Source: Myxococcales bacterium (GTDB lineage: Bacteria; Myxococcota; UBA727; VGSZ01). Taken from it: 63,627 nucleotides of DNA. How positions within the stretch are numbered: the stretch's first letter is position 1; every line of letters starts with the position of its first letter. The position numbers and the translations under genes were made by a program. Below are positions 1-63,627 of the stretch, piece by piece. A model generated the notes under the pieces. It saw only the letters and a program-made list of their open reading frames with translations. It had not been told where the DNA came from and did not search any database. The DNA lies in NCBI GenBank assembly GCA_023248635.1, contig JAHFED010000033.1, forward strand, positions 1 to 63,627. Reading direction: 5' to 3'.

Positions 1-234
1 AGCCGCTTCGCGGCCGCCGCCTCCTCGCTGGAGGGCGTTCGGAGCCATTGCATTGGCTCCGTAGATCACCGCCGGACGACGACGTCGATCCCCCCGTTGC
101 CTATGCGGATCGGCTCTCTAACAGGCTGCTGAAAAACGAAGTTTTCAGGCAGACGCGTCCTTGGGAGGGAGGCTCGTCGAGGCTTCGCCTCGACGAGGGA
201 GGGTCTGGGACAGACCCTCCGGAAGTACAGCAGG

Positions 235-1209
235 GTGCGAAAAACGGAGTTTTTCCGCACCCTGCTAGCCTGGGCGATGTCCTTGCGACCCTTTCAGCAG
301 CTGCCCTTTGCCGAGATCCCGGCGCTCCCGCGCATCCCCCACCCCTACTTCTCCGTGCCCACGCGGGAGGTGCAGGTCGACGTCGACGGCGTCGGCGTTT
401 CCACCCATGTGAAGGTGCACGGCCAGGGACCACCACTGCTGCTGGTGCATGGGTTGATGACGTCGTCGTATTCCTTTCGCTACGTCGTCGAGCCGCTGGG
501 GCAGCACTTCACTTGCTATGTGCCCGACCTGCCCGGCGCCGGCCAGACCGAGGCCGTCGACGTCCCTTACACGCCGGCCTTCTTGGGTCGCTTCCTGCTC
601 GCTCTCACGGGCGCCCTCGGCATCGGGGGTTGCGCCTGCGTCGCCAACTCCATGGGCGGATACGTCGCCATGATCGCCGTCCTCGACGCCGACGCGGCTT
701 CCTTTTCTCGCCTGGTGGTGCTGCATGCCCCGGCCGTTGCACTGCGGCGCCACCGCTTGTTGGGCCTTGCCATTCGCTTGCCGGGATCGGCGCATCTGCT
801 CGACGCCTTAGTGCGCAGAAACCCCCAGAAGTGGGCCCACCAAAAGGTCCACTACCAAGACGAGACCCTCAAGAGCCAAGAAGAAGCGAAGGCCTACGGC
901 GCACCTTTGTCGACGTCGCAGGGACGCAAGGCCTTCTGGCGTTATCTGCACGACACCATGGACGAACGCGTGCTGCAGAAGTTCGAGCGCGACCTGCAAG
1001 CCCGGCGCGATCGGGGCCAGCCTTTCCCCATCCCGCTGCAGCTGCAGTATGTCGCCTACGATCCCATGGTCCCCGCAATCACCGGACCGCGCCTGCGCAG
1101 CTACCTCCCCGACGCCGACTACGTGGAATTGTCCCAGGGCTCGCACTTCGCCCACGTCGACGCCGTTGGTGCTTTCTTGGCACCGACCTTGGAGTTCCTG
1201 AGACGCTGA
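235..1209 (+). CDS. alpha/beta-fold hydrolase
   Basis: Translation has an HG oxyanion motif (LLLVHGLMTSS) and a nucleophile elbow GxSxG (ANSMGGYV). A more likely start is the ATG at 277 (MSLRPFQQ). It lies in a different frame from the Arg-rich junk ORF 48..1430. Confidence 0.7.
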   Translation: MRKTEFFRTLLAWAMSLRPFQQLPFAEIPALPRIPHPYFSVPTREVQVDVDGVGVSTHVKVHGQGPPLLLVHGLMTSSYSFRYVVEPLGQHFTCYVPDLPGAGQTEAVDVPYTPAFLGRFLLALTGALGIGGCACVANSMGGYVAMIAVLDADAASFSRLVVLHAPAVALRRHRLLGLAIRLPGSAHLLDALVRRNPQKWAHQKVHYQDETLKSQEEAKAYGAPLSTSQGRKAFWRYLHDTMDERVLQKFERDLQARRDRGQPFPIPLQLQYVAYDPMVPAITGPRLRSYLPDADYVELSQGSHFAHVDAVGAFLAPTLEFLRR

Positions 1210-1271
1210 GCGCTGGGCGCTTCGGATGCCTTCTCGCTGACGCGGAGCGGGCGGTCGCGCGCCAACGGGCC

Positions 1272-1372
1272 ACCCGGACTGAGGGCAGAGACGGCGGTGA
1301 ATTCACCGGCAGCGCTGCGCGTGTCGGTGAATTGTCTACAGGTTCATCGCCTGGCGGCGACGAATTCACGCT
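1272..1372. repeat. Modular palindromic intergenic repeat, copy A: conserved leader cccggNctgagggcagag plus 1.5 hairpin modules
   Basis: Leader ...cccggactgagggcagag is followed by caccggcagcgctgcgcgtgtcggtg (8-bp stem) and gaattgtctacaggttcatcgcctggcggcgacgaattc (9-bp stem ttcatcgcc/ggcgacgaa). The same unit is seen at 8322-8440 and, inverted, at 20103-20345. It lies between the hydrolase and recQ. Confidence 0.75.
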
Positions 1373-1426
1373 GGCGTTTGGCGATCACCTGCACAAAAGT
1401 CCAGGTCCCTTCGGAGGAACAGGAGC

Positions 1427-3607
1427 ATGACCGCGCCATCCCTCGTTCCTTCCTTGCCCGCCTTGGCGGCGGCGTCGACGTCGGTGCTGTTGAGGCAGCT
1501 GCTGGCCGAGCGCTTCGGCTTCAGCGCCTTTCGCCCCCACCAAGAGGCCGTGTGCGAAGCCGCCGCCGACGGACGCGACGCCTTGGTGGTCATGCCCACC
1601 GGGGCCGGCAAATCCCTCTGCTACCAGCTGCCCGGACTCTTGCGCCGCAAGCGGGGCGTTCCCACCGGCGTCGGGGGCTGCGTCGTCGTCGTCAGTCCCT
1701 TGATTGCCCTCATGGAGGACCAGGTCTCAAAGATGCTCGAGAAGGGCTTCGCTGCCGAGCGCATCCACTCGGGTTGCGAGCGCGAGGCGTCGCGGGAATC
1801 GTGCCGGCGCTACTTGCGCGGCGAGCTCGACTTCTTGTTCTTCGCGCCCGAGCGGCTGGCCATCCGCGGTTTTCCCGAGATGCTCGCCAAGCGCACGCCG
1901 GCGCTGGTCGCCATCGACGAAGCCCACTGCATTTCTCATTGGGGTCACGATTTCCGTCCCGAGTACCGCATGCTCGGCGAGCGCCTGCCCCTGCTGCGGC
2001 CCGCGCCCATCCTCGCGCTGACGGCGACGGCGACGCCGGTGGTGCAAGACGACATCGTCGAACAGCTGCGCTTGGGATCGGCAGGCGGTGGACAAGGCGA
2101 GGCCCGACGCTTCATCCATGGTTTCCGACGGGAGAACATCGCCCTCGAGGTCGTCGACTGTGCCCCCACCCAACGACGCGCACTGGCAGCCAAAGCCGTC
2201 GCCGACGCCTCGTGCCGCCCGGCCATCCTCTATGCACCCACGCGCAAAGACGCCGAAGAAATCGCCGCCGAATTCGCCAGCGAAGGCCTGCCCGTCGCTG
2301 CCTACCACGCGGGCTTGCCACCCCGGCAGCGCGAGGCCGTGCAAAATGCCTTCGGCAAGGGCGCCATCGACGTCGTCGTCGCCACCATCGCTTTTGGCAT
2401 GGGGGTCGACAAAGCCGATGTGCGCACGGTGGTGCACCTGGCCTTGCCGCAGTCCCTCGAGTCCTACTCCCAAGAGGTGGGGCGCGCGGGACGCGATGGA
2501 CAGCCCAGCCGCGCCTTGCTGCTCGGGTCCTTGGTCGACGCCCGCATGCACGGCTTCTTTCTCGAGCGCGACTATCCCTCGTCGTCGACGCTGGGACGCT
2601 TGTGGCGCGCCTTGCCCGAGCACGAGCCTGAAGGCGAAGAGCAGATCCGCCGACGTTGCGGCCTCGACGACGACGCCTTTGCCAAGTGCCTCGAGAAGCT
2701 GTGGATCCACGGGGGAGCTGTGGGCGTCGGCGCTTCTTGGCAGAGGGGCCACGATGCTTGGGAGCGGCCTTATCTGGCCCAAAAGAGGCACAAGGAGCAG
2801 CAGATCGCGGGCATGTCGCGCTTTCTCGACGAGAAGGCCTGTCGGCAGCTGGCCTTGCTGAGGCACTTCGGCGACGACGACAACCAGGGGGCCTGTGGCA
2901 TCTGCGATGCCTGCGATCCCACGGGCTGTCGGCTGCGGCTGACCCGCGCGGTCACCGACGACGAAGACCGGATGATCAAGGCCATCGAGACCCGCTTGGC
3001 CACGGCCGGGCAGCGCGGGCTCGGGACCGGCAAGCTCTTCAGCGAATCCCTCGAGGTGCAAGGGGTCGATCGCCGCTCCTTCGAGCACCTGCTGGGTGCG
3101 CTGGTGCGGGCCGGACGCGTGCACATCGAGGAGCGCAGCTTCGTCAACGAGCAGGGCGCCACGGTGAAGTACCAGTGCGCCACCCTCGACCCCCGCGCCG
3201 GCGGCGCCTCCCTGGCGCTCTTCGTCTCGGCCCGGGCCGAAGGGAGCGCGGGCAAGAAGGGCACAAGGAAAAAGGCAGCGCCCCCCCGCAAAAGAGCGGG
3301 AGCGAGCGGCCGCAGCGATCGTACCCCCGACGTGCAATGGGCCGAAGCACCCGCCGATGTCGTCGCCCGCTTGCGCGCCTGGAGGCTCAAAGAGGCACAG
3401 GCCAAGAAGGCGCCGGCCTTCACGGTGTTTTCCGATCGGGTGTTGTTGGGCATCGCCACGGCGCGACCCCGCACGGCCGAAGACCTGATGCGCATTCCGG
3501 GCATCCCCAAACGCCTCCTGGCCAGCAAGACCAACGAGCTCTTGGCCCTCGTCGACAGCTCTGGCTCCGTCGGCGATGGGGACTTCTCCGCCGTGATCGA
3601 CGGCTAA
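1427..3607 (+). CDS. recQ: ATP-dependent DNA helicase RecQ
   Basis: RecQ N-terminus FGFSAFRPHQ, Walker A MPTGAGKSLCYQLP, DEAH box (VAIDEAHCISHWGHDFRPEY), helicase C motifs, a Zn-binding Cys cluster (CGICDAC) and a C-terminal HRDC-like segment (VFSDRVLLGIATARPRTAEDLMRIPGI). Confidence 0.92.
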   Translation: MTAPSLVPSLPALAAASTSVLLRQLLAERFGFSAFRPHQEAVCEAAADGRDALVVMPTGAGKSLCYQLPGLLRRKRGVPTGVGGCVVVVSPLIALMEDQVSKMLEKGFAAERIHSGCEREASRESCRRYLRGELDFLFFAPERLAIRGFPEMLAKRTPALVAIDEAHCISHWGHDFRPEYRMLGERLPLLRPAPILALTATATPVVQDDIVEQLRLGSAGGGQGEARRFIHGFRRENIALEVVDCAPTQRRALAAKAVADASCRPAILYAPTRKDAEEIAAEFASEGLPVAAYHAGLPPRQREAVQNAFGKGAIDVVVATIAFGMGVDKADVRTVVHLALPQSLESYSQEVGRAGRDGQPSRALLLGSLVDARMHGFFLERDYPSSSTLGRLWRALPEHEPEGEEQIRRRCGLDDDAFAKCLEKLWIHGGAVGVGASWQRGHDAWERPYLAQKRHKEQQIAGMSRFLDEKACRQLALLRHFGDDDNQGACGICDACDPTGCRLRLTRAVTDDEDRMIKAIETRLATAGQRGLGTGKLFSESLEVQGVDRRSFEHLLGALVRAGRVHIEERSFVNEQGATVKYQCATLDPRAGGASLALFVSARAEGSAGKKGTRKKAAPPRKRAGASGRSDRTPDVQWAEAPADVVARLRAWRLKEAQAKKAPAFTVFSDRVLLGIATARPRTAEDLMRIPGIPKRLLASKTNELLALVDSSGSVGDGDFSAVIDG

Positions 3608-3634
3608 CCTCTTGGATTGTGCGAGCCTGCACCC

Positions 3635-4669
3635 ATGCCTCGTTACGACGACGTCAGAGCCTCGCTGCTCAAAGATCCCCGCACTTGGGTGGTCACCGGT
3701 GCTGCGGGCTTCATCGGCAGCCATCTCGTCGAAGAGTTGCTCGGGCTCCAACAGCGCGTGATCGGTTTGGATAATTTTTCGACGGGCAAGCGCGAGAACA
3801 TCAGCGACGTCGCCCGCGGCCACCCCGCCTTCACCTTCTACGAGGGAGACATCAACGATCGGGGCCTCGTCGACGTCGCTGTCGTCGGCGCCGACTTCGT
3901 GCTGCACCAGGCAGCGCTCGGATCGGTGCCCCGCTCCATCAAAGATCCCCAAGCAGCCCACCACGCCAACGTTGACGGCTTCTTCACCACGGCCCTCGCG
4001 GCCAAAGACGCGCGCATCAAGAGATTCGTCTATGCGTCGTCCTCTTCAGTGTATGGTGATAATCCCGACCTTCCCAAAATCGAAGACACAATCGGACAGC
4101 CGTTGTCGCCGTATGCTGCCACCAAGCGCATCGACGAAATCTATGCTCATTCCTTGCAGGTCTCATACGGATTAGAGTTCATTGGATTGCGCTACTTCAA
4201 TGTCTTCGGACCCCGCCAAGACAAAGACTCCGCCTACGCCGCTGTCATCCCGGTCTGGGTCGGCGCGCTCTTGCAGGGCACGCCCTGCGTGATCAACGGC
4301 GACGGCGAAACCAGCCGCGACTTCTGCTTCGTGAAAAACGCGGTACAAGCCAACATCCTCGCCGCCACCGCGCCCGACTCGGCCAGCGACGAGGTCTACA
4401 ACGTCGCCTGCGGGACCCGCACGACGCTGGCCACCCTCTACGCCCTCTTGCGCGCAGGGCTGGTGCGCATGCACGTCGATGCGCCAGCGACGGCGGGGCC
4501 TACCTTCGGACCCTTCCGCGCGGGCGATGTGCGTCACTCCCTGGCCGACATCAGCAAAGCCCAAAAGCAGCTCGGCTACGCACCCACCCACGACGTCGAA
4601 CAAGGTCTGGCCGAAGCCCTGGCCTGGTACGTCAGCTCCCACACCCTGCCGCAGAGGAAGCCGGGATGA
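3635..4669 (+). CDS. UDP-N-acetylglucosamine 4-epimerase (WbpP/VipB/TviC family short-chain dehydrogenase)
   Basis: Near-colinear with P. aeruginosa WbpP as I remember it: WVVTGAAGFIGSHLVEEL, LDNFSTGKRENI, HQAALGSVPRSIKDP, YASSSSVYGD, PLSPYAATK, RYFNVFGPRQD, INGDGETSRDFCF, GDVRHSLADISKA. Length 344 aa against 341 for WbpP. Confidence 0.88.
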   Translation: MPRYDDVRASLLKDPRTWVVTGAAGFIGSHLVEELLGLQQRVIGLDNFSTGKRENISDVARGHPAFTFYEGDINDRGLVDVAVVGADFVLHQAALGSVPRSIKDPQAAHHANVDGFFTTALAAKDARIKRFVYASSSSVYGDNPDLPKIEDTIGQPLSPYAATKRIDEIYAHSLQVSYGLEFIGLRYFNVFGPRQDKDSAYAAVIPVWVGALLQGTPCVINGDGETSRDFCFVKNAVQANILAATAPDSASDEVYNVACGTRTTLATLYALLRAGLVRMHVDAPATAGPTFGPFRAGDVRHSLADISKAQKQLGYAPTHDVEQGLAEALAWYVSSHTLPQRKPG

Positions 4670-6297
4670 GCGCGGCCGTCGTCGTCGTCGTCGTCCACCT
4701 CCTGCTGGGTGCTGACGCTGCTCCCTGCGCCAGCCCCCGCCAGGCCGCAGCCACCATCCTCGGCAATCTGAACGCGGCCGGCGGCAAGGCGAGCGGGCCC
4801 GAGGTCAGGCGCGCTCTGCGTTGCGTCGACGTTCCCACCGGCATGAGCGCGCTCACCCTCGCCGAGCGCTTGGCGACTCTGCAAGACGCCCTCGACTCCG
4901 CGGGCATCGTGGTCCGGCCCCAGGACATCCCCGATGATGCCCACCATCTCGATCCGCGCAGCTTCTTGCCCGAGTTCGTGCTGACGCCCTCATTGCCGCG
5001 CGTCCGCCTGGTGCAGAACGACGAGGGCGAGTGGAAACTGCCCGCCGACGTGCTGCGCGACGCCGACGCCATCCACAACGACGTCGTCGCCATCGACCTG
5101 CAACGCCTCAGCAAGAAGCTCGGACCCAGCTGGCACCAAAAAGCCCTCGGCATCGAAGCCTGGCAAGCCGCCGGCTTCGTCGTCGTCGTCGTCGCCGCCG
5201 TGCTCTTGCGCCTGCTCTTGGCGCTGTTGCTGCTGCGCCAGCTCACGCTGCTCTTGAAGGCGGTGGGCCTCGAGGTGGAGTTCCAAGAGCTCAAGGCAGC
5301 GGCCCGACCCGTGGGCTTCATCCTCGGCTGCGTGGTCGTCGGCGTCTTCGCTCCGACCTTGGCGTTGCCCGCTGCGGTGACGGCTTTGGTGCTCGGGGGC
5401 ACCCGCCTGATCGCCGCAGTGTCTTTGGTGTGGCTCGCGTTTCGCCTCGTCGACATCGCCGCGCGCCATTTCGCCAAGCGCGCCACGGGCACCCACACGC
5501 GCATGGACGATCACCTCGTGCCCCTGCTCTCGCGCATGGCCAAGCTCGTGGTCCTGGTGCTCGGCGCGGTGCTCGGTCTGCAGCTCGTTGGCATCGATGT
5601 GGGCTCGCTGGTCGCTGGCCTCGGCATCGGCGGGCTCGCGGTGGCCTTGGCGGCGAAAGACACCATTGGCAATCTATTCGGATCAATTGCAATATTTTTG
5701 GACAGACCATTTCAGATCGGAGATTGGGTCATCTTGAATCACGGCGCCGTCGAAGGCACCGTCGAGAACGTTGGATTTCGCAGCACCCAAATTCGCACCA
5801 TTCGAGACACGGTCATTAGCGTGCCAAATGCGAAATTAGCCGACGCTGAAGTCGACAACGCCGGCGCCCGCCGCTACCGCCGCCTGCATTTCCTGGTGTC
5901 GTTCACGCTCGACGCTTCGGCTGCCCAGCTCGAGGCCTTCGCCCGCGCCGCCCGCGGCTGCCTCTTGCGGCGGGAGCGGGTGCAAAAGAGCGGCATCGAG
6001 GTGCACGTCCACGAGCTCACGGCCGGAGTGGTGCAAGTCCTGGTGCACTGCTATGTCGTCGAGGCCACCTGGTCGGCGGAGCTGCACAGCCGCCAGGAGG
6101 TGCTGCTCGATCTCTTGCGCATCGCCGCCGACCTGGGCCTGCAGCTGGCTTCGGCCCGCACCCTGCACATCGCAGCCGAAAACCCAGCCGCGCTCTCGTC
6201 GTCGGAGCTGGAGGCCCGCGTGGCCCGCTGGTCGGCAGCGCCGAGTCCGGAAACCCCAGCGCGTCCGAACAGTCCAGCCTCAGAAGCGTCGTCGTGA
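4666..6297 (+). CDS. mechanosensitive ion channel, MscS family (large N-terminal extension)
   Basis: MscS core LVAGLGIGGLAVALAAKDTIGNLFGSIAIFLDRPFQIGDWV followed by a beta domain, with an extended N-terminal membrane region. The start overlaps the epimerase stop (ATGA). Confidence 0.8.
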   Translation: MSAAVVVVVVHLLLGADAAPCASPRQAAATILGNLNAAGGKASGPEVRRALRCVDVPTGMSALTLAERLATLQDALDSAGIVVRPQDIPDDAHHLDPRSFLPEFVLTPSLPRVRLVQNDEGEWKLPADVLRDADAIHNDVVAIDLQRLSKKLGPSWHQKALGIEAWQAAGFVVVVVAAVLLRLLLALLLLRQLTLLLKAVGLEVEFQELKAAARPVGFILGCVVVGVFAPTLALPAAVTALVLGGTRLIAAVSLVWLAFRLVDIAARHFAKRATGTHTRMDDHLVPLLSRMAKLVVLVLGAVLGLQLVGIDVGSLVAGLGIGGLAVALAAKDTIGNLFGSIAIFLDRPFQIGDWVILNHGAVEGTVENVGFRSTQIRTIRDTVISVPNAKLADAEVDNAGARRYRRLHFLVSFTLDASAAQLEAFARAARGCLLRRERVQKSGIEVHVHELTAGVVQVLVHCYVVEATWSAELHSRQEVLLDLLRIAADLGLQLASARTLHIAAENPAALSSSELEARVARWSAAPSPETPARPNSPASEASS

Positions 6298-6782
6298 GGC
6301 CCCGCACGCCCGCCGGCGAAAAGCCGCTGACCCAGAGGTCGCTCGCGCGCAGCGCCCTGTGGCACCTCGGACGCCGGGCTTTGACGACGGCGGAGTTGCG
6401 CGCTCGCTTGCAGAAAAAGGCCGCCCGCCACCCCCCGCACCCCGAGTCGACGGCCTGGATCGAAGCGCTGGTGGTGCGTTTGTCATCGAGTCTGATCCTC
6501 GACGATGCCCGGGTGGTCCACGGTCGCATCGAGAGCGCCCGCGCCCGGGGTTGGTCGCGGTGCCGCATCGAGCAGAAGCTCCGCGGCGTCGACAGCGACG
6601 TCAAGGATCAAGCCTTCGCCGCCGTCGACGCTCCTTCCTTGCAGGCCGAGCTCGACGCCGCCCTGATCTACGCCCAGAAAAAACGCCTCGCGCAGAAGGA
6701 GCCGCGCAAGGCTTTGGCGGCCTTGGCCCGGCAGGGCTTCTCCTTCTCGACGGCCCAAGCCGCCCTCAAAGCGGGGTCTTGA
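6294..6782 (+). CDS. recX: RecX-family regulatory protein
   Basis: Matches the RecX three-repeat helical pattern (ALWHLGRRALTTAELRARL...; LILDDARVVHGRIESARARGWSRCRIEQKLRGV; AALIYAQKK). GTG start overlaps the mscS stop. No recA is adjacent. Confidence 0.55.
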   Translation: MRPRTPAGEKPLTQRSLARSALWHLGRRALTTAELRARLQKKAARHPPHPESTAWIEALVVRLSSSLILDDARVVHGRIESARARGWSRCRIEQKLRGVDSDVKDQAFAAVDAPSLQAELDAALIYAQKKRLAQKEPRKALAALARQGFSFSTAQAALKAGS

Positions 6783-6793
6783 AGTTTGGATGT

Positions 6794-7582
6794 TCAAGAT
6801 GCAGCGAGAGAAAGATCGGGCACGCCGAAGCGCTGCTCGATCTTGCTCAGCAAGAAGCGCCACACGGGGCCGTCGACGAGGCGGGCGTCGACGAAGACGT
6901 GGAAGTTGGCACGCTGCGTTTCTTCGAAGGCCGCGCGCTCGAGGCGACGCATCATCTCCAGCCCCTCACGGCGGGCGGCTTCACTGGGCGCGTAGCGGGT
7001 CGTGATCGCGAGGCAGTACTTGAGGTGGCGCTCCTCATCGGCGGCGACGGCGGCGAACACGGCCACGGTCTCGTCGTCGCCCACGCTGGCAAAGGCATCC
7101 ATCATGCGGCCGAACTGGCGCAAGGCACGCTCCTCGAGCACCTGCAAGAGCAGGTAGGCCTCGAAGACGCCGTGGCGGTCCCGCACCGGGCGGCGCTGAA
7201 AAGCGATCTGCCGGTCGAGGTGGGCCATGAGGTCCGTCGCCGGCGGCGTCATCAAGGGCGCCTCTCCCTGGGCCTTGGCGCGAGCCAAGAAGAGCTGCTC
7301 GTGGCGGTGCTCGTCACTTTGGTGCACGCGCACGAGCTTTTTGACTTCGTCGTCGTCGACGGAGGCCAAGATGTGCTCGAACACCCCCGTCTCGCCGTCG
7401 GTGCCCTCGGAGCGAGCGACCTGCATCAGCAGCGTGGCCCGCCCCCGCGGCGTCGACACCAGCTGGCGCAGGAATTGTTTCTCGAAGAGGGAGGCGATGG
7501 GCGAGGGCAAGAGCGACACGGGAGACTCCTGTTTCTTGGGAGGGAACTTCTGACTTGATGACCGTTTTGGTATTTCGGTCAC
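6794..7582 (-). CDS. ferritin-like di-iron domain protein
   Basis: Two E...ExxH-type motifs (VHQSDEHRHEQLF; AADEERHLKY) in a helical protein. It sits 56 bp downstream of the TetR gene on the same strand. Confidence 0.5.
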   Translation of the reverse strand: MTEIPKRSSSQKFPPKKQESPVSLLPSPIASLFEKQFLRQLVSTPRGRATLLMQVARSEGTDGETGVFEHILASVDDDEVKKLVRVHQSDEHRHEQLFLARAKAQGEAPLMTPPATDLMAHLDRQIAFQRRPVRDRHGVFEAYLLLQVLEERALRQFGRMMDAFASVGDDETVAVFAAVAADEERHLKYCLAITTRYAPSEAARREGLEMMRRLERAAFEETQRANFHVFVDARLVDGPVWRFLLSKIEQRFGVPDLSLAAS

Positions 7583-7638
7583 TCCCAGACCTGCAAATCA
7601 TTGGCGCTCCGGGAGCACGCCAGCGACGACGACGACGG

Positions 7639-8238
7639 CTACGCCTTGGTGGGGGGAGCGTGAAGGGTGAGGCCGCGCAGCACAAGGTCGAAGGCCGACT
7701 TGGTGCGCCGGGCGAGGCGGAGGGGATCGCTCACGCGGCCCACCACGAACATCACGGTGGCGGTGTGGAGATCGAGGAGGATGCGAGCGACTTCGTCGAC
7801 GTCGAGGTCGGGCCGAAACCGCCCCTGTTCGATGCCGATCTCCAGCACTTCGACGATGGGCTTCATGCCGATGCTGCGCAGCTCGTCGAAGCGGTCCTTG
7901 AGCTCGGGGAGCACCTCGTGGTGGCCGCCCATCAAGAGCTCGCGCACCAGCGGTCGCTCGTCCATGGTCGCCAACGACGACAGCGCCAGCTCGGTCAGCA
8001 GCTGATCAGCCGGACGCCGGGGGTCGATGCGCTTTTGCAGGGACGCATTCCAGTCGCGCACCTCGCGCAGCAACACCTCGTAAAAGAGGTCCTTCTTCGA
8101 CGCCGCCGCGAGGTAGACCGTGCCTTTGCCGACGCCGGCGCGCCGAGCGATGTCGTCGACGCTGGCCTTTTGGAAGCCCAGCTTTGCGAAGCACTTGCAG
8201 GCCTCGCTCAAAATCGACTCGCGCTTGGCGGCTTCCAC
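7639..8238 (-). CDS. TetR/AcrR family transcriptional regulator
   Basis: N-terminal TetR HTH ILSEACKCFAKLGFQKASVDDIARRAGVGKGTVYLAA. Confidence 0.85.
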   Translation of the reverse strand: MEAAKRESILSEACKCFAKLGFQKASVDDIARRAGVGKGTVYLAAASKKDLFYEVLLREVRDWNASLQKRIDPRRPADQLLTELALSSLATMDERPLVRELLMGGHHEVLPELKDRFDELRSIGMKPIVEVLEIGIEQGRFRPDLDVDEVARILLDLHTATVMFVVGRVSDPLRLARRTKSAFDLVLRGLTLHAPPTKA

Positions 8239-8321
8239 GACGGCTCCGGCAGTGAACTGACTATTTTTCGATTCTGGTCACCGCCGCGCCTGAAGTCAAG
8301 CCGGCGATCCCCGGACGGGCC

Positions 8322-8440
8322 GCCCGGCCTGAGGGCAGAGAATTGTCTACAGGTTCATCGCCTGGCGGCGATGAATTCACCGACAGCGCTGCGCGTGTCG
8401 GTGAATTGTCTACAGGTTCATCGCCTGGCGGCGATGAATT
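8322..8440. repeat. Modular palindromic intergenic repeat, copy B (leader plus 1.6 modules)
   Basis: gcccggcctgagggcagag + gaattgtctacaggttcatcgcctggcggcgatgaattcaccgacagcgctgcgcgtgtcggt + gaattgtctacaggttcatcgcctggcggcgatgaatt. Same family as copies A and C. Confidence 0.8.
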
Positions 8441-8589
8441 TTGCCCCAGTGGGCATTTGTGCCCCGGTCCTGCCGCTGCCGATCGCGCTGCACTCCCGCC
8501 AGGAGTTGGCCTGGCGCTTGAGACGTTCCCTTGGTCCGGCGGCACGTGGCCGCCCGGCCTCAGGGCGCAGCATTTCCACGGGAGTCCCT

Positions 8590-9117
8590 ATGGCCAAAGC
8601 CACGCTCGTCATCGTCGCGTTCCCGCCGTCTCTCGGCCGACGCCTGCACGACGACGGCTCCCTCGACTCCGGCGATCCGCGGCTGCGTGCGGGGCAGGCG
8701 CAGCTCTCGCTCTTTCGCTTGGCCGACGAAGGACGACTGGTGGTGCAAGACGCCGTGCTCGTGACCCGCACCGACGGCGCGCTGCCCTTCGTCGAAGACA
8801 TCGTCGACGACCATGGTGCCGATCCCGCCGCCCGACTGGGAACACCGTTTTGGTGCGCCTTCTTCGGTGCTGCCCTGCACAAGCCCGGCGACGCCGACTT
8901 TGGAGAGCTCAAGAGCGCCGTCGGTCCTGACTCCACCAGCCTGGCGCTGTTGGCCAGCGAGCTCGATCCTCAGGTGGAGCTGCTCTCGTTGGCGGGCGAA
9001 TTGGTCCCGGGCGCGCGGGTCGTGATTCTGGACTTCGTCCGCTGCGTCGACGTCGTGCGCAGCTCTTTGCAGACCGCCCCCGATCCCACCGCAGGCTTTG
9101 CGCAGATGTACGCCTGA
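8590..9117 (+). CDS. hypothetical protein
   Basis: This is the 3' part of the long ORF 7555..9117. Upstream of 8590 that ORF is antisense to the TetR gene and overlaps the repeat, so I place the start at ATG 8590 (MAKATLVIVAFPP). No family recognised. Confidence 0.4.
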   Translation: MAKATLVIVAFPPSLGRRLHDDGSLDSGDPRLRAGQAQLSLFRLADEGRLVVQDAVLVTRTDGALPFVEDIVDDHGADPAARLGTPFWCAFFGAALHKPGDADFGELKSAVGPDSTSLALLASELDPQVELLSLAGELVPGARVVILDFVRCVDVVRSSLQTAPDPTAGFAQMYA

Positions 9118-9215
9118 GTTGGTGCCGGGCCAGCCCGGGGCGTCAGCTGTTCGAACGATGAGACCCGGCCACCCCGGCGCCGCCCTTTCCTGGACCGTGC
9201 GCGGGCTCTCATCAG

Positions 9216-10220
9216 TCAGCGGGGGCGCAGGCGCGACAGGGCGCGTTTGGCGTCCTTGAGCTTCTCGGCCTTGGGGTAGGAACTCACCACCTCGTCGTAG
9301 AGGGCTTCGGCGAGGGCGGGCTCACCCAAGGCTTCGTGGGATTGGGCCATGCCGAACAGCCCGTCGGCGATCTTTGGGCTGCGGGGAAAGCGCGCGGGCA
9401 ACTTTTGCCAGGCGTCGATGGCTAAGCGGTGGTCGCCCTTTTGTTGGTGGCACCAGCCGATCCAATACAGGGCGTTGTCGGCGAGGTCGTGGGTCGGGAA
9501 GCGGCCGACGACGTCTTCGAAGGCGGCGATGGCCTCTTGGTGGCGGCCCTCTTTGAGGCGGGCTTGTCCCCAGGCGTAGAGGTCCGATGCCGACGACAGG
9601 GCAGCCAGGGGGTCGGCGTCGTCGGCCTCCACCGTGCCGCGCTGGTCCCCGCTCATGCGCAGGGTGACCGCACCCTCGTCGCTGTCGTCGACGATGTCGG
9701 CAACCACCTCGGGTGTAGGTGCACCGCGCTCGATGTCGATGCTGGCCTGCCGATCGGGCTCGAGGTCAATGGGCTGTTGCTCGCCGCGCGGCATGTCGAA
9801 GCGCAAGGGACGGGGCCGCGGCGGGCCGGCCGGCGCGGTGTCTGCGCGGGCGACCAAGAGAGCGAGCTTGCTGTCGACGTCGACGATCTTCTTTTCGAGC
9901 CGGGCCACCCGATCGCGCAAGAGCACGACCTCCGGATCAGGAGCCGCCGTCGTCGTCGTCGTCGGGGCCGCCGCGGTCGGCGTGAAGCAGGCGCCGGTGA
10001 GAAGGACGAGGGCGGCACCAAGGGTGTGGCTGAAGCCTGGAGGGCGCCCCCCACCGTGCCCGCCAGCGGCCGACGTGTGGTCACATCTCCCCCGGCCCCT
10101 GGGGGGAGATGGCTTGCTTTGAGCATCGAGAAAGGACGGATCGCCAGCCGTTGCGGGAGAGGGTCGCCGCTGCGGCGGGGTGAGGGGACCGTTGGACGAG
10201 CTCGAGTGGTGACGGGACAT
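9216..10220 (-). CDS. TPR-repeat lipoprotein, YbgF/CpoB-like (coiled coil + C-terminal TPR)
   Basis: Lipobox-like LLTGAC, coiled coil (LRDRVARLEKKIVDVDSKLALL) and C-terminal TPRs (YAWGQARLKEGRHQEAIAAFEDVV...ALYWIGWCHQQKGDHRLAIDAWQKL). The true start is uncertain. Confidence 0.5.
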   Translation of the reverse strand: MSRHHSSSSNGPLTPPQRRPSPATAGDPSFLDAQSKPSPPRGRGRCDHTSAAGGHGGGRPPGFSHTLGAALVLLTGACFTPTAAAPTTTTTAAPDPEVVLLRDRVARLEKKIVDVDSKLALLVARADTAPAGPPRPRPLRFDMPRGEQQPIDLEPDRQASIDIERGAPTPEVVADIVDDSDEGAVTLRMSGDQRGTVEADDADPLAALSSASDLYAWGQARLKEGRHQEAIAAFEDVVGRFPTHDLADNALYWIGWCHQQKGDHRLAIDAWQKLPARFPRSPKIADGLFGMAQSHEALGEPALAEALYDEVVSSYPKAEKLKDAKRALSRLRPR

Positions 10221-10357
10221 GCCAGGCTAGGGTGCTCCGCGCCGACATCTCGCGCAAATTCAGTGCTCTGCCGGTCGGCCACAATACCAGCGGATGTGCG
10301 CTGACCCAGGCTGCCCGCGGTCGACGTCGCAGGCGTCGTCGGACTAGCTTCGCCGCG

Positions 10358-13291
10358 ATGCGCGACTGGCTCCTCGATGCGCTGCAGATCCGCGAAGGAG
10401 AGCTTCGTCGGGTGTCGAGCCTCGCGCTCTATCTCGTGCTCGCCGTCTCGACCTTCATCACCGGCCGCATCGCGCGCGACGCACTCTTTCTGACGGCCTT
10501 TCAGAAGGAAGACCTCGCATACATGTACATTTCGGTTGCCATCATGGTGCCGATTCCAGCCTATCTTTTTGCGCGCATCGCCGATCGGTTTCGGCGGGAC
10601 AAGATGCTGGTCGTCACGTTGATGGCGACGGTCGTCTTCATGGGCGTCGTGCGCGGCTTGCTCCTTTCGAAGCAGCCCTGGGTCTACATACTACTGTACA
10701 ACTTCGTCGAAATCTACGGCACTTTCCTGATCCTTCAATTCTGGACATTCGCCGGCGATTTGTTTTCCTCGCGCGAAGCCAAGCGCCTATTTCCCATCGT
10801 CTCAGCCGGCAGCGTCGTCGCCGGCATCGTCTGCGGTCTGGCGGTCTCGGGACTGGTGCGGGCCATTGGCACCGACAACTTGCTGCTGGTGCAGATGGGC
10901 CTGCTCTCCCTCGCTGCCGTCGTCATCGCGCGCCTGGGGCATGCCGAGCGTGGGCGCCTGCGCGAAGCCGTCGTCAAACAACATGTGGGGCCGCGGCGAA
11001 AGACCAAGCCCGAGTTTCACGTGCGCGTCGAGACCAAGGGCGTCTTTCAGAGCAAGCACCTGCGCATCATCGCCGCGATGACAGTGGCCACCTTCGTGAC
11101 GGTGCCGCTCATCGACTACCAGTTCAAGGTGTTGGTGAAGGAACACTTCACCGCGGCCGCAGCTGCCGGCGGCCCTGGCGTCGTCGACACCGACGCCATG
11201 AGCGCGTTCATGGGGCTGTTCTCCGCCGTCACGGGCGTCATCGCCGCCGTCATGCAGCTCGGGTTCACGGGCCGCATCCTCGAGCGTTTCGGCGTGGTGT
11301 TTTCGCTGCTGCTCTTGCCCTTCACCCTGCTCGCGGGCCTGTTGTCGATGCTCGGGGGATTGCTGCAGGCCTTCGCCGCCGCCGTATTCACCAAGGGCGC
11401 CGAGAACTCATTTCGCTACAGCATTTATGATGCGACCATGCAGGTTCTATACACTCCAGTGCCATCAAATGTGCGCGGGCGCGCCAAGACCGTGATCGAC
11501 GGGATCATCAAGCCCGTCGCCGGAGGATTCGCTGGAGCTGTCATGGTGCTGCTGGTGGGTCCGATGCATGTGCCCGTCACCAGCCTTGGTGCTGTTGCTG
11601 TTGCTTTGGTCTTGTGCTGGGTCGCGCTGATTTTTCGCATGCGAGGGGAGTACGTCAAGGAGCTCTTGGCCACGCTGCGCAAGCGCAAGCTCGACTTCAC
11701 CGACAGGAACCTGGTCATCAACGACGTCGCGGCTGTCAACGTCTTGCGCCAGCGCTTGAGCTCTCCCGAGGATGGCGAGGTGAGAAATGCCATCGAGCTC
11801 TGCCGCCGGGTGCAGGGCCACGATCTCTCGCCTGAGCTCGCGCGCTTGCTCGAGCACAAGAATCCAGAGCTGCGCATCGGTGCCCTGGAGATCCTCGGCA
11901 CCCGGCATCTGGCCGTGGACCTGGAGCTGATCGAGGCCCGTTTCAACGACGACAACGACGACGTCCGCGCTGCCGCCATTCGGGCTTTTTGCGCGCTGGT
12001 GGGCGAGCCGGCCGTCGCCATCGTCGAGCCTCATTTGCGCAGTGCCTCGCCCGCGGTGCGCGGGGCAGCCGTGGCCAGCATCATCCGCCACGGCGGCCTC
12101 GAGGGCATTCTCCACGCCGCCGACGACCTCAAGGCCATGCTGTCCTCTCAGGATGAGAGCGTTCGCTATGCCTGCGCCCAGGTGCTGCAAGAGGTCGGCT
12201 TTCAGCGCTTCTATGCACCCGCCCAGAAGCTGCTTGCCGACGAGAGCCCGCGGGTGCGCACCGCCGCTATCGCTGCCGCCGGCGCCATGCGCGCTCCTGA
12301 GCTCGTGCCCACCCTCATCTACAAGTTGCGCCACAGAGACACCCTGCGGGCCGCGCAGATCGCCCTCGCTCAATACGGTGACGAGGTCATCGAGACCCTC
12401 GATCGTGTGCTGGCGCAGCCCAAAGAAGACCCGACCTTGCGCCGGCAGATCCCGCGCATCCTCGAGCGCATTGGCAGCAAGCGCGCCCTCGAGATCTTGA
12501 TGCAGCACCTCGACGTCGACGACGGCGAGACCCGCAAAGAAGTCGCGCGGGCCACCTCGCGCCTGCGGGAGCGCCTCGGAGCCACCATCGACGAAGCCCG
12601 CGTCAAGAGGCTCGTCGTCGTCGAAGTGCAGCGTCACTACCAGCTGCTGGCCATGGTCTTTGACCTGCGCGAGCTCGCCGACGACCCCCGCGATCTGCTG
12701 CGCGATGCTCTCGACGAACGCCAACGCAAGAGCCTCGACCGCATCTTCCGCCTGCTCGCCACCGTGCACCCACCCAAGGCCATCGAGACCATCTGGGGCA
12801 ACCTGACGTCGTCGGCGCCGGCCCTGCGGGCCAACGCCGTCGAAGTGCTCGACAACCTGCTCGACGCCGACGACAAGCGCCGCCTCTTGCCCATCGTCGA
12901 AGCCGCTGGTGAGCGCAGCCTCGACAACGCCGCCGCCAACCGGGCTCTGGAGCGCGTGCTCGAGCGCGGCACCGAGCTGTACACCCTAGAGCGCAAGAAG
13001 CCCGAAGAGTGGTTGCAGGAGCTCTTGCGCGGCGACGACGAATGGCTGTGCGTCTGCGCTCTGCACGTGGTGAAGCAGTTGAGCCAGCGGCGCCTCATCG
13101 ACGACGTCGCCGTGCATGTGCGCGCCCGCTCGCCGCTCGTCCGCGAGACTGCCTTCCTGTCATTGGGCGTGCTCGATCAGCCGCACCATTTCTTGAAGCG
13201 CTGCGCGGGGATCGAAGACGAAGACGTTCGGGTGCAACGGGCTTTGGTGCACCTGCGCGCCGAGGCCGAGAAGGCGTTGGCGGCGGCGTAG
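10358..13291 (+). CDS. TLC (ATP/ADP-translocase-like, Npt1/Npt2-type) membrane transporter domain fused to C-terminal HEAT repeats
   Basis: The N-terminal ~460 aa have multiple TM helices and resemble the TLC family (ITGRIARDALFLTAFQKEDLAYMYISVAIMVPIPAYLFARIADRF). The C-terminal ~500 aa carry repeated HEAT-like units (PELRIGALEILG; DVRAAAIRAF; PAVRGAAVASIIRHGG; ESVRYACAQVL; PRVRTAAIAAAGAM). I took ATG 10358 (MRDWLLD) as the start. Confidence 0.65.
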   Translation: MRDWLLDALQIREGELRRVSSLALYLVLAVSTFITGRIARDALFLTAFQKEDLAYMYISVAIMVPIPAYLFARIADRFRRDKMLVVTLMATVVFMGVVRGLLLSKQPWVYILLYNFVEIYGTFLILQFWTFAGDLFSSREAKRLFPIVSAGSVVAGIVCGLAVSGLVRAIGTDNLLLVQMGLLSLAAVVIARLGHAERGRLREAVVKQHVGPRRKTKPEFHVRVETKGVFQSKHLRIIAAMTVATFVTVPLIDYQFKVLVKEHFTAAAAAGGPGVVDTDAMSAFMGLFSAVTGVIAAVMQLGFTGRILERFGVVFSLLLLPFTLLAGLLSMLGGLLQAFAAAVFTKGAENSFRYSIYDATMQVLYTPVPSNVRGRAKTVIDGIIKPVAGGFAGAVMVLLVGPMHVPVTSLGAVAVALVLCWVALIFRMRGEYVKELLATLRKRKLDFTDRNLVINDVAAVNVLRQRLSSPEDGEVRNAIELCRRVQGHDLSPELARLLEHKNPELRIGALEILGTRHLAVDLELIEARFNDDNDDVRAAAIRAFCALVGEPAVAIVEPHLRSASPAVRGAAVASIIRHGGLEGILHAADDLKAMLSSQDESVRYACAQVLQEVGFQRFYAPAQKLLADESPRVRTAAIAAAGAMRAPELVPTLIYKLRHRDTLRAAQIALAQYGDEVIETLDRVLAQPKEDPTLRRQIPRILERIGSKRALEILMQHLDVDDGETRKEVARATSRLRERLGATIDEARVKRLVVVEVQRHYQLLAMVFDLRELADDPRDLLRDALDERQRKSLDRIFRLLATVHPPKAIETIWGNLTSSAPALRANAVEVLDNLLDADDKRRLLPIVEAAGERSLDNAAANRALERVLERGTELYTLERKKPEEWLQELLRGDDEWLCVCALHVVKQLSQRRLIDDVAVHVRARSPLVRETAFLSLGVLDQPHHFLKRCAGIEDEDVRVQRALVHLRAEAEKALAAA

Positions 13292-13301
13292 CGCAGGGGG
13301 A

Positions 13302-14111
13302 TCAGGCCGGTCGTGCTTGCCCGCCTGGGTTGGTGAACAGTGGCAACAAGGTGACCATCGCCGACGTCAGCGCTCCCACCAGAGCGGCGGCGATGGCGAT
13401 GACGAAGACGCCCACGAAGGTCGGCGGGTGGGCGCCATTTTCCAGCATCAACGCGTAGATGGTGCCGGCGATGACGATGAAGACCGCCGGAAACGCAGAC
13501 TTGCGGGGGATGCCCCGTTGCAACACCAGTTGGAGCAAGAGCAACAGGGCAGCGGCACCGGCGACGATGATCATGGGGGGGTCGGCGGGACGCACCAAGA
13601 TGTGCAGCGGCCCCACCAGCGCGCCGCTCTCGGTGCTCAGCTTGAGGTGAAGGGGGTGACCCTGGGCCTGAGCGGGCAATCCGTGGCCACGTTCCATCTG
13701 GGCGACGACGACCTGCGCGTGTCCCCGCCGGCCCATGCGGCGACTCTCGAGGTGTTGCTCGAAGCGGCCGGCGATGGGGGGCAGCGTTTCACCGTCGGCG
13801 TCGACGTCGATGACGTAATCCCCGCTGGCGGCGCCTTGTTGCTGAGGATCGAAGGCACCCGAGACGACGACGACGGCGGCCTGGTTGATGGCCGGCACGT
13901 CGAGCGTGCCGAGCCGGGGCAGCTCACCGCTGGCCAGCGCTGCGCCCGGAGCAGCGACGTCGAGGCCGATGATCGCGGCCCCCACGCTGGTGGCCAGGGC
14001 GACCCCAGCGACGAGGGCCCGACGTTGTTGACGACCACTGAGGACGGTGCGGGCGACCAACAAGCCGGCCAACGCAGGCAGCACGACGGCGACGGCGGCG
14101 ACGATGTTCAT
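13302..14111 (-). CDS. hypothetical membrane protein
   Basis: N-terminal TM (MNIVAAVAVVLPALAGLLVA), a soluble middle segment, and two C-terminal TM helices. Start placed at ATG 14111. Confidence 0.35.
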   Translation of the reverse strand: MNIVAAVAVVLPALAGLLVARTVLSGRQQRRALVAGVALATSVGAAIIGLDVAAPGAALASGELPRLGTLDVPAINQAAVVVVSGAFDPQQQGAASGDYVIDVDADGETLPPIAGRFEQHLESRRMGRRGHAQVVVAQMERGHGLPAQAQGHPLHLKLSTESGALVGPLHILVRPADPPMIIVAGAAALLLLLQLVLQRGIPRKSAFPAVFIVIAGTIYALMLENGAHPPTFVGVFVIAIAAALVGALTSAMVTLLPLFTNPGGQARPA

Positions 14112-14213
14112 GGGCACTCCGTTTCTGGTGCTCGGACAAGCACCTCCGCCCGTCAAGCGCCCGCCTCGATGTTCGGGGGCAGACACAAGCGAACGTCACA
14201 GAAAGTGCCGGGA

Positions 14214-15614
14214 TCAGGTGTTCGGGGTGCGGGCGGCGCTGATCCCCGCGGGGAAACCCGCATGCCCGCCATCGTCCATGAACTGCCATTGCGCGCGGTT
14301 GTGGGCGTTGGGCCCCGAGCCGTAGCGGCGATAGCTGCTGCCATCGCTGCCGGTTTCCATGGGGTTCTCGTTTGCCCGCGGCCCGCCGACGTCGACGTGT
14401 CGGAAGCGGCTGCCGAAGACGCTGGCGTCGCCGAAGTGGGCATCGCGGCCGGCGTCGTTGGTGCCGCGGAAGAAAGCGACGTCCTGGGCTGCTCGGCCGT
14501 TGTCGGTGTCGGCCCAGCCACGAATGGCGCTCTCTTGGCCGTAGAGGCAGTCGAGCAGCTCGAGGCGATCGGCGCGCAAGCCGGCGCCGTCGGGCTGGTG
14601 CCGCAGAGCCGAGGCAAGGGCCTGACCTCCGGCGGAGTGGGCAGAGACGACCTGGGTGCCGACGTTGCTGATGCCGGCGCTGGCGAGGGCGCTGTCGGTG
14701 GTGGCGGCCTGCGAGCTCACGTTGCCCCAGTCCGTGTGGTATTGGCGGCGCGAGGCATTGTCGCGCGTCGACAACATCAAGCGCGTGTTGCTGCACTCCG
14801 GCAGCACGAAGACGGTCTGCGGATCGGCGGCTTGCACCTCTTGGATGCGCACGGTGCCGCCGCCGGCGCTGCCGCGGGGCTCGGCAACGGTCCCGTTCCA
14901 CCCGTGATAGTGGGTGTGCACGCGGGCGGGCTGAGCAGGGTTGAAGCCTGGGGGAACGACGGTGAGCACAGGCTGGCCACCGTTGCCCTCGGGATTGCTC
15001 ACCACCAAGCGTCCGCCACGCGTCAGCGTGTCTCCAAAGTTGGTGCGCGCGTTTTCGATGGTGTTGGCCGTCCGTTGACCCGTGGAGCCGCTGGCGCGCA
15101 GGTCGGCGAGCTGCTGGGGCGTGACGGTGGCGACGTCGTAGCCGTTGCTGACCGTGGTGGCAGGGCCGGTGGGGCCGATGGCAGGGGCGGTGGGGGTTGG
15201 CGTCGTCGGGTTCGGCGTCGGCGCGGCGGGCAAAGGCGGGTCTCCCCGGCGGGCGGGCGGATTCCCCACGGCAGTGGCGGCTTGGGGTGAAGGCGACGCA
15301 GGCGTGCGTCGCAGCTCGCGCAGGGTCTCGGGGCCAACGATGCCGTCGCGGGCGATGTGCTGGCGCGTCTGGAAGGCGAAGACGGCGTCGTGGGTGGCGC
15401 GATCGAAGCGTCCCGTCACGGGTAGGTTCAACTGCGACTGCAGCTCCGAGACTGCCTCGCCCCTGCTGCCTTCGTGCAGCCAGCCCGCGCGCCCACTCTG
15501 GATCTGCCGATCGAGGGCCCCCGGCGTCGACGCAGCCGGCGCCGTCGGCGTCGGGTCTTTGCTGTGCGAGCTGGCAGGGACACCGCCGGGGCGAACGCTG
15601 AGGGGGTCGGTCAT
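14214..15614 (-). CDS. peptidoglycan-binding (PG_binding_1) domain protein with Pro/Thr-rich linker and uncharacterised C-terminal domain
   Basis: N-terminal segment GSRGEAVSELQSQLNLPVTGRFDRATHDAVFAFQTRQHIARDGIVGPETLREL matches the PG_binding_1 pattern. The rest is unassigned. Confidence 0.5.
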   Translation of the reverse strand: MTDPLSVRPGGVPASSHSKDPTPTAPAASTPGALDRQIQSGRAGWLHEGSRGEAVSELQSQLNLPVTGRFDRATHDAVFAFQTRQHIARDGIVGPETLRELRRTPASPSPQAATAVGNPPARRGDPPLPAAPTPNPTTPTPTAPAIGPTGPATTVSNGYDVATVTPQQLADLRASGSTGQRTANTIENARTNFGDTLTRGGRLVVSNPEGNGGQPVLTVVPPGFNPAQPARVHTHYHGWNGTVAEPRGSAGGGTVRIQEVQAADPQTVFVLPECSNTRLMLSTRDNASRRQYHTDWGNVSSQAATTDSALASAGISNVGTQVVSAHSAGGQALASALRHQPDGAGLRADRLELLDCLYGQESAIRGWADTDNGRAAQDVAFFRGTNDAGRDAHFGDASVFGSRFRHVDVGGPRANENPMETGSDGSSYRRYGSGPNAHNRAQWQFMDDGGHAGFPAGISAARTPNT

Positions 15615-15733
15615 GTTGGCTCCTGGGCCTGGGTTATCGCCCGGGCGCTCGCAGGGTGCTCGATCCTCGGCGTGGGTCGTCCCGATGGCTGATGAGCGCT
15701 GCCCCTACACGTCAGCGTCGAGGCGTTGCTGGG

Positions 15734-17110
15734 TCAGCGGCCAGCAAGGGCCCAGGCGAGGCCCGGCGCGCACGAGAGCACGATGACGGCGAACAAAAGC
15801 AGACCGGTGGCCGTCAGCGCGCCGAAGGTGCTCTGGCTGCGGGTCTCGCTCGCCTGCGCGAAGAGATCGGGCAGCAGGCGCAGGTAGTAGACGATGCCCA
15901 AGACGCCGCCGACGGCCGCAATCGACGTCGCTGCTGCGCCCCAACTGCTCCAGGCTGCTTGCAGGATGGCCAGCTTGGTCCAAAAGCCGGGAAAGGGCGG
16001 CACACCGGCCAGCGAGAGCAGGGCGACGATGAGGCCGATGGCGCGCGCGGGTCCGAGCTGCACGCTGCCGCCCGGCTTGAAGGCCGACAGGGGCAAGGCG
16101 CCAGTGCCCGTGCCGGCGAGACAAGCAAAAGCCAGCAGAGCCGCAGCGCCGTAGCCGACGACGTAGAAGGCCACCGTTTGGGTGCTACCTCCCAGTGCGC
16201 TGCTGCCGCTGGCGACACCGAGGGCAAGGAAGCCCGCGTGGGCGACGGCGGAGTAGGCCAGCAGGCGGCGCAGGTCGGTCTGGGCGAAGGAGGCGACGAC
16301 GGCGAAGGAGATGGTGACCAGTCCGATGCCCAGCATCGGCACCGTGAGGACCTCTCCCGCTCCCGAGACCACGCGGGCCAGCGCGATGGCCGCACCCAGC
16401 TTCGAGACCACCATGATGAAGCCGACGAACGACGACGGACCCGCGGTGTAGGCGTCGAGGGCGCCGAAGTGCACCGGCACCACCGCGAGCTTGAAGCACA
16501 AGCCCACCGCAAAGAGGCCGACGCCGACGACGGCGAAGGGTCGCATGCCGGCTGCTACGGCTCCCAGGGCGGGGACGTCGAGCGAGCCTGTGGCCAAAAA
16601 GCACAAGGACATGCCGAACAAGAGGGTCGCGAAGGTCACGGCGGTGAGCACGAAGTACTTGAAGCCGGCCTCGAGCGGACGTTGTCCCTGGCCCAAGGAC
16701 ACCAGCGCGGCGCCAGAGAGAGAGAGCATCTCGACGCCCAGCGCGAGCTCAAGCAGGTTCTTGCCGTCGACGAGGACGACGGCGCCGATGCCCCCGACCA
16801 AGAGCAGGGCGGCTGCCTCGGGGGTCTGCCGACGTTCAAAGAGCTCCGCCGACGACAAGAGCAACATGCCGATGACGAGGACGCCGCCGGTGGCCACCAG
16901 GCCGAGACGCGCCAACCCGGCCTCTTGCATGCCCAAAAGGATGGCGGCGACGGCGACGCCGATGCCGATGCCGGCGGGAATCACGCGCGAGCGATCGATG
17001 CGCGGCGCGAGACCGAGCACCAACAAGCAGCCGACGACGAGGACGACTTCGGCGGCGTGGGTCAGCGACATCATCGTGCCCGGGAGCCAGGGCAGGGGAA
17101 CACCGTTCAT
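15734..17110 (-). CDS. nuoN: NADH-quinone oxidoreductase subunit N (NuoN/ND2 antiporter-like subunit)
   Basis: 14-TM antiporter-like subunit with LAYSAVAHAGF and FKLAVVPVHF motifs. At 458 aa it fits NuoN better than NuoM. Start overlaps the nuoL stop by 4 nt. Confidence 0.75.
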   Translation of the reverse strand: MNGVPLPWLPGTMMSLTHAAEVVLVVGCLLVLGLAPRIDRSRVIPAGIGIGVAVAAILLGMQEAGLARLGLVATGGVLVIGMLLLSSAELFERRQTPEAAALLLVGGIGAVVLVDGKNLLELALGVEMLSLSGAALVSLGQGQRPLEAGFKYFVLTAVTFATLLFGMSLCFLATGSLDVPALGAVAAGMRPFAVVGVGLFAVGLCFKLAVVPVHFGALDAYTAGPSSFVGFIMVVSKLGAAIALARVVSGAGEVLTVPMLGIGLVTISFAVVASFAQTDLRRLLAYSAVAHAGFLALGVASGSSALGGSTQTVAFYVVGYGAAALLAFACLAGTGTGALPLSAFKPGGSVQLGPARAIGLIVALLSLAGVPPFPGFWTKLAILQAAWSSWGAAATSIAAVGGVLGIVYYLRLLPDLFAQASETRSQSTFGALTATGLLLFAVIVLSCAPGLAWALAGR

Positions 17111-19017
17111 GGCTGGGCTCCCGGCTCAGGGCGTGGCTTTTGGGGTCGGGGCGGGCCGTCGACGGGTGCGCCAAAGGGCGACGTCGGACGAATGCGCGGT
17201 TGTTTCTTGACCCCTTCGCGAATGCGGGGCGCAATGTCTTTGGCGCCACGTTCCTTCTTCGGACGCGGTGGGGCCTCACCCGCGCGCTGGGGCAGAGCGG
17301 CGGAGGGAGTGCGCAAGGTCAGGCCGCCGACGACGGCGACGCCCAACATGGTGATGAGCAGGTAACGTCCCACGCGCCCCGAGTGGATGGCAGCCACGCC
17401 CTGGGGCAGCACCTTGAGCTCGGACACCAGAGTGCCCGCGAGCAGCCCTCCTGGCACCGGCAGCCCCTTTTCGGGTCGCTGCGCCAACCAGCGACCGACG
17501 ACGACGAAGCCTGCGGCTCCCAGGGCAAAGGCACCGAGTCCCAGGGCCGTCGGCATGATGTGGACTTCGGCGCCGGCCTCGGCAGCGTGCAGCACTGACT
17601 TGCCCACGAGGGTGGAGAGCAGGTGCGTGCCCGCCTCGAAATAGCCGAGCACGACGGCGCCGACGGCCAGAGGGATGAGGGGAAGATCGAAGCCGCCCAG
17701 ATGCCCCGCGTGCTCATGGGCATGCTTGCTGGCCGAGCCTTCGACGCCGTGGAAGAGCCCGAAATAGAGGCGGCCGGCGTAGGCCCCCGTGACAAGCGCC
17801 CCCACCATCAGGGCCCAAGACACCCAGGGCGCGCCGTGGTGCTGTGCAGCTTCGAGGATGGCGTCTTTGGAGAACGACCCCGAGAGAAAGGGCGTGCCGA
17901 TCAAGCACAGCGATCCAATCAGAAAGAACGCGTGCGCGCCCTTCAAGTGCTTGCGGAGTCCGCCCATCTTGCGGATGTCTTCTTCATGGTGGGCGGCGTG
18001 GATGATGGTGCCCGCCGACAAGAAGAGCATGGCCTTGAAGGCCGCGTGGGTGACGAGGTGAAAGAAGGCGGCAAAGGGAGCGCCGACGCCGACGGCGACG
18101 AACATCCAACCCAGCTGCGACGCCGTCGAATAAGCGATGCCGCGCTTGAAATTGGTCTGCCACAGCGAAGCCAATCCGCCCAAGAGCGCGGTGCTCAGGC
18201 CCGTGACGACGACGACCGTCATGATTTCGGGGGTGAGGGCCAGCAGGGGCGACACGCGCACCAGCAAATACACGCCGGCAGCGACCATGGTGGCGGCGTG
18301 AATGAGAGCAGACACTGGCGTCGGACCGGCCATGGCCGCGGGCAACCAGAACCACAGGGGTCCCTGGGCGCTCTTGGCGCAGGCGGCGATGACGAGGCAC
18401 AGCGCGATCAAGGTCGCGCCTCCGGTGGCATGGGGCGCAGTCGTGGCCAGGCTGTCGAGGGCGCCGGCGCCGACGGGCATGGCGACCGCCGCCACCAGCA
18501 GAGCCGCGTCGCCGATGGCGTTGGCGCCCAGGGCGAGGAAGCCGGCCTGCAGCGGTTCACCGCGCTGCCACCAAAAGGAGATCAACAAGAACGAAGCGAT
18601 GCCGACGGCGGTCCACCCAGCCAACAAGACCGTGAGGTTGCCGGCGACGACGAGCAAGCACATGGCGGCGACGAAGAAGTCGAGGAAGGCGAAGAAGCGG
18701 TGGGCCCGCTCGTCCTCCTTCATGTACGCGATGGCATAGACGAACACGCAGGAGGCAACGCCGCCGACGACGGCCAACATCACTGCTGCCAAGCCGTCGA
18801 CGCTCAAGCGAAAGGCGCTGTCGGGAAGAAAAGGGATCCAACCCTCGTGCACGACAGAGACGGTCTGGCGGTCGCCGAGCAACCACACCAAGGCGGCAGC
18901 CAAGATCGCCAGCGGTCCGACGAAGCTTGCGGCCCCTGGCTTCTTGGGAAAGCCGAAGACGTTCAGCACCAAAAAGGGCAGCGGAAAGAGAAAGCACCAC
19001 GGCAGCAGAGTGGTCAT
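17107..19017 (-). CDS. nuoL: NADH-quinone oxidoreductase subunit L
   Basis: NuoL signatures (AWTAVGIASFLLISFWWQRGE; PTPVSALIHAATMVAAGVYLL; AYSTASQLGWMF). Start at ATG 19017 (MTTLLPW); the upstream 118 codons of the track ORF run into nuoK and are not coding. Low-complexity C-terminal tail. Confidence 0.85.
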   Translation of the reverse strand: MTTLLPWCFLFPLPFLVLNVFGFPKKPGAASFVGPLAILAAALVWLLGDRQTVSVVHEGWIPFLPDSAFRLSVDGLAAVMLAVVGGVASCVFVYAIAYMKEDERAHRFFAFLDFFVAAMCLLVVAGNLTVLLAGWTAVGIASFLLISFWWQRGEPLQAGFLALGANAIGDAALLVAAVAMPVGAGALDSLATTAPHATGGATLIALCLVIAACAKSAQGPLWFWLPAAMAGPTPVSALIHAATMVAAGVYLLVRVSPLLALTPEIMTVVVVTGLSTALLGGLASLWQTNFKRGIAYSTASQLGWMFVAVGVGAPFAAFFHLVTHAAFKAMLFLSAGTIIHAAHHEEDIRKMGGLRKHLKGAHAFFLIGSLCLIGTPFLSGSFSKDAILEAAQHHGAPWVSWALMVGALVTGAYAGRLYFGLFHGVEGSASKHAHEHAGHLGGFDLPLIPLAVGAVVLGYFEAGTHLLSTLVGKSVLHAAEAGAEVHIMPTALGLGAFALGAAGFVVVGRWLAQRPEKGLPVPGGLLAGTLVSELKVLPQGVAAIHSGRVGRYLLITMLGVAVVGGLTLRTPSAALPQRAGEAPPRPKKERGAKDIAPRIREGVKKQPRIRPTSPFGAPVDGPPRPQKPRPEPGAQP

Positions 19018-29061: not shown

Positions 29062-29186
29062 GGGGATCTCCTCGTCTGAGTGCATCGTTGGGCTTCGGTA
29101 GCACGGAGCACGCCGGCTCTTCACGCTCTGGTTGCTGCGCCGACGATGTTGGCGCGCAGGGTCGCTGGCTTGACCACGGCGGCCGA

Positions 29187-30392
29187 TCAGCCTGCCGATC
29201 CCTGGTTGGCAATGGGCGATTCTGGCAGGAACCAGAGGCCGAAGGCGCTGAGGGCAATGGCGCCGACGCCGGTCCACAACGCCGGTGACCATGAACCAGC
29301 GTGCTCCTTCCAGGCGCCCATGGCGAAGATGAAGACCACCGAAGCTTGGCCCACGAGGGCAAAGACGCCGTTGCTGGTGCCGACGGGCGTGGGAGCGGTG
29401 ACCTCGGCCCCGTATTGATAGGCGACCGGCGCAGCGCCGATGGTGCAGAAGCCGACGCAGAAAAACGCCGCGCCCAAAGATGCAAACGACGACGACAGCG
29501 GCACTGCCGCCAGGCTGGGGACCGCCAAGCCAAAGGCGGTTAACAACAAGGGTCTGCGGCGCTGGATGCGATCGGAGATCGCCGGCAGCACGATGGCGCC
29601 GACCACACCCCCGATGAGCATCAGGGCCGCGAGGTCGCCAGCGCTGGTGGCAGCGATGCCGCGTTCGACGACGACACCCTCGACCCAGGTGGAAACGCCA
29701 TTCATCACGCCGTTGGCGATGAACAGGGAAAAGGACAGCAGCCACATGTCGCGGCGCCTGAGCATGGAGCTGAGGCCGCCGACGACGAGCGCGCGTTCGT
29801 CATCGTTGTGGTCGTCATGTTTGCTGCGCGCGGGTTCCCGGGCAACAACGATGAAGAAGAGGGCGGAGGCGGCGGCAGCAGCGGCGTAGATCCTCTGCAT
29901 GCCGGCGACGCCGTGGGCGACGACGAGATCGGGGGTGAGGGCTTCGCCGATCGCGATGCCGACGAAAGTTGCCAGGAAAGCGACGCCCGTCATGGTGGCG
30001 CGGTGTTTGGGCGTGAACCACAACGCCGCGAGCTTGGTGAAAGCATTCAGCAAGAAGGGCTGTGACAGGGCGAGACCCACAGTGCAGGCGACAGCGGCGG
30101 CGTAGCTGTCGACGAATGCGCGCCCGATGCTGAAGACGCCGAGCAGGAGGGCCCCGAAGGACACGGCCTTGCGAAAGCCGAAGACGTCGATGGCCCAGGC
30201 TGCGGGCATCGACGCCGGCACGTAGATGAACATGTAGAGCATCGCCAGGGTCCCGATGGCGAGCTCGTCTCGGCCGTAGAAATCCTGCGCGGCCTTTGTC
30301 ACGGGGGCAAAGCAGATCCAGAGCATCTGCGTGGTCACGTTGATCGCGAGGAAGGCGACGACAGTCAGGGCACGAGCAGGGCCAGTGGACAT
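29187..30392 (-). CDS. MFS transporter
   Basis: 12-TM profile in two six-helix halves with a central charged loop (ARSKHDDHNDDERALV). An alternative start lies at 30419. Confidence 0.7.
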   Translation of the reverse strand: MSTGPARALTVVAFLAINVTTQMLWICFAPVTKAAQDFYGRDELAIGTLAMLYMFIYVPASMPAAWAIDVFGFRKAVSFGALLLGVFSIGRAFVDSYAAAVACTVGLALSQPFLLNAFTKLAALWFTPKHRATMTGVAFLATFVGIAIGEALTPDLVVAHGVAGMQRIYAAAAAASALFFIVVAREPARSKHDDHNDDERALVVGGLSSMLRRRDMWLLSFSLFIANGVMNGVSTWVEGVVVERGIAATSAGDLAALMLIGGVVGAIVLPAISDRIQRRRPLLLTAFGLAVPSLAAVPLSSSFASLGAAFFCVGFCTIGAAPVAYQYGAEVTAPTPVGTSNGVFALVGQASVVFIFAMGAWKEHAGSWSPALWTGVGAIALSAFGLWFLPESPIANQGSAG

Positions 30393-30473
30393 GAACACTG
30401 CGGTAGCATGATCGGCCACTCGGACGTCGTCGGTTCACTCTCCGCTCGGTCTCCTTCTCAGCGTCGTCGCCAT

Positions 30474-31499
30474 TCAGGGACGGCTCGCGCTCAGCCGTGC
30501 ACACCCAGCGCACAGGTTGTCGACATCCCACGGGGCCGAGCTGGGGGCGAGGCCTTCCCTCACGAACGAACTCAACAGCGACGCCGTCGCGGCGTTGCAT
30601 CCCCTGGCACGGTAACGGCTGCGGCGCGCTTGCACCGCGGGATCCTTCAACAGCGGGCACACCTCGAGCGTCGCTGTCTGCACGGCTTCGGCTTCGCGAT
30701 CGGCGAAGGCGTTGGTGGCGAAGCTCTCGTCCCAGCAGGGGTCGACCCAGGCCGCCAGCGAGAACCAACCCGAGAGGGACCAGCCGCCGTCGTCGTCGTG
30801 GACCAGGCCTCCGCCGCACAAGGCGTCGAAGAAGCGCATCCCGGCCGAGGCCGCGTGGAGGTCGGCGTAGGAAAAGATGCCGTCGATGCCGAGCCCCAGC
30901 CAGCCCTTCTCCTCGTCGACGCCGTAGAGCAGGGCCGCGCGCAGGGCTTCGTCGACGTCGGCGCCGGCCGCCCGTGCGTCGAGGGCGCGCTCCCAGGATC
31001 GGAAACCGTTGGTGAAGAAGTGGCCGATCTTGTCGGGTCCCAGGAGCACGCCGTCGACGCTCAGGGTGGGATCGAGGGGCACCAGGTGGCCGAAGGGAAA
31101 GAGGGGCGTGCTGCGGTAGATGCTGCGCCGGTCGAATTCGCTGCCCCGGGGGCGGGCCGCCAACTCCTTGCCCTCGGGCCAATCGCTCCAGGGCGTGCGT
31201 TCGATGGGACGACGGGGAGAGCGGTCCACCGGCCAGCGCCGCACCGCGCTGCGAAAGAAGTGATCCGAGGTGATGTGCAGCGGTGCTGTGAGCAGGCGCG
31301 CGGCCTCGCGACAGGTAGCTGGCCGGCGGGCGTTGACGTCGGCGAGACCGCGCACGAGCTCGCGGTTGATGGCCCGATCCAGACCCTCGGTGGCGTCGTC
31401 GGGCGGCTGGCGCCAGGCCCAATAGGGGTCGGACTCCGCCCCCGCTGCCGAGAGAGACAAGAGAGCGCTGGCGACCAGCAGGGTCGGACGAAGCCGCAC
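30474..31499 (-). CDS. secreted hypothetical protein (signal peptide)
   Basis: N-terminal signal MRLRPTLLVASALLSLSAAGA. Trp-rich, no recognised family. Preferred over the antisense ORF 30408..31838, which has junk-like composition. Confidence 0.45.
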   Translation of the reverse strand: MRLRPTLLVASALLSLSAAGAESDPYWAWRQPPDDATEGLDRAINRELVRGLADVNARRPATCREAARLLTAPLHITSDHFFRSAVRRWPVDRSPRRPIERTPWSDWPEGKELAARPRGSEFDRRSIYRSTPLFPFGHLVPLDPTLSVDGVLLGPDKIGHFFTNGFRSWERALDARAAGADVDEALRAALLYGVDEEKGWLGLGIDGIFSYADLHAASAGMRFFDALCGGGLVHDDDGGWSLSGWFSLAAWVDPCWDESFATNAFADREAEAVQTATLEVCPLLKDPAVQARRSRYRARGCNAATASLLSSFVREGLAPSSAPWDVDNLCAGCARLSASRP

Positions 31500-31665
31500 C
31501 TCGGTGGTCTAGGAACCTGGGCTCCGGCGACGTCGGCCCGGGCTCTCCTGGCGGGCGAGGCAGCTTGCCGCGAGGGCTGCGGAAACACCTTGGCGCACCG
31601 CAGAAGGTGCACTAGGAGGGCAGCGACGACGACGACGATGAGTGCCGATCAGGCTGGCACAAGTA

Positions 31666-33232
<1,567 letters not shown>

Positions 33233-33264
33233 GCCCACGACACCACCTCTGAGGCGAGGCCCCC

Positions 33265-33663
33265 ATGCAGCTCGACATCGTGACCCCCGATCGCCGCGTC
33301 GTCGTCGCCAGCGCTGACGACGTCGTCATTCCAGCCCGCGAAGGCGAAATCGACATCCTGCCCGGCCACGCGGCCTATCTGGGCTTGCTGGGCACGGGCG
33401 TGTTGCGCTTCGTCGCCGAAGGCAAGGCGATCCAGCTCATGGTCTCGGGGGGCTTCATCGAAGTCGACAACGACCGCGTCGTCTTGATGTGCGAGAGCGC
33501 GGCGCTGTCGGGCGAGGTGGTCAAAGAAGAAGAGATGAAGAGCCTGCACGAGCTCGAGAAGCAGCTGGCCGGTCTCGGCGTGACCTCCGAAGGCGACGCC
33601 GGCTACCAGAAGCTCCGCGCCGAGGTCGATCGCTCCGCGGCCAAGCTCACCCTGCTGAAGTGA
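33265..33663 (+). CDS. atpC: F0F1 ATP synthase subunit epsilon
   Basis: 132 aa; MQLDIVTPDRRVVVASADDVVIPAREGEIDILPGHAAYLGLL is the epsilon N-terminal beta-sandwich; C-terminal helical hairpin. Confidence 0.9.
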   Translation: MQLDIVTPDRRVVVASADDVVIPAREGEIDILPGHAAYLGLLGTGVLRFVAEGKAIQLMVSGGFIEVDNDRVVLMCESAALSGEVVKEEEMKSLHELEKQLAGLGVTSEGDAGYQKLRAEVDRSAAKLTLLK

Positions 33664-33685
33664 ACCCAGCGTCTCGCTCGCGCCC

Positions 33686-34375
33686 ATGAGCAGCGACGTC
33701 GAAGGCGTGTGCGTCGTCGACGACGACGTCGGCATCGACACTGAGGCGTTGCGCGCCGCCATCCACAAGAGCGCCTTGATCGGCGAGAGCCAGCTGGTCG
33801 GCGCCTTCGAGGCCACCCGCGGTTTCGGCATCGCTTGTCACCGCAGCGCCCTCCAAGAGGCCATCGCCCGCGCTCCCTGGTTGGCCCCGTTCGTCGACGT
33901 CGTGCTCGATGGCGAGCGCTTGCAGCGTCTCTTGCGCCTGTCGCTGGCCGAGCGGCTGCTCGGTGCCTTCCTCGGCGACATCAACGCCCTCTACTTGAAC
34001 GTGCTGGTGGTTCCACCGGGGGGCGCGGTGGCCCTGCACGTCGACAGCACCCTCGGCGTCCACGGCGACGGCCCCGTGTTCGCGCCGCGGGCGGTGGGCG
34101 TCTTGTACGTCGACGTGCCCGCCGACCTGTGCGGGGGAGAGCTGCGCCTCTTCGCCGCGCATTCCCTCCAGGCCACAGTGACCCCCAAGGTCGGGCGTCT
34201 GGTCTTGTTCCGGGGATCCCTCGGGCACGAAGTGACGACGACGACGACGACGGCCCCGCGGGTGAGCTGTGTGGCCGAGCTCTACGCCCTGCCCCGGGCG
34301 CGCTTGGCCCTCTTGCCGCGGGTGCGGGTGCAAAGCCGCGGCTTCGACGACGTCTTGGCCCGACTGCGCCGCTGA
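33686..34375 (+). CDS. 2OG-Fe(II) oxygenase superfamily protein (prolyl-4-hydroxylase-like)
   Basis: HxD...H pattern (LHVDSTLGVHGD ... GSLGHEV) with a likely 2OG-binding Arg (GRLVLFRG) in a jelly-roll-like arrangement. Low certainty. Confidence 0.4.
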   Translation: MSSDVEGVCVVDDDVGIDTEALRAAIHKSALIGESQLVGAFEATRGFGIACHRSALQEAIARAPWLAPFVDVVLDGERLQRLLRLSLAERLLGAFLGDINALYLNVLVVPPGGAVALHVDSTLGVHGDGPVFAPRAVGVLYVDVPADLCGGELRLFAAHSLQATVTPKVGRLVLFRGSLGHEVTTTTTTAPRVSCVAELYALPRARLALLPRVRVQSRGFDDVLARLRR

Positions 34376-34537
34376 GCCCCGGCTGCCGTGTGGCGCCGAC
34401 GTTGACCTCTGCAGGAACGCCACACTTTGACCGCCGCGAGAGGCGCGGCGGATCGCGTCCCAGCGCACACCACCCGCATGGCACGGGCATCGCACGCGCG
34501 GGGCCGACGGCGCAGCCACGCGCCGCTGGAGGATTTG

Positions 34538-35032
34538 ATGCGGAAGCTCTTTTTCGTCGTCGTCGTCGTCGTTGCCGCCGCCGCCTGTCAGCCCCCTGAG
34601 GACAAGGCTGCGCTGCGCTCCGAGGTCGAGCGCCGCGCCGAAGTGCAGGAGCCAAAGGCGATGCCTCCCCAGGATCCCCGCATCGACGGTGCCGCAACCC
34701 CGGTGGCCCCCCTGCCCCCCCAACAGCGCGCCGAGCTCAACGCCGAGCGCGCGGCCTTCCAGCAGAAGTCTCTGGAGCGCCTCAACACCGCCGAGACCCA
34801 GGCCCAAGCCGTGATCACCAAAGCGGGTACGTCGTCGAAGGAGCCAGCGATCACCAACGCCGTCGTCCAAGATGCGGGCCTGGTGCAGAGCAACATTCAA
34901 AGCATGAGAGACAAGCTGCCCGACCTGCTGCACACGACGTCGGATGCCACTTGGATGATGACGGAGAAGTCCATCGACGCGCAGATCGCCGAGATCGAAA
35001 AGAGGATCAGCGCGCTGGAACACCGCCTCTGA
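34538..35032 (+). CDS. hypothetical lipoprotein
   Basis: MRKLFFVVVVVVAAAAC lipoprotein signal followed by a helical, coiled-coil-like Gln/Ala-rich sequence. Confidence 0.4.
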   Translation: MRKLFFVVVVVVAAAACQPPEDKAALRSEVERRAEVQEPKAMPPQDPRIDGAATPVAPLPPQQRAELNAERAAFQQKSLERLNTAETQAQAVITKAGTSSKEPAITNAVVQDAGLVQSNIQSMRDKLPDLLHTTSDATWMMTEKSIDAQIAEIEKRISALEHRL

Positions 35033-35048
35033 CGGTGTGGTGGCGCGC

Positions 35049-36188
35049 TCAAACCAGCGAGCGCGCCACGATCTCTTTCATGATCTCGGTGGTGCCGGCG
35101 TAGATGCGCTGCACCCGAGCATCGAGCCAAGCGCGGGCGATCGGGTACTCGTGCATGTAGCCGTAGCCCCCGTGCAGCTGCAGGCATTCGTCGACGACGC
35201 GGCCGAGCATTTCGCTGGTCCAATACTTCGCCATCGACGCCTTCGCCGGCGTGAGCTCACCGGCGTTCAACTCGACGATGCAGCGGTCGACGAAGGCCTG
35301 CCCGAGCTCGCACTCGGTGGCCATCTCGGCGAGCTTGAAACGTGTGTTCTGTTGTTTTGACAGTGGTTTGCCAAAGGCTTTGCGATCTTTGACATAATCA
35401 ATCGTCAGGTTGAGCGCGGCCTGGGCGCCGGCGACGCACCCGACCGCGACGACCATGCGTTCTCTCGCCAATTCCTGCATCAGATAAACAAAGCCCTGAC
35501 CTCGCTCACCCAAGAGATTCTCTTTGGGTACGCGGCAGTCCTCGAAGTGCATCTCGGTCGTGTCTTGGGCCATGAGCCCAAGCTTCTTCAGCCGTCGGCC
35601 GCGCACGAAACCGGGGGCGTCTTTTTCGACGACGATGAGGCTCATGCTCTGCCAGCCGGCGCCGTCGTTTTCGGTGTTGGCAGCGACGATGACGAGGTCA
35701 CACAGCAGCCCGTTGGAGATGAAGGTCTTGCTGCCGTTGATCACCCAGGAGTCGCCGTCGTCGACGGCGCGGGTGGAGATCGCTTGCAGATCGCTGCCGG
35801 TGCCGGGCTCGGTCATGGCGATGGCGCCGATGATCTCGCCGCTGGCCATCTTGGGCAGCCACTTCTTCTTCTGCTCTTCGGTGGCGTTGTGCTCGATGTA
35901 AGGCGCAACGATGTCGCTGTGCAGAGGAAAGAACACATCCGAGCTCTGCGATGACGCCAGCTCCTCGCTGACGACGGCGGAGTAGCGAAAGTCGAGGCCC
36001 AGTCCGCCGTAGTCGGCGCTGGTCGTCATGCACAAGAAGCCCTGGGCACCGGCCTTCGTGTAGACCTCGCGGTCGACGATGCCGTTTTGCAAGAAGCGCT
36101 CGTAATGAGGGGTGATCTCGGCCTGGACGAACTTCTGGAATGAGGTCCGGAAAGCCCGCAATTCGTCGTCGTGAAGCTTGTCGTGCAT
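35049..36188 (-). CDS. acyl-CoA dehydrogenase
   Basis: ACAD fold: N-terminal helical domain, central domain (GAIAMTEPGTGSDLQ; GSKTFISNG), and C-terminal domain with the catalytic Glu region (QLHGGYGYMHEYPIARAWLDARV). Confidence 0.85.
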   Translation of the reverse strand: MHDKLHDDELRAFRTSFQKFVQAEITPHYERFLQNGIVDREVYTKAGAQGFLCMTTSADYGGLGLDFRYSAVVSEELASSQSSDVFFPLHSDIVAPYIEHNATEEQKKKWLPKMASGEIIGAIAMTEPGTGSDLQAISTRAVDDGDSWVINGSKTFISNGLLCDLVIVAANTENDGAGWQSMSLIVVEKDAPGFVRGRRLKKLGLMAQDTTEMHFEDCRVPKENLLGERGQGFVYLMQELARERMVVAVGCVAGAQAALNLTIDYVKDRKAFGKPLSKQQNTRFKLAEMATECELGQAFVDRCIVELNAGELTPAKASMAKYWTSEMLGRVVDECLQLHGGYGYMHEYPIARAWLDARVQRIYAGTTEIMKEIVARSLV

Positions 36189-36309
36189 GCCCCACCCTTC
36201 CTGTGATTGACATTGATGTCAACTCCGCTGCCCAGGGGTGGAGCAAGGGGTCAGAAGATCGACGAGGCCTCGACGCCGTTGGTATGGTCGACGACGGCGT
36301 GAGGTCACG

Positions 36310-37782
36310 ATGAAGTTCTGCTGCGAGCGTTGCCAGACCCGATATTCGATCGGCGACGAAAAAGTGAAGGGCAAGGTCCTCAAGATCCGCTGCAAGACCT
36401 GCGGCAACATCATCGTCGTGCGCGAGCAGATGGCCCAGGGAGAGGCCGTGCCCCAGGCTCTCGCTGCCGGCGGCGGTGGGAGTCCGGCACCCTCTCGTCC
36501 CGAGCCCACACAGGCCTCACCCAATCCCTTGGCAACGGCCCCTGCGGCCCAATCCGCTGGCACGGCGTCCAGCGAGCTCGAGTGGTTCGTCGCCATCAAA
36601 GGCAAGCAGCACGGACCCGCCCGCGCCGACGACATTGGTCGCCTCTACCGCGAGGGCAAAATCACCGAGCGCACCTATCTCTGGCACGACCAGCTGCCGT
36701 CGTGGACGCGGTTGAAAGACCTGCCCGAATTCGCCTCGGTGATCGCTGAAGGGCCCGCCCCGCGTCGACCGCCGCCGCCGCCGCCCTCGGAAGATGGCGC
36801 CGAGATCGTGAACTTCGAGGCCGCCCGCGCCCAACGCCAGGGCCAACAGCCACCGCAGCCGGCCGCGCCGCCGCCCGGTCCTGTCACCCAAGATCCCTTC
36901 GCCTCCATCGCCGCCGCGCCGGGCGGTGCAGTGGCCGAGGCGCCGCGTGAGTCCACGCGCGTGTTCATCATGCAGGCAGGCCTGCACAACCGCAGCAAGA
37001 AGCAGCGCATCTACGCCGGCGTTGCGCTGCTCGTCACCCTCGCCTTCGTCTTGCTCTGCGTCGTCGACTACCAGCTCGACATCTTCGGCTTGAAGAAGGC
37101 CCTCGACGCCGTCGCCGTCAGCGCCGGCATCAAAGAGAGTCCCGAGGAGCCCGGCGCGGAGTGGGACGACAGCGAGGTCGATCCCGCCCTGAAGTGCCGA
37201 CTCAATCCCAACCCGGCCGAGTGCGAGAAAAAAGAGAAAGAGCGCATCGTCGCCAAGCGCAAACAGCGCGCCGTCAAAGCCGTGGGTGGCGGCACAGCCC
37301 TGTCAGGCGACGACCTCGCGGGCGCTTTCGGCGCGGGTGGCGAGGGCAGTGGCAAGGTCGCGCACGCCGCCATCGACGAAGGCGGCATGATCGCCGTCGG
37401 CGGCGGTCCCTCTGCCGAGGAGATCAAAAAGGCGCTCGGCGGCGGCAAGGCCGGACCCAGCGGTCCCAAGGCGCACATCGAGACCCCCAGCGTCGCCGGC
37501 ACCACCATCGACGCCGAAAACGCGAGCAAGGTCGTGCGCGATGGTCAGGCGGGCATTCAGATCTGCGTCGACGACGCCATGAAGCAGGGGGAGAGCATTC
37601 CCAAGCGGGCCACGCTGGTCATCGCCATCACGCTCAAGGGGACCGTCGATCTCGCCAAGATCAGCGAAGCCGTCGTCAACGCGACCAGCCTCGGCTCGTG
37701 CCTGGCAAAGACGGCGAAGAAGTGGAAGTTCGCGCCGCCGACGGAGCCCGCCGACCTCGAGATCCCTCTCGTGCTCCAGTAA
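36310..37782 (+). CDS. zinc-ribbon + GYF (DUF4339-like) + TM + AgmX/PglI C-terminal domain protein (GltJ/AgmX-like architecture)
   Basis: N-terminal MJ0042-type zinc ribbon (MKFCCERCQTRYSIGDEKVKGKVLKIRCKTCGNIIVV), a GYF-like block (EWFVAIKGKQHGPARADDIGRLYREGKITERTYLWHDQLPSWTRL), a Pro-rich segment, a TM helix (IYAGVALLVTLAFVLLCVV), and a C-terminal domain (IQICVDDAMKQGE...GSCLAKTAKKWKFAPPTEPADLEIPLVLQ) fitting the AgmX/PglI/TonB-C-like pattern. Confidence 0.55.
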   Translation: MKFCCERCQTRYSIGDEKVKGKVLKIRCKTCGNIIVVREQMAQGEAVPQALAAGGGGSPAPSRPEPTQASPNPLATAPAAQSAGTASSELEWFVAIKGKQHGPARADDIGRLYREGKITERTYLWHDQLPSWTRLKDLPEFASVIAEGPAPRRPPPPPPSEDGAEIVNFEAARAQRQGQQPPQPAAPPPGPVTQDPFASIAAAPGGAVAEAPRESTRVFIMQAGLHNRSKKQRIYAGVALLVTLAFVLLCVVDYQLDIFGLKKALDAVAVSAGIKESPEEPGAEWDDSEVDPALKCRLNPNPAECEKKEKERIVAKRKQRAVKAVGGGTALSGDDLAGAFGAGGEGSGKVAHAAIDEGGMIAVGGGPSAEEIKKALGGGKAGPSGPKAHIETPSVAGTTIDAENASKVVRDGQAGIQICVDDAMKQGESIPKRATLVIAITLKGTVDLAKISEAVVNATSLGSCLAKTAKKWKFAPPTEPADLEIPLVLQ

Positions 37783-37788
37783 CCAACC

Positions 37789-38670
37789 GTGCCCCAGCGC
37801 GTCCGCATCGTTGGAGCCTCGAGCCCCTTCCCGCCCGCCAAGCTCGAGGCTGGGGTGGCCCGCCTGCGCGCTGCCGGCTTCGACGTCGACGACCGCGACG
37901 TCTTGCAGGGCACACACGCGTACTTGAACGGCGACGACGCCACCCGCGCTCGACTGCTGGAGCAGGCCCTGCACAGCGACGTCGACGTCGTCTGGCTGGC
38001 CCGCGGCGGCTACGGTCTCACCCGCATCGCGCAGCGCCTGGTCCTGCCCGCGCGCCTGCCGGTGGTGGTGGGCTTCTCCGATGTGACCGCGCTCTTTGCG
38101 CGCTTGCACAAGGAAGGGCGGCTGCGGGGCGCCATCCATGGTCCGCTGGCCACCTCGGTGGCGGGGGAGCCCGACCAGAGCCTGGCCCATCTGGTCGACG
38201 TCGTCGCCGGCGGCCCGGGTCTGCCCCTGCCCGAGCTGCGGGTGTTGCAGGGTGGCGGTGACGTCACAGCCCCTCTCTTTGCCGCGAACCTCTGCGTGCT
38301 CAGCGCCCTGTGCGGAACACCGCTGCAGCCCGATCTGCGCGGCCAGCTGCTGGTGCTCGAGGAGATCTCCGAGCGTCCCTACCGCCTCGACCGCATGCTC
38401 ACCCAGCTGATCCACAGCGGTACCCTGCAGGGCGTCGCCGCCGTCGTCGTCGGCCATCTCAGCGGCTGCGTGGAGCCGGTGGTCAAAAACGCCACGCGCG
38501 ATGCAGCCCCCGGGCCCGAGCAGGTCTTCGTCGAGCGCCTGGGCTCCCTCGCGGTGCCCATCGTCGCCGGTTTGCCGGTGGGCCACGAAGCCCCCAACCG
38601 CGCGCTCCCCCTGGGCCGCCCCTGCCGGCTGCACATCGACGCTGTGCGAGCGACGCTGAGCTGGTCGTGA
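37789..38670 (+). CDS. ldcA: LD-carboxypeptidase (peptidase S66, muramoyltetrapeptide carboxypeptidase)
   Basis: S66 nucleophile motif GFSDVTAL, plus conserved GGYG and C-terminal His/Glu region. It starts 6 bp after the previous gene. Confidence 0.75.
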   Translation: MPQRVRIVGASSPFPPAKLEAGVARLRAAGFDVDDRDVLQGTHAYLNGDDATRARLLEQALHSDVDVVWLARGGYGLTRIAQRLVLPARLPVVVGFSDVTALFARLHKEGRLRGAIHGPLATSVAGEPDQSLAHLVDVVAGGPGLPLPELRVLQGGGDVTAPLFAANLCVLSALCGTPLQPDLRGQLLVLEEISERPYRLDRMLTQLIHSGTLQGVAAVVVGHLSGCVEPVVKNATRDAAPGPEQVFVERLGSLAVPIVAGLPVGHEAPNRALPLGRPCRLHIDAVRATLSWS

Positions 38671-39728
38671 ACCCAGCGCCAGCGCGAAGAGCGGCAGTGC
38701 AAGCCGTGCTCGACGACGTCGTCGCCCGCGGGCTCACCCCCGGCGTCGCCGCTGCCGTCGTTGCTGCCGATGGACACTCTGAACGCTTCTTCAGCGGGCA
38801 CAAGCACGACAGCGACAGCGACGCCGTCGACGCCGACACCATCTACGACCTCGCGAGCCTCACCAAGCTGCTGTGCACCACCGTGCTCATGGCCCGGGCC
38901 GTCGACGACGAGGTCATTGCTCTCGACGAGCAGCCCTTCGCGCGCTGGCCTGGGGTCACGGTCGCTCATCTGCTGCAGCACCGCTCCGGTCTCTGCGCCC
39001 ACCGACCCCTGCACGAGCTCGCGATCCGGGCCCGGGCCACGGGACAGCAGCAGGGCCGCGACCTCGTCGTCGACGCAGTCTTGGGCACGCTGCCCGAGGC
39101 TGCTCCGGGCGTGCGCACTCTCTACTCGGACCTGGGCTTCATCGCTCTGGGTGCGCTGCTCGAGCGCAGGCGCGAGCAACCCCTCGATCAGCTCTTCGCG
39201 TCGTCGTCGTCGTCGGGACTGCGCTTCGTTTGCTTGGGGCGCGAGGGTTACCATCCTTGCGTTTCGCAGGTCGCCCCGACCGAACGCTGCCTGTGGCGAC
39301 GTCGCGCAGTGCACGGCCAGGTCCACGACGAAAACGCCTTCGCCATGGGGGGGATCGCGGGCCACGCGGGGCTCTTTGGCAGCCTCGTCGACGTCGAAGG
39401 CGCCGCCCTGGCTTTGCTGGGTTCGATCCAACAAGACACGACCCTGCGCGCCTTTGCCCGCGCACACGGCGAGCGCGGCCTCGGCTTCGACAAGGCCACG
39501 CCGGGGGGGAGCACGGGCGAGGCCCTCGGTCCAGCGAGCGTCGGGCACCTGGGCTTCACGGGCACCAGCCTCTGGCTCGATCCGGACTTCGTCGTCGATG
39601 ACCACGCTCCGCCGGGCGCGGCCTTTGTGCTGTTGGCCAACACCCTCTTTCCCACGCGCGAGGGCGTGCTCGCCCGCAACAAGGAGCTGCGCCGCGCGTT
39701 CCACCGCGCCGCCGCCGGCCTCGACTGA
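38667..39728 (+). CDS. serine hydrolase, beta-lactamase/transpeptidase-like family
   Basis: SxxK motif (ASLTKLL), YSD-like (LYSDLG) and HAG (IAGHAGLFGS) motifs. The start is uncertain; I placed it at GTG 38667, overlapping the ldcA stop (GTGA). No ATG exists before the conserved core. Confidence 0.6.
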   Translation: MNPAPARRAAVQAVLDDVVARGLTPGVAAAVVAADGHSERFFSGHKHDSDSDAVDADTIYDLASLTKLLCTTVLMARAVDDEVIALDEQPFARWPGVTVAHLLQHRSGLCAHRPLHELAIRARATGQQQGRDLVVDAVLGTLPEAAPGVRTLYSDLGFIALGALLERRREQPLDQLFASSSSSGLRFVCLGREGYHPCVSQVAPTERCLWRRRAVHGQVHDENAFAMGGIAGHAGLFGSLVDVEGAALALLGSIQQDTTLRAFARAHGERGLGFDKATPGGSTGEALGPASVGHLGFTGTSLWLDPDFVVDDHAPPGAAFVLLANTLFPTREGVLARNKELRRAFHRAAAGLD

Positions 39729-39736
39729 GGTTTGGA

Positions 39737-40186
39737 TCAGCCCACGACGCGCAACAGGGCGATGGCGACGAAGGCGGCCACGGCTGCCACGCGCAGCAGC
39801 TGGGCGCGCGGCTGGTCACGTTGGTCGATGGCCACCGAGCGCACGAACGAGAGAAAGCAGACCAGGGCGGCCAGCGGCACCACGCCGAAGCCGACGACGG
39901 CGAGGTCGAGGTCGCGGGCGACGCCACCGCAGGCGGCGACAACGACGGCGACGAGGGCCAGCAGCGGTCCCAGAGCCGTGGGGCGGTGCCGTCGCTTCAT
40001 GTCCATGGCGTAGGCGCCCAGGGCGAAGGCGCCGCGGTCCACGAGGAGCGCGGCCAGCACAGGGGCAGCGATCATCGACGCCGTCAGCACTTGCATCTGG
40101 GCTTCTCCGATGGCGGGGCCCCCACAGGCCAACGCCGGAGCAGCCACCAAGAGCCCGAGGGAGGGCAGCGCGAGCTTTTTGGTCAT
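39737..40186 (-). CDS. hypothetical membrane protein
   Basis: 149 aa; signal or TM at the N-terminus and 3-4 hydrophobic helices. No family recognised. Confidence 0.3.
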   Translation of the reverse strand: MTKKLALPSLGLLVAAPALACGGPAIGEAQMQVLTASMIAAPVLAALLVDRGAFALGAYAMDMKRRHRPTALGPLLALVAVVVAACGGVARDLDLAVVGFGVVPLAALVCFLSFVRSVAIDQRDQPRAQLLRVAAVAAFVAIALLRVVG

Positions 40187-40261
40187 GGGCCGATCGTATC
40201 GACGTCGTCGACGCGGTGCTGGGGGCGGCGGCGCTGAGACAGACCTACATGCGGTGAGGAA

Positions 40262-40333
40262 TGGGCCCGGCTGGATTCGAACCAGCGCACGGTCGGTTAT
40301 GAGCCGAATGCTCTACCGCTGAGCTACGGGCCC
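40262..40333 (-). tRNA. tRNA-Met (anticodon CAT; could alternatively be tRNA-Ile2/lysidine type)
   Basis: Reverse complement GGGCCCGTAGCTCAGCGGTAGAGCATTCGGCTCATAACCGACCGTGCGCTGGTTCGAATCCAGCCGGGCCCA folds as a cloverleaf. Acceptor is 7/7 bp (GGGCCCG/CGGGCCC), D stem GCTC/GAGC, anticodon loop CTCATAA, T stem GCTGG/CCAGC with TTCGAAT loop. CCA is not encoded. Confidence 0.85.
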
Positions 40334-40395
40334 CACGGTTGGTTGTCCCCCGCCGACGTCGACGGCGCAACGGCTTCCCGGCTGCTCGGCTCGGG

Positions 40396-42009
40396 TCAGG
40401 GGAGCTGCTCGACGGTGGCCCGGGCCTCAGCCTCTTCGTCATCAGACAGAGAAGCCGGCTCGACATCGTTTGATTTGATGTACGATGCAAGCTCACCAAT
40501 GGCGTAGGCCAGGCCGATGCGGGCGGTCTCGAGATCGAGGCGGGCCCGGGTGGCGTCGACGGAGGCGGCGAAGGCTCCCAAGCGGGCATCGCTGACGTCG
40601 CTTTGGGTGATGGCTCCTTCGGCGTAGAGACTGTCGGCTTGGGCTGCGGTCTGGTTTGCCAGCTGCGCCAGCTCCGCGGTCGTCGTCATGTTTTCCTTTT
40701 TCAGCGCGAGGTCGTCGAGGGTGCCCCGCAGCTCGCGCTCGATGCTCTCTTCGAGTTGGTGGGTGCGCAGCAGCTCTTGGGTGAGTCGAGCGTTGGCGCT
40801 GTCGATGGCGCCGATGGTCTGACCGCCGTCGTAGAGGGGCAGCGTGCCCTGCACGATGACCGCACCTGTAAAGGGTTGGGATGCAAAACCAGCAGTATTT
40901 GATGTATAGCGACCCTGCGCGACCAGTTGAAAGCTCGGCAAGAAGCGCATCCAAGCGTCTTGTTTGGCGCGATCGGCGAGGGCGAGCATTTCTTTTTGCA
41001 CCCGCAGGTCGACGCGGGCGTCGCGGGCCCGTTGCAGCAGCGTGTCGAAGGGCACCGATTCGTTGAGCGCTTCTACCGCTGGGGGAGCTTCGACGTCGAA
41101 GTCGTCGATGACGCCGAGGAGGCCGGCGAGCCCCGCCTTGGCAGTGCGCAAGCCGCCGCGGGCCTGGCGCTCTTGGTGTTCGGCCTTTTTGACCTCGAGC
41201 AAGGCCCGGTCAACGGCGAGATCGGTGACGTAGCCCAGCTCATGGCGCGACGTCGTCGTCGTCAAGTGGCGCTTGGTGCTCTCGACCTGCTCGCTGGCGG
41301 TGTGCACCAGCTCTTGGGTGGCGGCGAGCAAGTAGTAGGTGCGGGCCACGCCCCAGAGCACGCTGGCCTTGGCTTGCTGCGAGGAGAGGCGCGTGATTTC
41401 GACGGCGCCGTAGGCGTTTTGCAGCAGGGGCAGGGCGCGGCCGTTGAAGAGGGGCATGGCGAGGGTGACGTTACCGGCGACGGTGTGGGCCGGCGAGATC
41501 ACGAAGCTGGGGACTTCGGCTGCGCGCAGATCTTTGGCGGTGGCGCGCAGGGCCGCGGCTTGTTCGGCGGCGGCGCGGCGGGCGATGGGATCGGGGTTCT
41601 GGGCGGCGCCGGCGTCGGTGATGTTGGCGATGGAGTCAAAGAGCAGGGCCTGCTGGGCGAATTGGTCGGGGCTGCCGAGCTCGGCCTCCTGTTCGGGGAA
41701 GCTGTAGGTGTAGTCGGCGTGCAGGCTGATGTTGGGCAGGATCACGGCCCAAGCTTTGGTGACGTTGGCCTTGCTCTCGTCGAGACGGGCCTGGGTGATG
41801 CGCAGATCGGTGGAGCGCTCGGAGGCCCGGCGAAAGGCGTCGTCGAGCGTGATCAGCTGCGGGTGCTCGACGGGGCGCAGGCCGGCGTAGCCTGTGGTGC
41901 CAGCAGGGGGGCCCGAGGTCGGACCCGCGGGGGCGTCTTGGGCCAGGGCCGGCAGCGCACCCAGCAGCAAGGCGACGACGACGACGAAGGGCAGGGGGCG
42001 CGCGCTCAT
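40396..42009 (-). CDS. outer-membrane efflux protein, TolC family
   Basis: Signal peptide (PLPFVVVVALLLGALPALAQ) and two tandem OEP repeats with the characteristic helical/barrel alternation. Start ATG 42009 overlaps the marR stop (ATGA). Confidence 0.8.
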   Translation of the reverse strand: MSARPLPFVVVVALLLGALPALAQDAPAGPTSGPPAGTTGYAGLRPVEHPQLITLDDAFRRASERSTDLRITQARLDESKANVTKAWAVILPNISLHADYTYSFPEQEAELGSPDQFAQQALLFDSIANITDAGAAQNPDPIARRAAAEQAAALRATAKDLRAAEVPSFVISPAHTVAGNVTLAMPLFNGRALPLLQNAYGAVEITRLSSQQAKASVLWGVARTYYLLAATQELVHTASEQVESTKRHLTTTTSRHELGYVTDLAVDRALLEVKKAEHQERQARGGLRTAKAGLAGLLGVIDDFDVEAPPAVEALNESVPFDTLLQRARDARVDLRVQKEMLALADRAKQDAWMRFLPSFQLVAQGRYTSNTAGFASQPFTGAVIVQGTLPLYDGGQTIGAIDSANARLTQELLRTHQLEESIERELRGTLDDLALKKENMTTTAELAQLANQTAAQADSLYAEGAITQSDVSDARLGAFAASVDATRARLDLETARIGLAYAIGELASYIKSNDVEPASLSDDEEAEARATVEQLP

Positions 42010-42464
42010 GGTGGGGTCTTTTCGGCGAAGGCGTCGGCGATGCGGCCCATGAGCCGCACGAAGGTTTCGCGGTCGTCGGGCTCGAGGGCTTGGAGCACGC
42101 GACCCATGCGCTCGCTCATGTGCTCGTCGAGGATGGCGAAGGCCTGGTGTCCAGTCTCTGTGAGGTGCAGGCGGACCAGGCGGCGGTCGTCGTCGTCGCG
42201 CTCGCGCTTCACCAGTCCCTGCTTTTCCAAGCGATCGACCAGCCCAGTGAGGGTGGGACCCGAAGCACACATGCGCTGCGCCAACGCCGTCGTCGGCAGG
42301 CCTTCAGGGGCCGTGGCCAGGCAGGCGATGAGATGGATTTGCGGGCCGGTGAGATCGGGGTGGGCGGCGTGCAGCGGGTCGCGAAGGGCGCGGTGGGTCA
42401 GCAGCCGGCGAAACACCGACTTGATCTCCAGCACTTGTTGGTTCACATCGCGAACAGTTGCCAC
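42006..42464 (-). CDS. MarR family transcriptional regulator
   Basis: Winged helix LTGPQIHLIACLATAPEGLPTTALAQRMCASGPTLTGLVDRLEKQGLVKRERDDDDRRLVRLHLT. Co-transcribed with the tolC-like gene. Confidence 0.85.
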   Translation of the reverse strand: MATVRDVNQQVLEIKSVFRRLLTHRALRDPLHAAHPDLTGPQIHLIACLATAPEGLPTTALAQRMCASGPTLTGLVDRLEKQGLVKRERDDDDRRLVRLHLTETGHQAFAILDEHMSERMGRVLQALEPDDRETFVRLMGRIADAFAEKTPP

Positions 42465-42579
42465 GGGAAATATTTAGCGCTATGAAGTTTCCGCGTCAAG
42501 GCAGCTTGGCACTGGAAGGGCGCCCCACCGTGCCCGACCGACCGTACCGAATCGTGGGATCGGAAAGAGAAGTTTGGCA

Positions 42580-43245
42580 ATGCACGGCGTCAGCTCCCCC
42601 CTTCTTGCTCTGGCCTTGTTGCTCCCCCTCGCGGCTTGTTCGTCGCCCAACCTCGTCGTCGAAGTGCTGCCTCCGCGCACCTCGATCACCTGTGCGGCGC
42701 CGTCGCGGACCGATCCGGCGCTCGGCCGCGGCCTCCTCGATGTCAGCGCCACCCTGGGCACCCACGGCAGCTACATCGCCGACCTGCGCTTGAGCCTGCA
42801 GGGACAAGACGCCCGCCTCACTGGAGTCAGCGTCGCCTACGAGTTGCCCGCCGGCGCGCCTGCCAAGGTGCAACAGACCGCCAACGACGTCGCCGGCGAC
42901 GTGGTGGTGGGCGACGTGTTGCTGGCCGGCGCCGACGACGATCTGCGCAGTGCCGTGCTCGAAAACGTCGAGCTGGTGCCCCGCGACCTCGCGCTGGAGT
43001 TTCAAGCCGACACCGATCTCGGTCTCTCCGACGTCGAATTCGCGCGCCTGGGGGTCACCATCACCCCCCTCCTCGACGGCGACACGGCCACGGCCACTTC
43101 GTCGGGCTTCGCCATCGATCTCTGCAAGGGTTGCCTGGTGACGCCGCCGTCGGTCTGTGCCGAAGACGGGGAATTCACTTTGAACCCCGCGGTGTGCCGT
43201 CCGGGGCAAGACACGCCCCTGTTCTTTTGCACGGTCGCGCCATGA
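42580..43245 (+). CDS. hypothetical lipoprotein (first gene of the efflux operon)
   Basis: Lipobox LLLPLAACSS. Its stop overlaps the MFP start (ATGA). No family recognised. Confidence 0.45.
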   Translation: MHGVSSPLLALALLLPLAACSSPNLVVEVLPPRTSITCAAPSRTDPALGRGLLDVSATLGTHGSYIADLRLSLQGQDARLTGVSVAYELPAGAPAKVQQTANDVAGDVVVGDVLLAGADDDLRSAVLENVELVPRDLALEFQADTDLGLSDVEFARLGVTITPLLDGDTATATSSGFAIDLCKGCLVTPPSVCAEDGEFTLNPAVCRPGQDTPLFFCTVAP

Positions 43246-44381
43246 AGAAGCTCCTCCCCGTCGTCGTCGTCGTCGTCGTCTTGGTGGCGCTCTTTGCGGT
43301 GCGCATCGCCCAGTCCAAGGAGAAGGCCGCCATCGCCAAAGCAGACACGGGCAAAGAAGTGGTGATGGCGGTGAAGACCGCGCTCGTCGCTGAGAAGGAC
43401 CTGCCGCAGGTCTTGCAGATCACCGGCTCGGTGCGCGCAACCAATGAAGTGCAAGTGCTCCCCAAGATGCCCGGACGTGTGACCAGCGTGCGCGTCGACG
43501 TCGGCAGCGTGGTCAAAGCCGGCGACGTCCTCGCCGTCGTCGAAGCCATCGACATGTCCTTGCGGGTCAAGCTCGCCGAGGCCCAATTGCAGGGTGCCAA
43601 GGCCGGCCTCGAGCAGGCGAAGGTGCAACAGGCCCAGGTCCACCGCGGCTTGCAGCGGGCGACGGCGCTCAAAGACAAAGGCGCCCTCAGCCTCACCGAC
43701 TTCGAGCAGGCCGAGCTGGGCAGCAAGCTCGCCGACGTCGGCATCCTCGGCGCCGAAGCCCAGGTGGCCCTCGCCGACGCCAACCTGGCCATCGCGCAGA
43801 AGGCTTTTGATGACACACGAATCACCACGCCGGTCGCTGGTGTGATCACCAAGAAAAACACCAATATCGGCGCCATGGCCAACCCGATGATGCCGGCCTT
43901 CGCCGTGCAAGACCAAAGTGCCCTCAAGCTCGAGGGCTCGGTGCCCGCGGGCTATGTCGCCACGCTCAAGGTGGGCGCCGTCGTCACCGTTCTCGTCGAC
44001 GAATTGCCCGGCCGCTCCTTTCCGGGCACCGTCTCGCGCGTGGCCCCGAGCCTCGACGCCGACACCCGCCGCGGCGCCATCGAGGTCAGCCTCGCGCCGG
44101 CGCCAGACCTGCTTCCTTATATGTTTGGTCGTGCGCAAATCTCGTTTGGAAATACCGCAGACGTCGTCGTCGTTCCTTCTTCCGCTGTGTTGTCTGTGGG
44201 TGGGCAGCCATCGGTCTACGTCGTGAAGCACGACAAGGCGACCCTGGTGCACCCCAAGCTCGGCGCCAAACACCTCGATGACGTCGTCGTCGAAGCCGGG
44301 CTGGTGGCTGGCGACGCCGTGGTCATCTCGGGAGACGCGGGTCTCGCCGATGGGGCCTCAGTCTCGGTGCAGGGAACCTGA
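43242..44381 (+). CDS. efflux RND transporter periplasmic adaptor subunit (MFP/HlyD family)
   Basis: N-terminal TM anchor MKKLLPVVVVVVVLVALFAV, then biotinyl/lipoyl-like (VKAGDVLAVV), coiled-coil hairpin, beta-barrel and MP domains. Confidence 0.85.
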   Translation: MKKLLPVVVVVVVLVALFAVRIAQSKEKAAIAKADTGKEVVMAVKTALVAEKDLPQVLQITGSVRATNEVQVLPKMPGRVTSVRVDVGSVVKAGDVLAVVEAIDMSLRVKLAEAQLQGAKAGLEQAKVQQAQVHRGLQRATALKDKGALSLTDFEQAELGSKLADVGILGAEAQVALADANLAIAQKAFDDTRITTPVAGVITKKNTNIGAMANPMMPAFAVQDQSALKLEGSVPAGYVATLKVGAVVTVLVDELPGRSFPGTVSRVAPSLDADTRRGAIEVSLAPAPDLLPYMFGRAQISFGNTADVVVVPSSAVLSVGGQPSVYVVKHDKATLVHPKLGAKHLDDVVVEAGLVAGDAVVISGDAGLADGASVSVQGT

Positions 44382-44414
44382 CGACGTCGTCCGTCACAGC
44401 AGGAAGGTTTCGAC

Positions 44415-47400
44415 ATGAAGGTCTCAGACGTCGCCATCGACCGTCCGGTGTTCACCACCATGTGCGTCGTGGCCACGCTGGTGATGGGCGCGCTCGGGCT
44501 CACCAAGCTCGGCATCGATCTCTTTCCCGACGTCAGCTTTCCCGTCGTCGCCATCACCACGGCCTATCCCGGTGCCGGGCCCGAAGAGATCGAGCAGCAG
44601 GTCACGCGGCGCATCGAAGACGCGGTGTCGACCATCAACGGCGTCGACACCGTGCGCAGTTACTCGCGCGATTCGGTCTCTGTCGTCGTCGTCATGTTCA
44701 AGCTCAGCGCTCCCGAGCTGCAGGCCAGCAACGACGTGCGCGATCGCATCCAGCAGGTGAAGGCCCTGCTGCCCACCGACGCCCAAGATCCGATCATGCA
44801 GCGCTTCGATCCTTCGGCGGCGCCGATCATGACCTACGCCGTGCGCGCCGAAGGCAAGACGCCGCAGCAGACCACGCGCCTCATCAACGATGTCTTTCGC
44901 CCCGCCCTCGAGTCCGTCGACGGCGTCGGCTCCGTCGTCATCAAGGGCGGTCAGGAGCGCGAGCTGCGGGTCGAGCTCAACCAGAGCAAGTTGCAGGGCC
45001 TCGGCCTCTCCGTCGGCCTCGTCAGCCAGCTCTTGCGCCTCGAGAGCCTCGACCTGCCGGGCGGCCGCCTCACCAGCAACGGCCGCGAGTTTTCCGTGCG
45101 GGCCACCGGACGTTTCAAGAGCGCCGACGACGTCGAAAACGTGGTGCTCTCGAGTAAGCCCGACGGCACCCAGATTCGCGTCAAAGACGTCGGCGTCGTG
45201 AAAGACGACATCGCCGAAGTCCGTGTCATCACCCGCGTCAATGGCGAGCCGGCGGTGTTCTTCGACGTCCAGAAGCAGTCGGGCTCGAACACCGTCGCGG
45301 TCTCAGACGGCGTCGCTACCGCGCTGGAACGGCTGCAATTGCGCCTCGATAAAGGGGTCAAGATGACCCTGCTCAATGAGCAGGCGAAATACATCAGAAA
45401 CAACATTCATCGCCTGCGCGAGCACCTCATCATCGGCGGTATCCTCGCCATCATGGTGATCTTTTTCTTCATGTTGGATGTGCGCTCGACGCTGATTTCG
45501 GCTGCTGCATTGCCGACCTCGATCATCGCGACGTTCTTTGTGCTCTGGCAGCTGGGCTTCAGCCTGAACCTCATGTCGATGCTGGCGATGACGCTGTCGA
45601 TCGGCCTGCTCATCGATGACAGCGTCGTCGTACGCGAGAACATCTTTCGGCATCTCGAGCTGGGTGCTGACCCCGTCACCGCGGCCCGCAAGGGCACGTC
45701 GGAAATCGCCCTCGCGGTCTTTGCGACGACGATGACCATCGTGGCCGTGTTTCTGCCGGTGGCCTTCATGGACGGCATCATCGGCCAGTTCTTCAAGCAG
45801 TTTGGCCTGACGTTGACGGCGGCGGTGCTGGTCTCGCTCGCCGTCAGCTTCACTCTCGACCCGATGTTGTCGGCGCGCATCGCCCAGCGCATCGATCCCG
45901 ATCGCCACGAGAAGATGAAGATTCACTGGTTCTACGGTCCGCCGACGCGGCTGTTTTCTTGGATGGACCGCAGCTACCGCGACATCCTGCGCTTGGCTCT
46001 GCGCTTCAAAAAGACCGTCGTCGCCGGCGCTGCTTTGATGTTCGTGGCGTCGTTGGTGCTGACCCAGTTCATGGGCACCGAGTTCATGGCCCGCGGCGAT
46101 CAAGGCAAGTTCAAGATCAGCTTCGAAGGACCGCCGGGCGTCGCGCTGGCCGCCAATGACGCGCGCGCCAAGCAGGCTGAACAGATCGTGATGGCGGTTC
46201 CCGAGGTGAAAAACGTCATCACCACCGTCGGCGTCGACCGCGATGCCAGCAAGTTCGAGATGATCGTGTTGATCTCGCCCAAGGAGGGGCGCGCCATCAC
46301 CATCGAGCAGATGATGGAGGAGGCGCGCACCAAGCTCGCCGTCGTCGCTGGCATCACCTACAAATTCTCCATCCCCGGCGCGGTCGAAAACGGCCAGCAG
46401 CCCGCGCCCATTCAGCTCACGATTTCGGGACCAGACTTCAAAGAGCTCGAGCGCCTGGGTCAGGCCACGGTGAACCTGGTGAAGTCGACGCCCGGCACGC
46501 GCGACGTCGGCACCGACCTCAAACCCGGCTCACCCGAGCAACGCTTCGTCGTCAACCGCTCTCGCGCTGCCGACAAAGGCGTCAGCTTCATCGCCGCGGC
46601 CCAGGCCCTGCGCTTCTCGGTCGAGGGCGACATCGTCAGCACCATCGCCGACGGCAGCGACGACGTCGACGTGCGCGTGCGCCTGCGCGACGAAGACCGC
46701 GTCGACGTCGAACGCTTGAAGCAGATCGTGGTTGGCGCTCGTCCAGGACCGATGGGACAAAGCCAGCTCGTGCACCTCGACGAAATCGTCGACGTCGTCG
46801 AAGCCCCGACTCCTGCCAGCATCACCCGCAGCAACCGCCTGCGCGCGCTCACCGTCAGCTCGAACATGAAGAACCGCTCGCTGGGCGAGATCACCGGCGA
46901 CGTCAAAAAGGGCATCGAGGCTTTGCACGCGCCCCCCGGCTACATCTTCAAGTGGGAGGGCGAAGCCGAGAACATGCGCGACACCATGACGAATATGTTG
47001 ATTGCGCTTGGTCTTGCGGTTATTTTTATCTACTTGATCCTGGCGTCGCAGTTCGAATCCTTCGTGCATCCTTTCACCATCATGCTGGCCCTCCCGCTGG
47101 CCATCATCGGGGCGCTGGCGGCCTTGTTCCTGGCCAACATCTCCATCGGCATGCCGGCGATGATCGGCATCATCTTGCTGATGGGTCTGGTGGTGAAAAA
47201 CGGCATCTTGCTCGTCGACTACACAAACCAGGTGCGCGAACGCACGGGCAAGGGCCCGAACGAAGCCCTGCTCGAGGCTGCTCCGGTGCGCTTGCGGCCC
47301 ATCTTGATGACCTCGTCGGCCATCGTGCTCGGCGAAGTGCCGACGGCGCTGTCGAGGGCGGAGGGCTCGGAGTTCAACGTGCCCATGGCAGTGGCTGTGA

Positions 47401-47549
47401 TCGGCGGGGTCATCACGTCGACGCTGCTGACGCTGGTGGTGGTGCCGGTCGTTTACACTTGGATCGATCGGTTCAGCATCAAGAAGTATCATCAATCGAC
47501 GACGCCGCCGCCGGCGACACCAGCTCATATTTCGACGCCGGCAGAATAG
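44415..47549 (+). CDS. efflux RND transporter permease subunit (AcrB/HAE1-like)
   Basis: 1044 aa with 12 TM helices and two large periplasmic loops. N-terminal signature RPVFTTMCVVATLVMGALGLTKLGIDLFPDVSFPVVAITTAYPGAGPEEIE. Confidence 0.9.
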   Translation: MKVSDVAIDRPVFTTMCVVATLVMGALGLTKLGIDLFPDVSFPVVAITTAYPGAGPEEIEQQVTRRIEDAVSTINGVDTVRSYSRDSVSVVVVMFKLSAPELQASNDVRDRIQQVKALLPTDAQDPIMQRFDPSAAPIMTYAVRAEGKTPQQTTRLINDVFRPALESVDGVGSVVIKGGQERELRVELNQSKLQGLGLSVGLVSQLLRLESLDLPGGRLTSNGREFSVRATGRFKSADDVENVVLSSKPDGTQIRVKDVGVVKDDIAEVRVITRVNGEPAVFFDVQKQSGSNTVAVSDGVATALERLQLRLDKGVKMTLLNEQAKYIRNNIHRLREHLIIGGILAIMVIFFFMLDVRSTLISAAALPTSIIATFFVLWQLGFSLNLMSMLAMTLSIGLLIDDSVVVRENIFRHLELGADPVTAARKGTSEIALAVFATTMTIVAVFLPVAFMDGIIGQFFKQFGLTLTAAVLVSLAVSFTLDPMLSARIAQRIDPDRHEKMKIHWFYGPPTRLFSWMDRSYRDILRLALRFKKTVVAGAALMFVASLVLTQFMGTEFMARGDQGKFKISFEGPPGVALAANDARAKQAEQIVMAVPEVKNVITTVGVDRDASKFEMIVLISPKEGRAITIEQMMEEARTKLAVVAGITYKFSIPGAVENGQQPAPIQLTISGPDFKELERLGQATVNLVKSTPGTRDVGTDLKPGSPEQRFVVNRSRAADKGVSFIAAAQALRFSVEGDIVSTIADGSDDVDVRVRLRDEDRVDVERLKQIVVGARPGPMGQSQLVHLDEIVDVVEAPTPASITRSNRLRALTVSSNMKNRSLGEITGDVKKGIEALHAPPGYIFKWEGEAENMRDTMTNMLIALGLAVIFIYLILASQFESFVHPFTIMLALPLAIIGALAALFLANISIGMPAMIGIILLMGLVVKNGILLVDYTNQVRERTGKGPNEALLEAAPVRLRPILMTSSAIVLGEVPTALSRAEGSEFNVPMAVAVIGGVITSTLLTLVVVPVVYTWIDRFSIKKYHQSTTPPPATPAHISTPAE

Positions 47550-47553
47550 GCAG

Positions 47554-48282
47554 TCAGCGCGCGTCGCGCCACAGCGACAGGGCTTCGGCGAAGGCGAGGT
47601 CGGTGGCGCCGGGGTCGTAGCGGGGGCCGATGTCGCGGGCGAAGGCGTGGTCGGCGTCGTAGAGGCGGGGTTCCCAGCGGACGCCGGCGTCGTCGAGGGC
47701 GCGGTGGATCTTGGCGCGGCCCGGGGCGGGGATGTGGGGATCGTTGCGTCCCCAGACCATGAGCAAGCTGCCTTTGATGTCTTTGGCGCGGGCCAGGCTG
47801 TCGACGTCGCCGCCGCCCAATTTGTCGGCATGGATGCCGGTGCCGTAGCAGCAGACCGTGGCTTTGACGTCTGGGTCGAGGGCCGCTCGGAAGGCCAGGT
47901 GACCGCCGTAGCAGAAGCCGCTGGCGACGACGACGTCGCTGACATGGGGCAGGCTCTTGCAGTGCTCGATGACAGCGCGGCGGTCGGCGTCGGCGGCGGC
48001 TCCGTCTCCCTTGGCTTGGGCGTCGAGGGCGCCTTGGCGGTCTTTGTCGAAGTCGAGCACCGTGCCCGTCGGCAGAAAGCGTGCCCAGGGCTCGGGGCTG
48101 ACGACGACGTAACCGTGGCCGGCAAAGCGGCGCATCACGCGCAGGTGGGGCTCGGTGTTGCCGAAGATGTCGCCAAAGCAGAGCAGCAGCGGGAATTTGC
48201 CGGTGGCCGTTGGTCGCGCGACGGCACAACGCACCACGGTCTTGGGTCCGGCGACGTCGACGAATTCGTTTTGGATCAGCAT
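47554..48282 (-). CDS. dienelactone hydrolase family protein
   Basis: DLH fold with a Cys nucleophile elbow (GFCYGGHLA) and a late His (DADHAF). Start ATG 48282 shares 1 nt with the NUDIX stop. Confidence 0.65.
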   Translation of the reverse strand: MLIQNEFVDVAGPKTVVRCAVARPTATGKFPLLLCFGDIFGNTEPHLRVMRRFAGHGYVVVSPEPWARFLPTGTVLDFDKDRQGALDAQAKGDGAAADADRRAVIEHCKSLPHVSDVVVASGFCYGGHLAFRAALDPDVKATVCCYGTGIHADKLGGGDVDSLARAKDIKGSLLMVWGRNDPHIPAPGRAKIHRALDDAGVRWEPRLYDADHAFARDIGPRYDPGATDLAFAEALSLWRDAR

Positions 48283-48692
48283 CAAGAGGCTCCGCGCAAC
48301 AGAGGGATCAAGCGATCGAGGAAGGGGACCTGGTCGACGTGCAGCAGCTTGCGGGCGGCGTCGACGGGAACGAGCTCGCAGCGATCGATCTCCCACGAGG
48401 CGCAGCGCGGCTCTTGATCGGCGGGCAGCTCGGCGGCGAAGGCCGTCACCCGCTTCTTGCTTTTCTGGTAGTCGATGTGGCCCAAGGGACGGACAGGCCC
48501 TGTGACGACGACGCCGACCTCCTCTTGCACTTCGCGCCGCGCGCTCTGCTCGAGGGTTTCGAAGGCATCGGGTTCGCCCTTGGGCAGGCTCCAAGCCGCG
48601 TTCTTGTTGTAGGCGCCCGAGGGGTGCACGACGAGCACACAGAGTCCTGAGGGCGTCAGGCGGTAGAGCAGCAGCCCGGCGGACTGCTTCAC
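48282..48692 (-). CDS. NUDIX hydrolase
   Basis: Nudix box GEPDAFETLEQSARREVQEEVGV (Gx5Ex7REuxEExGu). GTG start overlaps the upstream stop (GTGA). Confidence 0.75.
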   Translation of the reverse strand: MKQSAGLLLYRLTPSGLCVLVVHPSGAYNKNAAWSLPKGEPDAFETLEQSARREVQEEVGVVVTGPVRPLGHIDYQKSKKRVTAFAAELPADQEPRCASWEIDRCELVPVDAARKLLHVDQVPFLDRLIPLLRGAS

Positions 48693-49492
48693 GCTGTGCT
48701 CATGTTCACGCCGCGGGCGCCGCCTGAGAAGCGCACGCTGCAGCGGCCGACGCCGTGGACGTCGACGTCGATGACATCACCGACTTCGACGGGCACCACC
48801 GGACACAGGGCTCCCGACAAGACGACGTCGCCGGCGCGCAGCGGGGTTCCTCTTTGGGCCAGGGTGCGTGCGAGCCAGACCACGGCGTTCACGGGATTGC
48901 CCAGACAGGCGGCCCCCGCACCCGACGACGCCACCCGCCCGTTCTTGCGCAGCGCGCAGCCCACCAGGGGCAGATCGAGCCCGCGCAACGAGGTCTTCGT
49001 CGACGACATCACGAAGCGTGCGGAGCTGGCGTTGTCGGCGACCGTGTCTGCCAGCGTGAGCTTCCAGTCTTTCACGCGCGAGTCGATGATCTCGATGCTG
49101 GCACCAATCCAGGCGGTGGCGCTGACGACGTCGACGGCGGTGCAGCGGGGCAGGTCGAGGTCCCGCTCGAGCACGAAGGCGATCTCGCCTTCGACCCGCG
49201 GTTGCAGCAGAGCCGAGCGCTCGCAGGTGCCGCCGTCGTCGACGATCATGTCGTCGAGCAAGGCGCCGAAATCGGGCTCGCTGACCTTGAGCCAGTCCAT
49301 CACGGCTTTGCTGGTGATGCCGATCTTGCGGCCCACCAAGCGCGCGCCGCGGGCCAGCCGTCGCTGCACATTCAATTGCTGAATGGCATAGGCGTCGTCG
49401 ACGGAGAGACTGCATTGGTCGCTGGGCTTGTCGATGGCGCAGCGCTGCCGTTCGGCATCGAAGAGAGCGTCGGCGACGTCGTGCAGGCTCAT
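48689..49492 (-). CDS. fumarylacetoacetate-hydrolase-family hydratase (2-keto-4-pentenoate hydratase MhpD/HpaH-like)
   Basis: FAH-fold hydratase pattern: Q..R...G....G.KIG; EGEIAFVL; metal-binding Glu/Asp in EIIDSR. Start ATG 49492 overlaps the ridA stop. Confidence 0.65.
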   Translation of the reverse strand: MSLHDVADALFDAERQRCAIDKPSDQCSLSVDDAYAIQQLNVQRRLARGARLVGRKIGITSKAVMDWLKVSEPDFGALLDDMIVDDGGTCERSALLQPRVEGEIAFVLERDLDLPRCTAVDVVSATAWIGASIEIIDSRVKDWKLTLADTVADNASSARFVMSSTKTSLRGLDLPLVGCALRKNGRVASSGAGAACLGNPVNAVVWLARTLAQRGTPLRAGDVVLSGALCPVVPVEVGDVIDVDVHGVGRCSVRFSGGARGVNMSTA

Positions 49493-49932
49493 GGGCGCCT
49501 CGCGATCAGCGCGGTGGCTTTCATCTCGACCAGCAGGTTGGGGTGGGGCAGCTGGTGCACAGCCACCGTCGTGCGCGCTGGGGCGCTGGCTTTGTCTGCG
49601 AAGCGCGCGTTCCACTCTTCGTTCATGCCGGCGTAGTCCGCCATGTCGACCAGAAACACAGTGATGTCGACGACGTCGGCGAGGGTGGCGCCGGCCGCCT
49701 GCAGGATCACGTCGATGTTGGTCAGCACCGCGCGGGTTTGGACGCGAATGTCTTTGTCGACGCTGCCGTCGGCGTGGAGGGTGACGCCCTCGTGCGTGTT
49801 GTCGGGTCGACGCGCGGAAATGCCCGAGACGAAGACGAAGGCGCCGTCGTTTCCGGCGGCGACGACGCGGGCGTGGGGGTAGCGGGCCAGGGCGGCGGCG
49901 CGATCGGGCAGGAGGATGGGATCGTTTTGCAT
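49489..49932 (-). CDS. RidA/YjgF/TdcF family reactive-intermediate deaminase
   Basis: YjgF signatures (VFVSGI; DITVFLVDMADYAGMNEEWNARF; ARTTVAV..LP....VEM). Start taken at MQNDP. Confidence 0.8.
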   Translation of the reverse strand: MQNDPILLPDRAAALARYPHARVVAAGNDGAFVFVSGISARRPDNTHEGVTLHADGSVDKDIRVQTRAVLTNIDVILQAAGATLADVVDITVFLVDMADYAGMNEEWNARFADKASAPARTTVAVHQLPHPNLLVEMKATALIARRP

Positions 49933-49988
49933 GGCCCTCTCGTCGTGCTGTGCGGCTAGCACGAGTTGCCCGGGGCGATCAGCGGGTC

Positions 49989-50339
49989 TCAGCCAAAGAC
50001 ACGGGCGACGTCGTCGTCTTTGAAGCCGACCAGCACGGCTTGGCCCGCGCGTTCGATGATGGGTCGCTTGATCAGCATGGGATCGGCGGCGAAGGCCTCA
50101 ATCCACCGGGCATCGCTCCAGCGGTCTTTGTCGTCGGGGAGGGCGCGGTACGAGCCACCCGAGGTGTTGCGGAGGGCTTTGGTGCCGAAAGCCTCCACCC
50201 AGACGCCGATGGTCGATGACGACGGCGGCGTGCTGCGCAGATCGGCGAAACGGTGGGCCAAGCCCCGTGCGGTCAAAAAAGCGCGGGCCTTTTTCACCGT
50301 GCTGCAACTTGGGATGCCCCAGACCACCAGTTCGCTCAT
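49989..50339 (-). CDS. ArsC/Spx-family thioredoxin-fold protein (YffB-like)
   Basis: 116 aa; N-terminal CxxS/T motif (WGIPSCSTVKKARAFL) and a C-terminal KRPII pattern, as in ArsC-family reductases. Confidence 0.7.
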   Translation of the reverse strand: MSELVVWGIPSCSTVKKARAFLTARGLAHRFADLRSTPPSSSTIGVWVEAFGTKALRNTSGGSYRALPDDKDRWSDARWIEAFAADPMLIKRPIIERAGQAVLVGFKDDDVARVFG

Positions 50340-50393
50340 GCACACTCCAGGAACGACGATGACGAAATCGAATGGGCTTTCTAGGCTCGTCGC

Positions 50394-50984
50394 ATGCTGG
50401 ATCTCAAAGCCAAGCTCCTCGCCGCTGGCGTCGTCACTGCCGCGCAGGTCAAGAAGGTCGAAGACGAAGAGGCCAGCAAGAAGGCCCGTCAGCAGCAGCG
50501 GCGCGAGCCCCGCCCGGAGCCTCGGGTCGCCAAGAAAGACGAGGACGACGACGACGAAAAGCGCGCCCGCCGCGAGCACGAATGGAACGAGTCCCAGCGC
50601 TGGCGCAAGCGGCTCGATCAGTTGAAGTTGGCTGGCAAGAGCGAGCAATACGAGGCCGTGCGCGGCTGGGTGATGAAGGACCGGCTCGACAACAAACAGA
50701 TCACCGAAGCCGCCGTGCGCTTCCACTACGTCAAAGACGACGGCGCCGTCGCCCACCTCACCGTCGAGCCCGAGGTGCAACTGCAGCTCACCCAGGGCAG
50801 CGCCGCCCTCGTGGCCTTCATGGGCTACAACGGCATCGAGCACGCCGTGGTTCCCAAAGACGTGGCCGACGACGTGCGCGTGGTGCGACCCGACTGGTTG
50901 CGCCTTCTGGTCGGCGTCACCGATCTCGAGCCGCCGACGTCGACGCTGACGCCCGAAGCTCCTCAGGAAGTGCCGCCCACGTGA
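50394..50984 (+). CDS. DUF2058-like protein (N-terminal MLDLKAKLLAAGVV...KKxE motif, acidic/basic middle)
   Basis: The N-terminus resembles DUF2058/YaiL-type proteins (M..L..QLLKAGLV..KK). Charged coiled region followed by a conserved C-terminal domain. Confidence 0.45.
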   Translation: MLDLKAKLLAAGVVTAAQVKKVEDEEASKKARQQQRREPRPEPRVAKKDEDDDDEKRARREHEWNESQRWRKRLDQLKLAGKSEQYEAVRGWVMKDRLDNKQITEAAVRFHYVKDDGAVAHLTVEPEVQLQLTQGSAALVAFMGYNGIEHAVVPKDVADDVRVVRPDWLRLLVGVTDLEPPTSTLTPEAPQEVPPT

Positions 50985-51775
50985 TCGCCTTCTTCTTCAG
51001 TCTCGCACTGCAAGCCGGTGACCCGCCGCCCCCCGCCGCGCCCCGCCCCGTCGAGGAGCCCGACGCCGAAGCACAGGACGACGACGACGGCGCCGCCGCC
51101 GAGAGCGATGAGAGCGACGAGGGCGAAGACCAGGACGAAGAAAAAAGCCCGCGGCCACGACGTCGACCGCGGGCGCGACTGCCGGGTCCCGATGCCCTCG
51201 ACGACGACACCTTCACGCCGGTGTTTTGGGGGGCGAACACGGGCTGTGCGCTGGGTGGGGTGTTGCCGGCCACGGGCGCCACCTTCGGCCTCGGCTTGTT
51301 CTACGGAGCGGGCGCCTGTGGCGACGTCGCTGGGGCCGTCGGCGGGCTCAGCGGTGCGCTCATCGCCATTCCCTCGCTGCTGGTGTTGGGTCCCTGTGCC
51401 GCGGGGGGCGCCACTCTCGGGGCCTCGATGGGCGCTGTGCTCTCCGCGCAGGATCCCGTCACCGCCGCTCTGTGGACCCTGCCGGGCATCGGCATGGGCG
51501 TGGCCGGTGGAGCGGTGGCCACCGCCGGCGTGCTGGTGACGTCGACGACGGATCCTGAGTTGCGTCAGGTCGCCCTCCCCTTGGGAACGACGCTGGTGAT
51601 CATCGGCAGTGCTGCAGCCTTGGCGGCGGGACCTCTGGCCGTCGCCGGCGCGACCATCACCCAAGAGCCCTGGGAGTTCGACGTCGACGCCGCTGACACC
51701 CAGCGCCTGCGGGACGGCGGCGTCGAAGCGCGTCATTTCAGCGCACCAGCGACGCCCACAGCGATGGCGTTTTAG
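50981..51775 (+). CDS. hypothetical Gly/Ala-rich membrane protein
   Basis: GTG start overlaps the upstream stop. Acidic linker, then Gly/Ala-rich hydrophobic segments. Weak call; different frame from the junk ORF 50372..51775. Confidence 0.3.
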   Translation: MIAFFFSLALQAGDPPPPAAPRPVEEPDAEAQDDDDGAAAESDESDEGEDQDEEKSPRPRRRPRARLPGPDALDDDTFTPVFWGANTGCALGGVLPATGATFGLGLFYGAGACGDVAGAVGGLSGALIAIPSLLVLGPCAAGGATLGASMGAVLSAQDPVTAALWTLPGIGMGVAGGAVATAGVLVTSTTDPELRQVALPLGTTLVIIGSAAALAAGPLAVAGATITQEPWEFDVDAADTQRLRDGGVEARHFSAPATPTAMAF

Positions 51776-51797
51776 GCGTCCAAGGTTTGTGGCGGGA

Positions 51798-52253
51798 TCA
51801 ACGTTGGATGCCGTTGAGGCAATCGACGGCACAGAGGGTGGCGTCGTCGAAGGTGCTGCGCGGCTCGCAGGATTCTCCTTTGTCGGCCTCGCAGAGAAAG
51901 CCCAGGGTGCAGTCGAAGAATTGACCCGTGGGCTGACGGTTGTTGTCGAGAACGGGGCAGCTGATTTCCTTGAGGCAGTCGACGTCGCTCAGGCAACGCT
52001 CGACCCCGCAGCGGGCCTTGGCGGCGTACTCGGCGCAGATGTTTTCGCAGGAGAAGGAGTCGAAGGCCTCTTCGCAGGTCTCGGTCTTGCCATCGCAGCG
52101 AAAGGCGACGTCGCAGTCGAGGCGGTTGTCGGTGATCTCGTTGAGGCACTCGCAGCTGCGGATGCAATTGGCAGCCTTTTCACAAGGGCGCTTGCAGCCC
52201 ACCGACCACAGGCACAGCGCGACGACGACGATGACGACAGCGTTTGAGCGCAT
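51798..52253 (-). CDS. Cys-rich secreted lipoprotein (20 Cys in 151 aa)
   Basis: Signal/lipobox VVVALCLWSVGC, then regularly spaced Cys (CxxxxNC...CEC...C). ATG at 52253. Confidence 0.45.
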   Translation of the reverse strand: MRSNAVVIVVVALCLWSVGCKRPCEKAANCIRSCECLNEITDNRLDCDVAFRCDGKTETCEEAFDSFSCENICAEYAAKARCGVERCLSDVDCLKEISCPVLDNNRQPTGQFFDCTLGFLCEADKGESCEPRSTFDDATLCAVDCLNGIQR

Positions 52254-52278
52254 GGGGGCGTCGTGCCATGGCGAGGGC

Positions 52279-52665
52279 ATGGAGACAACGCGGGCCCGGG
52301 CACTGCTGGGGTTGGTGGTCGGCGCCGTCGTCGTCGGACTCCTGCTGTCTTGGCCTCGATCGGGAGCCGTGCCGGCAGCCTGCGCGCATCCGGGCCTGCG
52401 GGCGGGGATACTGGTGTGCGGCACAGGCGAACCCTTGGGCGACCGGGCGTGGCTCTTGGGCCAAAAGATCGATCTGAACCACGCCGACGCCCGCGCCCTC
52501 GAGCGCATCTCGGGGATTGGACCCGCCCTGGCTGCCAAGATCATCGCCGAGCGCGACCGGCGGGGTGGTTTTGCCAGCATCAAAGACGTGGACGACGTCG
52601 ACGGCGTGGGTCCCAAGCTGCTCGAGAAGCTGAGCGCGGTGGTCGAGGTCGCCTCGCCTCAGTGA
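52279..52665 (+). CDS. comEA: ComEA-family helix-hairpin-helix DNA-binding protein
   Basis: N-terminal TM anchor plus tandem HhH: IDLNHADARALERISGIGPALAAKIIAERDRRGGFASIKDVDDVDGVGPKLLEKL. Confidence 0.7.
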   Translation: METTRARALLGLVVGAVVVGLLLSWPRSGAVPAACAHPGLRAGILVCGTGEPLGDRAWLLGQKIDLNHADARALERISGIGPALAAKIIAERDRRGGFASIKDVDDVDGVGPKLLEKLSAVVEVASPQ

Positions 52666-54098
52666 GAGGATTGGGCGCGGGCGTTCCACACGCGCAGGCA
52701 CAGCGCCAGGCCGATGACAGCGACGGGGACCATGGCGATGGGCCAGTTGATCCAGTTGGCGGGATCCTTGGCGGCGTCGCCCTCCGGCAGCACGCTGCCG
52801 ACGATGAGCGATTGCAGGCCGGTGCCCAAATAGACGAAGCCGTCGATGACGCCGACGGCGACGCCGGTGTTCTTGCGGCCGCCGAAGTCCGCGCTGGCGG
52901 TGCCCGACAGCATGCCGTGCACCCCGACGTAGTTCAGCGCCATGAACACCAGGATGAGGCCGACCCAGGGCATCTCGAGGCAGAAGAACATGCCCACCGC
53001 TCCGACGGTGATGCCAGCGTAGAGCACCGTTGCCACCGGTCCGCGTCGAGAGTGAAAGACCTTGTCCGAGATGATGCCGGCGAACATGCCGCCGACGATC
53101 CCAAAGACGCACAACAACATGCCCCAGTTGTCAGAGACGAAGCCGCCAATGGTGAGGTCGGCGTCGGGTGCACTGAGCAGTCCTGTTGCTTTGGCAAATT
53201 TTGGATACCAGGACATCACGCCGTTGCGCAGAAAGCCGGTGCAAAATTCGATAGCGACGATGGTCATGATCACTGGATTTTTCAGCATCTTGACGAAGAC
53301 GTCGACGGCGGAGGGGGGCCGGGTATCCGCGGGCTCATGGGACGAAGCGTCGCCGACGTCGAAGTCAGCATGGCCCGCGTCTTTGGGGGAGTCGCGCACG
53401 GTGAGAAAGCCCACCACGCAGATGCCGAGGAGCACCGCCGCCGGCACAAAGAAAGCAAGCCACGGCGACGACGGCGCCGCCTTCACGATCATCTTGCTCC
53501 AGTCGTAGCCGAAGTAGATGCCGAGGCTGATCAGAATACCGAAGACGCCGCCCTGCACGCCCCGCTCGCGCACATGAAACCAGGCCGCGTTGACCTTGAC
53601 GATCGACACCGCGCCGAAGCTCTGGAAGTACATGTTGACGCCATAAAGCACCGACATCCACAGCACGAGGCCGCCGGGGGGACGAAAGCCGTCGTCGACG
53701 ACGGCCCAGGCCAAGATCCCCAGCAAGATGTTGGCGACGGCCGATCCGGCGGTGGCCAGCAAGATGGTGAAACGTCCGCCCAGCTTGTCGGTGAGGGGGC
53801 CGTTGATCAAAAAGGACACGCCATAAGACCAGGCGCCGACGGCGAAGATCGTTCCGAAGGCGGCGTTGTCGACGAGCTTGCCGAGCGCCGTTGTTGCTTC
53901 GTTGATGTTGTAGCGACCAAAATACAAGAATGCGTACATCAATCCGAGAGGAAACCAATTCAAGAAACGACGTTTCTTGAAGGATTCAGAATGGCCGATG
54001 TCGACCTTGGGCATGCGCCACAAGACGAAGCCGACGACGACGAGCAGCATGAAGATCGGCGTTGCCTTGTCGATCGATACGGACATCCAAAGGGGCAT
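52659..54098 (-). CDS. MFS transporter, likely organophosphate:Pi antiporter (OPA/GlpT-UhpT-like) family
   Basis: 12-TM MFS with an N-terminal LYFGRYNIN-type region and GR motifs in loops 2-3 and 8-9. The subfamily assignment is tentative. Confidence 0.7.
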   Translation of the reverse strand: MPLWMSVSIDKATPIFMLLVVVGFVLWRMPKVDIGHSESFKKRRFLNWFPLGLMYAFLYFGRYNINEATTALGKLVDNAAFGTIFAVGAWSYGVSFLINGPLTDKLGGRFTILLATAGSAVANILLGILAWAVVDDGFRPPGGLVLWMSVLYGVNMYFQSFGAVSIVKVNAAWFHVRERGVQGGVFGILISLGIYFGYDWSKMIVKAAPSSPWLAFFVPAAVLLGICVVGFLTVRDSPKDAGHADFDVGDASSHEPADTRPPSAVDVFVKMLKNPVIMTIVAIEFCTGFLRNGVMSWYPKFAKATGLLSAPDADLTIGGFVSDNWGMLLCVFGIVGGMFAGIISDKVFHSRRGPVATVLYAGITVGAVGMFFCLEMPWVGLILVFMALNYVGVHGMLSGTASADFGGRKNTGVAVGVIDGFVYLGTGLQSLIVGSVLPEGDAAKDPANWINWPIAMVPVAVIGLALCLRVWNARAQSSH

Positions 54099-54110
54099 GG
54101 GATCTTTCGC

Positions 54111-54857
54111 TCAGGTCAGGTCGTCGACGGCGACGATGGCGGGGTGCAGCGGCGGCGGGTTGGGCGCGTGCTGGGTGTTGACGAAGACGTGCACGGCGGT
54201 GGGCCAGCGCTCTTGAAAGGCGTTGCTGTTGGCGGGCTCGTTGTCGAAGGTGCCGACGACTGTGCCGAGGGTGTCGATGAAGTCGAAGGCGGACTTCTTG
54301 AAGGCCAGATCGTCATCGTGGAAGTTGGGTTTGAGCACCACCGCGGTGCGCGCCAGGCCCACCGGAAAACCGTGGGCCCGCAGGCTCTGGCACACGCCGA
54401 TGAGCATGTTCGGCACATCGCGGCCCGAGAGGTACACGACGGTGGCGCCGGCGTCGTAGCAGCACTGGGCCAAGGCCAGCGCTCCCTGGATGGGGACGTC
54501 GTGCTGCTGATCGTCGTCGCTGAAGAAGCGGCTCTTCCAATAAGCAGCGGCGCTCTCGACGACGGCGGCATCTGTGACGCTGAGCCGGGCCAGAGTCTCT
54601 GTGAGCATGTAGGGCAAGCGCTGGCGTGGCGCAGTGTCGAGGGCGCTGCGGAGGGCGTGGTGTCCGTGGCGCTCAGCGAAGTCCACCAGGATCCGCCAAG
54701 TGCGCGGCCCGTTGTCGAAGAGGGTGCCGTCGAGGTCAAAGACCAGCACCGGCCGCGGGGTCGGGTTGCCAGGGCCCGCCTGGCCAGAGGGCATGGACCT
54801 GACCCGGGCAACGATGTCGCTCACGACGGACATGGGTCTGCCTTTGCACGACGACAC
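54111..54857 (-). CDS. HAD-superfamily hydrolase
   Basis: Motif I VFDLDGTLFDN, motif II S/T (YLSGR), motif III K, and motif IV GTFDNEP. An alternative start at 54833 is possible. Confidence 0.7.
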   Translation of the reverse strand: MSSCKGRPMSVVSDIVARVRSMPSGQAGPGNPTPRPVLVFDLDGTLFDNGPRTWRILVDFAERHGHHALRSALDTAPRQRLPYMLTETLARLSVTDAAVVESAAAYWKSRFFSDDDQQHDVPIQGALALAQCCYDAGATVVYLSGRDVPNMLIGVCQSLRAHGFPVGLARTAVVLKPNFHDDDLAFKKSAFDFIDTLGTVVGTFDNEPANSNAFQERWPTAVHVFVNTQHAPNPPPLHPAIVAVDDLT

Positions 54858-55075
54858 GACTGGTCAACTCGGTCGTCGTTTGGTCCATCTGCGGGTCTCA
54901 TCCCGCGTCCGATTGATGTTCGACCACGTTCTGAGATGGGAAAGACGCGGGATGATGCGCGTGGAGCGTGCCCGCGGAACGCGGAGTTGGTGGGGGGCCC
55001 CGCGTCCGGCTCCGCCGGCGCGGGGGCGCGGGGGGAGGTCTGCACCAGACCTCCCAGAAGGGCATCCCCGACGGC

Positions 55076-55110
55076 TCTGAACGAGACCGCTCCGCGGTCG
55101 AAGTTCAGAG
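55076..55110 (-). terminator. GC-rich hairpin just downstream of the fadN-like stop (candidate intrinsic terminator; second hairpin at 55036-55057)
   Basis: tctgaacgagaccgc-tcc-gcggtcgaagttcaga (about 15-bp stem, 1 mismatch) lies 11 bp after the stop at 55121. A second hairpin is ggaggtctg-cacc-agacctcc. Neither has a U-tract, which is usual for high-GC genomes. Confidence 0.4.
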
Positions 55111-55120
55111 AGATCGGGGA

Positions 55121-57520
<2,400 letters not shown>

Positions 57521-57656
57521 CGTTGGCTCCCTGGGAGGACCTCGCTCCCGCCGCGCCTCGTACCAAGCCCGCTCCCCGTCGACGAGGGTGAAAAAACCCG
57601 AGCGGAAAAAAGAACGGCGCACGTCGCGCCGCTCCTCTTTGGGGTGAGGGGAGGCC

Positions 57657-57941
57657 CTAGGCCGGAGTCCGACGACGCGTGCCCCGCTGCAGCAGCTGGG
57701 CGGCCGCAATCACCACGACGGCGCCGACCAGGGAGACGACGACGCCGTACACGGAAATGCCTTCGTTGATGTTCGCACCCGAGAAACCCAGGGCCCGGAA
57801 CAAGAACCCACCCACGAACGCGCCGACGATGCCGACGGCGATGTTGAGGATGGTGCCCTGGCTGCTGTCGGTCTTCATCAACAGGCTCGCCAGCCACCCG
57901 ACCACGGCACCCATCACGATCCAAACCAGAAAGGAAATCAT
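57657..57941 (-). CDS. GlsB/YeaQ/YmgE-family stress-response membrane protein (transglycosylase-associated protein)
   Basis: MISFLVWIVMGAVVGWLASLLMK...GIVGAFVGGFLF...GVVVSLVGAVVVIA; three-TM YeaQ pattern. Confidence 0.7.
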   Translation of the reverse strand: MISFLVWIVMGAVVGWLASLLMKTDSSQGTILNIAVGIVGAFVGGFLFRALGFSGANINEGISVYGVVVSLVGAVVVIAAAQLLQRGTRRRTPA

Positions 57942-58231
57942 GTCGTCCTCCAAGTGAGAGCTCGGTCTGCACGACGAGAAGCAGGAGGCATGCCTCCCGA
58001 GAGAAAGACAGCCATCGTCGACGTCGTTTCACCGGGCTGGGCCAGCGGCTGGATCGTAGACGCAGTCGTCGTCGTCGACGACGCTGCCAACCCGTCCCAC
58101 TCCGCAGGGGTGCCCCAGCGTTTCTGACGCCTGAGCTGGTCCTGGCGGAGCGATCGTCGACGTCGTGGCGGCCCTGGAAACCCTGCGGCTGGCTGCTGCT
58201 TTGCATTTGGGAAAACCGTCTGGAGGACAAC

Positions 58232-58408
58232 ATGCGGAGCAACGGTAGCAGCGACACCCGCGTCCCCCCGCCCGTGGCAGCAGCCCTCACCGCGGCAGTG
58301 CGCGTGCGCACCCTCGCAAAACGGCACCCTTGGGCCTTCGTCGCTGGCGTCGCCGTCACTGGCTTCGTGCTCGGTCGTCTTCTGGCGCGCCTGTGGAGAT
58401 CCCGCTGA
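58232..58408 (+). CDS. small membrane-anchored protein, DUF883 (ElaB/YqjD/YgaM) C-terminal-like
   Basis: 58-aa ORF, below the track cutoff. Preceded by GGAGG 6 nt upstream. The C-terminus HPWAFVAGVAVTGFVLGRLLARLWRSR resembles the ElaB/YqjD tail. It may be longer with a non-ATG start. Confidence 0.35.
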   Translation: MRSNGSSDTRVPPPVAAALTAAVRVRTLAKRHPWAFVAGVAVTGFVLGRLLARLWRSR

Positions 58409-58494
58409 ACGCTGCACTTCCTCCGGTCCCCGCACGCGCGACGTCGTCGAGGGCTGGCCTGACCACGTCGAACCTGACGCCTACGGAGAGCCCC

Positions 58495-58788
58495 ATGAAC
58501 GCCCCCAATGTCGACGCCCTCTTTCACCGCTTTGGCTACGCCCCTTTGCGCAGCACCCAAAGCGAGCTGGTGCGCGCTCTTGGTTTCGTCGCCCTTGGCG
58601 CCGTGGCTGGCGCCGTCGTCGTCGCCCTCGTCACGCCCAAGAGCGGCCCCCAGTTGCGCTCCTCTTTGGCCGAGGGCGCCGGCCAGCTGAAGGACCGCGC
58701 CGGATCCATGAGGGCCCGCATCGCGGCCAAGGGCAAAGACGCCGTCGACCTGCGCGAGCCCTCCGACGAGCAGCTGGGCCGCCTCTGA
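58495..58788 (+). CDS. YtxH-like small membrane protein
   Basis: GFVALGAVAGAVVVALVTPKSGPQLRSSLAEGAGQLKDRA matches the YtxH pattern (TM helix followed by APKSGxELR). Confidence 0.4.
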   Translation: MNAPNVDALFHRFGYAPLRSTQSELVRALGFVALGAVAGAVVVALVTPKSGPQLRSSLAEGAGQLKDRAGSMRARIAAKGKDAVDLREPSDEQLGRL

Positions 58789-58941
58789 TCAGGCGCGCAG
58801 GGTCGCTTCTCGGGAGTGCGCCTTCCGCGACACCAAGACGGATCGATGACGAGCACAAGCTCGGTGGCGCGCTTCTTTGTGGCGTAATAGAGGGTGAGGG
58901 CGTCGTCGGACCACGACGACGGCGGCCCTTTGCCTGAGGTC

Positions 58942-59235
58942 ATGATGGCGGCGACGACAAGCTCAGCGCAGGAGCCCCCCAGCTTCGAGGCGGCCCTGGC
59001 CCAGTTGGAATCCGTCGTCGTGCGCCTCGAGCGCGGCGAGCTCTCCCTCGAGGACAGTCTCACGGCTTACGAGGAGGGCGTGCGCCTGGTGCAGGCCGCC
59101 AAGGCCCGCCTCGATGGCATGCAATCGAGGCTCGAGCAGCTGCTGCACGACGGCAAGACCGGTCCGCTGTCGACGTCGGCAGCGGCGTCCTCGCCGGACG
59201 AGGCCAAGACAGACAAGACGAGCCGCAGCCCGTGA
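58942..59235 (+). CDS. xseB: exodeoxyribonuclease VII small subunit
   Basis: FEAALAQLESVVVRLERGELSLEDSLTAYEEGVRLVQAAKARLDGMQSRLEQL is the XseB helical hairpin. Start ATG 58942. Confidence 0.75.
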   Translation: MMAATTSSAQEPPSFEAALAQLESVVVRLERGELSLEDSLTAYEEGVRLVQAAKARLDGMQSRLEQLLHDGKTGPLSTSAAASSPDEAKTDKTSRSP

Positions 59236-60149
59236 CCCTTCCGCCGGTGGACCTCGCTGAGCTTGCAAGTTGGCGCGCCCTGATCGAGCGGGCCCTGCAA
59301 GAATTCGTCGATGACCACTGCGACGTCGATGGCACCCGACCTCCCGGGCGCTTGCGGGACGCCATGGCCCACGCCCTGCTCGGGGGGGGCAAGAGGCTGA
59401 GGCCCCTGGTGTGCTTGAGCGTCGCTGGCGTGCTGGGCGAAGGCGACGACGTGAGTTGCGCCCTGCCCGCGGCGGTGGCGTTGGAGCTCGTTCACACCTA
59501 CTCGTTGGTACACGACGACTTGCCGGCCCTCGACGACGATGACCTGCGGCGCGGCCGTCCCACCCTGCACAAGGCCTTCGACGAGGCCACCGCGGTGCTC
59601 GCCGGCGATGGGCTGCTCACCGACGCCTTCGCCGTGCTCGCGGGGGCTCGACACCACGCCGCGCGGCAGATCGAGGAGCTCGCGCGCGCAGCCGGCAGCG
59701 CCGGCATGGTCGGCGGCCAGCACGATGACATGCGCAACGAAGGACGGTCGTTGTCGTCGTCAGAGCCTTCTTTGCGCGAAGTGCACCGCCGCAAGACCGG
59801 GCGCTTGTTCGCTGCCGCCGCAGCCACTGGGGCCCTGGCCGTCGATCGCTTGGCGGTCGTCGACGACGCCCGGCGTTTCGGCCAGCTGCTCGGCTTTGCC
59901 TTCCAGGTGCAAGACGATGTGCTCGATGTCGAGGGCGACGTCGAAAAGAGCGGCAAGGTGCGGGGCCGGGATCAAAAGCACGACAAGCTCACCTACGTGC
60001 GCACCTTGGGCCTAGCGGGAGCCAAGGCCCTGGCCCTGCAAGCCGGCGAAGAAGCCGCCGCCGCCGCCGTCGTCGTCGGCGAAAAAGCGCAGCGCGATCC
60101 TGCCTTGCTGCTGCGCCTCGCCCGCTTCGCCGCCAGCCGCACCCACTAG
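59232..60149 (+). CDS. ispA: polyprenyl diphosphate synthase (farnesyl/geranylgeranyl diphosphate synthase)
   Basis: First DDxxD motif with extended FARM (LVHDDLPALDDDDLRRGRPTLH) and second DDxxD (FQVQDDVLDV). Its start overlaps the xseB stop. The classic xseB-ispA arrangement. Confidence 0.8.
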   Translation: MTLPPVDLAELASWRALIERALQEFVDDHCDVDGTRPPGRLRDAMAHALLGGGKRLRPLVCLSVAGVLGEGDDVSCALPAAVALELVHTYSLVHDDLPALDDDDLRRGRPTLHKAFDEATAVLAGDGLLTDAFAVLAGARHHAARQIEELARAAGSAGMVGGQHDDMRNEGRSLSSSEPSLREVHRRKTGRLFAAAAATGALAVDRLAVVDDARRFGQLLGFAFQVQDDVLDVEGDVEKSGKVRGRDQKHDKLTYVRTLGLAGAKALALQAGEEAAAAAVVVGEKAQRDPALLLRLARFAASRTH

Positions 60150-60151
60150 CC

Positions 60152-60754
60152 ATGCTCGCCGTCGTCGTCATCGCTCTCGTCGGGGCCACCCTCAGCGCGC
60201 ACAACGCCAGCCAAGGCACCAGCGCATTCCTGGTGCATAACAACGGCAAGATCGACATCGAAGTCGAGGTGCTCGAGACCGACCTCCCCGAGCTCTGCGA
60301 CGTCGAGATCAACCTCGCCGATCGGATGCGACGCCTGGCCGCCGAACAGAAGCTCGAAGAGTGCATCGCCCTGGGAATGCCCCGGTGGCTGCGCCTGCGC
60401 GTCGACGACGTCGGCTGCCGGGTCCTCGCTGGCCGTTATCGCCACGGAGCGGGCCTACAGATCGTGCTCGAGGCCGACGCCCTCTGCGACGCGCCCGCCG
60501 GCCACACCCTCACGCTGGATTGGGGCCTGTTCCAGACCTCCTATCTCGATCACCAATCGACCTCGACGCTGACCCTGCCCGACGGCACCCAGCGGCGCGC
60601 TCTGCTCAGCAAGCGCAAGAACAAGCTGAGCATCGAGATCCGCGATCCCCGCGCCTTGGCCGCCAAAGCGGCAGCAGCGACAGCCGCCGCCGTAGTCGCC
60701 GTCGTCGTGGCCCTGGGCCTGTGGCGTCGTCGCCGTCATCGTCTGCGTGCCTGA
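60152..60754 (+). CDS. hypothetical protein with N-terminal signal/TM and C-terminal TM anchor
   Basis: MLAVVVIALVGATLSA at the N-terminus; C-terminal AAAVVAVVVALGLW followed by RRRRHRLRA. Confidence 0.35.
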   Translation: MLAVVVIALVGATLSAHNASQGTSAFLVHNNGKIDIEVEVLETDLPELCDVEINLADRMRRLAAEQKLEECIALGMPRWLRLRVDDVGCRVLAGRYRHGAGLQIVLEADALCDAPAGHTLTLDWGLFQTSYLDHQSTSTLTLPDGTQRRALLSKRKNKLSIEIRDPRALAAKAAAATAAAVVAVVVALGLWRRRRHRLRA

Positions 60755-60768
60755 GTGACGTCTGGCCG

Positions 60769-61869
60769 CTACAGCAAGCGCAAGCCCGAGGCCGCGCCCA
60801 GCAGCGATCGCACTGCCGTCGACGTTCCCACGGCCTTGATCTCGCCATGGCCAAACCACTGACCCGCCGTCGATGGCGACGACGACGACGTCACCACCGT
60901 GATCTCGAAGCGCAGCTCGCGATGGGTGAGCGAACGCTCGACGACGATGGGTGCGGGAAACGACGATGGCACCGCCATGCCCCGATCGCTGAGGGCCTGC
61001 CGCCACCCTCCTTCGACGTCGCTGGTGGCTTCAATGACGACCCCCGGCGGCTCCCACAGTCCGCCGAACAAACCACCGCTCTGGCGCCGCTCCAGCCACA
61101 CCCGACCCCCCTCGTCGCGCAACACCACGCAGGCGACGCGCACGTGCTTGCGCGGCTGCTTCTTGGCCTTGACCGGCAAGAGGTGGGCACGGGCCCGCCC
61201 CGCGCAGGAGGTCGCCCACGGGCAGGCCCCACACGAGGGCGACTTCGGCGTGCACACCAGAGCGCCGAGCTCCATCAGGCCCTCGTTGATGGCGGCCGAC
61301 GACGGATGGGCATCGACCAGCTGCTGTGCTGTCTGGGTGAAGCGCTGCTTGCCGACCGGTGTGTCGATGGGCGTGTCGTCGTCGCAGAGGCGCGCGAGCA
61401 CCCGGGCGACGTTGCCGTCGAGCACCGCCACCCGCTCACCAAAGGCCAAGGACGCGACCGCCGCTGCCGTGTAGCTGCCGATGCCGGGCAAGCCCAGCAG
61501 CTCCGCGCTCGTCGACGGAAACACCCCCCCGTGGTCCCGGGCCACAGCTTGGGCTGCCTTGTGCATGTTGCGCCCACGCGCGTAGTAGCCAAGGCCCGAC
61601 CACAGCGAGAGCACCTCGTCTTCGCTGGCGGCGGCCAGGTCTTTGACGTCGGGGAAGCGCGCGACGAAGCGGAGGAAATAGTCGCTGACGACGGCGACTC
61701 GAGTTTGCTGCAACATCACTTCGGCGAGCCAGACGCGATAGGCGGTGCGGTTCGTTCGCCAGGGCAGATCTCGACGTCGCGCGTCGAACCAAGCCACCAA
61801 GCGCGCACAGAGCAGGGCGGCGGGAGCGGGACACACTGGGGGCGCCGCGGCGAGAGGAACAGAAAGCAT
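60769..61869 (-). CDS. mutY: A/G-specific adenine DNA glycosylase MutY
   Basis: HhH-GPD core (WSGLGYYARGRNMHKAA; LLGLPGIGSYTAAAVASLAFG), [4Fe-4S] Cys cluster (CTPKSPSCGACPWATSC), and a C-terminal NUDIX-like domain. Start ATG 61869. Confidence 0.85.
   Translation of the reverse strand: MLSVPLAAAPPVCPAPAALLCARLVAWFDARRRDLPWRTNRTAYRVWLAEVMLQQTRVAVVSDYFLRFVARFPDVKDLAAASEDEVLSLWSGLGYYARGRNMHKAAQAVARDHGGVFPSTSAELLGLPGIGSYTAAAVASLAFGERVAVLDGNVARVLARLCDDDTPIDTPVGKQRFTQTAQQLVDAHPSSAAINEGLMELGALVCTPKSPSCGACPWATSCAGRARAHLLPVKAKKQPRKHVRVACVVLRDEGGRVWLERRQSGGLFGGLWEPPGVVIEATSDVEGGWRQALSDRGMAVPSSFPAPIVVERSLTHRELRFEITVVTSSSSPSTAGQWFGHGEIKAVGTSTAVRSLLGAASGLRLL

Positions 61870-63627: not shown

Follow-up and report, generated by a model that had tools for sequence, protein, structure and literature searches.

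The gene at 10358..13291 (+) of the window, as the whole analysed stretch of 63,627 nucleotides is called here, is an ordinary member of the published and widespread NTT-HEAT family, whose architecture was already known. The assignment of family and architecture is close to certain. The best overall explanation, which we regard as probable, is a regulated NTT-HEAT transporter of a nucleotide-like anion with a regulatory or docking HEAT arm, and the mechanistic part of this explanation is put forward tentatively.

According to Major, Embley & Williams (2017, Genome Biol Evol 9:480; PMC5381601), the NTT-HEAT proteins of bacteria are monophyletic and "very broadly conserved", with Deltaproteobacteria among the groups that have them. 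The window gene carries the NTT and HEAT (PF13646/PF02985) domains in a single ORF, with HEAT at the C-terminus of NTT. The homologue search returned at least 120 full-length fused protein clusters, down to 33% identity, and the architecture was common to all homologues among the matches listed. The fusion was also present in 320 species-representative genomes. The first-pass annotation had considered the architecture unusual, a judgement that does not survive the 2017 description and this distribution. Close relatives are already labelled "Npt1/Npt2 family nucleotide transporter" at NCBI, and relatives "ATP/ADP translocase/HEAT repeat protein" at JGI. Residues Y57, R139, D253, R306, Q362 and K385, which are clade-specific, were common to relatives down to 28% identity (Nitrospira, Zixibacteria); this residue pattern is consistent with membership of the NTT-HEAT clade.

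Gene, assembly support and domain organisation

The ORF extended over 10232..13291 (+), and the ATG at 10358 yielded a 977-aa product with its stop codon at 13289-13291 (Table 1). Both start and end were matched by an independent gene caller, in agreement with the coordinates given in the first-pass annotation. The fusion can hardly be an artefact. Misassembly, a frameshift that united two separate genes, and a generic MFS protein mistaken for TLC were each considered and rejected; no supporting point was found for any of them. The identical 977-aa protein was recovered from two assemblies made separately, ENA ERZ27276474 and Logan SRR14366783, one entry of the homologue list was 100% identical to it, and GC3 was 0.83 over the whole ORF. 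The two halves, whose separation by a stop or frameshift in relatives would have refuted the fusion, stood in one ORF throughout the clusters and genomes counted above. The Pfam TLC profile (PF03219) scored 87.0 bits at aa 91-432 (cut-off 21), whereas MFS_1 reached 23.2 bits, under its cut-off of 33.4, so that the transporter half was TLC-specific rather than generic MFS.

Table 1. Features of the NTT-HEAT gene and its immediate surroundings in the window.
Feature	Position	Strand	Basis
TPR gene (YbgF/CpoB-like), divergent neighbour	9216-10220	-	gene positions
Intergenic region, 137 bp, common to NTT-HEAT gene and divergent TPR gene	10221..10357	.	gene positions
NTT-HEAT gene, complete, 977 aa + stop codon	10358..13291	+	ORF list, independent gene call, identical protein in two assemblies
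TLC/NTT transporter domain, aa 1-441, 12 TM helices, MFS-type fold	10358..11680	+	Pfam, hhalign, AF2, Foldseek
Y57 codon; aligns to AtNTT1 K155, Lys -> Tyr	10526..10528	+	hhalign + hmmalign census
E118 codon; aligns to AtNTT1 E245, kept	10709..10711	+	hhalign + census, E in 80/93 ORFs
D253 codon; aligns to AtNTT1 E385, acidic kept as Asp	11114..11116	+	hhalign + census, D in 90/93 ORFs
K385-G389 codons; G389 aligns to AtNTT1 K527, Lys lost	11510..11524	+	hhalign + census
Interdomain linker, aa 442-456	11681..11725	+	AF2 pLDDT <50 at aa 444-449; sole low-confidence stretch of model
HEAT_2-type solenoid, aa 457-745, about 9-10 hairpins, cytoplasmic	11726..12592	+	Pfam, alphaRep matches, motif spacing, AF2, topology
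Solenoid continuation, C-terminal, aa 746-977	12593..13288	+	AF2 all-helical, pLDDT mostly >90
Convergent gene, directly downstream of NTT-HEAT gene; not cNBD	13302-14186	-	ORF list

The region 10221..10357 presumably holds the promoters of both divergent genes. No sigma-70 consensus was found in it, and a promoter/terminator scan around the NTT-HEAT gene gave nothing exceeding shuffle expectation. The divergent TPR neighbour was kept in an 87%-identical relative. The window contained no second NTT-HEAT copy; tandem paralogue pairs were seen in 14 of 79 related loci.

The transporter half belongs to the TLC/NTT family (TC 2.A.12) of secondary transporters, with 12 helices in an MFS fold and a place in the inner membrane, and transport activity is predicted for it. 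The AF2 model of the full protein (pLDDT 92.5, pTM 0.82) comprised 12 TM helices, with helices across residues 16-441 mostly at pLDDT >90, followed by an all-alpha solenoid. Its five best Foldseek matches in the PDB (9j3m, 9j3l, 9j3j, 9j3n and 9j3o; target-normalised TM-scores 0.62-0.71) were NTT translocators, which ranked ahead of generic MFS proteins, and hhalign against AtNTT1 and C. pneumoniae NTT1 (CpNTT1) gave a probability of 99.8% over 414 columns. TM12 extended into a conserved cytoplasmic helix (EYVxxLLxTLRxRRLDF). The loop motifs DRFRRD (loop 2-3) and GRILERFG (loop 8-9) look, as read from the sequence, like MFS gating motifs. With 24 K/R in inside loops versus 4 in outside loops, the positive-inside rule supports an N-in/C-in topology and a cytoplasmic HEAT arm, as the first-pass annotation had supposed.

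Substrate-site residues of the transporter half

Mutagenesis by Trentmann et al. in 2000 is said to have shown that four charged TM residues of AtNTT1 matter. We take these intramembrane residues to be K155, E245, E385 and K527, numbers that fit the AtNTT1 sequence, which was checked against PDB chain 9j3j_A and matched it at 100% identity across residues 19-501. As reported second-hand in a later article, mutation of K527 selectively impairs ATP import (Trentmann 2000, cited in PMC1951785). The equivalent positions were surveyed with hmmalign over 93 NTT-HEAT ORFs from 79 genomes, and two of the four canonical charged residues were kept in the window protein (E118 and D253) while two were replaced (Y57 and G389). 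Position 57 was Y in 87 of the 93 ORFs; AtNTT1 and CpNTT1 each have K there. Position 389 was I, G or Q, with K in none of the ORFs, and position 385, one helical turn earlier, was K or R in 84 of the 93, where AtNTT1 has N523. In the "CKEM" motif, the Lys was replaced by a hydrophobic residue and the Glu by Gln in NTT-HEAT ORFs. The charged or polar intramembrane residues R37, R40, E118, D253, K257, R353, Y354, D358 and Q362 were invariant or almost so.

These residues bear on the possibility of a canonical ATP/ADP (NTP/NDP) counter-exchanger, like Npt1 of Chlamydia and Rickettsia or plastid NTT1, that would take up ATP from outside the cell, such as that released by lysed prey, with the HEAT tail as an accessory. 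Such a role would fit the TLC family match, the ATP/ADP translocators found as nearest solved structures, and the many motifs common to NTT-HEAT and canonical NTTs (RDxKD-like R37/R40/D41, Y114, E118, W129, EAKRLF, R353-Y354, D358 and K377); relatives likewise clustered in Myxococcota and Bdellovibrionota, two predatory phyla, in a sample biased towards the query. We nevertheless judge it improbable. The replacement of K155 by Y57 and of K527 by G389 (Gly, Ile or Gln across the family) makes an ATP/ADP exchanger unlikely, and the altered "CKEM" Lys and Glu point the same way. With 78.8 bits, the protein fell far short of the 387.2-bit cut-off of the NCBIfam model for NTP/NDP exchange transporters (TIGR00769), and free-living autotrophs, among them Nitrospira and cyanobacteria, carry NTT-HEAT too (genome search and PMC5381601). 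The protein is thus probably no classical ATP/ADP antiporter, and as both ATP-linked Lys residues are replaced family-wide, a different substrate or transport mode is predicted. The first-pass annotation was fair in its caution that the substrate is not readable from the sequence; a transport assay on any NTT-HEAT protein was not found in the searchable literature.

The HEAT-repeat arm and a probable cNMP-binding partner in relatives

The C-terminal half matched Pfam HEAT_2 (PF13646; 108.5 bits, cut-off 27.7, in 5 stretches) and HEAT (PF02985; 58.2 bits, cut-off 23.5), which, together with the TLC score, bears out the reading of a TLC/Npt-type transporter joined to a solenoid of some 500 aa. 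VR-type repeat helices recurred with a period of ~31 aa (aa 475, 505, 536, 567, 602, 633, 661, 823, 928 and 959), and a loose motif was seen six times in the C-terminal half versus 0.5 expected (maximum of 4 in 2000 shuffles), in line with the xVRxAAxxAL-type repeats noticed earlier. By sequence, the HEAT part matched alphaRep proteins in the PDB, the best E-value being 1e-26, and the Foldseek matches also included the PP2A-A subunit, karyopherins and SF3B1. The NblB equivalog (36.1 bits versus a cut-off of 300) and CpcE (12.6 versus 330) models were not reached. Residues 746-977 gave no Pfam or family match at E<=1; their conserved motifs included RANAVEVLDNLLD and W896, and N826, E829 and W896 were invariant among homologues. 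Mean identity to homologues was 0.51 for the TLC domain, 0.49 for the HEAT part and 0.39 for aa 746-977.

HEAT solenoids typically serve as protein-protein interaction scaffolds, and the first-pass annotation had suggested that this one may gate or tether the transporter. For NTT-HEAT, linkage to a cNMP-binding domain (cNBD), downstream or fused, was described by Major et al. 2017 (PMC5381601). This was the most informative context of the gene, and one that the first-pass annotation had no means of seeing. Among the 69 relatives with assessable loci, 45 possessed a small dedicated cNMP-binding gene. It was adjacent in 26 loci and some 2 kb downstream in 13; in three more it was fused, and in another three it lay at a different place in the locus. 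In a 55%-identical relative, the cNBD was fused at the C-terminus. These partners formed a close-knit family, with scores of 148-225 bits against the profile built from them. No cNBD of the partner family was found throughout the 63.6-kb window. Two other cNBD genes were rejected as partners: the one at 62810-63592, the sole cNBD in the window and considered as acting in trans, was generic (48-51 bits versus 148-225 for true partners), and an upstream gene in a related locus (L083) reached 67 bits on the partner profile. Where the partner gene is unlinked, as in the window lineage, the transporter may be a version without cNMP control, or the partner may be encoded elsewhere.

A docking patch specific to cNBD-linked members was also sought, with 0 discriminating columns and no regional difference; as no column was conserved solely in those members, the HEAT arm bears no sequence mark of a docking surface. 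All-against-all ORF clustering over 80 loci gave no conserved neighbours beyond sub-clades, where ROK (14 loci), DUF1571 (13) and LysM (11) genes recurred, none of them in the window.

The scaffold-like arm raises the alternative of a "transceptor" or membrane anchor, in which the TLC half would sense or bind a ligand, or act as a tether, while the HEAT repeats recruit cytoplasmic proteins to the membrane. In its favour, the HEAT half is about as conserved as the TM half, HEAT solenoids are typical interaction scaffolds, with examples such as karyopherins among the structural matches, and a dedicated cNBD partner, as often found in relatives, hints at a role in signalling. Set against this, near-invariant charged or polar residues within the membrane are typical of substrate or ion coupling, and these, with the gating-like loops, indicate a working alternating-access machine; a transceptor or anchor without transport is accordingly doubtful.

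Proposed function and comparison with known systems

In the favoured reading as a regulated transporter, the transporter half would work by alternating access on an anionic solute that is nucleotide-like or phosphorylated in some other way. Its binding cavity would combine acidic E118 and D253 with basic R37, R40, K257, R353 and K385, both Lys residues of ATP/ADP exchangers being absent. TM12 is modelled as running directly into the cytoplasmic solenoid of about 520 aa, which would serve as a regulatory or docking arm through which a signal or a partner protein in the cytoplasm acts on transport. For roughly two in three relatives, this partner is very likely the small, dedicated cyclic-nucleotide-binding protein whose gene follows directly or is fused; the window lineage would work without cNMP control or with a partner placed elsewhere. 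The low TIGR00769 score, the lack of a partner-family cNBD in the window, the lack of columns conserved solely in cNBD-linked members and the lack of any other conserved neighbour weigh against this reading.

A bolder proposal, which we consider unlikely as it stands, is that NTT-HEAT proteins form a distinct signal-gated transporter class of free-living bacteria that does not exchange ATP and ADP. Their remodelled cavity (Y57, K385, Q362) would carry a different solute resembling a nucleotide, perhaps a cyclic or signalling one, and the HEAT arm would relay to the gate the state of a bound regulator. For most lineages this would be the dedicated cNBD protein, and for that of the window a different regulator or none. 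If this were true, the window gene would be a natural "uncoupled" variant, helpful for dissecting how the HEAT arm acts.

The discovery value of the gene itself is small, as the architecture is published, widespread and routinely annotated. Chlamydia trachomatis, cyanobacteria and oomycetes all have conserved members of the family, and its function is a family-wide question. The Lys pair replaced across the family and the pairs of members with and without a partner make that function easier to test: the cNBD partner, found in about two thirds of relatives and missing in the window lineage, provides natural with/without pairs for experiments.

Compared with known systems, the window gene resembles the NTT-HEAT proteins of Major et al. 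2017 (PMC5381601) in domain order and in phylum spread, including Deltaproteobacteria/Myxococcota. In contrast to many NTT-HEAT relatives, neither the window copy nor the relatives nearest to it (at least 72% identity) have a partner cNBD linked to them. AtNTT1 (PDB 9j3j/9j3l/9j3m, of which 9j3l is ATP-bound and 9j3m ADP/Pi-bound) and CpNTT1 (9j3n/9j3o), the best structural matches of the window protein, have the same 12-TM MFS-type fold and share with NTT-HEAT the equivalents of E245 and E385 and many motif residues. However, identity to them is only about 16-20%, the window protein has other residues in place of K155, K527 and the Lys and Glu of "CKEM", and the cytoplasmic HEAT solenoid is additional. 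The arm shares its ~31-aa helical hairpins and D..VR.AA..AL signature with alphaRep designs, NblB, CpcE/F and MTH187, but in contrast to those HEAT_2/PBS-lyase-type proteins, the window protein has its repeats anchored to a transporter in the membrane, and they continue into another ~230 aa of divergent repeats.

The fusion gene and its surroundings

The NTT-HEAT gene occupied a single open reading frame in which the ATG at 10358, the start given in the first-pass annotation and also chosen by an independent gene caller, yielded a 977-aa product. An identical protein (P0001) occurred in two separate assemblies, an 81-kb contig of an ENA metagenome and a Logan run, and GC3 was 0.83 across the whole ORF, a value typical of genuine genes at the 67% GC of this sequence. 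In Pfam searches, the protein scored 87.0 bits for TLC (PF03219; cut-off 21), 108.5 bits for HEAT_2 (cut-off 27.7) and 58.2 bits for HEAT, while generic MFS_1 was not reached (23.2 bits; cut-off 33.4). Between aa 475 and aa 959, VR-type repeat helices followed one another at ~31-residue spacing, and a loose version of the repeat motif put forward in the first-pass annotation had six occurrences in the C-terminal half (0.5 expected from shuffles). The proposed TLC-HEAT fusion is thus real, at the coordinates first given, and far above chance, with an N-terminal domain of the TLC type rather than a generic MFS domain, and an artefactual fusion is refuted, with a negligible probability. The description was correct, yet not new, the exact protein being already in public databases.

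The gene looks monocistronic in the window (see table). The position of the downstream membrane protein gene was the same in both assemblies of the contig but was not conserved at related loci. Farther genes of the window encoded a peptidoglycan-binding protein, Nuo/Mrp-type subunits, a TetR regulator and an MscS channel. When all ORFs from 80 loci were clustered, a cNMP-binding gene was the only conserved neighbour.

Two identical 38-nt copies of a direct repeat (GAATTGTCTACAGGTTCATCGCCTGGCGGCGATGAATT), their starts 63 nt apart and each including the palindrome TTCATCGCC-TGGC-GGCGATGAA, precede the start of a TetR-family gene by 100-200 bp and, given this location, may be a paired operator. 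At L082, the locus of an 87%-identical relative, a gene 3 kb downstream of NTT-HEAT on the same strand encoded a 1124-aa protein with 7TMR-DISM, HisKA, HATPase, receiver and guanylate-cyclase domains; this could be a cyclic-nucleotide link or a coincidence, and no equivalent stood beside the NTT-HEAT gene in the window.

Coordinates of features in the window and at related loci
Feature	Locus	Position	Strand	Remarks
TetR-family gene	Window	7639-8238	-	
38-nt repeat, first copy	Window	8340-8377		
38-nt repeat, second copy	Window	8403-8440		
TPR (YbgF/CpoB-like) gene	Window	9216-10220	-	Divergent, upstream; kept in 87%-identical relative
NTT-HEAT open reading frame	Window	10232..13291	+	
Hydrophobic membrane protein, 294 aa (269 aa as called)	Window	13302-14186	-	Convergent, downstream; without Pfam match
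cNBD gene	Window	62810-63592	-	Sole cNBD gene of window; stand-alone, ~156 aa counted from MLRPTSEDL
1124-aa protein gene	L082 (GCA_030685175.1)	13865-17239		
Sub-clade operon	L022	3095-11202		
Sub-clade operon	L047	5764-14037		

Fold and topology of the two halves

The protein combines a 12-TM NTT-fold membrane domain with a HEAT solenoid in the cytoplasm that is attached to TM12, and both are conserved. The AlphaFold2 model, obtained from a 96-sequence alignment, was confident (mean pLDDT 92.5, pTM 0.82) and comprised twelve long helices (aa 16-441) and an unbroken all-helical solenoid (aa 457-976), with a short linker (aa 444-449) as the sole low-confidence stretch. TM12 extended as a conserved cytoplasmic helix, EYVxxLLxTLRxRRLDF, in which Y432, L436 and L440 were invariant. 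Based on the model helix boundaries, 24 Lys/Arg residues fell in predicted inside loops and 4 outside, the central loop holding 12 by itself, which indicates an N-in/C-in protein and bears out the cytoplasmic placement of the HEAT domain anticipated in the first-pass annotation.

The top five Foldseek matches in the PDB were all NTT1 structures from cryo-EM, of Arabidopsis or Chlamydia pneumoniae (target-normalised TM-scores 0.62-0.71), with SV2A, ferroportin and other generic MFS proteins ranking below. Structural matches of the C-terminal half were to alphaRep designs, PP2A A subunit, SF3B1 and karyopherins, and alphaRep proteins were also hit at the sequence level. Across 95 homologues, mean identity to the 977-aa protein reached 0.51 in the transporter and 0.49 in the HEAT region that Pfam detects, falling to 0.39 in the final 230 residues; constraint on the HEAT arm is thus comparable to that on the transporter.

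The NTT-HEAT family and its cNBD partner

The architecture, initially considered unusual, is that of a family which is already in the literature, occurs widely and is annotated as a matter of routine. The same 'NTT-HEAT' fusion was reported by Major, Embley and Williams (2017; PMC5381601) from Cyanobacteria, Deltaproteobacteria, Chlamydiaceae and other groups; they termed it 'very broadly conserved', recovered it as monophyletic with a bootstrap of 100, pointed out that a cyclic-nucleotide-binding domain often comes after it or is fused to it, and gave its function as unknown. No functional study was found in the literature search; two later papers only cite that work. In the protein database, TLC and HEAT co-occurred in at least 120 full-length clusters (100% to 33% identity), under names such as 'ATP/ADP translocase/HEAT repeat protein' (JGI) and 'Npt1/Npt2 family nucleotide transporter' (NCBI). 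When one genome per species was scanned with two peptide patterns only, relatives turned up in 320 genomes; the majority were Myxococcota or 'Deltaproteobacteria' MAGs, and others came from Bdellovibrionota, Nitrospira, Zixibacteria and Desulfobacterales. Tandem NTT-HEAT pairs occurred at 14 of 79 loci.

Genetic coupling to a dedicated cNBD was family-wide. At many loci NTT-HEAT was accompanied by a small cNBD protein (about 140-170 aa), its gene lying on the NTT-HEAT strand no more than 150 bp downstream (26 loci), ~2 kb downstream with DUF1571 and ROK genes between and often tandem NTT-HEAT paralogues before (13 loci), fused (3 loci) or elsewhere in the locus (3 loci); it was missing at 23 loci whose available sequence extended 700 bp or more downstream, and 10 further loci were left out of the count as not assessable. 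A 55%-identical relative (P0047) possessed a C-terminal cNMP_binding domain. The partners formed a tight family, Nitrospira and Zixibacteria included (148-225 bits on their own profile, against 37-44 bits for unrelated cNBDs of the same loci). A sub-clade operon of tandem NTT-HEAT paralogues, DUF1571, a ROK-family protein and cNBD was seen at L022, L047 and 11 further loci, and its linkage to ROK and DUF1571 might offer a hint of substrate or regulation within this sub-clade.

No linked partner was present in the window or in the closest relatives (L001, 77%; L002, 75%; P0003, 87%; P0007, 72%). The only cNBD gene of the window was ruled out as partner, since its 48-51 bits on the partner profile mark it as generic. 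The closest partner-bearing relatives were 57-60% identical to the window protein; loss or relocation of the linkage within this sublineage would be the simplest explanation. A whole-protein comparison yielded 0 columns conserved solely in partner-linked members and no regional difference, so the sequences do not reveal a docking surface. Evidently, the arm has a function independent of cNBD gene linkage, or the partner is encoded elsewhere in the partner-less genomes. The HEAT arm may be a regulatory or docking platform that in most lineages probably receives the cNBD protein, whose docking would make transport cyclic-nucleotide-responsive; the window's lineage has kept the arm without a linked partner.

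The substrate site compared with canonical NTTs

The AtNTT1 sequence used was 100% identical to PDB chain 9j3j_A (residues 19-501), and the CpNTT1 sequence was taken from the same comparison output. The NTT-HEAT transporter profile aligned to both with 99.8% probability over 414 columns, and the residue mapping was the same in an hmmalign census that covered 93 ORFs (79 genomes). Mutagenesis by Trentmann et al. (2000) reportedly showed the importance of four charged intramembrane AtNTT1 residues, which we take to be K155, E245, E385 and K527; all four numbers hit the named residue of the verified sequence under one offset.

The two acidic residues were retained, as E118 (E245; 80/93 ORFs) and as Asp at D253 (E385; 90/93). 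K155 was replaced by Tyr (Y57; 87/93), and K527 by Gly in the window protein and by Ile, Gly or Gln, never Lys, in the family. A conserved Lys/Arg stood at position 385, one helical turn before the K527 equivalent (84/93), where AtNTT1 has Asn. PMC1951785, which cites Trentmann et al. (2000), states that mutation of one conserved lysine selectively decreased ATP import and not ADP import.

We infer that the domain is a true TLC/NTT-fold transporter whose substrate site has been remodelled. That the protein is a canonical ATP/ADP exchanger is unlikely, given the loss of both lysines and a score of 78.8 bits on the NCBIfam NTP/NDP exchange transporter model (TIGR00769; cut-off 387). That it is a non-transporting receptor or scaffold is similarly improbable, given its invariant intramembrane charged residues. 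The membrane domain would rather be an alternating-access carrier of a nucleotide-like anion other than the ATP/ADP pair; such a substrate is plausible, as several intramembrane basic residues are kept. Replacement of K155 and K527 throughout the clade, together with naturally occurring lineages that have or lack the partner, makes the function of the whole family accessible to experiment.

AtNTT1 and CpNTT1 resemble the NTT-HEAT protein in fold and in many motif residues (R37, R40/D41, Y114, W129, K142, R353-Y354, D358, K377 and D381), whereas K155, K527 and the Lys and Glu of 'CKEM' are theirs only, the latter two giving way here to a hydrophobic residue and to Gln362 (82/93). Conversely, ADRFRRD (loop 2-3) and GRILERFG (loop 8-9) of the NTT-HEAT protein are, by inspection, putative counterparts of MFS 'motif A'-type gating motifs, which the canonical NTTs appear to lack.

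Follow-up and report, generated by a model that had tools for sequence, protein, structure and literature searches.

Among described proteins, GltJ of Myxococcus xanthus (AgmX; its paralogue GltG is PglI) stands closest to the product of the first gene of the locus reported here, g1, as both share the order zinc ribbon, flexible linker, GYF domain, one transmembrane helix, disordered periplasmic stretch and TonB-C-like AgmX/PglI domain. The zinc-binding cysteines of GltJ occupy the same positions as in g1, namely C5, C8, C28 and C31 (PMC11135422). More generally, zinc ribbon-GYF (ZnR-GYF) modules were described as widespread switch modules, for which a signal relay across the membrane has been proposed and whose genes often adjoin those of receptor-like membrane proteins (Attia et al. 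2024, PMC11135422). Like g1, these proteins contain a zinc ribbon and a GYF domain with a disordered linker between them, joined to a transmembrane and extracytoplasmic region, and TonB and TolA resemble g1 as single-pass proteins whose C-terminal alpha/beta domain adopts the TonB/TolA fold. The second gene, ldcA, belongs to the S66 family, in which the trimming of tetrapeptides to tripeptides by LdcA is established; in E. coli the removal of the stem peptide is the role of AmpD, and pentapeptides make up a minor part of the turnover products in most bacteria. E. coli also possesses PBP4B (YfeW), located in the membrane or periplasm and reported to have weak DD-carboxypeptidase activity; its gene lies in the order murQ-murP-yfeW. 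Both PBP4B and AmiE (YbbE) of B. subtilis are PF00144 proteins like the product of the third gene, g3, and both are encoded with genes for MurNAc or muropeptide catabolism (PMC10653849, Table 1, for the family of AmiE). AmiE is a secreted exo-MurNAc-L-Ala amidase encoded in the cluster murQ-murR-murP-amiE-nagZ-namZ (PMC8054146). Finally, fusions of a GH3 (NagZ) and a beta-lactamase domain are known from the RmNag3 type of Rhodothermus marinus (PMC6987092).

The locus consists of three tightly packed ORFs on the plus strand of the window, i.e. the whole 63.6-kb stretch of DNA that was analysed (approximately 67% GC), with GC3 values of 0.82-0.89 (Table 1). The g1 stop codon TAA is followed by the six bases CCAACC and then by the ldcA start GTG, while the ldcA stop and the g3 start share 4 bp (GTGA, spacing -4 bp). 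The sequence-only reading had placed a peptidase S66 gene 6 bp after g1 and a serine beta-lactamase/PBP-like hydrolase gene with its start overlapping the ldcA stop, and both statements hold. In the public gene call on this contig, g3 starts at 38697, 30 bp downstream of the overlapping start at 38667, which is the version kept in relatives. Opposite-strand genes bracket the block on both sides, the downstream one without a family match, and no terminator-like site on the plus strand was found within it. Only the spacer between the divergent acyl-CoA dehydrogenase (ACAD) gene and g1 leaves space for a promoter that would serve all three genes; a sigma-70 consensus was not found in these 121 bp.

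Table 1. Features of the g1-ldcA-g3 locus and its flanks (positions in the window).
Feature	Position	Strand	Description
ACAD (flank, outside unit)	35049..36188	-	acyl-CoA dehydrogenase; divergent from g1
ACAD/g1 spacer	36189..36309	.	121 bp between divergent genes
g1	36310..37782	+	490 aa; predicted single-pass inner-membrane protein
g1 zinc ribbon	36310..36420	+	residues 1-37; C5, C8, C28, C31
g1 GYF domain	36577..36750	+	residues 90-147
g1 proline-rich stretch RPPPPPPS	36766..36789	+	residues 153-160; directly 3' of GYF domain
g1 juxtamembrane signature STRVFIMQAGLHNR	36952..36993	+	residues 215-228
g1 transmembrane helix	37009..37065	+	residues 234-252
g1 C-terminal domain	37489..37776	+	residues 394-489; predicted periplasmic AgmX/PglI (TonB/TolA-like) domain; invariant C419, C464
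ldcA	37789..38670	+	293 aa; LD-carboxypeptidase, peptidase S66; predicted cytoplasmic
g3	38667..39728	+	353 aa; beta-lactamase-fold serine hydrolase, PBP4B/AmiE subfamily; predicted cytoplasmic
149-aa ORF (flank, outside unit)	39737..40186	-	convergent; 3' boundary, 8 bp past g3 stop

The domain order that the same reading had claimed for g1 was borne out by family models as well as by structure prediction. Pfam Zn_ribbon_4 matched residues 1-35 (E 1.4e-9; MJ0042_CXXC also matches), GYF_2 residues 92-141 (E 5e-13), and NCBIfam NF033768 for the AgmX/PglI C-terminal domain residues 400-489 (40.7 bits, cut-off 40), a match found in all 24 aligned g1 orthologues. The only strongly hydrophobic stretch of 19 residues is the transmembrane segment (mean Kyte-Doolittle hydropathy 2.78). 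The AlphaFold2 model consists of the zinc ribbon, a disordered linker (41-87), the GYF domain (pLDDT >90), a transmembrane helix (228-255) and an alpha/beta C-terminal domain (394-488, pLDDT >90). Foldseek searches with this model retrieved the GltJ GYF domain (7Z3C, top match of the g1 GYF domain) and the ZitP zinc finger, and for the C-terminal part those of TonB, FusB and TolA with probabilities up to 0.92. The four zinc ribbon cysteines are invariant across the aligned orthologues, and the proline-rich stretch behind the GYF domain is nearly invariant in the orthogroup (P154, P156-158); that it serves as an intramolecular GYF ligand is speculation. In the juxtamembrane signature STRVFIMQAGLHNR, positions T216-M221, A223-L225 and R228 are invariant. 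The corresponding motif STRVFIMxAGLxNR occurs in L008-L020 and is missing from 67 more distant ZnR-GYF loci, hence by its distribution it is a marker specific to the g1 orthogroup.

The further description of g1 as a motility-type envelope protein survived only with regard to domain order. That g1 represents the divergent GltJ orthologue of its lineage, acting in the Agl-Glt gliding machine, could be argued from this order, from the nearest solved sequences, namely those of the zinc ribbon (7ZOK, E 8e-7) and the GYF domain (7Z3C, E 1.5e-6) of GltJ, and from partial matches to the GltJ and GltG models. However, g1 scores 67.2 bits with the GltJ equivalog model, far below its cut-off of 450, and the best match covers the N-terminal 78 residues only. 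Furthermore, glt or agl genes were found neither in the annotated parts of the window nor in any of the three gene contexts of the orthogroup, the juxtamembrane signature is missing from other ZnR-GYF proteins, and the architecture is common among Myxococcota (Polyangia, Haliangiales, Bradymonadia), with 10 other such proteins likewise scoring below the GltJ cut-off. Hence, we rejected the identification of g1 as GltJ and regard orthology as very unlikely. In addition, g1 is shorter (490 aa compared to 671 positions of the GltJ model), lies outside a glt cluster, and has its own juxtamembrane motif and intramolecular proline-rich stretch. Judged from these sequence comparisons, g1 is paralogous to GltJ and GltG and represents an orthogroup of its own, all known members of which come from MAGs. 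It also differs from TonB and TolA, since it lacks the S-x-x-x-H motif and any His in the transmembrane helix, stays below the threshold of the TonB_C model (E 0.016), has no adjoining exbBD or tolQR and carries a large cytoplasmic ZnR-GYF module foreign to both.

The three genes were also expected to be conserved together, which largely failed. Apart from the window, only four related genomes (L003, L008, L009 and L012) show the order ACAD(-)|g1->ldcA->g3. Within this clade of five genomes g1 is 59-65% identical, four of the genomes have g1-ldcA spacers of 6, 9, 10 and 19 bp, and ACAD, which is 80-93% identical, adjoins g1 in L003, L008 and L009. A further 11 orthologue loci, with g1 identities of 30-55%, show PFK(-)|g1 and/or g1->RluA, and in two more g1 precedes a histidine kinase gene; in none of these 13 loci outside the clade is ldcA or g3 nearby. 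The conserved neighbours of g1 differ from those often seen beside the ZnR-GYF genes surveyed previously (PMC11135422): they encode PFK and a pseudouridine synthase of the RluA type and, in one clade, LdcA and g3. The ldcA-linked g1 genes fall in one clade of the neighbour-joining tree, where L011 with the PFK context groups with L012 with the ldcA context, which may indicate more than one rearrangement or an imprecise tree.

In contrast to g1, its two downstream neighbours are linked far beyond this clade. LdcA of the window matched both S66 Pfam domains (Peptidase_S66 and Peptidase_S66C, E 6.6e-31 and 6.5e-18) and aligned over the full length with solved LD-carboxypeptidases (PDB 6UUK, 1ZL0, 3G23). 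It resembles known LdcA in these domains, in the Ser/Glu/His motifs (GFSD with S97, LEEISE with E191/E192, VGHE with H266) and in its cytoplasmic location, as its sequence has no N-terminal hydrophobic segment or signal peptide, but it scores only 118 bits against the cut-off of 378 of the E. coli-type equivalog and differs in the translational coupling of its gene to that of a PF00144 hydrolase. In L088-L090, where g3 is 47-55% identical, and in 23 of 80 metagenome loci with g3 identities of 30-43%, the gene immediately preceding the g3 relative is again ldcA. At all 26 ldcA->g3 loci outside the clade, g1 is absent from the sequence fetched, and 15 of the 30 distinct ldcA-g3 loci retain the RTGA overlap of stop and start, as do 12 of these 26 loci. 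The ldcA-g3 pair is conserved independently of g1 across many bacteria. Because g1 occurs elsewhere in 13 loci and the pair without g1 in 26, the earlier link between g1 and peptidoglycan recycling enzymes applies to one lineage and does not extend to g1 or to the pair in general.

What g3 does is best approached through its family. The protein matched PF00144 (E 1.8e-29) with the motifs S64-x-x-K67, Y153-S-D and H294-L-G-F-T-G, and was modelled by AlphaFold2 with a pLDDT of 94, but a close solved structure was not found (best TM-score approximately 0.7 at no more than 22% identity). The top Foldseek matches, i.e. family VIII esterases, LovD and class C beta-lactamases, would fit a generic esterase or beta-lactamase that has nothing to do with peptidoglycan and stands behind ldcA by accident. 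This we hardly believe, given the recurrent order and 12 overlaps in the 26 other loci, the enrichment of recycling genes among the neighbours, a score of 28.5 bits with the class C beta-lactamase model, whose cut-off is 415, and the lack of a signal peptide in g3. PBP4B is the best NCBIfam family; E. coli PBP4B is 30% identical (E 7e-24) and shares GQVHDExAF..MGGxxGHAGLF. The reported DD-carboxypeptidase activity of PBP4B, the presence of R61 DD-peptidase, alkaline D-peptidase and D-amino-acid amidase among the fold neighbours, and the pairing with LdcA, which suits sequential trimming of stem peptides, make it conceivable, though rather unlikely, that g3 is not an amidase but a cytoplasmic DD-carboxypeptidase or D-aminopeptidase that would supply or complement LdcA by shortening pentapeptides or D-amino-acid peptides. 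Besides the minor share of pentapeptides in turnover, the gene context speaks against it. Nine of ten long g3 relatives tested are fusions of a NagZ-type GH3 and a beta-lactamase domain, and 121 ORFs flanking g3 relatives include 7 MurQ-type SIS proteins, 6 Mur ligases (Mpl-like), 4 NamZ and 3 GH3 proteins. Such fusions and neighbours match the logic of nagZ-amiE-namZ in B. subtilis, where a PF00144 enzyme cuts the MurNAc-L-Ala bond (PMC8054146). Hence, by gene context and analogy with one characterised relative, AmiE, g3 is probably an AmiE-type amidase; the likeness considered here is one of PF00144 family and gene context. The partner gene is ldcA instead of the nagZ or murQ of AmiE and PBP4B and, whereas AmiE is secreted, a signal peptide was found neither in g3 nor in any of 18 LdcA-coupled relatives examined. 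Likewise, the RmNag3-type proteins, whose beta-lactamase domains are among the nearest metagenomic relatives (31-39% identity), are fused and mostly secreted, as the GH3 fusion relatives mostly have signal peptides, whereas g3 stands alone and is predicted to be cytoplasmic.

Taken together, we consider it likely that two independent units, ldcA-g3 and g1, became neighbours within a single sublineage of uncultured Myxococcota. In the first, a translationally coupled cytoplasmic pair would process peptidoglycan stem peptides: g3 would strip the stem peptide from MurNAc- or anhydroMurNAc-peptides, the reaction shown for AmiE of B. subtilis, and LdcA would next trim the tetrapeptide L-Ala-D-Glu-mDAP-D-Ala to the re-ligatable tripeptide. 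The second, the single-pass g1, would expose its ZnR/linker/GYF module to the cytoplasm and its TonB/TolA-like domain to the periplasm and, by analogy with GltJ, the one protein on which its function can be modelled, may act as a relay or anchor between a partner in the outer envelope and a ligand in the cytoplasm, proline-rich or otherwise. A lineage-specific rearrangement would then have set g1 directly upstream of ldcA-g3. Given the spacings of 6 bp and -4 bp, a single transcript that starts in the ACAD-g1 spacer probably covers g1, ldcA and g3, and co-transcription is plausible throughout the clade.

The same spacings, together with the lack of an internal terminator on the plus strand, would also suit a true functional three-gene operon, in which g1 senses or anchors at the envelope via its TonB-like domain and controls or localises LdcA and g3 via ZnR-GYF. 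The proposed trans-membrane relay by ZnR-GYF proteins (PMC11135422) adds to its appeal, as does the g1-ldcA spacer of at most 19 bp in four of the five clade genomes, which, despite the divergence of g1 to approximately 60% identity, could indicate selection for co-expression beyond mere inheritance. However, synteny cannot separate the two, because the unrelated ACAD keeps its position equally well. Moreover, 13 g1 loci do without ldcA or g3 and 26 ldcA-g3 loci without g1, and a conserved proline-rich GYF ligand was not seen in LdcA or g3 when the sequences were read by eye, hence we regard such an operon as improbable. Under the preferred reading of two joined units, the linkage of g1 with ldcA and g3 is ordinary with respect to the claim as originally stated, and the modest by-product is the ldcA-g3 pair itself, which we read as an old cytoplasmic unit that would serve the recycling of peptidoglycan stem peptides.

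The block comprises a gene for a 490-aa membrane protein (g1), ldcA for a peptidase S66 and a gene for a 353-aa beta-lactamase-fold hydrolase (g3), with a divergent acyl-CoA dehydrogenase gene (ACAD) on the 5' side and a convergent small ORF on the 3' side. The GC content of the window is approximately 67%, and real genes could be recognised by a third-position GC of 0.8-0.9. The same genes are called on the window's contig in the public ENA metagenome assembly ERZ27276474 (81 kb). In the public gene call, g3 begins at 38697; this later start was dropped in favour of 38667, because the stop/start overlap with ldcA (RTGA, for ATGA or GTGA) is conserved in relatives. A promoter and terminator scan of 35900-40400 found no plus-strand terminator, be it inside or outside the block, and also no sigma-70-like promoter, although such a scan says little for a Myxococcota genome. 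No regulatory RNA was detected upstream of g1, the tRNA-Met being the sole Rfam match in 34000-41000. The repeat search returned only short GC-rich codon-like repeats, which are taken as compositional noise. The 149-aa ORF shows a third-position GC of 0.88; its N-terminus is hydrophobic and ends in PALAC, and there is a second hydrophobic stretch. It matched no Pfam or NCBIfam family, and its place beside g3 is limited to the contig of the window (L001, L002).

Coordinates of the features discussed in the text
Feature	Position	Strand	Remarks
TLC/MFS-HEAT protein	10232-13291	+	1019 aa
PG_binding_1 protein	14214-15614	-	466 aa
MVP-like ORF	26632-29745	-	predicted from domain matches
MFS transporter	29187-30419	-	
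ACAD gene	35049-36188	-	divergent from g1, spacer 121 bp
g1	36310-37782	+	ATG start, TAA stop
PPPPPP stretch of g1	36766-36789	+	residues 153-160
STRVFIMxAGLxNR block of g1	36952-36993	+	residues 215-228
ldcA	37789-38670	+	GTG start, TGA stop; 6 bases (CCAACC) after g1 stop
g3	38667-39728	+	GTG start overlapping ldcA TGA stop as GTGA
149-codon ORF	39737-40186	-	convergent with g3, 8 bp past g3 stop
tRNA-Met (CAT)	40262-40333	-	Rfam; between 149-aa ORF and TolC-like gene

The annotation of the window covers approximately 60 ORFs, i.e. most of the larger ones, among them ATP synthase beta and epsilon, a 2OG oxygenase, nuo-like subunits, a Ser/Thr kinase, a TolC-MarR-HlyD-RND efflux set and genes of fatty-acid oxidation. 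The MFS transporter was considered as an AmpG-type muropeptide permease and dropped, since it has only generic MFS subfamily matches far below the cut-offs. Two domains of the eukaryotic major vault protein, MVP_shoulder (E 2.3e-19) and Vault_3, were matched by a long ORF, which is a predicted bacterial MVP-like protein; as listed it overlaps the MFS gene, and therefore its true start lies probably further downstream. Another protein combines several HEAT repeats with a membrane domain of the TLC ATP/ADP-transporter/MFS-like type. A further peptidoglycan-related gene, 20 kb from the block, encodes a protein with PG_binding_1 and a weak SleB match over the same N-terminal stretch.

The domains that the sequence-only reading had assigned to g1 were all recovered, namely Zn_ribbon_4 (residues 1-35) and GYF_2 (92-141) in Pfam, one strongly hydrophobic stretch as the single TM helix (234-252) and the AgmX/PglI-type C-terminal domain (NF033768 at 400-489, 40.7 bits vs a cut-off of 40). 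The latter match is marginal for g1 itself, yet 24 of 24 aligned orthologues match, with a best E-value of 9.3e-17. In an AlphaFold2 model, which was built on the orthologue alignment, g1 has a small beta zinc ribbon (1-37), a disordered linker (41-87, pLDDT <50), a confident GYF domain (90-147), a long helix (228-255), a partly helical periplasmic region and a confident alpha/beta C-terminal domain (394-488). Foldseek with this model placed the GltJ GYF domain on top, followed by eukaryotic GYF domains, and further matched several C-terminal domains of TonB, FusB and TolA as well as the ZitP zinc finger; at the sequence level, relatives of known structure are limited to the GltJ zinc ribbon (7ZOK), the GltJ GYF domain (7Z3C) and ZitP. 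The orthologue alignment (A1) shows the four zinc-binding cysteines, the GYF core, a DPF motif and two periplasmic cysteine pairs as invariant or nearly so; the linker is poorly conserved. Furthermore, a PPPPPP stretch directly after the GYF domain is nearly invariant, and a STRVFIMxAGLxNR block just before the membrane helix is invariant in the orthogroup.

Hence, the order zinc ribbon, linker, GYF, TM helix and TonB-C-like domain is indeed that of GltJ, as had been proposed. The identification of g1 as GltJ itself was rejected, since g1 reaches 67.2 bits vs the curated cut-off of 450 (NF033761 equivalog), mostly through its first 78 residues; the best of the 24 g1 orthologues (E 1.4e-30) also stays far under the cut-off. 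Moreover, no glt or agl genes were found among the approximately 60 annotated ORFs of the 63.6-kb window or in the three genomic contexts of g1 orthologues. In M. xanthus, gltJ sits within the glt cluster beside other glt genes such as gltG-gltI. A second candidate, the TonB family, was also rejected: TIGR01352 gives 15.5 bits (E 0.016) vs a cut-off of 27.1, and the TM helix IYAGVALLVTLAFVLLCVV contains neither His nor any other obvious motor-coupling residue. The criterion for motor coupling of TonB is S-x-x-x-H in the TM helix. For the C-terminal domain of g1, the structural model supports a resemblance to TonB in fold alone.

The database search gave approximately 98 full-length relatives of g1 (32-65% identical, 480-570 aa), all from metagenomes or MAGs, and the few named ones are labelled Myxococcota or Deltaproteobacteria. 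The STRVFIM block occurs in every g1 orthologue locus (L008-L020) and is absent from 67 more distant loci with zinc ribbon and GYF domain (ZnR-GYF) in the same scan; therefore, g1 represents a distinct orthogroup, for which STRVFIMxAGLxNR is a usable signature. Ten distant proteins share the overall architecture of g1 and also fail the GltJ cut-off. Their sources are Polyangia, Haliangiales, Bradymonadia and other Myxococcota, with Lujinxingia vulgaris as a cultured example, and therefore the architecture is common in the phylum, in agreement with the literature (PMC11135422). With its contiguous zinc ribbon and GYF domain parted by a flexible linker, g1 has the layout of a ZnR-GYF switch module. 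The ligand of the GltJ linker is MglA-GTP, that of its GYF domain is the proline-rich segment of AglZ and that of its zinc ribbon is MglB (PMC11135422). Generally, ZnR-GYF pairs are regarded as widespread switch modules whose ligands are probably unlike those of GltJ (Attia et al., PMC11135422). Thus, g1 is a GltJ-like paralogue, one of many ZnR-GYF-TonB-C proteins in Myxococcota, and this outcome prevents its annotation as a gliding-motility protein.

The neighbourhoods of g1 were collected in two ways, through exact-protein look-ups and by scanning a single genome for each species and then running tblastn with the window proteins; the comparisons covered single loci from MAGs. Co-conservation of the three-gene order, which had been named as a test, was not borne out. 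The order divergent ACAD, g1, ldcA and g3 is confined to one clade, consisting of the window and the loci L003, L008 (whose contig ends inside ldcA), L009 and L012 (g1 identity 59-65%). Other orthologues are placed elsewhere: g1 precedes a PAS histidine kinase and UvrD in L010 and the P0037 contig (58% and 53% identity), and in 11 distinct loci (30-55% identity; handles L005-L007, L011, L013-L021) it follows a divergent 6-phosphofructokinase gene (PFK) and/or precedes, by approximately 50 bp, an RluA-type pseudouridine synthase gene. This PFK/RluA context is the widest for g1 orthologues and looks ancestral. It has no obvious functional logic, and neither neighbour suggests a pathway. The spacer between g1 and ldcA is 6, 9, 10 and 19 bp in four genomes of the clade and approximately 104-149 bp in L003, depending on the start codon taken, and the three genes are probably transcribed together in this clade. 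In a neighbour-joining tree the ldcA-linked g1 genes form one clade; the PFK-linked L011 stands beside L012, and therefore more than one event may lie behind this history. Within the clade, synteny extends equally to the unrelated ACAD gene, so conserved order alone is no sign of shared function. The tRNA-Met gene lies just past the 3' edge of the block and may bear on the origin of the clade's gene order, tRNA genes being common rearrangement points.

The ldcA-g3 pair also occurs without g1. In three long contigs (L088-L090, g3 47-55% identical), ldcA is located directly upstream of g3 with a 4-bp overlap, and g1 is missing from the retrieved sequence. The pair is preceded instead by an ORF of 51-61 aa and a UPF0158 gene, and on the downstream side a gene for an ECF-type sigma factor is convergent with it. 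Scanning metagenomes with the g3 alignment yielded a further 80 relatives, which are more distant (30-43% identical). In 23 of them, ldcA is the immediate upstream neighbour in the same orientation; g1 was absent from the sequence retrieved for these loci. The RTGA overlap is kept in 15 of 30 distinct ldcA-g3 loci, down to 31% identity, and the LdcA-coupled relatives begin straight in the mature domain without a signal peptide. A search of the available literature collection for a pair of ldcA and serine hydrolase gave no relevant report. The conserved unit is the ldcA-g3 pair, which is conserved independently of g1, and the block is a lineage-specific juxtaposition in which a paralogue came to stand beside an independently conserved recycling pair.

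The initial family assignments of the two enzymes held up. LdcA reaches 65.5 bits with Peptidase_S66 and 107.8 bits with Peptidase_S66C, and aligns end to end with the solved LD-carboxypeptidases 6UUK, 1ZL0 and 3G23. The catalytic Ser/Glu/His motifs are present (GFS97D, E191/E192, H266), a triad assignment which we take over from P. aeruginosa LdcA. It stays below the E. coli-type equivalog NF008424 (118.4 vs 378 bits) and is, by its profile matches, a member of the S66 family, not of the curated equivalog. Neither LdcA nor g3 carries a signal peptide. The hydrolase g3 belongs to PF00144 (103.4 bits vs a cut-off of 27), and its motifs S64-L-T-K67, Y153-S-D155 and H294-L-G(-F-T-G) are invariant in 24 relatives; its homologues number thousands, of which the closest 120 are 41-79% identical and approximately 350 aa long. 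A class C beta-lactamase was rejected (NF033085, 28.5 vs 415 bits), in line with the missing signal peptide. PBP4B is the best curated family, but g3 reaches only 59.6 vs 385 bits (NF002968 equivalog). E. coli YfeW (PBP4B) is 30% identical (E 7e-24; hhalign probability 99.7%) and shares with g3 the distinctive GQVHDExAF..MGGxxGHAGLF block; the two belong to the same subfamily but are not orthologues. Single-sequence and profile searches against solved structures gave weak matches only (Mb2281c, EstB). The AlphaFold2 model is confident (pLDDT 94) but has no close solved neighbour in Foldseek, where generic family VIII esterases, LovD, DD-peptidases and AmpC appear with TM-scores of approximately 0.6-0.7 and no specific functional neighbour. 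Activity as a DD-carboxypeptidase is the main rival explanation for g3.

The recycling context of g3 became visible at the family level. Nine of ten long g3-relative ORFs tested are fusions of GH3 (NagZ-type N-acetylglucosaminidase) with a C-terminal g3-like domain (L092, L093, L100, L101, L105, L108, L147, L156, L158), approximately 930-1000 aa long where the ORF is complete and the start reliable, mostly with signal peptides and several from low-GC genomes. The architecture of GH3 plus beta-lactamase domain is known from Rhodothermus marinus RmNag3 (PMC6987092). Furthermore, 121 ORFs flanking 83 g3-relative loci were scanned against Pfam, where the most frequent families were MurQ-type SIS proteins (7 ORFs), three-domain Mur ligases resembling Mpl (6), sodium:solute symporters (5), NamZ exo-muramidases (4), sigma-70 factors (4) and GH3 (3). 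Symporters and sigma factors aside, these families correspond to the genes that form the murQ-murR-murP-amiE-nagZ-namZ operon of B. subtilis. The exo-MurNAc-L-Ala amidase of that operon (PMC8054146, PMC5061867) is AmiE, which likewise belongs to PF00144 (PMC10653849, Table 1). In E. coli, yfeW lies after murQ-murP. To our knowledge, the role of E. coli PBP4B is still unclear. Within the window, ldcA is the sole recycling-type neighbour of g3, the nagZ/murQ/namZ context being seen at the family level. We read g3 as a cytoplasmic member of the PBP4B/AmiE subfamily, and its link to peptidoglycan recycling is well supported via gene context. Most likely, this amidase-type g3 would free stem peptides from MurNAc- or anhydroMurNAc-peptides, where we infer the bond that is cleaved, and LdcA would then trim the freed peptides.

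Regarding g1, analogy with GltJ suggests that the ZnR-linker-GYF module would bind cytoplasmic ligands and the periplasmic TonB-like domain an outer-envelope partner. Because GYF domains bind proline-rich peptides, g1 could carry a ligand of its own in the PPPPPP stretch, self-inhibiting or oligomerising. It is rather improbable that g1 was recruited in this one clade to partner the cytoplasmic pair of LdcA and amidase across the envelope; such a protein could, for instance, use its periplasmic domain for sensing or attachment where the wall is turned over and bring the recycling enzymes together on the cytoplasmic side, and the three genes would then form an operon coupling envelope state to stem-peptide recycling. 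The observation of the sequence-only reading is confirmed, whereas its interpretation is supported in part: of the link drawn between a motility protein and wall recycling, the adjacency is real, but g1 is not GltJ. As such a claim the adjacency is ordinary and matters little, because it is restricted to a single lineage and many other GltJ-like proteins exist in Myxococcota besides g1.

The translational coupling of ldcA and g3 together with the PBP4B-like recycling context is a modest but testable by-product. A large subfamily without a name, which includes E. coli PBP4B, is consistently tied to peptidoglycan recycling genes in two branches, one cytoplasmic and translationally coupled to LdcA, the other secreted and fused to NagZ. 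This context gives the PBP4B-like subfamily a concrete, testable function and points to a way in which stem peptides might be released where bacteria lack AmpD. We tentatively consider that LdcA-coupled cytoplasmic PBP4B/AmiE-type hydrolases may represent a widespread, AmpD-independent route of stem-peptide release.
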